Source: Gemmatimonadales bacterium
Lineage (GTDB): Bacteria; Gemmatimonadota; Gemmatimonadetes; Gemmatimonadales; GWC2-71-9
Length of the DNA stretch: 52,078 nt
Direction: 5' to 3'
Assembly (NCBI GenBank): GCA_041613315.1
Contig: JBFJHJ010000021.1
Coordinates: forward strand, 1 to 52,078
A program made the position numbers and the translations under genes. How positions within the stretch are numbered: position 1 is the first letter of the stretch; every line of letters begins with the position of its first letter. The notes below the pieces were generated by a model. The model saw nothing but the letters and a program-made list of their open reading frames with translations, was not told the origin of the DNA and ran no database searches. Positions 1 to 52,078 of this stretch are shown here, piece after piece.

Positions 1-2
1 CA

Positions 3-824
3 CCATGCACGCCGGGCGCGTCGCAGATCACCAATGTCGCAACGACGCCCGCCGGCCCGACCACCACGAACGTGGTGACCTTCACGACGGTGCCGCACGT
101 GGATCAATACGAGGTGTTCACGGCATCCGGCCCTCCCCTGCCGCCCGGCACCCCGCCGGTGTGGTCCGGGACCGCGCCGCCCACGACGGGCATCGCGTTG
201 CAGCCGTGTCAGACGCATCTGCTGTGGGTCCGCACGGTCAACAACTTCGGCACGACGCCCAGCGATCCGTTCGAGACCACCCCGCTCAACGCGGCCGGAT
301 GCCTCCCCGGGGTGTCGAGCGTCATTTCCGTGGCACCGCAGCCGCTGGCGATCATGTGCACGACGCTCGAACGGGTGGAAAGGATAGACGAACGAGCTCC
401 ACTGCAACCGGGCGACGAGCGCGAGCAGCCGGAGAGGGATATGCCGGGGGTCCATCGGCCCGGAGACGCGGAGCCGGACAACCAAGTGCCATCGCTCCTG
501 TCGGTGCTGGAAGACATCACCGAGCTGAGCTGGTATCGGGTCGAGTACACTACAGACCCCGATGCGCGGTCGTACCAGGTCCTCTACTCCACGCAGTCCG
601 GTGACCCGACACCGAGCGCCACGAGCTGGTGGAACTCGAACGCACGAGTCCTATCGCTCGAGCCGGGAAACACGTATTTCCTTCGGATCCGGTCTCGGAA
701 CGACTTCGGTAACGTGACCGGGCCTGAGTTCGCGTATGGTGTACCGACTGGAACGAGTGGGTGCTTCGATTCCGGAACCGCCTCGTTCCGAGCGTACCGG
801 CGGATTCCGCTGCCGCCGCCGTGA
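3..824 (+). CDS. Fibronectin type III repeat-containing protein, C-terminal part (5'-truncated by window edge)
   Basis: Frame is open from position 3. Two FN3-like repeats: C-x-PG-x-S-x-I...Y(E/Q)V...LQPCQTHLLWVRTVNNFG and LEPGNTYFLRIRSRNDFG, matching the FN3 'L.P.T.Y...V.A.N..G' signature. Confidence 0.7.
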   Translation, partial: PCTPGASQITNVATTPAGPTTTNVVTFTTVPHVDQYEVFTASGPPLPPGTPPVWSGTAPPTTGIALQPCQTHLLWVRTVNNFGTTPSDPFETTPLNAAGCLPGVSSVISVAPQPLAIMCTTLERVERIDERAPLQPGDEREQPERDMPGVHRPGDAEPDNQVPSLLSVLEDITELSWYRVEYTTDPDARSYQVLYSTQSGDPTPSATSWWNSNARVLSLEPGNTYFLRIRSRNDFGNVTGPEFAYGVPTGTSGCFDSGTASFRAYRRIPLPPP

Positions 825-954
825 CGGTGACCGGCGTCGCTGAGAGTGGCGGCGGCGCGCCGCGTCGCCGCCCCGAGGCCAGTCACGGTGGTCACCGGGG
901 CCTCCAGCCCGGCGCCCCATGCGCGAGGCACCCATACCGGGAAGGGAGGCAGGT

Positions 955-1566
955 ATGGCCGAGGCGTGTTATACCTACGCGGCGAGGGCGTTCCGTATTC
1001 CATCCCAGATCCGCGCCATCATCGACAGCGGAACGGTCTTCGATGGCGGGCACAGCATCTCGCCTTGGTTCACGCAGGACTCAACCAACACGGGGGCACG
1101 AGCCGCCGCCCAGGGCGCGCGGACCCCGTACGCAGCTTCCGGCGTCTCGAGACGGGCTTGGCCCGGTGCGACGATGGGGCTCCACCTCGGAGACCTCATC
1201 GTGTTCAAGCCGCCGCAGCATATCGCCGTGGCAACGGGAGCGGCCGATCAGGTCGTGCAGTCCGGCTACCCGGTCCAGACGACGAAGGAAGCGGAGCGAC
1301 TCCACGATCTGCTTGTGAAGCGGCGCACGGGGCAGCTGACCAAGGCCGTACCGCGGTTGGGGGGCGGATTCAAGGAGAATCCTGAGAAGCTCGAATACGA
1401 CAAGTGGCTGCTGCGCATGGGGCCCAGCACCGTCTCCTTGCACCACCTCGGCATCATCTATTCGGCCTCCAACGCCGTGGTGCACGTCTATCACCTGAAG
1501 GACGAGTTCCGCGATCTGCTCGATCCGAGCGGCCCGCTGGGTCGGTTCATACGCCGGAAACCGTGA
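955..1566 (+). CDS. Hypothetical protein, putative NlpC/P60-like (papain-fold) Cys hydrolase
   Basis: GGAGG RBS before ATG 955. N-terminal ACYTYA (Cys) and GDLIVFKPPQHIAVATG...VVQS resemble the NlpC/P60 C...GDLVFF...HVGIY...IH pattern. Confidence 0.55.
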   Translation: MAEACYTYAARAFRIPSQIRAIIDSGTVFDGGHSISPWFTQDSTNTGARAAAQGARTPYAASGVSRRAWPGATMGLHLGDLIVFKPPQHIAVATGAADQVVQSGYPVQTTKEAERLHDLLVKRRTGQLTKAVPRLGGGFKENPEKLEYDKWLLRMGPSTVSLHHLGIIYSASNAVVHVYHLKDEFRDLLDPSGPLGRFIRRKP

Positions 1567-1665
1567 GCCACCGTGCAGCCGGCTCGGTCTCTCCTGCGTT
1601 GGCGGCCTGCTCCGACATCGCCGCAGCAGCCGCCAAACCGGTTTCGCTGAGCGCCGGCGGCTTGC

Positions 1666-2619
1666 TCACTCGACGTCCAACAGCACCTTGAGCACCCCCC
1701 TCCGTTGCGCGTGCTCGAACGCCTCGAGCCCGCGCGCCAGGGGATAGCGGGCGTGAATCAGGGACTCCACGTCCACGAGCCCCTCCGCCAGGAGCCGAAG
1801 GGCCGGGGCGAAGGGGCCGCAGCGCGAGCCCACGAGCGTGAGCTCATTCACCACGACGGCGGCCGCGTCCAGCGTGAGCGCCCCTGCGTAGGTGCTCTTC
1901 ATCACCAGCGTCCCCCGTGGCCGAACGGCACGCTGCGCCAGTGCGAAGCCGTCGGCATTGCCCGTGCACTCGACGGCGAGATCAAACCGCCGCGGCTCGA
2001 CCTCGGCTTCGTGGGCGGTGCGGATCCCACGGGCCGCCAGCAGCTGGAGCTTGGCGTGGTGGCGACCCACAACGGTCAGGTCGCAATCGATGAGCGCCAG
2101 CGTCTGCGCAATCAGGAGCCCCAGCTTGCCGTCGCCCACCACCAGCGCCCGATCCCCCAGGCCCACCGACACCTGCTCCTGTACCTCGAGCGCCGCCGCG
2201 AGCGGCTCGGTGAACGCCGCGGCGTCGGTGGAGACGCCCTCGGGCACCCGGTGCAGGTTCTCCAACGGCAACGTCAGGTACTGCGCGAACGCACCGTGTC
2301 GGCGCACGATGCCCAAGACCGTGCGGCGGTCGCAGTGCGTGGACCGACCGGCGCGACACGCGGCGCAGTCGTGGCACACTGCGTTGATCTCCCCGACGAC
2401 GCGCGCACCGGCAAGCGCCGGGGGGCCCCGCTCAACCACGCCCACGAACTCGTGACCGGGGATGCCCGCGTACGGGTAGTAGCCGCGGGTGAGCTCGACG
2501 TCGGTGCTGCAGATGCCGGCCCGCAGCACGCGCACCAGCGCCTCACCCGCCGGCGGGTCGGGTAGAGGGACGTCGTCGCGCAGCGTCAGGACACGGTTCT
2601 CGAGCCACAGCGCTTTCAT
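1666..2619 (-). CDS. Zinc-dependent alcohol dehydrogenase (MDR superfamily)
   Basis: GICSTD, GHEFVG, structural Zn site CHDCAAC...C and NAD-binding GDGKLG. Confidence 0.9.
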   Translation of the reverse strand: MKALWLENRVLTLRDDVPLPDPPAGEALVRVLRAGICSTDVELTRGYYPYAGIPGHEFVGVVERGPPALAGARVVGEINAVCHDCAACRAGRSTHCDRRTVLGIVRRHGAFAQYLTLPLENLHRVPEGVSTDAAAFTEPLAAALEVQEQVSVGLGDRALVVGDGKLGLLIAQTLALIDCDLTVVGRHHAKLQLLAARGIRTAHEAEVEPRRFDLAVECTGNADGFALAQRAVRPRGTLVMKSTYAGALTLDAAAVVVNELTLVGSRCGPFAPALRLLAEGLVDVESLIHARYPLARGLEAFEHAQRRGVLKVLLDVE

Positions 2620-2739
2620 CGAACCGCAGTGTGCTGTGAGCCGCGCGCCGGAGCAGACGCGGCGCAGCGCTTCCTCCGAACGCTGCCCGACGGCCCCTGG
2701 GCAACGCCGTCACGCGCGTCCCGGCTCACGATTCACCGC

Positions 2740-4197
2740 TCACGCGTTCCGACGCCTCTGAAGGATCTTCAGGAATGACCTCGTCCGCAGCTCCTCGATG
2801 GTCAGTCCCGTGGCCAGCGCTTCGTCCTCGGTGATCGCACCGCAGTTGAGTCCCCGCAAGAAGAAGTTGAGCAGCCCCTGGCCCGTCGCGGCGTCGTCGA
2901 ACACACCACCCACGAGGGTCGCCTGGGCCGCGCGAGCCACGAAGCTGCGCAGCCGCTCGGACGCGGAGGCGAAGCTCTCGAGGAAGAACGCATACAGCGC
3001 AGCGTAACGGGTCGGCAGGTGCGCCGGGTGCAGATCCCATCCCTGGTAGAACGCATTGGCCAGGGAGTGGCGCACGTCGGCGTAGTGCAGCCGCCAGGCG
3101 GTGAAGACGGCCTCGCGGTTCTCGGCGCGCTGCGAAACCGTGAGCGTCCGGCCCTTCGCCGGCCGATGAGGTGGCACGGGCACGATGTTGGTGGCGCCGT
3201 CCGACAGCATGACACCGGAGCCCGCCAACGCGGTCTGCATGACCTGGCGGGCATAGTCGCACACGGGATGCTGCATCAATTGATACTGCGCCGTGATGTT
3301 CGTGCTGGCCGTGTAGTCGTAGACGCCGAAATGCGCCCCGGTGCAGCGCCCTCCGGCAGCCGCCACCAGATCCGGCAAGGGCGTGCGCCCGTCGAGACCG
3401 AGGACCGCCTGCGGCGTCTCGATCATCAACTCGACTTTCAATCTCCCTGCCGGCAAGCCAAGCGCCACTTCGAGCGCCTCGAACACCTCGACCAGCGCCC
3501 GCACCTGCGTCTCCATCACGACCTTGGGCAAGGTGATCACGAAATTGGCGGGGAGCGCGCCGCCGGTCCGCTCCAGCAACGCGGTCAGAAAGAGATCGAG
3601 CGTGCGGACCGCCCGGCGCTGGTGGTCGGGGTTGAGCGGCTTGATCCGAATCCCAAGGAACGGCGGCAGGGTGCGGCGGTCCATACCCGCCGCCACCTCG
3701 CCGGCGGCGGCCACCGCCGTCGCGTCCTCCTCGTCGTCGGAGCGGTTGCCGTAGCCATCCTCGAAATCGATGCGGAAGTCCTCGACCGGCTCCCGACGGA
3801 GCTTCTCCCGCACGCGATCGTACACCGTAAAGGCGAACCACGCGGCGGGCGTGCGGCCGCGCACGGCGTCGGCATCCCGTTGCAGCGCGCGTGTGAGCGC
3901 CTTCACCCGCGCCGCGGTGGCGGGCAGGGCGTCGGCACCCTGCAGCCGGAGCCCCCGGGCGAACGTGACGGCGTCCGGCGCGTACTCGTCCATGACGCGG
4001 AGCGCCAACTCACCCAGCTTAGGGGCGGAGTCGGCCCTGAACAAATCGGCGCCCCCGTAGACCGTGTGCACGGGTTGCCGTGTTGAGGACTCGCCGGGGA
4101 CGCGTGCCACGAACCCGGCGTTTACTTCCGTCAGGCGGGCGAGCACGGGCGCGACCGCCGCCGGCGACAGCGACGTCTTCAACCGCTCACCGCTCAC
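2740..4197 (-). CDS. HpcH/HpaI aldolase / citrate lyase (CitE/malate-synthase-like, DUF6986-type) family protein
   Basis: RQPVHTVYGGA, DFRIDFEDGYG, MIETPQ, HFGVYDY and QGWDLHP motifs. GTGA overlap with the upstream FAD subunit. Confidence 0.8.
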   Translation of the reverse strand: MSGERLKTSLSPAAVAPVLARLTEVNAGFVARVPGESSTRQPVHTVYGGADLFRADSAPKLGELALRVMDEYAPDAVTFARGLRLQGADALPATAARVKALTRALQRDADAVRGRTPAAWFAFTVYDRVREKLRREPVEDFRIDFEDGYGNRSDDEEDATAVAAAGEVAAGMDRRTLPPFLGIRIKPLNPDHQRRAVRTLDLFLTALLERTGGALPANFVITLPKVVMETQVRALVEVFEALEVALGLPAGRLKVELMIETPQAVLGLDGRTPLPDLVAAAGGRCTGAHFGVYDYTASTNITAQYQLMQHPVCDYARQVMQTALAGSGVMLSDGATNIVPVPPHRPAKGRTLTVSQRAENREAVFTAWRLHYADVRHSLANAFYQGWDLHPAHLPTRYAALYAFFLESFASASERLRSFVARAAQATLVGGVFDDAATGQGLLNFFLRGLNCGAITEDEALATGLTIEELRTRSFLKILQRRRNA

Positions 4198-5024
4198 GTG
4201 AAGGACTCACAGACCTCGCGAAGGTCGTGGTACAACAGATTCGCCATCACGCGCTCCCGATAGGCCGCGGTCGAGCGAATGTCATCAATGGGCGCGACGT
4301 CCTGGCGGATGGCCGGGAGCAGATCGTCGGGGCCGTGCACCGGGACGCGTGCGTCCAACAGCTGCTCCACGGCGAGACACCGCCGCACGGTCGGCGCCAC
4401 GCTGTTCGCGACGACGCGCCAACCGGCGACGGACCGTGTGATGGCGAGACCCACTTTGGTGATCGCCTGCGCCCGCCGCGACCCCACCTTCTCGAACACC
4501 TGCACGCTGTACGCGCGCCGCGGAAGCCGGATGGCCGTGATCAGCTGATGCGGTTGGCGCCGCATCTGTTTGTAGCCGAGGTAGAAGTCGGCCAGCGCCA
4601 CCTCCTCCCGGCCATCGCGAGACTCGAGCATGACCATGGCGTCGTACGCCATGAGCACCGGCACGCCGTCCGCCGCCGGCGAGGCATTGACGATGTTGCC
4701 CGCCCAGGTGCCGCGCGCCTGGATCTGAATCGCCCCGACCTGGCGGCCCGCATCCGCGAGCAGCGGGAACTCCGCGCGCGCACGCGCGTCCCGCACCACG
4801 TCCCAGTACGTCGTGAGACCGCCGAGCATCAGCGCGTCGTCGGTCCAGCGCACCGGCTTCAGCTCCTCGAGCCCGGAGAGGTCGAGGTAGGTCCGGCTGC
4901 GCTCCTCGTGCCGTTGCGGCCAGTGCACGAGGAGGTCCGTCCCCCCGGCCATCGGGATCGCCGCGCCGGTCACCGCGAGGAGATCGAACGCCTCGCGAAG
5001 GCTCGTCGGCAGGAGGATCGTCAC
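4194..5024 (-). CDS. Xanthine dehydrogenase family FAD-binding subunit
   Basis: AGGTDL, IQARGTWAGNIVNASPAADG and PIDDIRSTAAYR. Start GTG 5024 overlaps the Fe-S subunit stop (GTGA). Confidence 0.9.
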   Translation of the reverse strand: MTILLPTSLREAFDLLAVTGAAIPMAGGTDLLVHWPQRHEERSRTYLDLSGLEELKPVRWTDDALMLGGLTTYWDVVRDARARAEFPLLADAGRQVGAIQIQARGTWAGNIVNASPAADGVPVLMAYDAMVMLESRDGREEVALADFYLGYKQMRRQPHQLITAIRLPRRAYSVQVFEKVGSRRAQAITKVGLAITRSVAGWRVVANSVAPTVRRCLAVEQLLDARVPVHGPDDLLPAIRQDVAPIDDIRSTAAYRERVMANLLYHDLREVCESFT

Positions 5025-5494
5025 GGCGCGTTCCGCCGGTCGAGCGCCCGCCGCACACCGTCCACGATGCCGTCGTATCCCGTGCACCGGCAGAGGTTGC
5101 CCGCCATGAGCTCCCGAAGGGTGTGCGTCTCGAGCAACTCCGGGTGCTCCTCGATCCAGCGGGCCGTCATCACGACGCCCGGCGTGCAAGCGCCGCACTG
5201 CGTGGCGCCCTCGGTCAGCAGCGTGTCGAGCGTGGCCGGGTCCAGCGCCTCGATCGTCGTCACGCCGCGCTGCCGCACCTGATACGCCGGCACGAGGCAC
5301 GCGTCCACCGGGAGGCCGTCCAGGTAGACCGTGCAGGCGCCGCACTCCCCCTCCGCGCAGCCTTCCTTGGTGCCGGTCAGTCCCAGCCGATAGCGCAGCA
5401 CGTCCAGCAGCCGCTCCGTCACGTCCACGGTGACCGTGACCGGCGTGCCGTTCAGCGTGAACGAGAGCAAGAGCGTCTCGGTGCCGCCGCTCAT
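5021..5494 (-). CDS. Xanthine dehydrogenase family [2Fe-2S] subunit
   Basis: TKEGCAEGECGAC...C and QCGACTPG...NLCRCTGY cluster ligands. Confidence 0.92.
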   Translation of the reverse strand: MSGGTETLLLSFTLNGTPVTVTVDVTERLLDVLRYRLGLTGTKEGCAEGECGACTVYLDGLPVDACLVPAYQVRQRGVTTIEALDPATLDTLLTEGATQCGACTPGVVMTARWIEEHPELLETHTLRELMAGNLCRCTGYDGIVDGVRRALDRRNAP

Positions 5495-5498
5495 CGAG

Positions 5499-7730
5499 TC
5501 ACGCCGCACCCCGGCCGGCGGCCCGGGCCGGCGCCGCCTCGATTTCGCTCTCCAGGAGCGCCATCAGCCGTTCCGGGGTGAGCGGAATGACGCGGGGGTC
5601 CGCCCCCGTGGCGGCGGCGACGGCGTTGAGCACGGCGGGCGCCGGACCGTCGATGGGCAGCTCGCCCAGCCCCTTGGCGCCCTGGGCACCGTGGCGGTAC
5701 GGATTCTCGAGAAACTCCACCGTAATGGGTGGGACGTCGTCGCTCGTCGGAATCACGTAGTTGGTGAGTTGGGGGTTGGACATCGCGCCCTGCTCGAACC
5801 GACATTCCTCCATCAGCGCCCACCCGATGCCCTGCACCACCCCACCTTGGACCTGGCCTCGGGCGAGGGTCGGGTGCAGCACCTTCCCGATCTCCTGCAC
5901 CGCCGTGAAGTCGACCACCCGCGTCGCGTACGTGCGGAGATCCACCTCCACATCGGCCACATACGCGGCCCAGGCGAACGTGCCATAGGCGTCACCGCGG
6001 TAGGTCTGCTCGTCCCAACTGACGTCCTGCGGCGTCTCGTATTGGCTCCGTCCCATGAGCGACTCGCCCGGATGCTCCCGGTGCCAGCGCACAATCGCCG
6101 CTCGAACGGTGGCGCCCCGCGCGTCCGGATCGAGGCCCACCTGCCGACGGAGATCGTCGCACGCACGCTCGATGAGCCGCCCGACAATCATCGCGGTGCG
6201 CGACGCCACGGTCGGACCGCTGTCGGGCACCCGCGCGGTATCGGCTTCGGCCACGACGATGTCGTCGGGAACGTAGCCCAGTCGAGCCGCCGCGATCTGC
6301 GTGAACACCGTCAGCGTGCCCTGGCCCATCTCGATGTTGGCGCTCAGGATCTCGACGCGCCCGTCCGGCCACCCGGCAACGTGCACGACCGAACGGAGCG
6401 TGACCTCACCACTCCCCGTGAAGCCCGCGCCGTGATAGAACGTCGCGAGACCCACCCCGCGCCGCCTGGTGCGATGCGTGGCGTTGAAGGCGGCATGCGC
6501 GGCCTGCCGTTCCCGATAGCGGGAGCGCACCAGCGCCCGCTCCATGACGGCGACCCGGTCGGTGCCGTCCCGGATGATCTGACCGGTCGACGTCGTCTGA
6601 CCGTCCCGCAGCAGGTTCCGGCGCCGCAGGTCCACCGGGTCCATGTCCAGCGCCCGGGCGATCACGTCCATATGCCGCTCCGTGGCGAACTGCGTCTGTG
6701 GCGCGCCGAAGCCGCGAAAGGCGCCGAACGGCACCGCGTTGGTGAGCATCGCGCGACCTGCGATGCGCACGTTGGCGCAGTCATACGGCCCGCCGGCGTG
6801 GATCACGGCTCGGGAGAGCACCACGGGCGACAGCGTCACGTACGCGCCGCCGTCGATCACGACCTCGATGTCCTGCGCCAGCAGGCCGCCATCGTCATCC
6901 ACGCCCGTGCGGTGCCGGATCCACGCCGGATGGCGCTTGGTCGTCGCCGCCATGTCCTCGCCCCGATCGTAGATCATTTTCACCGGCCGCCCGGCCTTGA
7001 GCGCGAGCAGCGCGGTGTGGAGCGCGATCGTCGAGGGGTATTCCTCTTTGCCGCCGAACCCGCCCCCCGTGGGCGCCTGGATGACCCGCACCCGCCGCTC
7101 GTCGCGCGCGAGCGCGTGGGTGAGGGCCCGCAGCACATAGTAGGGACACTGCATCGAACCCTTCACGACGAGGACGTCGCCGTCAAACCACGCGAGCATC
7201 CCCTGAGTCTCCAGGTAGACGTGTTCCTGGGCCCCGGTCTCGTACACGCCCTCGATGACGTGCGGTGCGTCCGCGAGCGCGCGGTCGACGTCGCCCTTCT
7301 CGATGTGCAAGTGCTTGAGCACGTTGTCGGCGCCGTACTGCACCTGCTCCGGCCGCGGTGGTACCCGGAAGTCGAGCACCGCGGGCTCAGCGTCGACCAC
7401 CACCTGTACCGCCCGGGCGGCTCGCCGCACCGTGTCGCGCGACGGATGGGCGAGTAGCAGAACCGCTTCGTGCACGTGGCGCACGTCGCGCGCCGCGAGG
7501 ACCGGCTGGTCGCGCTCGATGAGTGCGATCACGTTGGGTCCGGGAATGTCGCGATGGTCTACCGCGACAAACGCCGACCAGTCGAAGCCCTCGCCGAAGC
7601 GGATCTCCTCGATCCTCCCCCGGGGGACCGTTGCGCGAACCGTGGCACCCCAGAGACATCCCTCGACGACGAGATCGTCCACGTACCGCTCGCGGCCGGT
7701 AAGCTTGGCGAGACCTTCGCGACGCTGCAC
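5499..7730 (-). CDS. Xanthine dehydrogenase family molybdopterin-binding subunit (PucD/XdhA-like)
   Basis: QEHVYLE, GGGFGGK, AFRGFGAPQ, EMGQG, TVASR and catalytic KGLGELP. Confidence 0.93.
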   Translation of the reverse strand: MQRREGLAKLTGRERYVDDLVVEGCLWGATVRATVPRGRIEEIRFGEGFDWSAFVAVDHRDIPGPNVIALIERDQPVLAARDVRHVHEAVLLLAHPSRDTVRRAARAVQVVVDAEPAVLDFRVPPRPEQVQYGADNVLKHLHIEKGDVDRALADAPHVIEGVYETGAQEHVYLETQGMLAWFDGDVLVVKGSMQCPYYVLRALTHALARDERRVRVIQAPTGGGFGGKEEYPSTIALHTALLALKAGRPVKMIYDRGEDMAATTKRHPAWIRHRTGVDDDGGLLAQDIEVVIDGGAYVTLSPVVLSRAVIHAGGPYDCANVRIAGRAMLTNAVPFGAFRGFGAPQTQFATERHMDVIARALDMDPVDLRRRNLLRDGQTTSTGQIIRDGTDRVAVMERALVRSRYRERQAAHAAFNATHRTRRRGVGLATFYHGAGFTGSGEVTLRSVVHVAGWPDGRVEILSANIEMGQGTLTVFTQIAAARLGYVPDDIVVAEADTARVPDSGPTVASRTAMIVGRLIERACDDLRRQVGLDPDARGATVRAAIVRWHREHPGESLMGRSQYETPQDVSWDEQTYRGDAYGTFAWAAYVADVEVDLRTYATRVVDFTAVQEIGKVLHPTLARGQVQGGVVQGIGWALMEECRFEQGAMSNPQLTNYVIPTSDDVPPITVEFLENPYRHGAQGAKGLGELPIDGPAPAVLNAVAAATGADPRVIPLTPERLMALLESEIEAAPARAAGRGAA

Positions 7731-7897
7731 GGCGGACCCTCAGGAGGACGGTGAGATGAAAGACTACACGGCGGGGAAACGCGATAGAAGGGGGAGCGGG
7801 GGGCGGGGGGGGCGCTCGGCATGACGCACGAGGGGACCGCCCTCGACCGGGATCCCGACCTGCCGTCATCCCGTCATGCCATGACACCGCCCATCGC

Positions 7898-9052
7898 TCA
7901 CCGCTTCGCCACCGCCGATGCGGCGAGGCGCAGGATCGCGACCACGCCGGCGTGGTCCGAGGGCCACAGCCCCCCAGACGTGCGATCCCCACGCTCCTCG
8001 CCGACGACGTCGGCGTGCACGCCGCCGGTGATCTTCCCGCGCGGATGGTTGAACCCGTCACGCACGAGCACGAGGTCGATTCGCTCGCGCAGGCGGGACG
8101 CGGGGTTCCGCAGGTCGGAGGCCTGACAGCACGTGACACCGGGGGTTCCGGGGCGCGCCTGGCTCCAGGCGTCGGCGAAGCCCGCGTCCCGCAGCAGCCC
8201 GTAGGTGGGCGTCGTGCTGCCGTCCGCCGCCGAATTGAAGTCACCGACGAACAGCAGCGGCAGCGGGTCGTCGGCGAAGCGCGCGATCAGTTCCAGCCCC
8301 TGGGCCACCTGCACCGGCACGATCGCCGGAATCGGTGCGGGCTCGAGGTGTGCGGAGACGAACCGGTAGGGACGGCGGTCCACGACCGCCGTCACCGCGG
8401 CCCAGCCGCGCAGGATCGTGACGTCCACGGCGCCGCCGACCGGCACGGTCAGATTCACCAGGAAGTTGCCCGTCTGGACGTCGGAAATCTCGACGTCGCC
8501 CCGCGCCAGGATCACTTCGTGATCGATGAGCCGCAGATCCTGGCCCGTGGCGCTCGGCAGCTCGAAGTCAATGTCCTGGGTGATGGCGGCGGCCCGGTAG
8601 TCGAGACCACGGGCCTCAAGGGCCGCCATGAGGGTCGCCAAGAAATCGATCTCGAGCGTGGCCGCGGCCTCGGGATTGCCGATCAGGAAATCGCCCGGCG
8701 TTTGACTGAAGATGGTGGATACCTCCTGGAGACCCACGAGGTGGGGGCGGGTCGCCGCGATCTCATCGGCCAGCGCTTCGGCGCGCGCGGCGAAGTCGGT
8801 GGACTGGATCTCGGCGAACGTAACCGCCACCGCCTCCAAGACCGCCGCGAGGTCCGGCGCCGCGATGACCCGATCGACGTCGCCGCCGACGTAGAGGTTG
8901 CGGGTCATCACGGTGAGCTGGCCGTGCCCGCCAATGGGGAAGGACTTGCCGAACTCCGGCGCCGCGACCGTGTCGTCCGCCGGTCCGGCAATCCGATCGT
9001 CTGCGCAGGCCGCCACCAGCACGGCCGCGGCAAGAGGGATCCACCGCTTCAT
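7898..9052 (-). CDS. Endonuclease/exonuclease/phosphatase (EEP) family lipoprotein
   Basis: GGAGG RBS; lipobox VAAC; TRNL, LQEV, GDFNS, RIDLV and SDH motifs. Confidence 0.85.
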   Translation of the reverse strand: MKRWIPLAAAVLVAACADDRIAGPADDTVAAPEFGKSFPIGGHGQLTVMTRNLYVGGDVDRVIAAPDLAAVLEAVAVTFAEIQSTDFAARAEALADEIAATRPHLVGLQEVSTIFSQTPGDFLIGNPEAAATLEIDFLATLMAALEARGLDYRAAAITQDIDFELPSATGQDLRLIDHEVILARGDVEISDVQTGNFLVNLTVPVGGAVDVTILRGWAAVTAVVDRRPYRFVSAHLEPAPIPAIVPVQVAQGLELIARFADDPLPLLFVGDFNSAADGSTTPTYGLLRDAGFADAWSQARPGTPGVTCCQASDLRNPASRLRERIDLVLVRDGFNHPRGKITGGVHADVVGEERGDRTSGGLWPSDHAGVVAILRLAASAVAKR

Positions 9053-9137
9053 GGGCACCTCCAGGGCGCGTCACGTACCGCACGGGAACCGCGCAAACGT
9101 GCACCGCGCCCCGGAAGGTGTCAAAGGGGGGGCAGCG

Positions 9138-10943
9138 TCATCCTCCCTGCCGAGGAAGGCGAAGCGTGATGTTGGGCTGCTCGACCGTCATCGCCGTGGC
9201 CCGCCGGCCGTCCAGCTCGAACTCCACGAAATAGCCCTCGGGCGCACCGCCGATTCGGAAGCGCCGCTCCGCGAGGGGGATCAGCGTGTAGGTCGGTTGC
9301 CCCGGAACGGTCAGCTTGAGGGAACCCCCCACCAGCTCCACGCGCATCGCGACGGGCGGCGCCTCACTGGCGAACCGGCCGACGTAGCGCCGCAGCTGCT
9401 CCTCGCTCATGGCCACGGCGGCGGTGTCGGCGGCCGGGGCGCGGGTGAAGTCCCCGACGTTCTCCATGGCCAGCTCGGCCGCCCTGCCGCGCTCGTCGAG
9501 GACGAACCGGGCCAACGCCTTGCCGAAGTGCCGCTGTCGCCAGATCGCCCGGAACGTGTCGTAGTGCCAGTGCTCGAGATCACCGACGAAGAAGGTGCCG
9601 TAGCGCAACACCAGCCCGCCCCCTTCGTACTCGACGCGCACGTCCCCATACATGCTGTCGGCATACGTGCCGGCGTACGCCTCCAGAGGCAACGACGGCG
9701 CGGTGCCGCTCACCCTGGCGTCCTCGATCTTCTTTCTCGCTTCCTCCTGCTGTTGTTCGAGGGCCGCCGCCGTTTTGCGGAAGTCCGCGCTCCAGTCCTG
9801 GGACGGCCGCCCCAGCATCATGTCGAACACCCGGTAGAGGACGGCCGTGGGCAGCAGCGAGCCGTTCATGTTGGTCAGGATGACGACGCCGAGGCGCTGG
9901 TCGGGGATCATCGCCACCAGCGCGCTCATCCCGTCGATGTTGCCGCCGTGCTGCACGACCTTGTGCCCCGCGTAGTCCATGAGGAACCAGCCGAGGCCAT
10001 AGGTCAGGAAGTTCGACACCGGGTTGAGCGCCTGCCAAATGCCTTCGGTGCGGATCACCGTGTGCGGCACCTTGGTCTCTCGAATCGCTCCCGTGCTGAC
10101 GAGCCGTTGGCCCGCGACCTCGCCGTCTCCCAGTTGGAGCCGCACCCACTGGGCCATCTCCAACACGTTCGAGTTGATGGAGCCCGCAGGCGCGATGTTG
10201 TCGATGTTGTGCCACGGGACGGTCTCCGCCGTACCCTCGATTTGGGCGTGCGGGGTGGCCACGTTGGGCTGGCCGCTGAGCGCCGTGACCGACGTATTGC
10301 TCCGCGTCATCCCGAGCGGGCGGAAGATCCGTTGAGCCACGAAGTCGTCCCACGACAGCCCGCTCGCCGCTTCCACGATGCGACCCGCGGCGAGGTACAT
10401 GAGGTTCTGGTAGCCGAAGCGGGACCGGAAGCTCCAGCTCGGTTCGAGGAAGCGGACTCGCCGCAGGATGTCGTCGCGGGAGAAGCCGCCGCTGTACCAC
10501 AGGAGGTCCCCGCGGGCGAGCCCGCTACGGTGCGACAGCAGGTCACGCACGCTCAGCTCGCGCGTCACGTAGGGGTCGAACAGCTCGAACCACGGGAGGT
10601 GGGTGGACGCGCGGTCGTCCCACGAGACCTTCCCCTCGTCCACCAGCATCGCCAGGGCGGCGGCGGTGAACGCCTTGGACGCGGAGCCGATCGCGAAGAG
10701 CGTCCGCGCGTCTACGCGTTCGGGCTCCCCGAGCTCGCGGACGCCGTAACCGCTCGCGTGAATGACCGAGTCGTTCTTGATGATCGCGATGGCGAGGCCG
10801 GGCACTTTCCAGGATGGGAGCGCGTCTTCGATGTAGCGGTCGAGGCCGCGCAGCGCGCCCCGCTGCGCGGCGAGGGGGTGCGCCAACCCGACCAGCAGCA
10901 GGCAGGCGAGCGCCCATGAGCGCCCGCGGGATAACCGTCTCAC
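9138..10943 (-). CDS. Secreted serine hydrolase (beta-lactamase/AmpC-like) with DUF3471-like and extra C-terminal domains
   Basis: Signal peptide; SASK (SxxK), YQN and HGG motifs; LLSHRSGL; C-terminal YAGTYADSMYG. Confidence 0.88.
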   Translation of the reverse strand: MRRLSRGRSWALACLLLVGLAHPLAAQRGALRGLDRYIEDALPSWKVPGLAIAIIKNDSVIHASGYGVRELGEPERVDARTLFAIGSASKAFTAAALAMLVDEGKVSWDDRASTHLPWFELFDPYVTRELSVRDLLSHRSGLARGDLLWYSGGFSRDDILRRVRFLEPSWSFRSRFGYQNLMYLAAGRIVEAASGLSWDDFVAQRIFRPLGMTRSNTSVTALSGQPNVATPHAQIEGTAETVPWHNIDNIAPAGSINSNVLEMAQWVRLQLGDGEVAGQRLVSTGAIRETKVPHTVIRTEGIWQALNPVSNFLTYGLGWFLMDYAGHKVVQHGGNIDGMSALVAMIPDQRLGVVILTNMNGSLLPTAVLYRVFDMMLGRPSQDWSADFRKTAAALEQQQEEARKKIEDARVSGTAPSLPLEAYAGTYADSMYGDVRVEYEGGGLVLRYGTFFVGDLEHWHYDTFRAIWRQRHFGKALARFVLDERGRAAELAMENVGDFTRAPAADTAAVAMSEEQLRRYVGRFASEAPPVAMRVELVGGSLKLTVPGQPTYTLIPLAERRFRIGGAPEGYFVEFELDGRRATAMTVEQPNITLRLPRQGG

Positions 10944-10998
10944 GGGAACCGCCTCCAGGAAGATCCGATGACTGCGCTGACGCCGGTGCCGCAGGGGC

Positions 10999-12417
10999 CT
11001 ACGGCCAGATGCCCCGCTCGAGCGTCACCTTCGCGACCCGGCTGATCGCGAGAATGTAGGCCGCCGTCCGCAAGTCCACGAGGTCCAGTGGGTCCCCGTT
11101 CAATCCGCGCTTGCGCCGCTTCGCGTCGAGGCGCTCGCGCGAGGCGTTGATGCGGGTCTGCGTGTCGATCACGGCGTCGGTGGCCCGCTGCATCTTGACG
11201 AGCAGTTTGCGGTTCACCTCGTCCAAATCCCACTGTTCGTTCTCGATATTCTGCACCCACTCAAAGTAGCTGACCGTCACGCCGCCGGCGTTCGCCAGGA
11301 TGTCCGGCAGCACCGGGATGTCCCGGTCGAACAGGATACGGTCGGCGCTGGGCGTCGTGGGCCCGTTCGCCGCCTCGACGACGAGGCGCGTCTGGAGCTG
11401 GGCGGCGTTGTCTCCCCGGATCTGATTCTCCAGCGCCGCCGGGATGAGGATGTCGCACGGAACCGCCAGCAGCCCCTCGTTGTCGACGGGCTGGGTGCCC
11501 GGGAGATTGACGACCGATCCCGTCTTCTGCTTGTGTGCGATCGCGGCGGCGGGATCGATCCCGTCGGGACGGTACACACCGCCCCGGGTGTCGCTCACCG
11601 CCGCCACGATGGCACCGGCCTCGGTGAACAGCTGAGCGGCGACCGAGCCGGCGTTTCCGAATCCCTGAATGGCCACCCTCGCCCCCTTGACCGACGAGAG
11701 ACCGGGGACGATCCCCGCGGCGAGGGCCCGCTCCGTGGCGAAGAGACACCCGCGGGCAGTGGCCTCGCGCCGCCCCAGCGACCCGCCGAGTTCCACCGGC
11801 TTGCCCGTCACGACCCCCAGGTTGTTCTCCCCCGGGTGCATCATGTGGTAGGTGTCGTAGATCCGGGCCATGGTGCCGGCGTTGGTGTTCACGTCCGGCG
11901 CGGGAATGTCGGTGTTCGGCCCGATGGCGTCGCCCAGTTCGGCGATGAAGCGGCGGGTGATCTTGCGGATGTCGCTGGGCGTCAGCTCCTTGGGGTTGCA
12001 GGTGACTCCCCCCTTGGCGCCACCGAACGGGACGTCCACAACAGCACACTTCCACGTCATCCAGAACGCCAGCGCCTTGACCTCGTCGGCCGTCACGTCG
12101 GGGTGGTAGCGAATCCCGCCCTTGCCCGGGCCGCGGACCCGGCTGTGGAGCGCCCGGTACCCCACGAACGTCCGGACGGTGCCGTCGTGCGTCTCGATGG
12201 GGAACTCCACGGTGAGCAAACGCTGGCAGCGCCGGAGGTACTCCGCCAAGCCGTTGTGGATGTTCGGGAGATACCGCGCCGCCCGATCAAACTGCTGTTG
12301 GGCGATGTGGAACGGGTTCAGGTCCTCGGCGGGTGGCGCGGCACGGCTCGGCCGCTTCGGAGCCGGGCGCGGTGGCGCTTGAGCGGGGCGGCCCGCAACG
12401 GCCTTTTTTCGTGTCAT
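10999..12417 (-). CDS. gdhA: Glu/Leu/Phe/Val dehydrogenase (probable glutamate dehydrogenase)
   Basis: PGKGGIRY, MTWK, GGAKGG, DIPAPD, GFGNAG, EAANGP and NAGGVTVSYFEW. Start codon uncertain. Confidence 0.88.
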   Translation of the reverse strand: MTRKKAVAGRPAQAPPRPAPKRPSRAAPPAEDLNPFHIAQQQFDRAARYLPNIHNGLAEYLRRCQRLLTVEFPIETHDGTVRTFVGYRALHSRVRGPGKGGIRYHPDVTADEVKALAFWMTWKCAVVDVPFGGAKGGVTCNPKELTPSDIRKITRRFIAELGDAIGPNTDIPAPDVNTNAGTMARIYDTYHMMHPGENNLGVVTGKPVELGGSLGRREATARGCLFATERALAAGIVPGLSSVKGARVAIQGFGNAGSVAAQLFTEAGAIVAAVSDTRGGVYRPDGIDPAAAIAHKQKTGSVVNLPGTQPVDNEGLLAVPCDILIPAALENQIRGDNAAQLQTRLVVEAANGPTTPSADRILFDRDIPVLPDILANAGGVTVSYFEWVQNIENEQWDLDEVNRKLLVKMQRATDAVIDTQTRINASRERLDAKRRKRGLNGDPLDLVDLRTAAYILAISRVAKVTLERGIWP

Positions 12418-12540
12418 GAGGTGTGTTACGCGTTCTGTGGGCTCTGGGTTTAATGCTAGCAGCTTCCGGGGGCGCCGTCCATACCGCTTCGTGAAGGCAA
12501 CCCCCACCCCACCATGAAGACTCGGACAGCGGGTCGGGGG

Positions 12541-13290
12541 TCACGGCGCGATCGTGCCACGGACGACCAGCGCCACGAGCGACGCGAGGACCACTGGGAT
12601 CGCCGCCGCGGCCACCGCCGCCGCGCGATCGGCCGCCGTGACCGGGAACCGCCCGGTCCCCGCGCGCCGCCGGATGCGCTCCCGCCACGCCACCGCCCCG
12701 GCGACGCCGGCCACGGTGGCCGAGAGATGGAACACATTTCCGAACGCCACGGCAGTGAGGATCGCCGTGCCGCGCACGGCCAGGATCCCCACCATGAACA
12801 CGGGCACGACTACCCACATGATCACCAGGAACCCCTTCGCTCGCTGATAGGCGTCGGTCAGCGGCCGACCGGAGCGCACGACGTGGCGCATGGCGACGAA
12901 GAGGATCGGTGCGTAGGCCCAAAGAAACACCGACGCGCCGTTCGCCTCGATGCCGGTGAGCCGTCGGGCGAGCCAGTAGAGCCCCAGCGCCAGCGCCGTG
13001 ACGGCGAGATAGCGGGCCGCCCCCAGGAGCTTTTCGGCCGCCACGCCGACGAAGCCGATGAGCACGAGGTTGACGAACAGATGGACGAGGAGGGGGAACC
13101 CCGGCCAGCCGTGCATGAACGCCGATGTCCAGACCTGCCAGGGGTAGTGGAGCCGCCCCACCCCGCCCAGCAGGTCGCCGACCTCGGGCCAGGCGAGCGC
13201 CGACAGCGAGGTTACCACCATGCCAGCCGCGAGGGACGCGGTGACGAGCGCACGCCCCGAACGGTCGCGGTCGTAGAGGTCGTCGAGCAC
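12541..13290 (-). CDS. Rhomboid family intramembrane serine protease (divergent)
   Basis: PWQVWTSAFMH, HLFVN, GAS (catalytic Ser) and FHL (catalytic His), with multiple TM helices. GTG start lies 5 nt after the upstream stop. Confidence 0.72.
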   Translation of the reverse strand: MLDDLYDRDRSGRALVTASLAAGMVVTSLSALAWPEVGDLLGGVGRLHYPWQVWTSAFMHGWPGFPLLVHLFVNLVLIGFVGVAAEKLLGAARYLAVTALALGLYWLARRLTGIEANGASVFLWAYAPILFVAMRHVVRSGRPLTDAYQRAKGFLVIMWVVVPVFMVGILAVRGTAILTAVAFGNVFHLSATVAGVAGAVAWRERIRRRAGTGRFPVTAADRAAAVAAAAIPVVLASLVALVVRGTIAP

Positions 13291-13295
13291 GGGAT

Positions 13296-14033
13296 CTACG
13301 CGGCGCGCGCTTCTCCACGCAGCAGCGCCAGCGCTGTCATCAGCCGCCCGAGGATCCAGAAACCGTAGTTCAGGATCGTCCAGAGGACCAACAGGGCGCC
13401 GAGAACCAGGACGACCCGCACCACCGCGGCGAGCGTCCCCAGCATGACATCCAGCTCGGACCGAAGCGTCTCGTACTGGCGGACGGCCCCGGCGAGATAC
13501 TCCCGAAGCGCCGAGAGGCGTTTGATCTCGCCCATCACGGCGGCCATCTCGGCTTGGATGGCGCGCAGGTCGCGGCCGATCGCCCGAAACTGACCGCGTA
13601 CCCGGTCGAACGGCCGCGAGAACACGCTGAAGGCGGCCTTGAGATCGGCCTTCCACGGCAGGCGCCGTGTCTCTGGGACCGGAATCGCATCCACCGCCGC
13701 ATTCACCGAGCCTCGCACGTCACTCACTGCCCTGCTCACCGCGGCCGAGGCGGCGTTGGCGCGGGCCACCATGGCTTCGCCGGCAGCTTTGATATCCGGC
13801 GCCCGTGCGGCAACACTATCGATGACGACCGCAATCGAGTCCCGCGCGGTCGTGGCGCTCTGCACGATGGAATCCACTGCGGCCCGGTAGCGCGCGAGCG
13901 GCCGACGCACCTGGTGCGCCGTCCACGCCGTCCCCACGACCAGCGTGACGACCACCACCCCCGGCAGCAACGTGTTCACGATCAGGACGAGCCCCCGCAA
14001 CCGCCGCTGGCGTTTCGTCATCGCGTTCGTCAT
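13296..14033 (-). CDS. Hypothetical membrane protein (TM - long helical/coiled-coil region - TM)
   Basis: GGAGG RBS before ATG 14033. Hydrophobic segments at both termini flank an Ala-rich heptad-like region. Confidence 0.7.
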   Translation of the reverse strand: MTNAMTKRQRRLRGLVLIVNTLLPGVVVVTLVVGTAWTAHQVRRPLARYRAAVDSIVQSATTARDSIAVVIDSVAARAPDIKAAGEAMVARANAASAAVSRAVSDVRGSVNAAVDAIPVPETRRLPWKADLKAAFSVFSRPFDRVRGQFRAIGRDLRAIQAEMAAVMGEIKRLSALREYLAGAVRQYETLRSELDVMLGTLAAVVRVVLVLGALLVLWTILNYGFWILGRLMTALALLRGEARAA

Positions 14034-14159
14034 GGGATCCCTCCGGGCATGAGATAATGAGCGGCGGTCGGCGCGCTCGCCGGAAGAGAGCACCCACGAT
14101 CGCGCCACGCCAGCGCCGGCGCGTTGCCGGCTCGGCTCCGGCGGCGTTGATTGGTGCGC

Positions 14160-14639
14160 ATGGCCGGTCACGTCGCGCTGACGGAGTCCTACGCCCCGCG
14201 CCCCATTCGTTTTCTGGACCTGTGGGAGGAGGGCGGGTGGCGCCTCAAGGTCTACGGCATCGCCTACCGGGGCGACACCCCGCGTGCCCCGCTGATCGCG
14301 GCCGCGAAGCGCGCGGCGCGCGAACGGCTCCCACTTCCCGCCGTCGCCGCCGACCGATATGGAGTGGGGTTTCTCGGGATCCACGACGGACGGGGCGCCA
14401 ACTTCGTCTTCGTGGATTGGTGGACTCACGAGAACGAGCTGGTCCACCACCTCTACCAGTCCAATGGCGACCGACCGGCCAACCTCGAATACGCCACGCC
14501 GCGCGCCGTGATTGCCTGCGTCTGGGATCTCGAGCTCATGGCCTTCGAGCGCGCGGCGTGGGTCCGCACGGTGCTCGCGAACCCGCGCGGACCCGATCTC
14601 GACGCCTACCTCGCGGCGCGGCTCGACACACGCGTCTAG
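14160..14639 (+). CDS. Conserved hypothetical protein
   Basis: Protein-like composition with WRLKVYGI, GFLGIHDG, DWW.ENEL and CVWDL...FERAAW. I recall this as a conserved family with no isochorismatase motifs. Confidence 0.75.
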   Translation: MAGHVALTESYAPRPIRFLDLWEEGGWRLKVYGIAYRGDTPRAPLIAAAKRAARERLPLPAVAADRYGVGFLGIHDGRGANFVFVDWWTHENELVHHLYQSNGDRPANLEYATPRAVIACVWDLELMAFERAAWVRTVLANPRGPDLDAYLAARLDTRV

Positions 14640-14816
14640 CCGGCCGACGCACCGATTCGGCACACCCTGGCACGACCCGGTGCACGTTCTGCCGGCCCTG
14701 CGATCCGCACAACGCGATGTCCCACAATCGCTTACGACGTTGCCGCCGGGTGGCCCGCGGGTTGCACGGGTTCGCTCCCACTCCGACGCCATCACCCCCC
14801 AAGGGAGGATCCGGCT

Positions 14817-15479
14817 GTGCTCACGAGCGCGCTCCCGACCACCGTGGAAGCGATCCTCTGCCCCCGCGACGCGCTGTTCGCGAACGCGATCTACCTGCTG
14901 ACTGAGATCCTCCAAGCCAAGGATCCTGAAGCCAAGAGCCACGCCGCCCGCGTGACGGCGTACGCGAGCGCGATCGCCCGCGAGCTGGGGTTCTCGGCGG
15001 CGGAACTGGAGGCGTTACGCGTGGGGGCGGAGCTGCACGACATCGGGAAGGTGGGGGTCCCCGAGGAGCTGCTCCGTCGGCCGGGGCCGCTCGCCCCGGC
15101 GGAGTACCGCCGCGTCCTGGAACACACCGTGATCGGCGAAGCGATGCTGCGGCCCGTCCTGCGCGATCATCCGACCGCGCTCGCCGTGGTACGCTGGCAC
15201 CACGAGCGGCTGGACGGGGGGGGCTTCCCCGACGGGCTCCGCGGCGACGCGATCCCGCTTGCGGCGCGGATCGTCTGCGCGGCCGACGCCTTTGACGCGA
15301 TGACGTGCGAGCGTCCGTATCGTGCGCCGCTCAGTTGGGCGGGCGCGATGCGCGAGCTCGAGCGTGCCGCCGGGTCGCAATTCGACGCGGACTGCGTCGA
15401 AGCGCTGCTCAACTGGAACCTGCGGGCGGACCCGACTCGCCAGCGCGGGCTCAGGATCCACCGCGCCTGCGACGGCTAG
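14817..15479 (+). CDS. Stand-alone HD-GYP domain phosphodiesterase
   Basis: GGGAGG RBS; LHDIGK, HHERLDGGGFPDGL and ADAFDAMT..RPYR. Confidence 0.88.
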   Translation: MLTSALPTTVEAILCPRDALFANAIYLLTEILQAKDPEAKSHAARVTAYASAIARELGFSAAELEALRVGAELHDIGKVGVPEELLRRPGPLAPAEYRRVLEHTVIGEAMLRPVLRDHPTALAVVRWHHERLDGGGFPDGLRGDAIPLAARIVCAADAFDAMTCERPYRAPLSWAGAMRELERAAGSQFDADCVEALLNWNLRADPTRQRGLRIHRACDG

Positions 15480-16111
15480 CGACCCGAGAGGTCGACCTCT
15501 CGCATGAGCAGCCCCGTCGTGCTCACCCGCACTTCGAAGCGTGCCGGCCGGTTCGCCAGGATGAACGTGGCCGACCCGTACTCCGCGTCCACCAGCGGCC
15601 GGAAGATTGCGAATCGGCGGCGCAGATCGAACATGTCCACCGGTTTGGGCTCGGCGACGGAGAACACCGTGCGTGGGCGGCCCTGTTCGTCCTGGAGCCG
15701 CGCGTAGCGGCCCCCGACGCGATCCAGCTCGTAGGCGGTGTGCAGGCCCAGCACGTTGGCGATGGGTTTCCACTTGAGGATGTGGGCGTCCACGTAGAGC
15801 TCGTCACCGGCCAGGTCGAAGGTGCGCTCCTGCCCATCGTCGAACCGGAACGTCGCCGTGAACGCCTGCACGCCCGCCGGCTGGGTTTCCACGACCGCCG
15901 CCACGATCTCCCGCGTCAGGGCCTGGTACCCCTGGGTGGCGACGGCGATCGTGGCGCACAGCGCCCCGGCGGTGAGCAGCAGCACGGCAAGGGTGAGGCT
16001 GGCGAGCACGCCGAACAGGCGTTTCCGCTTGAGAGCAACGAAGCCGGCGACGAAGAAGCCGACGGCCAGGAGCGCGAACAGCAGCGCGATCCACACGAGA
16101 GGTCCGGGCAT
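15476..16111 (-). CDS. Hypothetical membrane-anchored protein (two N-terminal TM helices)
   Basis: Two hydrophobic helices, then a soluble domain containing GDELYVDAHILKWK, YELDRVGGRY and DAEYGSATF. Confidence 0.72.
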   Translation of the reverse strand: MPGPLVWIALLFALLAVGFFVAGFVALKRKRLFGVLASLTLAVLLLTAGALCATIAVATQGYQALTREIVAAVVETQPAGVQAFTATFRFDDGQERTFDLAGDELYVDAHILKWKPIANVLGLHTAYELDRVGGRYARLQDEQGRPRTVFSVAEPKPVDMFDLRRRFAIFRPLVDAEYGSATFILANRPARFEVRVSTTGLLMREVDLSGR

Positions 16112-16182
16112 GGACACAAAGTAGACGGTGGGCCGCGGACGCGAAACTGCAGCGAGCGAGGCGAGGGATGGCCCGCGTCGCC

Positions 16183-17214
16183 TTACGGAGCGTCCGGGAG
16201 GTCGGGCCCCTCGGCGCGCGACGGGACCCCGCGCGGCTCGCCGTCGCCGACGCCACGGATGCGGGCGAAGCGGTCGCGGATGCCCCCGAGCTGCCGGCCG
16301 GACTCCTCGTACTGTTTGACGGCATTGTCCAGGTGGCGGCCCACGAGATCATGCGCCCGCTCGAACCGGGCGAACTGCTGCCTGAGCCCACCGAGGGCGT
16401 CCAGAATCTCCCGGGCACGCTCCTCGACCTCAAGGCCGCGGAGCCCGTGCAGGAGGGCGGCGAGATAGGCGTAGAATGTATGGGGTGAGACGGCGATCAC
16501 CCGCCGCGACAGTGCGTACGCGGCGACGCTGGCGCCGTCCTCCAGGTCTTCCCCCCGAACGAGTCCCTCGTAGTACACGTTCTCCGCGGGCACATACATC
16601 AACGCGAAGTCGTAGGTGCCCTCATCGGGGCGGATGTACTTCTCGGCGATCTCATCGATCCGCTCTCGCAGGGTTCGCCGGAACGCGCGGCGCTCCCGCT
16701 CGCACTCGTCGCCCGTGGCCGCCAGCATCCGCTGGCACGCCTCCAGCGGGAACTTGGCGTCTACGGGCACGAGCCGCCCCCCGACCTTGAGCACGGCGTC
16801 CACGGTCTCCCCGGAGCGAAAGGCGTGCTGCGTCTCGTACAGGGCGGCCGGGAATACCTGGCGGAGCAGCTCCTCGAGCCACAGCTCGCCCAGTGTTCCC
16901 CGGAGCCGCGGGACGCGCAGGAGCTCGCGTACCTCGGCGACCGACCGCCCCACGTGCTCCAACCGCCGCGTGGCTTCGGCCAGCCGGCCCAGCTTCTCGC
17001 GCACATCGGCCAGGGCATGGGCCTGCTCCGCGGACCCCTCGGCCAGGGTTTGAGGCAGCGCCCGCTGGCTCGCCAGCAGGGCATCGAGCCGGCCACGCAG
17101 TTCGATGAGCTGCTGTTGGAACACCGTCGCGCTTCCGCCCCGGCGACCCCAGACGACCAGGGCGATGAGGACGAGGAGCAGCGCGACCGCGGCGGCCGAC
17201 AGCGTAGTGGCCAT
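16183..17214 (-). CDS. rmuC: DNA recombination protein RmuC
   Basis: N-terminal TM and coiled coil; RG.LGE..LE, VDAKFP, KYI.P..T.DFALMYVP.E and SP.T motifs. Confidence 0.9.
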   Translation of the reverse strand: MATTLSAAAVALLLVLIALVVWGRRGGSATVFQQQLIELRGRLDALLASQRALPQTLAEGSAEQAHALADVREKLGRLAEATRRLEHVGRSVAEVRELLRVPRLRGTLGELWLEELLRQVFPAALYETQHAFRSGETVDAVLKVGGRLVPVDAKFPLEACQRMLAATGDECERERRAFRRTLRERIDEIAEKYIRPDEGTYDFALMYVPAENVYYEGLVRGEDLEDGASVAAYALSRRVIAVSPHTFYAYLAALLHGLRGLEVEERAREILDALGGLRQQFARFERAHDLVGRHLDNAVKQYEESGRQLGGIRDRFARIRGVGDGEPRGVPSRAEGPDLPDAP

Positions 17215-17297
17215 GGGACAAAGATAGGGAGGTCGGGCGAGCGCGGGGCCGACCGGGGGCGAGAGGTCGGCGCGGCCGTGGCGCGGCCTCGCCCGAC

Positions 17298-17326
17298 TTG
17301 ACACCGCGGCGCCACCTGGGCAGCGT
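17298..17326 (+). promoter_or_regulatory. Putative sigma70 promoter for iorAB
   Basis: TTGACA (17298-17303), 17-bp spacer, CAGCGT. Confidence 0.45.
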
Positions 17327-17355
17327 CAGAGGGACCCACCGTGGAGCAACTCCCG

Positions 17356-17820
17356 ATGCCCGCGTATACGCTCTCCGTCAACGGCCGGCGCCAGAGGGTG
17401 ACCGCGCCGGCCGACATGCCGCTGCTCTGGGTCGTGCGCGACCTCTTGGGGCTCACCGGCACCAAGTTCGGGTGCGGCATCGGCCAGTGCCGGTCCTGCA
17501 CCGTCCATATGAACGGCAGCGCCGTCTTCTCCTGCCAGATCCCGGTCGCATCGGCCGAAGGTCAAGAGATCACGACGATCGAGGGGCTGTCGCCCGACAG
17601 CTCGCACCCGTTGCAGCGGGCGTGGATCGGCGAGGACGTGCCGCAGTGCGGATACTGCCAGTCGGGGCAGCTGATGTCGGCCGCCTCGCTCCTCGCGCAG
17701 AACCCGACGCCGAGCGACGCGGACATCGACCGCGCGATGGCGAACAACATCTGCCGCTGTGGCACCTACAACCGCATCCGGCGGGCAATCCACCGGGCGG
17801 CGAAGGAGATGGCCGGATGA
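17356..17820 (+). CDS. iorA: Isoquinoline 1-oxidoreductase alpha-like [2Fe-2S] subunit
   Basis: [32 protein letters not shown] and NICRCGTY. Confidence 0.92.
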
Positions 17821-19928
17821 GCGCACCGACGAGCACCCTGAGCCGGCGGCAGTTCCTGGAGATTTCCTCCGCGGCGGGAGCCGGGCTCCTCATCGGGTTC
17901 CATCTCGAAGGACGGACCGCGGCCGCGGCAACACTCGCCGCCGACATCAACGCGTGGGTCCGCATCGGGACCGACGACATTGTCACGCTTCTGGTCAGCG
18001 AGTCAGAGATGGGCCAGGGCGTGCTCACCTCCCTGCCGATGATCCTCGCTGAGGAGCTCGAGGCGGATTGGAGCAAGGTGCGCTCCGAGCATGCCCCGAC
18101 CGATGCGACGAAGTACGGTCGGCAGAGCACAGGCGGGAGCACCAGCATTCGCACGAACTACGACAAGCTGCGCCAGGTCGGCGCGGCCGCCCGGGAGATG
18201 CTGATCGACGCCGCCGCGCAGACCTGGCGCGTGGACCGCCGCACCTGCCGGGCGCAGAACGGTGCGGTGCGGCACGAGCCCACGGGCCGGCGGCTGCGCT
18301 ACGGCCAGCTCGCCGAGCGGGCCGCCAGCGTGACGCCGCCGGAGAACCCGCCGCTCAAGGACCGCAAAGACTTTCGACTGATCGGCAAGGCGGTCAAGCG
18401 GCTCGACACGCCGTCCAAGGTGAACGGTTCGGCGATCTTCGGGATCGACGTGACGGTGCCGGGGATGCTCGTGGCGCAGGTGGCGCACCCGCCGGCATTC
18501 GGCGGACGGGTTGAACGCTTCGACGCCAGCGCCGCGCTTGCCGTGCCGGGGGTACGGCACGTCGTGGAAATCCCGACTGGCATCGCGGTGGTGGCCGAGC
18601 ACTTCTGGGCGGCCAAGCAGGGGCGGGACGCGCTCCGGGTGACGTGGAACGACGGCGGCCACGGCGGGCTCAGCAGCGCGCGCATCGCCGCGATGCTGCG
18701 GGAGATCGTGGACCGTGGCGTCGAGGCGCGAAACGACGGCGACGTGGCGGCCGCAGTCGCCGGCGCCGCCAACACGGTGGAGGCGGTCTACGAGCTGCCG
18801 TATCTCGCGCATGCGACGATGGAACCAATGAACTGCACCGCGGACGTCCGCGCCGACCGCTGCGAGATCTGGGCGCCGACCCAGGCGCCAAGCGGCACGC
18901 AGCAGGTGGGGGCGGGCATCACCGGGCTCCCACCCGAGCGGGTCACGGTCCACACGACGTTGCTGGGCGGCGGGTTTGGCCGCCGCTCGCAGACCGACTT
19001 CGTGGCGGACGCGGTGCACACCTCCAAGGCGGTCGGCGCCCCAGTCAAAGTGATCTGGACCCGGGAAGACGACACCCGCGGCGGCCATTACCGGCCGCCG
19101 GCCTACAACCGGCTGGTCGGCGCGCTGAGTCGCGACGGCCGGCCGGTCGCGTGGGAGCACCGGATCGCGAGCCCGTCCATCCTCGAGGCCTTCGGTCCGC
19201 TGCGGGACGCCGTCGACCGCTCGTCGGTGGAGGGGGCGGCGAACATGCCGTACGCGATCCCGAACGTGCGGGTGACCTATGCCAAAGCCGACCTGCCGAT
19301 CACCCTCTGGTTCTGGCGCTCGGTGGGCAGCTCGCTCAACGCGTTCGTCGTCGAGTCGTTCGTGGACGAGCTCGCGGCGGCGGCGGGCGCCGATCCCGTG
19401 GAGTTCCGCTTGCGGCTGCTCGCCGAGCATCCGCGACACCGCCGTGTGCTCACGGTGGCGGCGGAGAAGGCCGGCTGGACCACGCCACCGCCCGCCGGGC
19501 GGGCACGCGGCGTGGCGGTGCACGAGGCGTTCGGCAGCATCGTCGCCGAGGTGGCGGAGGTGTCGCTCCGCCCGGATCGTACGGTGCGGGTGCACCGGGT
19601 GGTGTGTGCGGTAGACTGCGGCGACGTCGTGAACCCCGACACGATCGTCGCGCAGATGGAGAGCGGGATCGCCTACGGGCTCTCCGCCGCTCTGTACGGC
19701 GAGATCCACATCGCGGGCGGCGGTGCGGTCGAGGGGAACTTCGACACCTACCCCGTCCTCCGAATCGACGAGATGCCCGCGGTCGAGACCCACATCGTGA
19801 CGAGCGGCGATCCACTCGGTGGGATCGGGGAGCCCGGCACACCGCCGATCGCGCCCGCCGTCACGAACGCGCTCTACGCGCTGACCGGCACGCGCATCCG
19901 CAAGCTGCCCATCGGCACGGTGGCCTAG
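17817..19928 (+). CDS. iorB: Isoquinoline 1-oxidoreductase beta-like molybdopterin subunit, Tat-exported
   Basis: ATGA overlap with iorA; Tat motif SRRQFL; EMGQG, HATMEP, GGGFGRR, WRSVG and GGIGEPG. Confidence 0.92.
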
Positions 19929-19935
19929 CGCTCGT

Positions 19936-19963
19936 GCGGGAGGCGGCTGACGCCGCCTCCCGC
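19936..19963 (+). terminator. Perfect 12-bp GC hairpin after iorB (terminator-like, no U tract)
   Basis: GCGGGAGGCGGC-TGAC-GCCGCCTCCCGC. Confidence 0.6.
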
Positions 19964-20003
19964 CAGCGTGCTCCGCCTGTCCCACCTTCCTCGACTCGTA
20001 CCA

Positions 20004-20199
20004 CGTTCGGAAGTTGGCTTAAGTCAGCGCGACGCCTGCCGGGACCCTTCGAGCCCGGTGGGCGGGTGGACGCAGCGTCTCGTGCCTGACAGTGTTGAGA
20101 GACGTCGACCGCCGGCAACGCCACCGAGACCGCCCACCCTCGCGTTGCGCTCTGCGGACCCCGGCGGCGTCGCTGATCCTTACCAGCATTTCCGAAACG
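20004..20199. ncRNA. Candidate ~195-nt rod-shaped structured RNA (6S-RNA-like architecture)
   Basis: End-to-end nested pairing: TTCGGAA/TTCCGAA, GTTGG/CCAGC, TAAG/CTTA, TCAGCG/CGCTGA, ACGCC/GGCGT, GCCGGG/CCCGGC, then an internal bubble, then GGTGGGCGG/CCGCCCACC. No credible CDS overlaps it. Confidence 0.5.
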
Positions 20200-20224
20200 C
20201 GATACTCGCTCCGTGGCGCCAACC

Positions 20225-20268
20225 TTGACGTGCGACGGAACGCGATATATATGTAACCATATGGTTAC
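20225..20268 (+). promoter_or_regulatory. ArsR operon promoter and palindromic operator
   Basis: TTGACG at 20225, an AT-rich GATATATATG tract, and the perfect 16-bp palindrome GTAACCATATGGTTAC (20253-20268) overlapping the ArsR ATG. Confidence 0.75.
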
Positions 20269-20590
20269 CGTTTCGCGCCGTCTCGACGCCGTGTTCGCGG
20301 CTCTGGCCGATCCGACCCGGCGGGCCATCCTCGAGCGACTCGCCCGCGGCGATGCGGCCGTCGGCGAGCTCGCCCGGCCGTTTCGCGTGTCGCGGCCCGC
20401 GATCTCCAAGCACCTGCGGGTGCTGGAGCGCGCGGGACTGGTGCGCCGCACGCGGCACGGCCGCATGAGCCGCTGCCGCCTCGACGCCGGGCGGATGCAC
20501 GACGCCGCCCACTGGCTCGAGCGGTACCGGATCTTCTGGGAAGGCCGTTTCGACCGGCTCGCCCGTCATCTGCGAAAGTCGCCTGACTGA
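20261..20590 (+). CDS. ArsR/SmtB family transcriptional regulator
   Basis: VFAALADPTRRAILERL...VGELARPF.VSRPAISKHLRVLERAGLV wHTH. Confidence 0.92.
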   Translation: MVTVSRRLDAVFAALADPTRRAILERLARGDAAVGELARPFRVSRPAISKHLRVLERAGLVRRTRHGRMSRCRLDAGRMHDAAHWLERYRIFWEGRFDRLARHLRKSPD

Positions 20591-20601
20591 GGAGAACTCG
20601 T

Positions 20602-21054
20602 ATGCCGAAGACCACGAGCACCCCCGGGCTCACGCTGACCCTGCGGCGCACGTTCACCGCGCCGCGGGAGCGAGTGTTCCGGGCCTGGACCGATCCCGCG
20701 GAGTTGAAGCAGTGGTTCGCGCCCGGCGAGCTGACGACGCCCACGGCCGTCGTCGATCTCCGGGTCGGCGGCCGCTACCGCATCGCGATGGCGGAGCCGG
20801 GCGGCGAGCCCTTCTACCTGAACGGCGTCTACAAGGAGGTCCGCGCGCCGGAGCGGCTGGTGTACACCTTCCGGTGGGAAGATCCCGGCGAGCTGGATCC
20901 CGGCGAGACGCTGGTGACGGTCGAGTTCCACGAGCGGGGCGGGAAGACGGAGGTCGTGATCACGCACGAGCAGCTGGCGAATGCCGAGGACCGCCGCAAG
21001 CACGAGGAGGGCTGGACGGGTTGCCTCGAGAAGCTCACCGCGGTGCTGGCATGA
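20602..21054 (+). CDS. SRPBCC/AHSA1 (START-like) domain protein
   Basis: GAGGAG RBS; R.F.APRERVFRAWTDP..L.QWF, DLRVGGRY and HEEGW. Confidence 0.9.
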   Translation: MPKTTSTPGLTLTLRRTFTAPRERVFRAWTDPAELKQWFAPGELTTPTAVVDLRVGGRYRIAMAEPGGEPFYLNGVYKEVRAPERLVYTFRWEDPGELDPGETLVTVEFHERGGKTEVVITHEQLANAEDRRKHEEGWTGCLEKLTAVLA

Positions 21055-21350
21055 TCCACAAGCTCGCGAGCTTCACCGTGAAGCCGGACAAGGTCCGGGA
21101 CGCGACCCGGACGATCGCCGCGTTTGTGGACGCCATCAAGCGGGACGAGCCCGGCGTGGCCAGCTACGAGTCGTTTCAGATCGCCGGGACGACGGCGTTT
21201 CGGCACACGATGACGTTCCGGGACGCCAAGGCGGAACAGCGCCACCGCACGGCCGCGCACACGACGGCGTTCGTCGAGGCGCTCTACCCGCTGTGCGAGG
21301 AGGAGCCCGACTTCGTCGACGCCACGCTGGTGCGGTCGACCATACGGTAA
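21051..21350 (+). CDS. Antibiotic biosynthesis monooxygenase (ABM, dimeric alpha-beta barrel) family protein
   Basis: ATGA overlap with the SRPBCC gene; F.VKP, DEPG..SY and H....H pattern; 99 aa. Confidence 0.75.
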   Translation: MIHKLASFTVKPDKVRDATRTIAAFVDAIKRDEPGVASYESFQIAGTTAFRHTMTFRDAKAEQRHRTAAHTTAFVEALYPLCEEEPDFVDATLVRSTIR

Positions 21351-21452
21351 TCCGGGCTCGGGCGCAGCGGGCGCGGCGGGATGGCGGTAGGTTGCAGCGC
21401 TACCTAAACTTACCGCCGTACCGCCGTCCGTTCTCGCGTCTCGGAGGTCTCC

Positions 21453-23888
21453 ATGCGCCGTTCGATCGTCCTCGCCTGCGGTCTCCTGTTCCTGCTCGCC
21501 CCGGCGGGGACCGCCCAGCAGTCCATCCGCGACTACACGAAGGCGATGGAAAAGCGGGACGGCTATGTCCCGCTCTATTGGGACGCCGCCAGGGGTCGGC
21601 TCTTTCTCGAGGTCGGCCGTCTAGGTGAGGAGTTCCTCTACCTCACGTCGCTCGCGACCGGGGTCGGGGCCACGGCGCTGGGGCTCGATCGCGGCGAGAT
21701 TGCCGATGAGTTCATCGCTCGCTTCGAGCGCGTGGGACCCAAGGTGCAGCTGGTCTTCACCAACCCGCGGTTCCGCGCCGTGGACAGCGACAATCCCGCC
21801 CTGACCCGATCGGTCCAGGAATCCTTCCCGACCTCCACGGTCGCCGCCTTTGAGGTGGTCGCCGAGGGGGATGGCGGGCGGGTGCTGATCGACGCCACCG
21901 CTCACTTCCTGGCGGACCACGTGGGGGTGATCGAGCAGCTCAAGGACGCCGGTCAGGGCACCTTCACGCTGAACGCCGAGCGGAGCGCCGTCTACCTGTC
22001 ACGCACCAAGGCGTTTCCGCGCAACACCGAGGTGGAAGTCACGCTCACCTTCACGAGCCGCGAGCCTGGTCCGCTCGTGCGCCGGCATGCGCCGGATGGC
22101 CGCGCGCTGACACTGCGCCAACATCACTCGCTGGTGCAGCTGCCGCCCGAGGGATATCAGTCCCGAGAGGCGGACCCGCGGATCGGGAACTTCGGCGTGG
22201 CCTTCCTCGATTTCGCGCAGCCGTTCGATCGGCGATACGAACGCCGCTATCTCGTGCGCCATCGCCTCACGAAGAAGAACCCGCGGGCGGCGCGGAGCGA
22301 GCCCGAGGAGCCGATCGTCTACTACCTGGACACCGGAATCCCCGAGCCGTACCGGACCGCCTTCCGTGAAGGAGCCATGTGGTGGAACCGGGTGTTCGAG
22401 GCGGCGGGGTTCGTCAACGCGTTCCGCGTGGACGACATGCCCGACGACATGGATCCGATGGACGCGCGGTATCACGTGATCCAGTGGGTGCACCGCAGCG
22501 ATCCGGGCTTCTCGATCGGCCCCGAGTTCGTGGACCCGCGGAGCGGCGAGATCATCAAGGCCGCCGTCCGGATGGACTCCTACCGCTCGCTCACGGACTT
22601 CAACATCTACGCCGGCACGATTCCGGCCGCCGAACCGGTGGACGACGCCCTGGCGACATGGCTCGCCGCGCTCGACCCCAACGTGAGCGCCGAGGCCTTC
22701 ACGATGGCGCGGCGCCGCCAGCACTCGGCGCACGAGGTGGGCCACACCCTGGGCCTGGCCCACAACTTCGTGGCGGCCAGCTACGGACGTGCCTCGGTGA
22801 TGGACTATCCCGCGCCATTGATCCGGCTCGTGAACGGCCAGCTCGACCTGTCCGACGCCTACCGCAACGGGCCGGGCGCCTACGACTCGATCGCCATCCG
22901 CTACGGCTACACCGAGTTTCCCGCCGATCAGGAGGAGGCGGGGCTCCAAGCGATCGTCTCCGAGGCCATGGCGCGCGGGCTCCGGTTCAACACCGACGGC
23001 GACAACCCGACGTGGAGCTCCTACCCGGAGGCGACGCAGTGGATCAACGGCGCCGACGCCGTGGAAGAGCTGCCGCGGGTGGTGGAGGTGCGGCGCTACC
23101 TCCTGCAGCGCTTCGATGCGTCGGCGATCCGCGAAGGAGAGCCCATGGTGTGGCTCAACTACCGGTTCGCGCCGGTCTACCTCCACCATCGCTACACGCT
23201 GGAAGCGGCCGTCAAGGCCGTCGCCGGAATGGAGTTTCGCTACGGCGTGCGGGGCGACCCGCTTCCGCCAACGCAACTGGTCCCGCCGGCGCGCCAGCGC
23301 CGGGCGTTGGAGTTGGTGCTGGACGCGCTGGAGCCGGCCGAGCTGGCCATCCCGGAGCGGGTGCTCCAGCTCATGGCGCCGCGGGCGTATGGGGTCAACA
23401 CCGACGAATGGTACCTGCCGTCCGACGCGTATCCGGCGTTCGATCAGATCGGCGCGGCGCGGATGCTCGCCGACATGGTGATCGGGAACCTCCTGTCACC
23501 CCGGCGCGCCGCGCGGCTGGTGGCGTTCCACGCACGCCAGGAGGACGCCCCGTCGCTCGAGGAAGTGATCGGCCGGATGGTGGAACGCACCTGGGTCGTG
23601 CCGCAGGGACACCCGCTGCGCCGCGCGGTGCAGCGGGTCGTGGTGGACCGGCTGATCGCGCTCGCCGCGACGCCCGACGCGACCGTCGAGGCCCGGGCCG
23701 CGGCCGAATGGGGGCTGCGCCGCATCCTCGACATCGTGCAGAACCAAGATCGCGTGCTCCCCGACGAAGAGGCGCACCGCGCGCTCGCGTGGGCGGACAT
23801 CGACCGCTTCCTGAACCGGCGCGATCCGGGGACCGCCCGTAGCGCGCCGCGGCCAGCGCCGCCCGGCACCCCGATCGGGAAGCCGTAA
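21453..23888 (+). CDS. Secreted zinc metalloprotease (metzincin; DUF5117/DUF4953 EcxA-like)
   Basis: GGAGGT RBS; signal peptide; HEVGHTLGLAHN and Met-turn SVMDY. Confidence 0.9.
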   Translation: MRRSIVLACGLLFLLAPAGTAQQSIRDYTKAMEKRDGYVPLYWDAARGRLFLEVGRLGEEFLYLTSLATGVGATALGLDRGEIADEFIARFERVGPKVQLVFTNPRFRAVDSDNPALTRSVQESFPTSTVAAFEVVAEGDGGRVLIDATAHFLADHVGVIEQLKDAGQGTFTLNAERSAVYLSRTKAFPRNTEVEVTLTFTSREPGPLVRRHAPDGRALTLRQHHSLVQLPPEGYQSREADPRIGNFGVAFLDFAQPFDRRYERRYLVRHRLTKKNPRAARSEPEEPIVYYLDTGIPEPYRTAFREGAMWWNRVFEAAGFVNAFRVDDMPDDMDPMDARYHVIQWVHRSDPGFSIGPEFVDPRSGEIIKAAVRMDSYRSLTDFNIYAGTIPAAEPVDDALATWLAALDPNVSAEAFTMARRRQHSAHEVGHTLGLAHNFVAASYGRASVMDYPAPLIRLVNGQLDLSDAYRNGPGAYDSIAIRYGYTEFPADQEEAGLQAIVSEAMARGLRFNTDGDNPTWSSYPEATQWINGADAVEELPRVVEVRRYLLQRFDASAIREGEPMVWLNYRFAPVYLHHRYTLEAAVKAVAGMEFRYGVRGDPLPPTQLVPPARQRRALELVLDALEPAELAIPERVLQLMAPRAYGVNTDEWYLPSDAYPAFDQIGAARMLADMVIGNLLSPRRAARLVAFHARQEDAPSLEEVIGRMVERTWVVPQGHPLRRAVQRVVVDRLIALAATPDATVEARAAAEWGLRRILDIVQNQDRVLPDEEAHRALAWADIDRFLNRRDPGTARSAPRPAPPGTPIGKP

Positions 23889-23975
23889 GGGCGGGAAGCG
23901 GGGCGGAAAGGAAGGCGGGAAAGCTCAGGCGGTGCCGGGCGCTCGTCCGCGCTCAGCCTAGCACCTCAGCACGAG

Positions 23976-25091
23976 CTACGGCATGAACAGCTCGGCGATT
24001 CGTTCGGGGACGTCGCCGTATCGGAGATCGGTCATGTTCGCGGCCATCGCGATGACGACTCCCTGATCCGGATAGATGAGGAGCAGCGACCGCCCGCCCA
24101 CGGAGCCGCCGCTGTGGCTCACGACTCGCCGCTCGTGTGCGTCGGTCCCGACACGCCACCCGATGCCGTAGCCGGTTTGCTCGCCGTCCTCGAGGCGCTG
24201 TGACGTCCAAAGGATCCGCACGGTCTCGGGTCGGAGGAATGTCGGCGTCAGGTGCGCCGCGCCGAACCGCACGAGATCCTCCGGTGTCGCCAGGAAACCG
24301 CCACCGGCCCACTTGTGGCTGTTGTCGACGTACGGCGCGTTCAGCGGCGTACCGTCGCGGTCGCGCATATAGAAGCGCGTCCGGAACGGGATGATGCTGT
24401 CCGTGTGGTCGGCGACCGTGTTCCGCATGCCCAGCGGCTCGAAGACCCGCGTTCGCATGTAGGTCAGGAACGGCTGGCGCGCCGCGCCTTCGATCACGGC
24501 GGCGATCAGGTTCCAGCCGTAGCTGGAATACGCATACCGGGTGCCGGGCTCGAACAAGAGCGTGTCGCCCTCGAAGATGGCGAGCCCATCGCGGACGGTG
24601 TCGTACCGGCGGCTGCTCAAGAACTCGTCGCCCCGATAATGCCGGATGCCGGCGATGTGGCCGCCGAGCTGCCTGGTGGTGATGGGCCGTTGCTTGCGAG
24701 GGAAATACGGTACGTAACGGTGCACGGGAGCATCGAGATCGAGTTGCCGCTGTTCGACGAGCAACCCGACGGCCGCCGCCGTGAGCGACTTGGAGACGCT
24801 GCCGATCCGAAACTTGGTCTCCGGGGTCACGGGCGAGCGGTTCTCCGCGTCGGCGAACCCGAACCCCTGGGACCACACCAGCTCCCCTCCGACGCCGACC
24901 GCGACCGACACCCCGATGATGCCTTCGCGCTGCACCAAGGCGGCGACGATGGCGCGCGCCGAATCGATGGCCGCCGCGTGCCGGAGGGCCGTCGCGGGGG
25001 CCGGCGTCTGCGCAACGAGCAGCCCCGGTACCGCGAGCCACAGAAAGCCAGCCCGCCGGAGCACCCGAGACCACTCGATCGTCGAGATCAT
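23976..25091 (-). CDS. Secreted serine hydrolase (beta-lactamase-like)
   Basis: SVSK, YSS and HSG motifs; signal peptide. An alternative start at 25133 overlaps the upstream stop. Confidence 0.88.
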   Translation of the reverse strand: MISTIEWSRVLRRAGFLWLAVPGLLVAQTPAPATALRHAAAIDSARAIVAALVQREGIIGVSVAVGVGGELVWSQGFGFADAENRSPVTPETKFRIGSVSKSLTAAAVGLLVEQRQLDLDAPVHRYVPYFPRKQRPITTRQLGGHIAGIRHYRGDEFLSSRRYDTVRDGLAIFEGDTLLFEPGTRYAYSSYGWNLIAAVIEGAARQPFLTYMRTRVFEPLGMRNTVADHTDSIIPFRTRFYMRDRDGTPLNAPYVDNSHKWAGGGFLATPEDLVRFGAAHLTPTFLRPETVRILWTSQRLEDGEQTGYGIGWRVGTDAHERRVVSHSGGSVGGRSLLLIYPDQGVVIAMAANMTDLRYGDVPERIAELFMP

Positions 25092-25129
25092 CGTTCCGTC
25101 CTTCCTGCGCTCTGCGCCGGGGCGGCGAC

Positions 25130-26857
25130 TCATCGGCCGCCCGCGCCCGACATCGCCGGGCGGCGCGCGCCGGGCACGAGCACCGTCCCGGGCAGGGCTC
25201 CCGTGAGCTGGCCGCGATCCACCACGAAGGTACCGTCTACTAAGACGTAGTCCACGCCGCTGGCATACCGGTGGGGGTCGAAAAACGTCGCGTTGTCCAC
25301 CAGCCGCTCCAGATCGAGCACGACAACATCGGCGGCTGCCCCTTCCTGGATCCGCCCGCGGTCGGCGAGGCTCAAGATCTGCGCCGGCAGCGCCGTGCTC
25401 GAACGAATCGCGTCCTCGACCGACAGGACGCCCCGCTCCATCGCATAATGCCGGATCTTGCGCGGGAACGAGCCGTACACGCGGACATGCGTGAGTCCGT
25501 CCTCGGGCAGCGAGATCCAGCCGTCGGTGGCCGTGGCCGTCCACGGCGCCGCGGCATACGGCTCGATGTCGGACTCCGACAACGAGAACCCACGGAGTCC
25601 CGCCCCGCCCTCGCGGGCGGCGTCGCCTTCCAGCTGGAGGGCGATCGCCATCTCAACGGGCGACGCGCCGCGTGCCGCGGCCAGCTGGGCGAGCGTCATC
25701 CCGACGAGGCCGGCGTCGGGATGCTCCATCACGAGGACGTTCTGCGCCCCGCCGCGCCGCGCGATCTCATGAGCGATATCGGCGCGGACGAGCGCCGCCA
25801 CGGAGTCCTGCGCGACGGCGTCGCGCAGCGCCGCGGCGAAGTCTCGCGCGTGCCGGCCGGCCTGCCGCGGCCCGCGGTCATACACCCAGTCGGGAATGAG
25901 GACCGTCCGTCCGTCGCTGCCCGTCGTGTTATAGGGGTACTGGTCGGCGTAGATCGAGACGCCCCGCGTCCGGGCCTCGGTGATCAAGCGGATGGCGACG
26001 GCGCTCGCGCCCCAGTAATCGGCGCCTTTCGCCTTGATGTGGGACGCTACGACCGTCGCACCGGTACGCTCGCCGATCGCGATCGTTTCACGAATCGCGT
26101 CGATGAGGCTGGGCGGACGACCTTGAAACTGGCTCGGCCAGTACCACATCGGGTCCGCGCCCTCGCTGCGCTGGTGGGCGATGTACACTCCGTTGTAGGG
26201 CACGATCTCCTCGACGAGGGCCGCGACCTCGTCGGTCTCGCTCCACCGCCCCGGAGCGTACTCGAGTCCGGCGGAGAGCCCGTGCGCGCCCTCCTCCATG
26301 CCCTGTCGGACCAGCGCCCGCATCCGCCGCACCTCGTCGGGCGTTGCCGGCCGACGGACATCGTCGCCCAACACGCGCCCCCGCACGGTGCCGTGGCCGA
26401 TCAAGAGGATCGCGTGGGGACCGATCCGCAGCCGCTCGAGCTCCCGACGCTGCTCGGCGATGGGCCAGGGAGAGCGCCCGTCGGCGTTGACGACCACGGT
26501 CGTGATCCCCTGCGAGACGAGGTTCGGGGCGGCACGCCGGCGCGCGTCGCCTGAGCGCAAGCCCCGGGGGCCGTAGTTGGGGTCGTCGGCGTGCGAATGG
26601 AGGTCGATGAACCCGGGGGCCACGACCTTGCCCCGGGCGTCTACCGTGCGGGCGGCGGCCACGCCCGCCAGGCGACCGACGGCGACGATCCGGCCGCCGC
26701 GGATACCGACGTCGGCGTAACGCCACGGATTGCCGGTGCCGTCCATCACCCGGCCGCCGGTAATGAGGATGTCGTACGCCGGGGTCTGCGCCGGCAGCGG
26801 TGCCGTGAGCCCCAGCAGGAGGGTGAGGCCGGCGAAGGCGATCCGCGGCGCCGTCAT
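25130..26857 (-). CDS. N-acyl-D-amino-acid deacylase (D-aminoacylase) family amidohydrolase, secreted
   Basis: PGFIDLHSH, GLEYAPG, SHIK, ADQYPY, HVRVYGSFPR and RGRI..G..AD; signal peptide; ATGA overlap. Confidence 0.88.
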   Translation of the reverse strand: MTAPRIAFAGLTLLLGLTAPLPAQTPAYDILITGGRVMDGTGNPWRYADVGIRGGRIVAVGRLAGVAAARTVDARGKVVAPGFIDLHSHADDPNYGPRGLRSGDARRRAAPNLVSQGITTVVVNADGRSPWPIAEQRRELERLRIGPHAILLIGHGTVRGRVLGDDVRRPATPDEVRRMRALVRQGMEEGAHGLSAGLEYAPGRWSETDEVAALVEEIVPYNGVYIAHQRSEGADPMWYWPSQFQGRPPSLIDAIRETIAIGERTGATVVASHIKAKGADYWGASAVAIRLITEARTRGVSIYADQYPYNTTGSDGRTVLIPDWVYDRGPRQAGRHARDFAAALRDAVAQDSVAALVRADIAHEIARRGGAQNVLVMEHPDAGLVGMTLAQLAAARGASPVEMAIALQLEGDAAREGGAGLRGFSLSESDIEPYAAAPWTATATDGWISLPEDGLTHVRVYGSFPRKIRHYAMERGVLSVEDAIRSSTALPAQILSLADRGRIQEGAAADVVVLDLERLVDNATFFDPHRYASGVDYVLVDGTFVVDRGQLTGALPGTVLVPGARRPAMSGAGGR

Positions 26858-28437
26858 GGCTGCTGCACGATCGGGTAGACGACGCCGAGCTGCTCGAGAT
26901 ACGTGTCGTAGCGCGAGGGGTCGTAGCGCAGCGGCTCCAGCAGCGGCCGAAACCGCTGCATCTTTTCGGCGTTCAGGAACGTGGGCGGCGGCGTCCCCTC
27001 GGGAATCAGGGACTGCCATTGTAGGTCTTTCGTCTGGACGTCCCGATGGTAGCGCTGGGCGTCGTCGAGGACTTTGGGATCCGCAAACAGCTCGATGGCC
27101 AGCATGGCGAGGGCCCGGCTACCGTAGTTCGCTCCCTTGTGCGCGATCGGCGTGGCCATCGCGATGGCACTGGACCAGTGATGCCCGGTCATCCCCGGAA
27201 TGTTCGCCGGATAGCGGAGCCGCACGGTCGGGATGTTCCAGGACACCTCCGCGATATCGTCGCTCCCGCCCCCCATCCCTTGATCGGATTGCTTGAGCGT
27301 GTCGATCGCGGTCGGGAGACCGACGGTGTCCACCTCGAGCATCCGCTGCGCCGCCTTCGCCAGCGTCACGTCCGCATCGCTCCAGGCCGGCATCCCCACC
27401 GCTTTGATGTGCGCGTGCAGGCGCTCCGCCAGGGGTTTGTTGTAGGTCGCGGGCCAGGTGGCGCCGAAGATCCGTTCCGTCACCGTGGTCCCCGTCATCA
27501 TGGTGGCGGCCTGGGCCATCGTCCTGCCCAGCGCGTGCAACTCCTGGATGCGCGGATAGTCGAGCTCCCGGAAGTAGTACCAGACGGTCGCCTCGGAGGG
27601 CACCACGTTGGGTTGGTTGCCGCCGTTCAGGATGATGGAGTGGGAGCGCTGTTGGAGCCGCAGGTGCTCGCGGCGGAAGTTCCAGCCCACGTCCATCAGC
27701 TCCGCGGCGTCGAGGGCGCTCCGGCCCCGCCAGGGCGAGCCCGCGCCGTGGGCGGAGGTGCCGTGGAAGGTGAAGGTCGTGGACACGAGCCCGGAGCCGC
27801 TGATCCCCCACGCGGTCGTGAACTCCCGGCTCACGTGGGTCGAAAGCATCGCATCCATGTCCTCGAACAGCCCGGCCATCACCATGTAGGTGCGGCTCGC
27901 GACGAGCTCCTCGGCGACGCCGGGGATCACCCGGATCTCGCCGGGGAGGTTGTATTTCTCCATGATGCGCTTGACGGCGATGGCGGCGACGACGTCCACC
28001 GCGGGCGCGCTGTTGTGCCCCTCGCCGTGTCCGGGTCCCCCGGGGATCAGGGGCGCGTGGAACGCCACGCCGGGCTTCTGCGACGTCTCCGGCAAGCCGT
28101 CGATGTCCCCCATGATGCCGATCACCGGACGGCCGCGGCCCCAGCTCGCCACGTAGCAGGTGGGCATCTCGGCGCACCCCATCTCGATGCGGAACCCCTC
28201 GTCCCGGAGGATCCCGGTCACGTAGGCCACGGTCTCGTGCTCCTGGAAGCCCAGCTCCGACAAGCTGAACACCATGTCCACGATCTCCTGTGAGCGTTTC
28301 TGCATCGCCGCCACTTCCTGGGCGACCTCGCGCGTGAGCCGCGCGGCGGACGGGCGGCGCTGGCCGGCAGCGGGAGCGGCGAGCAGCGCGAGGGCGCACG
28401 GGACCATGACGAGGCTGCGGAACCGGATCGGGGGCAT
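26854..28437 (-). CDS. M20 family amidohydrolase (AbgB-like), secreted
   Basis: AAGGAG RBS; signal peptide; ELGFQE, DGLP, GHGEGHN, AEE, SALDA, FRREH, GGNQPNVVP and GSDD..VSW. Confidence 0.88.
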   Translation of the reverse strand: MPPIRFRSLVMVPCALALLAAPAAGQRRPSAARLTREVAQEVAAMQKRSQEIVDMVFSLSELGFQEHETVAYVTGILRDEGFRIEMGCAEMPTCYVASWGRGRPVIGIMGDIDGLPETSQKPGVAFHAPLIPGGPGHGEGHNSAPAVDVVAAIAVKRIMEKYNLPGEIRVIPGVAEELVASRTYMVMAGLFEDMDAMLSTHVSREFTTAWGISGSGLVSTTFTFHGTSAHGAGSPWRGRSALDAAELMDVGWNFRREHLRLQQRSHSIILNGGNQPNVVPSEATVWYYFRELDYPRIQELHALGRTMAQAATMMTGTTVTERIFGATWPATYNKPLAERLHAHIKAVGMPAWSDADVTLAKAAQRMLEVDTVGLPTAIDTLKQSDQGMGGGSDDIAEVSWNIPTVRLRYPANIPGMTGHHWSSAIAMATPIAHKGANYGSRALAMLAIELFADPKVLDDAQRYHRDVQTKDLQWQSLIPEGTPPPTFLNAEKMQRFRPLLEPLRYDPSRYDTYLEQLGVVYPIVQQP

Positions 28438-28542
28438 GGACATCTCCTTCGGGGGATGCGGACGGGTCACCGAAGAAGATGCGGCCACGGCAGGGCGGTG
28501 TCGAGCGATGGCCGGGGCGGCCGCGGACGGTTCCGAACCACA

Positions 28543-28572
28543 TTGACGTCCTCGACCGAAGCGAACTAATTA
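28543..28572 (+). promoter_or_regulatory. Putative sigma70 promoter for A2M-pbpC
   Basis: TTGACG followed 16-18 bp later by AT-rich ACTAATTA in an otherwise GC-rich divergent spacer. Confidence 0.4.
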
Positions 28573-28604
28573 CGCAAACGTTTCACCGCGCCCGGAGTTC
28601 CCCT

Positions 28605-31600
28605 ATGCCCGCACCCCGCCTCGCGATGGCCCTCGCGGCAGCCTCGGTCGGCGCCTACGCGGCCGGTCCCACGGCACAGCTTCGGGTCCTTCGGGTCTCG
28701 CCGGCCGGCGAACTCGTGTCGCCGGCGGCGATCGTGACCGTCACGTTCGACCGGCCGGTCGCCGGGCGCCTCGATCGCACGATCGACCCGGCCTCGATCG
28801 TCGGGATCGAGCCCGCCGTGGTCGGCCGCTTCGATTGGCGTGACCCGGTCACGATACGCTTCACGCCGGCGTCCTCGTTTCGGCAGGACACGCCGTACAC
28901 TCTTACGGTGGCCAACACGTTCGAGGCGATGGACGGCACCCGCCTGCCGGAGCCCTATCGCCATCGCTTCCGCGTTCCCGGCCCACGCGTTCTCGCGGGG
29001 CTTCCGGTCAGCGCGGTCATCGAGCCCAAGCATCTCGCGCCGGACGAGCCGTTCGCGCTCGTCCTGAGCGCGCCCGTCGATCCGGACGTGTTCCGCACGA
29101 TGGCGCGCCTCGAGTTGGACCGGACGTGCCCGGGGGGGCCGCGCGTTGTACGGATCCGGGTCCGGCGACAGCGAGAGGTCACCGATGACGACCCGTACAT
29201 CCTGCGGTACGCGGGCCCGTGGCAGCGATCCCGCGAAGCGCGCCTACGCCGCGTCGTCGAATTCGAACCGGCCCAACCCCTCCCCCGAGCGTGCGCCGGC
29301 AACCTCGTCCTCCCGTCACGCTTCGATCGGGAGGGAGCGGCCGCGCTCACGCGATGGTCCTTCCACACGTACGGCGATTTTCGGATCGTAAAGACCTGGT
29401 GCGGCCCCCCGTACCGGCAACCCGACGTGTGCCCCACGGGACCGATCACCGTCGAATTCTCGACGCCGGTCCGCGGCGCGGAGCTGGCACGCGGCCTCAG
29501 GATGTTACCCGAGCTCCCCGTCCACCTCTCGGACACGACCGACGAACGGGACCGCTGGCGCCTCGATGTGGCGCTCGACCCGCGTCGGACGTATGGCCTG
29601 GTCGTGGATCTCGCGCTCACCGACGTCTTCGGGCAGCGGTTCACCGGAAACCCCGCTGCCGCCATCACGACCACCGGCTACGCGCCGGCGCTCTCGCATC
29701 CCTACGGGCGCCTGCTCGTCGAGCGGGAGGGCTACCGCACGCTCGCGGTCAGTCACGTGAACGTCGACACGCTGTTGGTGGCGATCGCCGGCGTCCCGCG
29801 CGCGATGGAGCCACTCGTCCTGATGCGGCCATGGGGCTGGGGCGACATCTGGGACGACCTGCCCGCCCCGACCGTTCGCCGGCTGGCCGTGGATGCGCCG
29901 CTCGATCAGCCGGTCGTGACCGGCGTTCGCCTCCCCGGGTTCAATGCGCGCCGCGCCGACAACCCGACACTCCTCGCCGTCAAGATCTCGAGCCCCCGGC
30001 TCGACACGCGTGAGGAGCTCGGACGGTTCATCGCGCTGGCGCAAGTCACGGATCTCGCGGTTCACGCGAAGATCGGCGCCACGACCGGCGCCGTGTGGGT
30101 CACGGGCGCCGGCGACGGCCTCCCCCGGCCGGGCACTCTCGTGACGCTGCACGACCGGACGGGGAGCGGGCGGGCATCCGCGACCACCGGTGGCGACGGC
30201 CTCGCCGCCCTCACGGGGTTCGCCGTGGACACCTCGGAGCGCAGCGGCTTTGAAGGCTATGTGACGGCCACGCTGGGATCCGATCGCGCGGTCGTCGCGA
30301 TCAACCAGTACGACGCCGACCTGGGGCCGTGGCGGTTCGGCGCCTACGGCGCGTTCGACCATGACCGCTACCCGGCCGCCGCCGCCGTCTTCACCGAGCG
30401 CGACATCTACCGGCCGGGCGAACGGGTCTTCGCGAAGGCGATCGTGCGGTCCGGGCCGCTTGGCGCCCTGGGAGCGGTTCCGGGCGACTCGGTGCGCTGG
30501 CGGTTCTCCGACCGTGAGCAGGGGACGCTGCGGGATACCGTCACCACGCTGTCGTCCTTTGGCACCGCTGCCGAGGCGCTGGAGCTTCCCGTCGATCTGC
30601 CGTTGGGCACGTATGCCGTCGCAGTCGAGGCGGTGCAGGACGGCCACTGGCGCCCCCTCGCCTCGGCCCGCTACCGCATCGCGGAGTACCGGCCACCGGA
30701 GTTCCTCGTGCAGGTGGCCGCCGACACCGCGGCCAAGTTTCCCCAGGATGTCCTGCGGGCGGACATCGAAGCGCGGTATCTCTTTGGAGCGCCCATGGGT
30801 CGCGCCGCCGTCACCTGGGTGGCGCAGCTGGCCGGCCTCGGGACCGGACCGGACCTCCCGGGAACAGCGGGCTATTACGTGGGCAAAGCCGCCGGCTGGT
30901 GGGACGAGGAAGACGTCCCGGCCGTCACGACGTTGGGCAGTGGGACGGACACACTGGACCTCGGGGGCCGCGGGCACGTCGCGGTGACGCTGTCCGCGCC
31001 GTCGGCCGGAAAGCCGGCGCGCGCGATCGTCCAGGCGACCGTCACCGACGTCAACCGGCAGAGCGTGTCGGCGACGGCGGCGGTCACCGTGCACCCGGCG
31101 GCGTTCTACGTTGCCGCGAAGCCCGCGAGCGACCGCTACTTCTGGCGCGCGGGCACCCCGGAGACGGTGCACGCCTTCACCGTCCGCCCGAACGGCGAGC
31201 GGGTCACCGGCGTTCGAGTGGACGCGGCGATCGTGCGCCGTGAGTGGCACCGCGTACGCCGCACGCGGGGGGGCATCTCACAGACGGTCGGCGAATGGGT
31301 GACCGACACGGTATCCACGTGCCGGCTCACGACCGCCCCCGACCCCGTGGCCTGCACGTTCACCCCGCCGGGCGGGGGGACGTACGTGGTGCACCTCACC
31401 GCCCGCGACGGGGCCGGCCGGGAGGCCCGGACGAGCTTCTATCGGTGGGCCACGGGACCGGACTGGGTCCCGTGGTTCGACGAAGACGAATTCAAGATGG
31501 ATGTGGTCACCGATCGCGAGCGGTACACGATTGGCGACACGGCCACCGTGCTGTTCGCCTCGCCGTTTACCGACGCCGAGGCCTGGGTGACGGTGGAGCG

Positions 31601-34319
31601 CGAAGGCGTGATCGCCCAACGCCGCCTCCGGATCACGAACGGCTCGTTCACCTTGACGTTCCCGATCACGGAGGCATACGCGCCAAACGCCTTCGTCTCG
31701 ATCGTGGTGGTGCGCGGGCGGAGCGCGCCTCCAGGCGAGCTGGACGACCCCGGTCGGCCCACGCTCCGGGTCGGGTACGTCGAGCTCACGGTGAGCCCGG
31801 AGGACAAGCGCCTGGCGGTGACGCTCAACGCGCGTCGCCCCGAATACCGACCGGGCGACACGGCACAGGTGGACATCCGAGTGCGAGACGCGCGCGGCGT
31901 CGGCCGGTATAGCGAGGTCACGCTCTGGGCGGTGGACGAGGGCGTGTTGGCGCTGACCGGGTACCGCACGCCGGATCCCATCGCGCTGCTCTATCGGGCT
32001 CGTGGGCTCGGCATGCGGCTCGCCAGCAATCTGGTGGCGGTGGCGGAGCAAGTAGTCCAGGATTCGGCGGCGCGCGAGCGAACCAAGGGACGGCTCGATC
32101 TCGGGGGCGGGGGTGGCGGCGATCTCTCCGACATCCTGAGGTCTCGCTTCCAGACTACGGCATTCTTCCTCGCGTCGGTCGTGACCGACAGCGCCGGGCG
32201 GGCCACGGCATCGGCCCCGCTTCCGGACAACCTCACGACGTTTCGGCTCATGGCGGTCGCCGTGACACCGGGCGATCGATACGGGAGCGGCGAATCCTCG
32301 CTGCTGGTGACGCGCCCGCTCGTGGCCCGCCCGGCCCTGCCGCGGTTCGTGCGACCGGGGGACGCCTTCGAGGCGGGCGTCGTCGTCAACCATCGGCTGG
32401 GCGGGACGCCCACCGTCGCGGTGCAGGCCCGCGCGGCCGGAGCGACGCTGGAAGGCGCCCGCGACAAGACCGCGACGCTCGATCCGGGACGCGGAACCGA
32501 GGTCCGGTTCCGGTTCCGCGGGCGCCCGACGCCAGGCGATACGGCGGTGTTCCGCTTTGCGGTCCGGGGCGGCGGCGAGGCGGATGCCGTGCAGCGGACG
32601 GTGCCGTTGCAGCCCGATTTCTATCCGCGCGCGTTTACGGTTGCCGGGATGCTGCGCGACACGGCGACCGCGCGATTCCTACTGCCGGCCACCATCGATC
32701 CGGAGCGTTCCCGCCTCCACGTGCGGCTCGGCACCTCACCGTTGAGCGTCGTCGCGGCGCTGGGGCGTCGCCTGCGCGTCTACCCGTATTGGTGTTCCGA
32801 GCAGATCGCGAGCGCCGCCCTCCCCCTGGTCGCGCTCTACCGAGCGCATCAACGGGCACCCGACGCGGTCCCGCTGGAACCGGGCAGCGAGCCGGCCATT
32901 CGAGAGGCGGTCCGGATTCTGGCGCGCCGGCAGAGCCCCGACGGCGGCATTGGGCTGTGGTCAGCCGGCGATTGGAGCACGCCGTGGCTCAGCGCCTACG
33001 CGGGCCTGCTCCTCCTCGAAGCGCGGGACGCCGGATTCGTGGTCGACGATTCCGTGTTGGTCCGGCTGGCCGGGTTCCTGCGGCAGGCCTTGAATCGGGA
33101 CGCGCCGCTGGCCACGCCCGTTGCGGGCTGGTGGCAGACGGGTGGCGCGTGGGACGGTGAGCGGATTGCGGCCCTCGATTACCTGAGCCGCTACGGACGA
33201 CGCGACCGGGCGGCCGAGAACCGGATGCTGCAGCGGGCGGCGCAGCTCCCGTGGGAAGACCGGGTGCGCCTCGCCGAGATCCTCGCGCGCGGTGGGTCCC
33301 GCCGGGAGGCCCGCAATCTGCTCGAGCCCGTCTGGGCGTCCCTCACCGTGGATGGCACCAAGGCTCTGCCGCCGGACCAAGCGTGGCACCCCTTCTATTT
33401 CTCGTCCCGCGTCCGACCCATCGCACGCCTCGTCACGGCGACCCTCGTCGTGGACTCCACCCACGCGATGTTGGGGCCGTTGGTCGAGACCCTGGTCGAT
33501 CAAGTTCGGACCCACCGCGAGCGGTGGCTGACGACGCAAGATCTGGCCTCGGCGGCGCTCGCGCTCGTGGCATTCGATCGGCACCTCGCGGGCACTCCGC
33601 CCCGCGGCTTCCGGGTCCGCGTCGGCAATCGCACGCTCTTCGAGATTGCGGCAGACGCGGCTCCCGAACTCGACTCCTCCCGCACACTGGCGGGTCTGCT
33701 GCGGGACGGGCCCCGTGAGCAGCTGGCGCTCGACGTGGGTCTCGAGGCACGGGGCACGGGCGGCCCGATCTACTACTATCTGACGGTCCACGAAATCCCC
33801 ACCTCCCAGCCCGTGCGGCCCGCCGATGAAGGCATCGCGGTCGAGCGCTGGTACGAGCGCTACACGGACGGCCGCCCGGCGACCGGTGTGGCCGCCGGCG
33901 ACCTGGTGCGCGTGCGCCTGCGCATCACCGTGCCGCGCGAGCGGCACTTCGTCGTGCTCGACGACCCGCTTCCGGCCGGACTGGAAGCGGTGGATCTGAG
34001 CCTCCGGACGACCGGAGCGCTTCCGGATCCCGGTCCGGAGGTTGAAGAGCGCGAGGCCGAGACGCAGTGGCAGTACGGCAGCTGGGAGGCGGGCCAGTGG
34101 TCCCCGTTCGACCACCGGGAGCTGCGCGACGACCGGGTGGTGTACGCCGCGACCGTGCTGTGGGCCGGCGTCTGGGACGTGAGCTACGTCGCACGGGCCA
34201 CGACGCCGGGGACGTTCGTCCGGCCACCCGCCCAGGCGGAGGAGATGTACAACCCCGCCGTCCATGGCCGGAGCGACGGCGGTAGCTTCACGGTGACGGG
34301 GCCGACCGGTGGGCGGTAG
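28605..34319 (+). CDS. yfhM: Bacterial alpha-2-macroglobulin
   Basis: Ig-like N-terminus, TERDIYRPGE (MG2), EYRPPEF, WAVDEGVL, LPDNLTTFR, thioester YPYWCSEQ and C-terminal DPLPAGLE...AEEMY.P; paired with pbpC. Confidence 0.93.
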   Translation: MPAPRLAMALAAASVGAYAAGPTAQLRVLRVSPAGELVSPAAIVTVTFDRPVAGRLDRTIDPASIVGIEPAVVGRFDWRDPVTIRFTPASSFRQDTPYTLTVANTFEAMDGTRLPEPYRHRFRVPGPRVLAGLPVSAVIEPKHLAPDEPFALVLSAPVDPDVFRTMARLELDRTCPGGPRVVRIRVRRQREVTDDDPYILRYAGPWQRSREARLRRVVEFEPAQPLPRACAGNLVLPSRFDREGAAALTRWSFHTYGDFRIVKTWCGPPYRQPDVCPTGPITVEFSTPVRGAELARGLRMLPELPVHLSDTTDERDRWRLDVALDPRRTYGLVVDLALTDVFGQRFTGNPAAAITTTGYAPALSHPYGRLLVEREGYRTLAVSHVNVDTLLVAIAGVPRAMEPLVLMRPWGWGDIWDDLPAPTVRRLAVDAPLDQPVVTGVRLPGFNARRADNPTLLAVKISSPRLDTREELGRFIALAQVTDLAVHAKIGATTGAVWVTGAGDGLPRPGTLVTLHDRTGSGRASATTGGDGLAALTGFAVDTSERSGFEGYVTATLGSDRAVVAINQYDADLGPWRFGAYGAFDHDRYPAAAAVFTERDIYRPGERVFAKAIVRSGPLGALGAVPGDSVRWRFSDREQGTLRDTVTTLSSFGTAAEALELPVDLPLGTYAVAVEAVQDGHWRPLASARYRIAEYRPPEFLVQVAADTAAKFPQDVLRADIEARYLFGAPMGRAAVTWVAQLAGLGTGPDLPGTAGYYVGKAAGWWDEEDVPAVTTLGSGTDTLDLGGRGHVAVTLSAPSAGKPARAIVQATVTDVNRQSVSATAAVTVHPAAFYVAAKPASDRYFWRAGTPETVHAFTVRPNGERVTGVRVDAAIVRREWHRVRRTRGGISQTVGEWVTDTVSTCRLTTAPDPVACTFTPPGGGTYVVHLTARDGAGREARTSFYRWATGPDWVPWFDEDEFKMDVVTDRERYTIGDTATVLFASPFTDAEAWVTVEREGVIAQRRLRITNGSFTLTFPITEAYAPNAFVSIVVVRGRSAPPGELDDPGRPTLRVGYVELTVSPEDKRLAVTLNARRPEYRPGDTAQVDIRVRDARGVGRYSEVTLWAVDEGVLALTGYRTPDPIALLYRARGLGMRLASNLVAVAEQVVQDSAARERTKGRLDLGGGGGGDLSDILRSRFQTTAFFLASVVTDSAGRATASAPLPDNLTTFRLMAVAVTPGDRYGSGESSLLVTRPLVARPALPRFVRPGDAFEAGVVVNHRLGGTPTVAVQARAAGATLEGARDKTATLDPGRGTEVRFRFRGRPTPGDTAVFRFAVRGGGEADAVQRTVPLQPDFYPRAFTVAGMLRDTATARFLLPATIDPERSRLHVRLGTSPLSVVAALGRRLRVYPYWCSEQIASAALPLVALYRAHQRAPDAVPLEPGSEPAIREAVRILARRQSPDGGIGLWSAGDWSTPWLSAYAGLLLLEARDAGFVVDDSVLVRLAGFLRQALNRDAPLATPVAGWWQTGGAWDGERIAALDYLSRYGRRDRAAENRMLQRAAQLPWEDRVRLAEILARGGSRREARNLLEPVWASLTVDGTKALPPDQAWHPFYFSSRVRPIARLVTATLVVDSTHAMLGPLVETLVDQVRTHRERWLTTQDLASAALALVAFDRHLAGTPPRGFRVRVGNRTLFEIAADAAPELDSSRTLAGLLRDGPREQLALDVGLEARGTGGPIYYYLTVHEIPTSQPVRPADEGIAVERWYERYTDGRPATGVAAGDLVRVRLRITVPRERHFVVLDDPLPAGLEAVDLSLRTTGALPDPGPEVEEREAETQWQYGSWEAGQWSPFDHRELRDDRVVYAATVLWAGVWDVSYVARATTPGTFVRPPAQAEEMYNPAVHGRSDGGSFTVTGPTGGR

Positions 34320-36585
34320 CGCGCGGCGGTGGTGCTGGGCGACCGCGGCCGCTGCCCCAGCGCTGTGCCTCGGGGCGGTGGTCCTGTGGATCTCGCGGCC
34401 GCTCCCCGCCGGCATGGCGCTCCCCAGCCCCGCTCCCGCGCTCCTCATCGAAGATCGCCACGGCATCGCGCTGCGATCGACGCGCGCGGCCGACGGCAGC
34501 CGATTCCAGTGGCTTCCGCTGGCGGAGATGGACCCGGATCTCCTCGTCGCGTTCGTGGCTCTGGAGGACCACCGGTACTTCCGTCACCACGGCGTCGATG
34601 TCCGGGCCGTGGCGCGAGCGTTCCGCGACAATGTGCACGCGGGCCGCGTCGTATCCGGCGCGTCCACGATCTCAATGCAGACGGCCCGTCTGCTGCGCCC
34701 CGCCCCGCGAAGCTGGGTGGGCAAGCTGCACCAGGCGCTGTGGGCCCTCCGGCTGGAGCGGCACCTCTCGAAACAGCAGATCCTGGAGCAGTACCTCAAT
34801 CGGATCCCGCTCGGCCAGGGGACAATCGGGGTCGCCGCCGCCGCCGCGTTGTATTTCGACGGCTCCGCGCGCGATCTGAGCCTCGGACAAGCCGCCCTTC
34901 TCGCCGGGCTGGCGCACGCGCCGTCCGCCGACAACCCGCTCGTGTCGCAACAGCGGACGCGCGAACGCCGCGCGGCCGCCATGCGCCGACTCCAGGCGCT
35001 GGGGCACGCCACCGCTGCCGATGTCGCGGCCGTCCGGGATGAGCCGCTCCTCGCTCCACCTCGCTCGGCGCCGTTCTTCGCTCCGCATTTCACCACCGGG
35101 CTGCTGCTGCTGGCGGGCGGCCCCCATGGGCCGGTCGACGACGCCATCTGGCGTACCTCGCTCGATCTCGAGCTGCAGCACACGCTCGAGGCTGAAGTGC
35201 GACATACGGTGCACCTCCTACGGGCGCGATCGGCGCGGCACGCGGCCGCCGTCGTGCTGGATAACCCGACCGGTGACGTCCTCGCGTGGGTGGGCTCGCC
35301 CGATTTCTGGGAGGACGCCGCGGGCCAGGTCGACATGGTGACCTCCGCCCGACAGCCCGGGTCGGCCTTGAAGCCGTTCCTCTACGCGCTGGCACTCGAC
35401 CGCGGCGAGACGGCGGCGTCGATTCTCCCCGACATCGGTCGCACCTACGAGACACCCACGGGCCCGTACCGCCCGCGTAATTACGATCGACTGTTCCACG
35501 GTCCCGTGCGGCTCCGCGAAGCGCTCGGCAGCTCGTTCAACGTACCGGCGGTCGAGCTCGCCTCTCGTTTGCGGCCCCCCAGCGCGCTGGGGGTCCTTCA
35601 CCGCGCCGGGTTCGCCTCGCTGCGTGCCGACCCGGAGCACTACGGGCTCGGCATCGCTTTGGGCAACGGCGACGTCACACTCCTCGAGTTGGCGAATGGG
35701 TACCGCGGCCTCGCCAACGGCGGGGCCTGGAGCCCGGTGCGCCGGCGAATCGATGTGCCGCCGGACGACACCGCACGCCGGATCGTCTCGGCGCAGAGCG
35801 CGGTCCTGGTGCTGGATATGCTCGCGGACCCGACGGCTCGCGTCCCCGGCTTCGGACTCCGGACGCCCTTTGAATTTCCGTTTCCTGTCGCCGTCAAGAC
35901 CGGCACGAGCCGCCACTTCACGGATAACTGGGCGGTGGCGGTGACGGGACGGTTCACGATCGCCGTCTGGGTCGGGAATTTCGGCGGCCAGCCGATGCAG
36001 GGGGTGAGTGGCGTCAGCGGCGCGGGCCCGCTGCTGCAGCGGGCAGTCTTGGCCACCGTGCGGCGCTACCCGCCGGGCAGGCTCCCGGACCCGAGCTCCA
36101 TCGGCGCGATCCAGGCCGACATCTGCCCGTTATCGGGGCGCCGGCCTGGCGCCTACTGCCCGCGCGTCGCGGAGTGGTTTGTGCCCGGCTCGGTCCCCGC
36201 GGATACCTGCCGCTGGCACCGTGCCGACCGGATCGTGCTGCCGGCCGAATACACGGAATGGACCGACCGGTACCATACGGATCCGGCGTGGGACGCCGCG
36301 CGGGTCGCACACGTCACCGCCACAGCCGACGCGCCCGCCCGATTCCGGATTGTCGCCCCGATGGATGGCGACCGATACACGGTCCCGCCCGGCGTCGATC
36401 CCCGGTTCGCGACGCTTGCGCTGCGTGTCATCGGCACGGGAGCGGGTAGCACCACTCGCTGGTACGTGGACGGTGTACGGCTGAGCGCGCCGCGGTGGCG
36501 GCTCCAGGAAGGCGTGCACGTCGTGCGGGCCGAGGCGCCGGTCGGGCACGCCGACGAGGTCAGGATCGTCGTCGGCCGCCCGTAG
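34309..36585 (+). CDS. pbpC: Penicillin-binding protein 1C
   Basis: Transglycosylase EDHRY..H.GVD and GASTISMQ; transpeptidase SALK, SFN and KTG; overlaps the A2M gene end. Confidence 0.92.
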   Translation: MGGSARRWCWATAAAAPALCLGAVVLWISRPLPAGMALPSPAPALLIEDRHGIALRSTRAADGSRFQWLPLAEMDPDLLVAFVALEDHRYFRHHGVDVRAVARAFRDNVHAGRVVSGASTISMQTARLLRPAPRSWVGKLHQALWALRLERHLSKQQILEQYLNRIPLGQGTIGVAAAAALYFDGSARDLSLGQAALLAGLAHAPSADNPLVSQQRTRERRAAAMRRLQALGHATAADVAAVRDEPLLAPPRSAPFFAPHFTTGLLLLAGGPHGPVDDAIWRTSLDLELQHTLEAEVRHTVHLLRARSARHAAAVVLDNPTGDVLAWVGSPDFWEDAAGQVDMVTSARQPGSALKPFLYALALDRGETAASILPDIGRTYETPTGPYRPRNYDRLFHGPVRLREALGSSFNVPAVELASRLRPPSALGVLHRAGFASLRADPEHYGLGIALGNGDVTLLELANGYRGLANGGAWSPVRRRIDVPPDDTARRIVSAQSAVLVLDMLADPTARVPGFGLRTPFEFPFPVAVKTGTSRHFTDNWAVAVTGRFTIAVWVGNFGGQPMQGVSGVSGAGPLLQRAVLATVRRYPPGRLPDPSSIGAIQADICPLSGRRPGAYCPRVAEWFVPGSVPADTCRWHRADRIVLPAEYTEWTDRYHTDPAWDAARVAHVTATADAPARFRIVAPMDGDRYTVPPGVDPRFATLALRVIGTGAGSTTRWYVDGVRLSAPRWRLQEGVHVVRAEAPVGHADEVRIVVGRP

Positions 36586-36591
36586 CGTCCG

Positions 36592-39231
36592 CTACAGCCC
36601 CAGCCAGTAGGCGATCTTCATCGCGAAGACGTTCGTCCCCTCGGCGCTGAAGCCGTCGCCGATGGCGCCGAAGGGCGAGCCGGTCGCGAGCGTCGTTTCG
36701 TCCCGGCGGTCCTGTTGCCACACGAGAAACAGGGTCGAGCCCGGCCGGAACTCCCAGCGCAACACGGCGCTCGTCCGGAGCGACGCGAGCCGGAAGTCGG
36801 GCTCGTCGAAGGTGAAGTCCGTGCGCCCGTCCCGGTCGACGTCCAGCGACACGTCGGCATCCCCGCCCGGGCGCGTCGCGCGGTCGACGTCGAGCCCGTC
36901 GAAGCGGTCGGCATAACGCTGGGCCTTGGGGTCCGCGGCCAGCTTCAGAGGCGCGTAGCGGCCCACGGAGGCGAACGGCTGGGCATAGAACTCGAACGAG
37001 AGTTTCGGGCTGAGCGCCAGGTCCGCCCGCAACGTGACGGACAGTTCACGACGCTCCAGTCGGCCGAACACATAGTACGTCGAGTCGCCCACCGTCTCCT
37101 GCGTGATGTACTGGCGGTCGTTCGTCTCCCATGTCGCGCGCCCGTCGAGGCTCAGCGACACACTGCCCGGCGGCCGCAACCGCACGCCGGCGTTGGCCCG
37201 CCACTGACCGGCCCCGGTCCCGTCCTCCCACTCACGGGTCACTCCGCCATTTATCGAGACCGGGCGCCGAAAATCGGTACGCCCGCCCAGCCGCCACTCC
37301 CACGCACCCGGCTCGCGCAGCGCCGGCCCACCGCGCAAGAGCCGCGTGGCGAGCGCGGGAAACGCGCGCTCGACATTGAGATTCAGATTCCAGTAGTTCA
37401 GGAAATCGCCTGAGAGCCGCGTTTCCAACGTCGTCCGGGTCCGCTCCCCACCGTAGGTGAACTCGGCGCGCTCCTCCACGCGCCACTCGAACTCGCGGAA
37501 CACGGAGCCGGGCGTCAGCCAGCGAAGCTCGGCCTCCACCGCCTGGACGTGCAGGTCGGTCTGGCGGAGAAAGCCCAGGTCGTTGATGTCGAAGCCGGGG
37601 CTGCGCGTCCCGTAGAACAGATTCCAGGTCGCGAAGCCCACCGCTTTGGCGAGGTGGGCGTACGCGGCGAACCCGTCCAGCGCGGTCCGGCTCGAGTCGA
37701 GCCGCGCGTGGGTCTGGTCGGGGCGCTGAAAATACCGCGCGGACCGCCGCTGCGTGCGGATCAGCGCGTCGACGGGCCCCTCGACCCGGGAGCCCAGCAG
37801 CGCCACGTCGTAGACGAACCGATCGCCGCCGAACCGCCCGTGCACATCCACGCCACCGGAAAAGGCCCGCGTGTGCAACTCGTCGAACGCGGGGTCGTTC
37901 AGGTCCCGCACGACACCAGCGAGCATCGCGCCATAGGTGAGCCGTCCACGGCGCAGCGTCCGCTGGGCGCGGATCGCCGTATAACTGGTGAGGGGCTCCA
38001 CCGGCGCGCGACCGTCCGCCCCGAGCGAGTCCACGATACGGACAGTCTCCCGTGCCGTGAGCGCCTGCGCGAGCCCCAAGGCCCAGCCCTTCCCCGCCTG
38101 GCCGGTGAGCTTGGCCGCGCCCAGGATGGTCGTCTGCCGCAGATCCTCCGCGTACCCGCCGCCGTCGTCGGCATCGGTCTGCGGGGCCCGTCCGATCCGC
38201 CGGGTATACACGAGCCCCTCCTCATCACCGCGTCCGCCACCGAACTCGTTGCGCTCCGGGGGCGTCATGCCGAACTGGAAGAGGTTGGTTCCCTCGATGA
38301 AAAAGGGGCGCTTCTCCGGAAAGAACGTCTCGAATGCCGACAGGTTGACCACCGCCGGATCCGCCTCGACCTGCCCGAAGTCCGGGTTGGCGGTGAGGTC
38401 GAGCGTGAGTCCGCTCCCCACCCCGAGCTTGAGATCTCCTCCCATCCGCACCGAGGCCTCCTCGCCGGTCGCGAAGGGGTCCCCCAAGACGGCGGGACTG
38501 AAGGCGGCGCTGCCGGCCGTGTAGGGGAGCAGCTCCATGCGTCGCGGCGTTGGGACATCGCTGAGGCCCACCAACTCTCCGTAGCGCGAGACCTCGCCGG
38601 CCTGGTCCCGAGGGAAGAACGGCCAGTTCTGCTCCTCGTTGCGGCGATTGATCGAGCGCCGGATGCGTACGCCGAACACCACCGACTCCGTCCCGGAGAA
38701 GCGCAGTTGGGAGAACGGGATCCGCAGCTCGACGGTCCAGCCCAGGGAATCGGTGCGGGTGGCCCAGTCGTAGACGGGATCCCACGAGTCGTCCCGGCCG
38801 CCGCCATCGTCATAGATGAACACGTCGCGTCGCGCGCCGGAGGGGTTGATGGAGAACTCGAACGCGGTTCGGCGGTCGTGAAACGAGTCGATGAAGAGGG
38901 TGAAGTAATCGGCCGCCGTCCGCTGGTCGCGCCGGACCAAGCGTCCGTATACCCGCCCCGGCTCACGATCGTAGCCGCGGAAGGCCACGTAGAGATCGCG
39001 ATCGGAATAGACGAACCGGACCTCGGTGGACTCGCTGGGGGCCGCTCCCTCCACGGGGTTCCGCTGGAGGAAGTCTTTGACGGGCGGCGCGTATCGCCAG
39101 GCGTCGTCATCCAGGACGCCGTCGATGGTCGGCGGCGTGCCCTGCACGCGGACGGCACGTGCCGCATCCTGAGCACCGGCGGCCAGTGGGGCGAGCGTGG
39201 TGAGTGCGATCAGCAACGTGGCCGCGCGCAT
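36592..39231 (-). CDS. CBM9-like sugar-binding domain plus DUF5916 outer-membrane beta-barrel protein
   Basis: PTIDGVLDD.AW, W.VELRIPFSQLRF, NPDFGQVEAD and FETFFPEKRPFFIEG; amphipathic C-terminal KIAYWLGL. Confidence 0.85.
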   Translation of the reverse strand: MRAATLLIALTTLAPLAAGAQDAARAVRVQGTPPTIDGVLDDDAWRYAPPVKDFLQRNPVEGAAPSESTEVRFVYSDRDLYVAFRGYDREPGRVYGRLVRRDQRTAADYFTLFIDSFHDRRTAFEFSINPSGARRDVFIYDDGGGRDDSWDPVYDWATRTDSLGWTVELRIPFSQLRFSGTESVVFGVRIRRSINRRNEEQNWPFFPRDQAGEVSRYGELVGLSDVPTPRRMELLPYTAGSAAFSPAVLGDPFATGEEASVRMGGDLKLGVGSGLTLDLTANPDFGQVEADPAVVNLSAFETFFPEKRPFFIEGTNLFQFGMTPPERNEFGGGRGDEEGLVYTRRIGRAPQTDADDGGGYAEDLRQTTILGAAKLTGQAGKGWALGLAQALTARETVRIVDSLGADGRAPVEPLTSYTAIRAQRTLRRGRLTYGAMLAGVVRDLNDPAFDELHTRAFSGGVDVHGRFGGDRFVYDVALLGSRVEGPVDALIRTQRRSARYFQRPDQTHARLDSSRTALDGFAAYAHLAKAVGFATWNLFYGTRSPGFDINDLGFLRQTDLHVQAVEAELRWLTPGSVFREFEWRVEERAEFTYGGERTRTTLETRLSGDFLNYWNLNLNVERAFPALATRLLRGGPALREPGAWEWRLGGRTDFRRPVSINGGVTREWEDGTGAGQWRANAGVRLRPPGSVSLSLDGRATWETNDRQYITQETVGDSTYYVFGRLERRELSVTLRADLALSPKLSFEFYAQPFASVGRYAPLKLAADPKAQRYADRFDGLDVDRATRPGGDADVSLDVDRDGRTDFTFDEPDFRLASLRTSAVLRWEFRPGSTLFLVWQQDRRDETTLATGSPFGAIGDGFSAEGTNVFAMKIAYWLGL

Positions 39232-39429
39232 CGAGCCTCGTCCCGACCGGCCCGGCGGACGTTAGCGCCCACCGACCAACCGGGGAAGGAAAAAGGAGCG
39301 TGGAGTCGGAGTCAGCAAAGGTAACAGGATCGGGCGTCGTCTTCACGCCTCCGTGTGCGCTACGCACGAGCGGGACCCTGCGTTGAGCGTCCTGCCGCTC
39401 CCGCCACGCCGGGCCTGTATATTCCGCCC

Positions 39430-40089
39430 ATGCCGGCCGATCGCCTCGACACCTACCTGTTCGACCTCGATGGGACGCTGATCGATTCGATCGAGCTCAT
39501 CATGAGCTCGTATCGCCACACGCTGCTCACGCACCGGGGGAGCGCGCCGGACGACGACGTGTGGCTGGCCGGGTTGGGCACACCGCTCTGGGTGCAATTC
39601 CGGCGCTTCACGGACGACCCTGCCGAGATCGCGGCCATGGTGGACACCTACCGGGAGCACAACCTGCGGCATCACGACGAGATGGTACGACCCTATCCGG
39701 GGGTTCACGAGGCCCTGGAGGCGCTGGCGGCCCGCGGGGTGCGCCTCGCGATTGTCACGAGCAAGCTGCGCGCGGGCACCCTGCGGGGACTCGCCCGGTG
39801 TGGCTTCGAGGACCTGTTCGAACTCCTGGTATGCGCCGACGACGTGGAACGACACAAGCCGGACCCGGAGCCCGTGCTCACCGCCCTCGAGCGGTTGGCC
39901 GCGGACGCCCGCCGGAGCGTGTTCATCGGAGACTCCCCGCACGACCTCGCCGCGGGCCGCGCCGCCGGCGTCCGCACCGGTGCGGCGCTCTGGGGACCGT
40001 TCCCGCGACGGGATCTCGAGCCCCACGAGCCCGACCACTGGCTCGCGGCGCCGTCGGCCATCGCGACGCTGGACGGCAGGTGGGCGTGA
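39430..40089 (+). CDS. HAD-IA family hydrolase (PpaX-like pyrophosphatase/phosphatase)
   Basis: FDLDGTL, TSK, KPDPEP and GDSPHD. Confidence 0.88.
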   Translation: MPADRLDTYLFDLDGTLIDSIELIMSSYRHTLLTHRGSAPDDDVWLAGLGTPLWVQFRRFTDDPAEIAAMVDTYREHNLRHHDEMVRPYPGVHEALEALAARGVRLAIVTSKLRAGTLRGLARCGFEDLFELLVCADDVERHKPDPEPVLTALERLAADARRSVFIGDSPHDLAAGRAAGVRTGAALWGPFPRRDLEPHEPDHWLAAPSAIATLDGRWA

Positions 40090-40151
40090 CGGGTGGCACG
40101 GCGGCCCGCCGCACCGCACCTTAGCGTGGCGGGGACGGAGCGGAGCACGGC

Positions 40152-41105
40152 ATGAATCAGGTCAACCAGTGGATCCAGCAGACGCTGGGCATGAGCCAGG
40201 CGACGCAGGGTCGCATCTTCGACTCGGTCGTCGCGATCCTGCTCCTCTGGGCCATCCGCCGTACCGTCCTCTGGTTCGCGTTCCGCCGCAGCGACGACGT
40301 CCGGGCACGCTACCGCTGGAAGAAGACCTCGCTGTACATCACCGTCCCGATCGGCATCCTCATCGTGGGGCGGATCTGGTTTGAGGGCTTCACCTCCCTC
40401 GCGACGTTCCTGGGCCTCGTCTCCGCCGGTCTCGCCATCGCGCTCAAGGACCTGCTCATCAACCTGGCCGGCTGGGGATTCATCCTGTGGCGCCGGCCCT
40501 TCGAGGTCGGTGACCGGATCGAGATCGGCAGCAACGCCGGCGACGTCATCGACCTCCGGATCTTCCAGTTCAGCCTGCTCGAGATCGGCAACTGGGTGCA
40601 TGCCGACCAGAGCACCGGCCGGATCATCCACGTCCCCAACGGGAAGGTGTTCGTCGAGTCGCTGGCCAACTACACGCGGGGCTTCCAGTACATCTGGAAC
40701 GAGATTCCGGTGCTCTTGACGTTCGAGAGCAACTGGCGCAAGGCGAAAGAACTGCTGCAGGCGATCGCTGAAAAGCACGCCGCCCATCTGACCGAAGACG
40801 CCGCGCGGCGCGTGCGGGAAGTCTCGCGGCGATTCATGATCTTCTACTCGCGGCTGACGCCGATCGTGTACACGACCGTCGCCGACAGCGGCGTCCTGCT
40901 CACGGTCCGCTATCTCTGTGAAGCCCGGCAGCGCCGCGGCACCACCCAGGCCGTCTGGGAAGACATCCTGGACGCCTTCGCCGCCTGCGAGGATATCGAT
41001 TACGCCTACCCCACCCAGCGGTTCTACGACAACCGGCTGGAGGGCAAAGCCGGGGCCCGGGCGCCCACCGAGGTGCTGCGACGGATCGACGGGGAGCGAG
41101 GGTAG
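40152..41105 (+). CDS. mscS: Small-conductance mechanosensitive channel family protein
   Basis: TM helices; GLAIALKD...N, RPFEVGDRIEIG..GDV and IHVPN. Confidence 0.88.
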   Translation: MNQVNQWIQQTLGMSQATQGRIFDSVVAILLLWAIRRTVLWFAFRRSDDVRARYRWKKTSLYITVPIGILIVGRIWFEGFTSLATFLGLVSAGLAIALKDLLINLAGWGFILWRRPFEVGDRIEIGSNAGDVIDLRIFQFSLLEIGNWVHADQSTGRIIHVPNGKVFVESLANYTRGFQYIWNEIPVLLTFESNWRKAKELLQAIAEKHAAHLTEDAARRVREVSRRFMIFYSRLTPIVYTTVADSGVLLTVRYLCEARQRRGTTQAVWEDILDAFAACEDIDYAYPTQRFYDNRLEGKAGARAPTEVLRRIDGERG

Positions 41106-41241
41106 CGGGCACCGGCCGCACCCCGGCGCCGGCGCGCCCCGGCGATCTCCCCGCGTGAACCCTTCCCAACGTTCTCGCCGTACGGCCTATCTAAGGAAAG
41201 ACCCTCACTACCAGCCACCGTTCGCCTTGGGAGGCGATCTC

Positions 41242-42339
41242 ATGACTGTGTCGGCCACATCGCCGCGTGCGCGGCGCGTGACGGCGATTGGGCTTCTGAC
41301 GGCGGGCCTCGCGGCGCTCGCGACGGGCCCGGTCGCCGGACAGGAGCGGTTCGAGTTGTCGAGCGACCATGTCGCCGTGTACAACCTCGTCGGCGAGGTC
41401 AACGTGGAGCCCACGTCGGGATCGGCTGTGATCGTGGAGGTCCGCCGGGGCGGTCGCGACGCCGGCCAGCTGCGCATCGAGCGCGGCCCGCTCGAGGGGC
41501 GCGAGACCCTTCGCATCCTCTACCCGGGAGACGCGATCCGCTACCGAGAGCTGTCCGGGGGGGGCCACACGACCCTTCGCGTCCGCGATGACGGGACGTT
41601 CGGCGACCACCACGGCGGCCGGCGTGACCGGTGGCGCGACGGGCGGCGTGTCGAGATTCGCGGGGACGGGCCGGGGCTCGAGGCCTACGCGAACCTCACG
41701 ATCCGCGTCCCCGCCGGGCAGCGGATCGCCGTCAATCTCGGCGTCGGTGCCGCGTCACTCCGCAACGTGCACGGGCAGATCACGGTGGACGCCGCGAGCG
41801 CGCCCGTCACCGCCACGGGCTCCCGCGGCACCCTCTCGATCGACGTCGGGTCGGGCACCGTGAGCGTCACCGATGCCGAGGGCGACGTGGACCTCGACAC
41901 CGGTTCCGGGAGCGTGAACGTGAACGGCGTCCGGGGGGACATCCTCCGCGTGGACACGGGCTCCGGCAGCGTGATCGCGTCACGCGTGGCCGTCGCCACC
42001 CTGGACATCGATACCGGCTCCGGCGACATCGAGGTCGGCGCCAGCACCGCGGACCGCATCCGGCTGGACACGGGCAGCGGATCGGTCGTCATGGACGTCG
42101 CCTCGGCGCCCCGGTCGATCGAGATCGACACCGGGTCCGGCGGCGTGACGCTGACGATTCCTGCGTCGTTCGGCGCGCGTGTCGAGATCGAGACGGGATC
42201 CGGCGACATTGATGTCGGGTTCCCGGTGACGGTGACGCGCTGGGAGCGCGACCACCTCGTGGGCACGATTGGCGACGGGAGCGGCCGCCTCGTGATCGAT
42301 ACGGGATCGGGCTCCGTGAGGTTGAAGAAGCGTTCGTAG
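41242..42339 (+). CDS. DUF4097 family beta-strand repeat (putative adhesin) protein
   Basis: GGAGG RBS; signal peptide; about eight (D/E)(T/V)GSG(S/D/G/T)(V/I) repeats. Confidence 0.85.
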   Translation: MTVSATSPRARRVTAIGLLTAGLAALATGPVAGQERFELSSDHVAVYNLVGEVNVEPTSGSAVIVEVRRGGRDAGQLRIERGPLEGRETLRILYPGDAIRYRELSGGGHTTLRVRDDGTFGDHHGGRRDRWRDGRRVEIRGDGPGLEAYANLTIRVPAGQRIAVNLGVGAASLRNVHGQITVDAASAPVTATGSRGTLSIDVGSGTVSVTDAEGDVDLDTGSGSVNVNGVRGDILRVDTGSGSVIASRVAVATLDIDTGSGDIEVGASTADRIRLDTGSGSVVMDVASAPRSIEIDTGSGGVTLTIPASFGARVEIETGSGDIDVGFPVTVTRWERDHLVGTIGDGSGRLVIDTGSGSVRLKKRS

Positions 42340-42364
42340 GCGCGCGACCGGCAGACCCCGTGCG

Positions 42365-42392
42365 AGGGGCGGGGCGGCGGTGCCCCGCCCCT
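42365..42392 (+). terminator. 11-bp hairpin after DUF4097 gene
   Basis: AGGGGCGGGGC-GGCGGT-GCCCCGCCCCT followed by a pyrimidine-rich tail. Confidence 0.55.
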
Positions 42393-42448
42393 TCTGCCCC
42401 CTCTCCGTTCCCGCTACCTTCCGAGTCGTGCCTCCGCGGGAGCGTGCC

Positions 42449-43567
42449 TTGCCTTTCGTGACCTTCGACCTCGAGCGCTGGCAGAGCACCTGGGAGAACC
42501 AGGTGCGCTACAACCTCTCGGAAAGCGGCGTCCACCCCCTCTCCATCGCCGAACTGCTGGACTTGAGCGGCGGCTCGGTGGACGCGTTCACGGCCCTCCG
42601 CATGGTCTACAGCCAGTCCGACGGCACCGAGGAGTTGAGAGCCGCCATCGCGGCGCTGTATCCGGGCGCGACGCCGAACCACGTGACGGTGACCGTAGGA
42701 AGCTCGGAAGCGAACTTCATCGCGTGCTGGACGTTGATCGAGCGCGGCGACCGGGTGGTCGTGGTGACGCCGACCTACATGCAGACCCACGGTCTGGCGC
42801 GGAACTTCGGCGCGGAGGTCGTGGAGCTTCCGCTTCGGCCCGAGCGGCGGTGGCAGCCCGACCCGGCGGAGATCGCGCGCGCCATCACGCCGGGCACGAA
42901 GCTCGTGGTGGTGACCAACCCCAACAATCCGACCGGCCAGATCCTCGCGGACGACGCGAGCGCGGTCCTGCTTGATCGGGTACGCGCGACCGGGGCCTGG
43001 CTGCTCGCCGATGAGGTCTACCGGGGCGCGGAGCGTCAGGGCGCCATCACCCCGTCCTTCTGGGGCGGCGCCGAGCGCGTCCTCGCCGTGAATGGGCTGT
43101 CGAAGGCCTACGGGCTCCCCGGGCTGCGCATCGGCTGGATCGTCAGCTCACCCGAGTTCAAGCAGTCGGTCGTCCGGCGGCACGACTATACCGTGATCGG
43201 TCCAAGTCCCGCCAGCGATTACCTGGCGCGGCGCGCGCTCGGCGCGCGCGAGCGGATTCAGGCACGCACGCGCCGCATCCTCAACACCAACTGGCCGACC
43301 CTGGAGCGGTGGCTCACCGGGTTCGATGGGTTGTTCGACTGGATCGAGCCCGCGGCCGGGGCAATCTGCATGGTGCGCTACCGGACGGAGCTCGGCGCCC
43401 TCGATCTCGTGGAGCAGATTCGAGCGCGGCACGGCATCCTGCTCGTCCCCGGGGATCACTTCGACCTGCCGCGACACCTGCGACTGGGTTACGGGAACGA
43501 ACCCGACGAGTTCGCACCCGCGCTGCGGGACCTCGCGACCGGCGTGCGGTCCGTCTTGATGGACTAG
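42449..43567 (+). CDS. Class I/II PLP-dependent aminotransferase
   Basis: NLSESG, NPNNPTG, DEVY and SKAYGLPGLRIG (PLP Lys). Start is either TTG 42449 (GGGAG RBS) or GTG 42428. Confidence 0.88.
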   Translation: MPFVTFDLERWQSTWENQVRYNLSESGVHPLSIAELLDLSGGSVDAFTALRMVYSQSDGTEELRAAIAALYPGATPNHVTVTVGSSEANFIACWTLIERGDRVVVVTPTYMQTHGLARNFGAEVVELPLRPERRWQPDPAEIARAITPGTKLVVVTNPNNPTGQILADDASAVLLDRVRATGAWLLADEVYRGAERQGAITPSFWGGAERVLAVNGLSKAYGLPGLRIGWIVSSPEFKQSVVRRHDYTVIGPSPASDYLARRALGARERIQARTRRILNTNWPTLERWLTGFDGLFDWIEPAAGAICMVRYRTELGALDLVEQIRARHGILLVPGDHFDLPRHLRLGYGNEPDEFAPALRDLATGVRSVLMD

Positions 43568-43610
43568 GCCGACGCCGAAGCGCGGCGCACGGTGGGAGGC
43601 GCCTACCGGC

Positions 43611-45815
43611 TCACCACGTGCCGCGCACCGCGTACGGAACGAGCTTGTTCTTCAGCCAGCCCGTGATGTACCCGAACACGTTCACGCGCGCCGTGCCGCC
43701 GGAAATGCCGTGGGCTTTGTTCGGGTACAGTCGCATGTCGAACTGCTTCCCCGCCTCTTCCAGCTTCTGCACGAGCTGAGTCGTGTTCTGGGAATGCACG
43801 TTGTCGTCGCCGGTGCCATGGATCACCAGCAGGTCGCCCTGTAGCTGGTCGACATACGCGAGGGGCGCGCCCTGCCGATACCCGGCCGCGTTTTCCTGCG
43901 GCGTGCGCATATAGCGCTCGGTGTAGATCGTGTCGTACAGACGCCAGTCCGTGACGGGAGCCACGGAGACCGCCGCCGCAAACACGTCGCCTCCGGTGAA
44001 CAGGGACATCAGCGACATGTAGCCGCCGTAGCTCCATCCCCAGATGGCCATCCGTCGGGCGTCAACGAACGGCAGCGAGCCGAGATACCGCGCCGCGGCA
44101 ACCTGGTCGGCAGCCTCGATCTGGCCCAATCGGAGATAGGTGAGCTTCTTGAAGTCCCGGCCTCGAGCGCCCGTGCCGCGGTTGTCCACGCTGGCGATCA
44201 CGATCCCCTCGCGGGCCAGCAGCTGGTGCCAGAGCGACCGGGAGCCACCCCACGCGTTCGTCACCGTCTGCGATCCCGGCCCGCCGTAGACATACAGCAG
44301 CAGGGGATACTGGCGTGACGGGTCGAAGCCCGGCGGCTTGATCAGATAGGCGTTGAGCTCCACCCCGTCCGCCACGGGAATTCTCAGATACTCCGGTGGC
44401 ACGAGCCCCAGCGCCTCCACATTGGCGTGGGCCGTGCCGCTTGGCGTGATGTCTCGGACCCGGCGCCCGTCCGCACTCCGCAGCACCTGAACCGGCGGCC
44501 GCGCCGCCGTGGAATAGGTGTTGACGTACAGGGTATAGGTCGGATTGAACTGGGCGCGATGCGTGCCGCCCTCGGCGGACACGCGCGTGAGACGACCGCC
44601 GTTGAGGCCGACCCGATACACCGGTCGGACGAGGGCGCCGTCTCCCGCCCCCGTGAAGTACACGACGGACCCGCGCTCGTCGACCCCGAACACATCCGTC
44701 ACATCCCACTGCCCCTGCGTGATCTTGCGGATCAGCCGGCCGTCGCGCCGAAACAGGAAGAGCTGGCGGTAGCCGTCCCGCTCGCTAGGGTACACGAACT
44801 GCCGCCCGCCGTCCAACCAGATCGGCTCCTCGGCGTCCACCCACGCGGGGTCGGCATCGGTCATGATGACTTGCGACACGCCGGTCCGCACGTTGGCGAG
44901 GAGCAGGTCGAGCCGGTTCTGATGCCGATTCAGTCGCGTGAGCCATACCTCCTCGGCCGAATCGGCGAAATCCATGGCCGCGACGTAGATGTCGCGCTCG
45001 GCCCCGAGGTCGATCCACGTGACGGCGCCGGTGGCGATCTCCACCACCCCGATGCGGACGTCGGAGTTCGCGGTGCCGGCCTTGGGATACCGGACCGGTG
45101 TCAGCGCCGGGTACAGCGCCGTCTCGTCCAGCAGATAGAAGGGGCGGATCGCCGACTGGTCGAGACGCCAGAACGCTATCCGGCCCCCGTCCGGGCTGAA
45201 CCGGAACGCGTCCCACAGGGACAGCTCTTCCTCGTATACCCAGTCGGTGGTGCCGTTGATCACGTCCTCGCTGCCGTCGGAAGTGAGACGGCGCTCCTCG
45301 CCGCTTGTGAGATCGCGGACGAAGAGATCATGATCGCGGACGAAGCCCACGTACCGGCCATCCGGCGAGAACTTCGCCGCCAGCTGCGGACCATCGCTCG
45401 CCGACACCGGCGTGAGCGTCCGGCTGCGGACATCCCACACGTAGAACGTGCCCATGGCGCTGCGGCGCCACCCGCGAATGGTATTCGTCCGGAGGAGAAT
45501 CTTCGAGCGGTCGCGGGAGAAGGTGAACTCGTCGATCGTCACCGGCGTCGCCCCGCCCACCGGCACGAGATCCGCGCCGCCCACGACGAGCTCCCGCCGC
45601 CCGCTCGCGGCCTCGACACGGTAGAGATCCGTCCGATCCCCGTTCTGCTCCACGACCGCGTAGTACGCCTCGTCGATCCAGGTGAGATCCGCCAAGGTCG
45701 GGGAGAGCTCGGACGAGGCGAAGATGCGCTCGAGGGTGAGGTCAGCATCCTGCGCCGCGAGAGGCGAAGCCAGCGCGAGGCCGAGGCCGGCGAGATACCA
45801 CAGAGTACGATTCAT
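43611..45815 (-). CDS. S9B dipeptidyl peptidase IV family protein
   Basis: Signal peptide; DWVYEEE, YPKAG, YGGP, GWSYGG, DDNVH and catalytic His. Confidence 0.93.
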   Translation of the reverse strand: MNRTLWYLAGLGLALASPLAAQDADLTLERIFASSELSPTLADLTWIDEAYYAVVEQNGDRTDLYRVEAASGRRELVVGGADLVPVGGATPVTIDEFTFSRDRSKILLRTNTIRGWRRSAMGTFYVWDVRSRTLTPVSASDGPQLAAKFSPDGRYVGFVRDHDLFVRDLTSGEERRLTSDGSEDVINGTTDWVYEEELSLWDAFRFSPDGGRIAFWRLDQSAIRPFYLLDETALYPALTPVRYPKAGTANSDVRIGVVEIATGAVTWIDLGAERDIYVAAMDFADSAEEVWLTRLNRHQNRLDLLLANVRTGVSQVIMTDADPAWVDAEEPIWLDGGRQFVYPSERDGYRQLFLFRRDGRLIRKITQGQWDVTDVFGVDERGSVVYFTGAGDGALVRPVYRVGLNGGRLTRVSAEGGTHRAQFNPTYTLYVNTYSTAARPPVQVLRSADGRRVRDITPSGTAHANVEALGLVPPEYLRIPVADGVELNAYLIKPPGFDPSRQYPLLLYVYGGPGSQTVTNAWGGSRSLWHQLLAREGIVIASVDNRGTGARGRDFKKLTYLRLGQIEAADQVAAARYLGSLPFVDARRMAIWGWSYGGYMSLMSLFTGGDVFAAAVSVAPVTDWRLYDTIYTERYMRTPQENAAGYRQGAPLAYVDQLQGDLLVIHGTGDDNVHSQNTTQLVQKLEEAGKQFDMRLYPNKAHGISGGTARVNVFGYITGWLKNKLVPYAVRGTW

Positions 45816-45907
45816 GGCTCGTGGGATACAGGGTGTGCGTTGATGTGAGTCACGGCAGCGAAATGTACACCGTTGACCGGCCGATGCCGATGGGACGACC
45901 GCCGGCC

Positions 45908-48583
45908 TTAGAACATGAAGCCGGAGCGGACGAACACACCGAGCCGCTCGGCGCTCCTGGCCACCGCGAGGGTCAGTGTGTTTGCGCGGTGGATCGGCGC
46001 GAACCAGAGCCCGCCGCCGACCGCGCCGTGCCACTCTCCGGGGGACGCGCCCGCCACGTAGACGCGCCCGACGTCCCCGAGCGCGAAGACCCCGAACTCG
46101 CCGTTCACGATCCAGCGCACTGGGGAAACGAACACGCGCAACTCTGCGTTGCCGTAGAGCGCGGCGTCACCGGCGAAGCGGTACTCGCGGAAGCCACGGA
46201 CCGTGGCGCCCCCGCCCAGAAACGCCGCGGCGAAGAACGGGAAGTTCCCCAGCGCCTTCTCAGCACCCACACGAACGGCCAGGGTGGGACGCGCCGGTAC
46301 GCCCGACGCCGTCACGTACGCCGCGATGTCTCCCCCCACGCTCCCGAACGCGGCGTCCGCGCTCAGGATCGGCGGCGCGTAGCGCCCGTACGCCCGCAGC
46401 ACCGCACCACGGCGCGCTGCCACCGAGTCGTCGCGGGCGTCGAGAGTGAGTCCCGCCTCCACGCCCAGATAGCCGAAGGTCCCAATCCCGCGCGGCCCGA
46501 GGTTCCCCAACAGCGTGCCCGGATCGTCCGCCGTATGTCGGAGCGTCCCGAGGACCGCCAGGGTCGCCTGCACGCCGGAGGCCACGCGAACCCCCAACGT
46601 CGGCCGCAGCTCGTACACCTGTTGCCGCACATTGAAGACGTCGTCCGGCTGGTCGGCGGGGGCCGCGTTGCCGAATCCGTAGAACCGGGTGAGGCCGATG
46701 CCCGACACGCGCAGCCTGAGCGCGCCACTCACCCGCGGAGCCAGCACCGGGAACTCGAGGTCCACGCGTGCCCGCGGCCGGTGGCGTGCCGTCGCGTACG
46801 CGAGCCGCGCGTCGAGCCGGTAGACATACGGCTCCCGACGAAACCCGTATTGGTAGACGATGACGCCGCCGCCCACGGTGAGCCCGAGGTCCGGATCGAA
46901 TCCCAACCACGTTGCCGGCAGGCGGAAGCTCCCCCAATTGTCGGCAGGGCGTGCGAACGCGTTGGGGGGCGGGGGTGGGGCGAAGCGCTCCTCCATGGGC
47001 AATGAGTCGAGTCGGTCGCGAGCGACTCGCGTCGACGGGCCCACCACGAAGCGGTTCTCCCCACGTCCGTCATAGAAGTGGGTCCGAGCGTTGCCACGCA
47101 CCCTCGAAGAGTCCACCAGCTCGTCGTCCCCACCGCCGCCCATCACCCGCACCGTTATACTCCGCCCCACGTCGCCCTGGACGACCACGCGATCATCACC
47201 ACCCTGGAGATAGAGGCGGATCTCCCGCGTCTCGGAGGACAGAAAGCGTCGGCGGAGGTACGGCGGTCGCGCGTCCCCACGCTGCCGGCGCACGGCGAAC
47301 CTCACCTCCACCGACCCGTCGTCTCGCCGCTCCACCTCGGCGACTTCGTCGCGGCCGGTGCCGTGGAGGTCCACGTACTGGGCGAGGATCGCATAGTATC
47401 GGGCGGCCTGGGCCGGCAACTCGCCGCGGCGCCGGCGCAGCGCGCGTTCGAGTTCGGCGCCGTTCCGGGCGTACACCGCGGGTGGCAGCTCGCGAACCGC
47501 CGCCGCGATGACCGAGTCGGTGAGGCGCGCCGCGACGGCTGCGGCCACCGAATCCCACACCGAGCGCTCCACTGCACCGAGGATGCGGCGGTCGAGCTGG
47601 TAGCCGTTGTACATGGCCCCGAACACGTTGCCGTAGGACGGGCCGTAGCTCACGAACTGCGGCCGGTACACACGGATCACGGTCATGATGAGCCCGTCGA
47701 GCGCCACGAACGCCTGATCGCGGTCCCGGGGGATGGGGAGCCAACGGCGGCGCCCCCGGTCCTCCACCCGTGCCCAGCGCCACTGGTCGGTGTGCCGATC
47801 TCGGTCGCCCAGGTACAGGTCCATGAGGCGCGCGGCGAGATAGCTCGTCGCGTCCACGCGGTCGTCCGGGTCTTCCTCCAGCCGCTCGAAGAGGCCGGCC
47901 GTGCTCACGATGCGTGTGAAGCCGCGCCAGCCCGGCGACCCGCCGGGACCCTCATCAGGACGTTCCTCGAACGTGCCGAGCCTCCCGGCGAACTCCTCGC
48001 GATACTCGCCCAACCGCGGATCGTCCGGCATCACCGCGAGGCGCGGGTCGACGTGCAACACGCCGGCGGCCTCGAGCAGGGGTGCCACCACGAGCGCCGC
48101 GTAGGGATGCTGGGCGCTGATCATGTCCTGCACCACGGTCTCCACGAGCGTCCCGCGGAGATCGGCCGGCAGCCCCTGGCTGGGATCTTTGTCCACCGAG
48201 CGGAAGAGGTAACGGCGTCCGTCGCCGCCGCGGAAATGGAGTGAGCGGGTCTGGCCGAACCCGCCCCGTCGGAGGACCGTGAGGCCCACGGCCGTAGACG
48301 CCAGATCGAGCACGGCCACCTCGATCGGCATCGCCCAGAGATCGCGATACTTGCTGCCGAAGACGGTGCGGTGCAATCCGCCGGCGCGGTAGTGGGCGCC
48401 CGGGGCCACCGTCACCGTGCGGGCGCTCAGCGAATCGACCGGACCTTGCGCGGCGAGGCCGACGGGGACGACCGCCCCGCCCACGACCGTCAGTGCGAGG
48501 ACCGCCAGCCTGCACGGCCAGAGCGGCGAGCCCCGCGCTCGAGGACCAGTCGGGGGCTCAGCCCCCCACGAGCCACGTCGCAT
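45908..48583 (-). CDS. Omp85 (BamA/TamA) superfamily outer-membrane protein with N-terminal atypical kinase-like domain
   Basis: Loop-6 VRGF motif and C-terminal SGFMF beta-signal. N-terminal region has GGFGQT, DRDRHTDQW and PIPRDRDQAF. Start approximate. Confidence 0.8.
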   Translation of the reverse strand: MRRGSWGAEPPTGPRARGSPLWPCRLAVLALTVVGGAVVPVGLAAQGPVDSLSARTVTVAPGAHYRAGGLHRTVFGSKYRDLWAMPIEVAVLDLASTAVGLTVLRRGGFGQTRSLHFRGGDGRRYLFRSVDKDPSQGLPADLRGTLVETVVQDMISAQHPYAALVVAPLLEAAGVLHVDPRLAVMPDDPRLGEYREEFAGRLGTFEERPDEGPGGSPGWRGFTRIVSTAGLFERLEEDPDDRVDATSYLAARLMDLYLGDRDRHTDQWRWARVEDRGRRRWLPIPRDRDQAFVALDGLIMTVIRVYRPQFVSYGPSYGNVFGAMYNGYQLDRRILGAVERSVWDSVAAAVAARLTDSVIAAAVRELPPAVYARNGAELERALRRRRGELPAQAARYYAILAQYVDLHGTGRDEVAEVERRDDGSVEVRFAVRRQRGDARPPYLRRRFLSSETREIRLYLQGGDDRVVVQGDVGRSITVRVMGGGGDDELVDSSRVRGNARTHFYDGRGENRFVVGPSTRVARDRLDSLPMEERFAPPPPPNAFARPADNWGSFRLPATWLGFDPDLGLTVGGGVIVYQYGFRREPYVYRLDARLAYATARHRPRARVDLEFPVLAPRVSGALRLRVSGIGLTRFYGFGNAAPADQPDDVFNVRQQVYELRPTLGVRVASGVQATLAVLGTLRHTADDPGTLLGNLGPRGIGTFGYLGVEAGLTLDARDDSVAARRGAVLRAYGRYAPPILSADAAFGSVGGDIAAYVTASGVPARPTLAVRVGAEKALGNFPFFAAAFLGGGATVRGFREYRFAGDAALYGNAELRVFVSPVRWIVNGEFGVFALGDVGRVYVAGASPGEWHGAVGGGLWFAPIHRANTLTLAVARSAERLGVFVRSGFMF

Positions 48584-49709
48584 ACGCCTCGGTGCCTCGA
48601 CCGTTCGCATCGACCATGACGACGGCCAAGCGGACGCGCTGATCGGACAGGATGTCGAGCCGCATGTATCCGCTGCGGGCCGCAGCGAACCGCGTGCCGC
48701 TGATCGCGAACACCGGCGAAACGTGCCCATAGATGCCCGTTCCGCTCACAAGGAGGTAGGGCGGCGTCCCCGGGTCGATGACCTGGAGGTTGTGTTCGTG
48801 ACCGGAGGCGAACACGAGCGGCGGCTCGTCGGCGAACACGCTCCGGAGCGAGTCTCGGAGCGCGCGGTAGGGCGGGGACCTGAGATCTTGCGAGGCGACG
48901 CCGGCCTGTCGGAGCAGCGGATAGAGCGACCCCACGAGCGGGAGGGGGACCCAGAGCCAGCTACGGATATTGCGCAGCGGGAACACGTGGTCCTTCCATC
49001 CGAAATGGCCGCCGTGCAGCCCACCGGATTCGACGGGATGGTGCGCCGCCACCACCACGATCCGGCCGGCCGCGTTGCGGATCGCGCCGCGCAAGGTGGC
49101 CGTGATCTCGCCCTTGGTGTCGGCGACGCACAGGGACGTCGGATGCGTCGGCTTGGGACCCGTTCCCAACCACCACTGCGTATCCAACAGCACCAGCCGC
49201 ACGACGTCGTCCACGTCGTATGTGTCGGGCCCTGGGCAGCCGTCAGACGGGCGGAGTGCGGCGCGCCCGTCGCCGACGCGCGCGATGAACCGGTCCTGTC
49301 GCCGTATCCCCTCCCACCCCTCGCGCCAGCCGTGGTTGCCGGGCACGAAGACGCCGCGGGCGCCGCTGTCGCGCAACACGGCGACCTGGGCGTCCAACCG
49401 GCGTTCGGCCTCGGGACGCCATGGATCCGTCGAATCGGGCATCCCGTCCGGGTACAGGTTGTCCCCCAGGTAGATGACCACCGTCCGATCGGGATGGAAG
49501 GCCGCGTCGGCGGTGAGCGCGGCCAGGACGGGCTCGAAACGCGGATGCGGCGCACCGGCGTCGCCGACGAGGAAGAGGGTCACACGGATCGAGTCGGCGG
49601 GAGCGGATGGGACGGGCACGGGAGAGGGAAGCTGGGCCTGGCCCGCGCACCCCCCAAGGCCCATCCAGAGGACTGCCGCCACGCGGACCGGCAGGCGGCC
49701 GACCCTCAC
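48558..49709 (-). CDS. Metallophosphoesterase (purple acid phosphatase-like) lipoprotein
   Basis: Lipobox LGGC; GDAG, GDNLY, GNHG, AAHHP and GHEH; GTGA overlap with the DUF4956 gene. Confidence 0.85.
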   Translation of the reverse strand: MRVGRLPVRVAAVLWMGLGGCAGQAQLPSPVPVPSAPADSIRVTLFLVGDAGAPHPRFEPVLAALTADAAFHPDRTVVIYLGDNLYPDGMPDSTDPWRPEAERRLDAQVAVLRDSGARGVFVPGNHGWREGWEGIRRQDRFIARVGDGRAALRPSDGCPGPDTYDVDDVVRLVLLDTQWWLGTGPKPTHPTSLCVADTKGEITATLRGAIRNAAGRIVVVAAHHPVESGGLHGGHFGWKDHVFPLRNIRSWLWVPLPLVGSLYPLLRQAGVASQDLRSPPYRALRDSLRSVFADEPPLVFASGHEHNLQVIDPGTPPYLLVSGTGIYGHVSPVFAISGTRFAAARSGYMRLDILSDQRVRLAVVMVDANGRGTEAYATWLVGG

Positions 49710-50761
49710 GTGACGAGGTCGCGCAGGCCCTGAATGGATGTCAGCTCCGCGCCGCGCACCACCGGCGAGTCCGCCAGTAGCTCCACGAGGTCCGTGACGT
49801 TGGCCTTCTTCTTGAAGCGGACGAGATACTCGAGCGCCCAGGTCCCGGAGCGGCCGGGGAACACGTCCGCCAAGCGCCACCGCTTGGCATAGTCCTCGAG
49901 CAGGTCGTCGAGCGCTTCTTCGGCCGCCTGCCGGTCGGCGGCATGGATGAGCAGCAGGTGCTTGAACCGGCGCGTGCCGGCCATCGCGTCGGCACGGACC
50001 AGATGGTGAAGTCGCGCCGCACGCTCCTCCACTCGCAACCGCTCGTCGGCCGTGAGCGGCGCCACCATCGCCGGTTCGCCGACCGTGACGGCGCGCGCGC
50101 CCCGGTCCGGCGCCAACGCTTCCGCCAGCGTCACCGGTCCCGCCGGCAGGGCGAAGGCGCGACGCTTCGCGCTCGTTTCGAATCGCCACAGCTCCGCGAT
50201 CACCAGGCAAAAGACGAGCGACAGCACGCCGGCGATGATCCAGGACTGTACCCCCGCGGCCAAGCCGATGCCGATCGCCACGAACGCGAAGACGGCGTCC
50301 TTCACGTCCTTGAGCGTGGTGCGGAACCGGACGGCCGCCACGATGCCGGCCAGCGCGAACGCGAGCGCGACGCTGCCGCGCACGATGAGCACGACGCCCG
50401 CAACGGCGATGGGCAGGACCACGATCATCTGGACGACGGACGTGTCGTAGCCTTCGTGTCCCTTCGTCGCGGTGTACGTCCACGCCACCGGCAGCGCAAA
50501 GACCAAGCTGCCGGCCATCGCGAACAGGACGAGGAGCGCGGTGTTGATGAGCGGCCCGAGCGCGGGCACCGGCATATCCGGACGCTCGACCGCTCCGCGG
50601 AACTGCTCGGCTGCAGGCAGGGCCTCGCTGAAGTCGAGGGCGAGCATGTGGCTCAGCCACGGGAAGGCCCGCGCCAAGATGACCAGCACAACGCCGACCG
50701 CGGCATAATACGCGAGGATGCCGGCTACGGGGGACGTGCGCAGTCGTGCCTGTATCGTCAT
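49706..50761 (-). CDS. DUF4956 domain membrane protein
   Basis: Multi-TM; signature ALAFALAGIVAAVRFRTTLKD.KDAVFAF.AIGIGLAAG; small soluble C-terminal domain. Confidence 0.8.
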   Translation of the reverse strand: MTIQARLRTSPVAGILAYYAAVGVVLVILARAFPWLSHMLALDFSEALPAAEQFRGAVERPDMPVPALGPLINTALLVLFAMAGSLVFALPVAWTYTATKGHEGYDTSVVQMIVVLPIAVAGVVLIVRGSVALAFALAGIVAAVRFRTTLKDVKDAVFAFVAIGIGLAAGVQSWIIAGVLSLVFCLVIAELWRFETSAKRRAFALPAGPVTLAEALAPDRGARAVTVGEPAMVAPLTADERLRVEERAARLHHLVRADAMAGTRRFKHLLLIHAADRQAAEEALDDLLEDYAKRWRLADVFPGRSGTWALEYLVRFKKKANVTDLVELLADSPVVRGAELTSIQGLRDLVT

Positions 50762-50863
50762 CACCACCCTCCGAATTCGACCACCGGCCACTAGCCGGGC
50801 TCCGGCTCCGCACCACCGGACACACGTCAGCGGCGTGGAGGCCGGTTCCCGCGGCGACGCGCG

Positions 50864-52078
50864 CTACCGGGCTGGACCGCGATAGATGATGCGGTAGATG
50901 CGTCCCCCGGAGTCATCGCTCACGTAGAGTGACCCGTCGGGCCCCTGCGCCAACCCCACCGGCCGGTGCGCCGCCTCGCGGGGCGACGTGGTCGCGCCGG
51001 CGAACCCGTCGGCGAAGACCTCCCACTCACCGGTCGGATGATCGCCCTCGAACGGGGCGAACACGATGTTGTACCCGCCCTGCGGCAAGGGGGCGCGGTT
51101 CCACGAGCCGTGGAACGCGATGAAGGCGCCGCCACGGTAGCGCGCCGGGTACTGGGCCCCCGTGTAGAACAGCAATCCATTGGGCGCCCAGTGTCCCGGG
51201 AAGCCGATCAACGGGTCCTTCTTATCGGCGCAGCGGCCGATCTGAGCGCCGTCACCGCCGTATTCGGGCGCCAGCACCTTGCGCTGTACCTCTGGGTCAT
51301 AAAAGCAGTAGGGCCAGCCGTAGTCGTCCCCCGCCTCGATCCGTAGGAACTCCTCCGCGGGCTTCTCCGCACTCGCCTCGACGGTGAACAACTCACCCCA
51401 GTTCTGGTTGAGCTGGTCGCGTCCATGCACGGCGCCGTAGAGTCGTCCGTCCTGTGGACGCACCGCGAGCGCCACCGTGTTGCGCAGGCCGGTCGCGAAG
51501 CGCCGTCCGTCCTGGTGCCGCTGGTTGCGCCGGTTGGCGGTGAACCGCCAGATGCCGGCACGGGTGTCCAGCTGAGGACACGGGTCCAACCCCGGGGAGC
51601 CCGCCGCGCGATCCTGCTGCTGACAGCTGTTGGACGGCGACCCGACGTTCACGTAGAGCGCATTGCCCCGACCGAGCGCGATGCTCTTGGCGCGATGCGA
51701 CCGATCGGCGGGGAGGTCACGAACGATCGTGTCGGGCGCACCCGCGGGCTCCAGGGCGCCCGGCCGCCACCGGTAGCGCATGACGGCGTCGTTGGTCGAG
51801 TAATACAGGAACCCTCCATCCAGTTCGACGTCGTCACCGGTACCGCTCCCAAACCGCCGCTCGAGGTCAGCCACGCCATCGCCGGTCGTGTCGCGGAGGA
51901 CCAGAATGCCGCCGTCGCCGTCACGCGTGCGGCCGAGCGCCACCAGGACGTCCCCGTTGCGCGCCACGGTGAGATGCCGCGCGGGGCCGACCCTATCCGC
52001 CACGATGACGGCGCAGAACCCCTCGGGCAGGGTGAGACCGGCGTGGTCCGGAGCGCACGCCGGGCCGCGGCGCTGGGC
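50864..52078 (-). CDS. PQQ-dependent sugar/sorbosone dehydrogenase family protein (5'-truncated by window edge)
   Basis: Frame open to the window end (LTLPEGFCA). GSPSN.C, ATGLRN, YGWPYC, HWAPNG, AFHGSWNR and RPVGLA.GPDGSLYVSDD. Confidence 0.88.
   Translation of the reverse strand, partial: AQRRGPACAPDHAGLTLPEGFCAVIVADRVGPARHLTVARNGDVLVALGRTRDGDGGILVLRDTTGDGVADLERRFGSGTGDDVELDGGFLYYSTNDAVMRYRWRPGALEPAGAPDTIVRDLPADRSHRAKSIALGRGNALYVNVGSPSNSCQQQDRAAGSPGLDPCPQLDTRAGIWRFTANRRNQRHQDGRRFATGLRNTVALAVRPQDGRLYGAVHGRDQLNQNWGELFTVEASAEKPAEEFLRIEAGDDYGWPYCFYDPEVQRKVLAPEYGGDGAQIGRCADKKDPLIGFPGHWAPNGLLFYTGAQYPARYRGGAFIAFHGSWNRAPLPQGGYNIVFAPFEGDHPTGEWEVFADGFAGATTSPREAAHRPVGLAQGPDGSLYVSDDSGGRIYRIIYRGPAR

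Follow-up and report, generated by a model that had tools for sequence, protein, structure and literature searches.

The window analysed here, a stretch of 52,078 nucleotides of DNA from a Gemmatimonadales bacterium, contains three overlapping genes on the minus strand which encode, in order, a DUF4956 protein, a phosphatase-type lipoprotein and an Omp85 barrel that bears a predicted kinase domain. To judge from their sequence features, the last two proteins represent the 'Metallo' Omp85 subfamily in a split version, and the reading that we prefer, with a probability that falls a little short of an even chance, is that they constitute a kinase/phosphatase pair in the periplasm whose phosphoryl donor comes from an exchangeable supply in the inner membrane.

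To our knowledge, the prevailing view is that there is no ATP in the periplasm. The export-signalled domain with the kinase fold is nevertheless widespread, with its catalytic residues kept, and its gene neighbours are concrete candidates for the donor route, which makes the question of extracytoplasmic phosphorylation in bacteria testable; cultivable Bacteroidota (Pedobacter and Flavobacterium relatives) are systems in which this can be done. The question also touches the cotH-polymerase-DUF4956 genes in the biofilm loci of Gram-positive bacteria, which still lack an explanation, and the part that NTTs play in free-living bacteria.

Gene organization

The DUF4956 gene (49706..50761, minus strand; ATG at 50761, TGA at 49706; 351 aa), which has GGAGG upstream of its start, shares a GTGA start/stop overlap (49706..49709) with the phosphoesterase gene (48558..49709, minus strand; GTG at 49709, TGA at 48558; 383 aa), and the end of the latter overlaps by 26 nt (48558..48583) the start of the kinase-Omp85 gene (45908..48583, minus strand; ATG at 48583, TAA at 45908; 891 aa). 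The original prediction of three co-oriented genes joined by a GTGA overlap and an overlap of about 26 nt is borne out by the sequence. Third-position GC is 0.86-0.89 across the reading frames of all three genes, and the stretch is covered without gaps by one contig, in which the phosphoesterase and the kinase-barrel are separate overlapping genes. Between 45500 and 51200, neither a sigma-70-type promoter nor a convincing terminator was found.

A 755-aa open reading frame at 48558-50825 was rejected as a gene because its upstream portion is an off-frame overlap of DUF4956 with a third-position GC of 0.48. A frameshift artefact dividing a fused phosphatase-kinase gene was also rejected, because each of the two genes encodes a separate export signal and the split arrangement is frequent among relatives.

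The kinase-bearing Omp85 protein

The kinase-Omp85 protein (45908..48583) is composed of a signal peptide, an atypical kinase domain, a beta-rich linker and a 16-strand Omp85 barrel, and has no POTRA domain. The N-terminal signal peptide (48449..48583, residues 1-45), inferred from sequence and hydropathy, has a hydrophobic segment at residues 27-41 and ends in LAA-Q, and the consensus of the kinase-barrel family at this end is AQ. The N-terminus had been described as kinase-like, and the domain that follows the signal peptide (47369..48442, residues 48-405) does model as a kinase fold, with a pLDDT of 93.1 and with matches to CotH (Z 15.2, rmsd 4.1, 249 residues aligned), PI4KII-alpha (Z 14.2) and CtkA (Z 13.0), the last of which is also the best Foldseek match (E 1e-4). 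Together with its motifs, the model leads to the prediction of an atypical kinase of the CotH/PI4K/CtkA/HipA type. The motifs consist of a G-loop GGFGQT, K132, E206, a catalytic loop DRDRHTDQW and a DRD at 287-289; by motif position we take K132 to be the conserved lysine, D262 the catalytic Asp, and D287 and D289 the metal-binding Asp residues. When six fragments are excluded from the 155 alignment rows, 139 of the 149 scorable relatives jointly keep K132, D262, R263, D287 and D289. Gln267 in the catalytic loop, which is constant in 141 of the 155 rows, occupies a position at which atypical kinases of this type usually have Asn.

The kinase-Omp85 protein has no Pfam match to CotH (PF08757) at E 1 and no match to solved structures in a sequence search, and neither PF08757 nor PF09359 (the VTC-domain polymerase) was found in the window's genome, which is 82.9% complete. 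Its relatives form 2647 clusters at 50% identity.

The linker (47021..47368, residues 406-521) consists, according to the secondary structure of the model, of short beta strands in the place of POTRA. The barrel (45911..46930, residues 552-891), which has a VRGF loop motif and a C-terminal Phe, matches PF01103 with 28.8 bits (cut-off 24), is modelled with 16 strands and matches BamA/TamA with a Z of 25. The kinase domain is likely to be periplasmic, beneath the outer membrane, because of the analogy with PlpD, in which the Omp85-linked enzyme domain is described as remaining periplasmic (PMC11116518).

The phosphatase lipoprotein

The phosphoesterase matches PF00149 with 19 bits, below the cut-off of 21.5, and a profile of 21 relatives matches mammalian purple acid phosphatase with an E of 3.8e-16. 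Purple acid phosphatases bind their metals through the motifs DxG, GDxxY, GNH(D/E), VxxH and GHxH; the phosphoesterase has GDAG, GDNLY, GNH, HHP and GHEH, and all seven metal ligands (D50, D83, Y86, N125, H223, H304 and H306) are present. The acidic residue expected after GNH is absent, residue 127 giving GNHG where 43 of 43 other scorable relatives have GNHD, and contigs from four sequencing runs, three of which may be the source of the window's DNA, contain no alternative letter at this position. A lipobox-like LGGC at residues 18-21 predicts a lipoprotein with Cys21 as its lipid-bearing residue, and this Cys is aligned in all 14 of the 21 rows that include the N-terminus. The protein is homologous to the fused domain at two loci, L068 and L077 (33 and 29% identity), where phosphatase and kinase lie in a single frame. 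A Riemerella metallophosphoesterase, MPPE, is called T9SS-secreted in a review.

The DUF4956 protein

The DUF4956 protein matches PF16316 with 39.2 bits (cut-off 30.6), and its five hydrophobic segments predict an inner-membrane location. An alignment of 27 DUF4956 neighbours of kinase-barrels assigns it to a long Gemmatimonadota type, which has an extra N-terminal helix, four core helices and a soluble C-terminal part. Its Atlas neighbours are DUF4956 proteins, one cluster of which contains 10% MgtC, and one report likens DUF4956 to MgtC, which is a regulator and not a transporter, and assigns it an ACT domain (10.1101/2024.04.20.589940). A sequence search of solved structures gave no match. 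HHalign comparison with DUF202, the membrane domain of VTC, gave a probability of 1.9% with shallow profiles, and the probabilities among the membrane domains of DUF4956, PycTM and DUF202 were 0.3-1.9%. Complex prediction for four copies of the membrane part scored 0.14 and 0.12 against a mark of 0.42, which counts neither for nor against an assembly.

Relation to known systems

The 'Metallo' Omp85 subfamily of Heinz and Lithgow (2014) combines a PF00149 domain, a CtkA-like (3akj) domain and a barrel without POTRA (PMC4104836). The window's kinase-barrel has the corresponding features, a 16-strand barrel preceded by a CtkA-like domain and no POTRA, while the phosphatase, in contrast to the fused PF00149 domain of the subfamily, is encoded by a separate overlapping lipoprotein gene. 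Table S3 of that article tabulates the phosphoesterase-kinase-barrel architecture, including split forms, with 62 occurrences of the 3akj match; some among 29 rows are annotated 'N-terminal; truncated protein', and these are kinase-barrels without a phosphatase, like the window's protein (PMC4104836). The original prediction called the system undescribed, which is too strong, because the CtkA-like domain and the split forms were tabulated in 2014 (PMC4104836). In the main text, as far as it is available, the domain is called a metalloprotease, the words 'kinase', 'CtkA' and 'Helicobacter' have 0 occurrences, gene neighbours, donor and function are not treated, and the CtkA-like domain is tabulated only, neither discussed nor assayed (PMC4104836). 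A literature search that covered few subscription journals found no account of a kinase-bearing Omp85 operon.

Gram-positive pel loci include accessory genes for cotH, a VTC-type polyphosphate polymerase and DUF4956 (10.1101/768473; 10.1101/2024.04.20.589940). Like this trio, the present system brings DUF4956 together with an enzyme that makes polyphosphate and with an atypical kinase that is exported, but the kinase is anchored by a barrel and is not PF08757, the polymerase is (CYTH-)PPK1 and not PF09359, a phosphatase is added, and the pel genes are absent. CYTH-PPK1 and kinase-Omp85 are candidate functional stand-ins here for the VTC-domain polymerase and CotH. Donor export is not proposed for the trio in the available portions of either report (10.1101/768473; 10.1101/2024.04.20.589940), and in the second the polyphosphate is suggested to stay cytoplasmic (10.1101/2024.04.20.589940).

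In PlpD and the patatin-like Omp85 proteins, too, an Omp85 barrel serves as the anchor of an enzyme domain (PMC11116518); from these the window's protein differs in having a kinase fold instead of patatin and a beta-rich linker instead of POTRA, and in requiring a high-energy donor. Fam20 and the spore-coat kinase CotH belong to the same kinase fold group and act outside the cytoplasm (PMC12189002); the window's kinase, in contrast, has 10-14% identity and a beta-barrel membrane anchor, and is known here from sequence and model.

Gene neighbourhoods and co-occurrence

The three genes had been proposed to form a writer/eraser module. They are syntenic in other genomes, but they are not a fixed unit: the exact order DUF4956-phosphatase-kinase occurs in 2 of 79 other loci in one set and 3 of 60 in another, the phosphatase is missing from the most closely related locus (L002), and none of 63 Bacteroidota genomes has DUF4956 close to the kinase. 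In a survey of 151 genomes of the window's phylum, Gemmatimonadota, the phosphatase subfamily was found in 30, all 30 of which also have the kinase-barrel, and the kinase-barrel in 49, 19 of which have no member of the phosphatase subfamily. DUF4956 was found in 65 genomes; the kinase-barrel or a secreted CotH-like protein is present in 59 of these, and among the genomes with neither kinase, DUF4956 occurs in 6 of 71. It occurs without the kinase-barrel in 32 genomes, and in 26 of these a different kinase-like gene with a secreted product is present.

The original prediction's suggestion of a link to polyphosphate kinase was borne out, with PPK1 either adjacent to DUF4956 or fused to it (5 of 39 DUF4956 loci; 3 of 3 fusions checked were confirmed by Pfam). 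CYTH-PPK1 is present in 30 of the 151 genomes, 27 of which have DUF4956 and all 30 the kinase-barrel or the CotH-like kinase. In the window's genome, a second copy of the kinase-barrel (C20) adjoins a CYTH-PPK1 which is the sole PPK1 found in that genome. The CYTH part has a weak match to an inorganic triphosphatase (E 0.0016 in a sequence search of solved structures). On the evidence of gene content and adjacency, DUF4956 goes first with polyphosphate kinase, and is paired with either a kinase-barrel or a secreted CotH-like kinase.

Since 24 neighbours of DUF4956 within the same genome set served to build the CotH-like profile, the other 23 genomes in which it finds a protein were counted separately, and DUF4956 is present in 18 of them. 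The identity of the family is indicated by its motifs, by one weak Pfam match in 7 (E 0.001) and by an Atlas cluster with 17% CotH; HHalign gives a probability of 0.8% against the kinase-barrel alignment, and a sequence search of solved structures gave no match.

Exchangeable membrane partners

Where DUF4956 is missing, the kinase is adjoined by a relative of the NTT nucleotide carriers in Gemmatimonadota and by the membrane protein PycTM in Bacteroidota. DUF4956 and NTT share a kinase locus in 0 of 79 and 0 of 60 cases, and the kinases linked to one do not differ from those linked to the other in G-loop, lysine, hinge or catalytic motifs. The kinase-linked NTT subfamily is present in 19 of the 151 Gemmatimonadota genomes, 17 of them with the kinase-barrel, and of the 44 genomes whose kinase is intact, all but one (43) carry DUF4956 or this NTT. 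An NTT-HEAT protein encoded in the window's genome (on C9) lies outside the kinase-linked subfamily. All characterised NTTs are described as importing nucleotides (PMC5381601).

Catalytically degenerate kinase copies have a partner gene in the locus in 0 of 10 cases, against 112 of 139 for intact copies. Since a single clade holds 9 of the 10 degenerate copies and the partner types follow the kinase tree (FastTree; 5 changes for NTT and 9 for PycTM, far below shuffled data), these associations represent few independent events.

In a second survey, of 151 genomes of the Bacteroidota phylum, the kinase and PycTM are each found in 63, with both in 54 and within 10 kb of each other in 41; the co-occurrence of DUF4956 with the kinase is 25 against 19.6 expected. 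Phosphatase and kinase share one frame in 15 of the 30 Bacteroidota loci examined, and relatives of about 1250 aa have the same phosphatase-kinase-barrel architecture. An anti-phage defence system was rejected as an explanation, PADLOC assigning 0 families to the three window proteins and matching only the Bacteroidota neighbour PycTM.

Other genes near related loci encode CHAD, Ppx and SixA proteins and phosphatases of several families: PAP2, alkaline phosphatase, a second metallophosphoesterase and a phytase/apyrase-like propeller.

Proposed mechanism and alternatives

Since relatives swap the inner-membrane partner for one of NTT type or fuse a polyphosphate-making enzyme to it, the set is likely to add and remove phosphate between the two membranes with a cytoplasmic donor. 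The barrel-borne predicted kinase would hang in the periplasm, the lipoprotein would be its probable partner phosphatase, reversing the mark, and DUF4956, together with the CYTH-polyphosphate kinase beside the second kinase-barrel copy, would supply the phosphoryl donor across the inner membrane. The inner-membrane partner may pass ATP out and ADP back, while PPK1, located at the membrane, would use polyphosphate to regenerate the ATP; as the donor, ATP is favoured over polyphosphate because NTT-linked and DUF4956-linked kinase copies share their motifs. The substrate would be an envelope protein, with an envelope lipid as the next candidate. CotH, CtkA, HipA and Fam20 are protein kinases, and PKL kinases favour the forward reaction.

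This mechanism is based on the export signals, the kinase fold, the intact catalytic motifs, the phosphatase metal ligands and the 16-strand barrel, and, from the comparison of genomes, on the single-chain phosphatase-kinase proteins of many Bacteroidota, the phosphatase subfamily that always accompanies the kinase, the DUF4956-PPK1 fusions and adjacency, and the DUF4956, NTT or PycTM that is nearly always within reach of an intact kinase. Counted against it are Gln267, the MgtC-like character of DUF4956, the importing direction of NTTs, GNHG, the missing phosphatase at L002, the absence of DUF4956 near the kinase in all 63 Bacteroidota genomes, the small number of independent events behind the partner associations, and the lack of the phosphatase subfamily in 19 of the 49 kinase genomes.

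Two alternatives are unlikely to a similar degree. In one, it is polyphosphate itself that is exported as donor. The chain would be made by PPK1 at the membrane and threaded by DUF4956 into the periplasm, much as the yeast VTC complex delivers polyphosphate to the vacuole, and would there be the direct donor for the kinase. The DUF4956-PPK1 fusions and adjacency, the Gram-positive trio of cotH, VTC-type polymerase and DUF4956 (10.1101/768473) and the nearby CHAD, Ppx and SixA genes are consistent with this. The motifs common to both groups of kinases count against it, given that NTT relatives carry nucleotides (PMC5381601), and the HHalign probability of 1.9% between the shallow DUF4956 and DUF202 profiles lends it no support. 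In the other, DUF4956 is an MgtC-like membrane regulator of polyphosphate kinase, the kinase-barrel and phosphatase are simply co-regulated within a set of genes for phosphate handling, nothing is exported, and envelope phospho-compounds are scavenged or remodelled. The MgtC/ACT assignment (10.1101/2024.04.20.589940; Atlas cluster), the variety of neighbouring phosphatase families, the loose gene order and the 32 of 151 genomes that have DUF4956 without the kinase-barrel all point in this direction; under this reading, however, the exported kinase, although intact, would have no donor, and it explains neither the NTT in the position of DUF4956, nor the other secreted kinase-like gene in 26 of those 32 genomes, nor the degenerate copies that have no partner.

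It is far less probable that the kinase domain is carried by its barrel to the cell surface or into the medium in a type Vd-like manner, as a CtkA-like effector acting on outside targets with environmental ATP. CtkA is the best Foldseek match, and translocation was raised for the Metallo subfamily by Heinz and Lithgow (PMC4104836), but POTRA is absent, the PlpD domain stays periplasmic (PMC11116518), the kinase-barrel is tied to inner-membrane and cytoplasmic genes, the kinase is present across two sets of mostly environmental genomes (49 of 151 and 63 of 151), and none of the three window proteins matches PADLOC. Least probable of all is an inward flow, in which the kinase fold uses polyphosphate or another donor from outside to convert ADP to ATP in the periplasm for import by NTT or DUF4956, since, although characterised NTTs import ATP (PMC5381601) and the barrel could admit a donor, the co-located phosphatase would waste that donor, the forward preference of PKL kinases noted above opposes it, and a soluble CotH-like protein that has no barrel is served by these partners as well.

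The periplasmic pair with a cytoplasmic donor can be extended, in a form that we regard as somewhat doubtful, to a Golgi-like periplasmic phosphorylation cycle in diderms of several phyla, with the role of donor exporter filled on three separate occasions, by DUF4956 with PPK, by a reversed NTT and by a non-defence PycTM. In the Golgi, a nucleotide carrier feeds the kinase, and phosphatases that are secreted work against it. Such a cycle, if real, would provide a function for DUF4956, the NTTs of free-living bacteria and the Metallo Omp85 family together, and would overturn the view of a periplasm without energised phosphotransfer.

A further neighbour, an SdiA-regulated propeller which was not found in the window's genome, is present in 31 of the 79 related loci.

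The module and its position in the window

The module formed by the three genes is real and conserved, and its individual parts are already known; what is new is the exchangeable inner-membrane partner, which is tied to the integrity of the kinase. The sequence agrees with the three overlapping, co-oriented genes of the original prediction, including both of the overlaps: on the minus strand lie a DUF4956 gene (50761-49706, 351 aa; Pfam PF16316 above cut-off), a metallophosphoesterase gene (49709-48558, 383 aa; PF00149 slightly below cut-off) and an Omp85 gene (48583-45908, 891 aa; PF01103 above cut-off, and the NCBIfam Omp85 family model below its cut-off). A contig from a public run covers this stretch with no gap and one letter different, and may itself be the source of the DNA. 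The runs containing this DNA are marine metagenomes, and those relatives which have names are mostly Gemmatimonadota. Both flanks are ordinary, with a glucose/sorbosone dehydrogenase-like propeller upstream (50864-52078) and, downstream (36592-45816), dipeptidyl peptidase IV followed on the opposite strand by an aminotransferase, a DUF4097 protein, a small mechanosensitive channel, a HAD hydrolase and a DUF5916 protein.

The kinase-barrel protein and the phosphatase

In the full-length model of the barrel protein (pLDDT 90.7), a domain of kinase size is followed by a linker made up of short beta strands (roughly residues 406-521) and then by 16 barrel strands, which match BamA and TamA (Z 25); the model has no POTRA domain. 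The N-terminal domain, described at the outset as kinase-like, does model as a kinase fold: modelled alone (pLDDT 93.1), it matches CotH (Z 15.2, rmsd 4.1, 249 aligned), PI4KII-alpha (Z 14.2) and CtkA (Z 13.0) in structure comparison, with further matches to ATM, HipA and Fam20, and with CtkA as the top Foldseek match (E 1e-4). These matches of a predicted structure give the fold and not the substrate, because protein kinases and lipid kinases are tied among them. In an alignment of 155 related kinase domains, all taken from fetched loci, G107, G108, R128, K132, D260, D262, R263, H264, Q267 and D287-R288-D289 are each kept in 132-151, and K132, D262, R263, D287 and D289 are all kept in 139 of the 149 that span the core; when clustered at 50% identity, the domain family falls into 2647 clusters.

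A profile built from 21 relatives of the phosphatase matches mammalian purple acid phosphatase (E 3.8e-16), the seven metal ligands of purple acid phosphatases are present in the lipoprotein, and the lipobox cysteine is aligned in all 14 relatives whose rows have the N-terminus. The window phosphatase is unique among 44 scorable copies in having GNHG, where the other 43 all have GNHD (four fragments were left out), and its codon at 49329-49331 has the same letter across contigs of four runs. The subfamily is present in 30 of 151 genomes of the phylum, all 30 of which have the kinase-barrel. Fused Bacteroidota proteins of 1250-1350 aa (relative loci L068 and L077) have an N-terminal domain homologous to the lipoprotein, and phosphatase and kinase share one frame in 15 of the 30 Bacteroidota loci examined.

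Relation to described systems

The window protein is a split member of the ‘Metallo’ Omp85 subfamily named by Heinz and Lithgow in 2014 (PMC4104836), since the fused phosphoesterase domain of that subfamily is absent from it and the other tested features are present. In the available portion of that work, Table S3 has a column of CtkA matches between phosphoesterase and barrel (62 occurrences) and includes N-terminally truncated proteins without the phosphoesterase; the match is absent from the main text, and the available text of a 2024 paper still has the subfamily as an uncharacterised ‘metalloprotease’ (PMC11116518), so that the kinase-like domain had been tabulated but passed unnoticed. 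The system had been put forward as undescribed, which fails for this domain; of the operon, the PPK1 link and the partner swap, no account was found in the literature searched (few subscription journals, and the main text of the two bioRxiv preprints). The system resembles in its working the Gram-positive pel-locus cotH-polymerase-DUF4956 trio, as described in the available parts of 10.1101/768473 and 10.1101/2024.04.20.589940, but unlike that trio it has neither PF08757 nor PF09359, neither family being found in the 82.9% complete genome of the window.

Exchange of the inner-membrane partner

In 79 loci from a scan of 5/64 parts of the genome collection, with genes called by our own codon-based script on contigs many of which are short, the neighbours within about 8 kb include an SdiA-regulated propeller (31), DUF4956 (25), the phosphatase (23), PPK1 (19, of which 10 carry a CYTH domain at the N-terminus), PycTM (14) and the nucleotide-carrier relative NTT (5); DUF4956 and phosphatase occur jointly in 10, and the exact order of the window in 2. 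A phylum sample of 60 kinase loci, which may share genomes with the first set, gives phosphatase 22, DUF4956 19, propeller 16, NTT 13 and PPK1 11, with DUF4956 and phosphatase jointly in 8 and the exact order in 3. In L002, the most closely related locus, the downstream genes are those of the window and the phosphatase is absent. One operon type (L043, L052, L053, L088-L092, L094, L097, L099, L100, L102, L119) runs Ser/Thr kinase, (DegP-like protease), NTT, (phosphatase), kinase-Omp85, NTT-HEAT.

Among 151 genomes of the phylum, that of the window included, the kinase-barrel (counted where the best E is <1e-100 and the hit covers the domain; a single copy with an internal deletion was excluded) is present in 49, DUF4956 in 65 and both in 33. 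DUF4956 is missing from 16 kinase genomes: 11 of these carry the linked NTT subfamily (in 10 it lies beside the kinase in fetched loci), 4 have only catalytically degenerate kinases (one genus) and 1 has an NTT fragment. DUF4956 or NTT is present in 43 of the 44 genomes carrying an intact kinase.

As a syntenic unit, the triad of the original prediction fails in Bacteroidota, because DUF4956 lies within 10 kb of the kinase in none of 151 genomes (DUF4956 in 47, together with the kinase in 25 vs 20 expected). Its place is filled there by another small inner-membrane protein, PycTM: kinase and PycTM are each present in 63 genomes, jointly in 54 vs 26 expected by chance, and within 10 kb in 41 of the 63 kinase genomes. 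HD-PycTM or lone PycTM genes beside the kinase-barrel are mostly single-copy (L037, L038, L041, L042, L077, L079 and the Bacteroidota sample), class III cyclase genes sometimes adjoining, and here the Pycsar effector domain likely has a housekeeping role outside defence. No kinship is detectable among DUF4956, NTT and PycTM. Partner types follow clades of the kinase tree, so that the swaps amount to a small number of events and related copies do not count as independent. A nearby partner gene is absent for 10/10 degenerate kinase copies, 9 of which form one clade, vs 27/139 intact ones.

Association of DUF4956 with polyphosphate kinase

The kinase-barrel is missing from 32 DUF4956 genomes, and 26 of these encode a secreted 350-aa family that has CotH-like motifs and in most cases adjoins DUF4956. 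This family, which has no Pfam name and whose CotH identity is a lead only, occurs in 47/151 genomes; outside the 24 DUF4956 neighbours from which its profile was built, 18 of 23 other genomes having it have DUF4956. Its loci (L145, L147-L151, L153, L154, L156, L157, L160-L167, L169-L171, L174-L176) often include CYTH-PPK1 or a divergent alkaline-phosphatase-family gene. CYTH-PPK1 is present in 30/151 genomes, 27 of them with DUF4956, and DUF4956-PPK1 fusions occur in 5 of 39 fetched DUF4956 loci (3/3 checked held up). On this basis DUF4956 is in the first place a partner of polyphosphate kinase, and in the second place a partner of one or other of the two exported kinases. The fusion proteins (L141, L143-L146; 924-942 aa) lie beside CHAD, SixA, second PPK1 and Ppx genes. 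The genome of the window (G000) has a second intact kinase-barrel copy, 51% identical, on contig C20 (2134-8088; L001), directly behind which is a CYTH-PPK1, the sole PPK1 found in that genome; the locus also has a converging Ser/Thr kinase-TPR gene.

Proposed mechanism

The periplasm is not known to contain the donor that an exported kinase would need. In the simplest joint reading, a prediction whose prospects we put just short of even, the inner-membrane partner would pass ATP outward (regenerated from polyphosphate, in the DUF4956 version, by PPK1 at the membrane), the kinase under the barrel would mark an envelope substrate, and the phosphatase would take the mark off again; a periplasmic site of the kinase domain is suggested by analogy with PlpD. 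The full form, in which periplasmic phosphorylation is fed by an exported donor with all three partners, is more doubtful. Against ATP export, DUF4956 is MgtC-like, and MgtC is a regulator and not a transporter in the available text of 10.1101/2024.04.20.589940; we consider a purely regulatory role for DUF4956 unlikely, and similarly improbable is polyphosphate itself as the exported donor. It would be surprising if the kinase-barrel were a surface effector. NTTs are described in the available text of PMC5381601 as nucleotide carriers with no established role in free-living bacteria; that the characterised ones are importers also weighs against export. An inward flow through the module is scarcely credible.

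Variant loci

Paired kinase-Omp85 paralogues occur in L015, L023, L028, L033, L040, L046, L051, L056, L070, L075, L121 and L125, often on either side of the propeller gene; their presence in a single locus could hint at a heterodimer. Pseudokinase-Omp85 copies without catalytic residues (L126, L130, L131, L133-L138, L140) neighbour efflux genes or another Omp85-like gene. One Bacteroidota locus (L017) has the deviant order of free kinase gene, phosphoesterase gene and barrel-only gene. L172 (genome G060) is a decaying locus, with an internally deleted kinase-Omp85 of 195 aa followed by DUF4956, the propeller and a shortened phosphatase.
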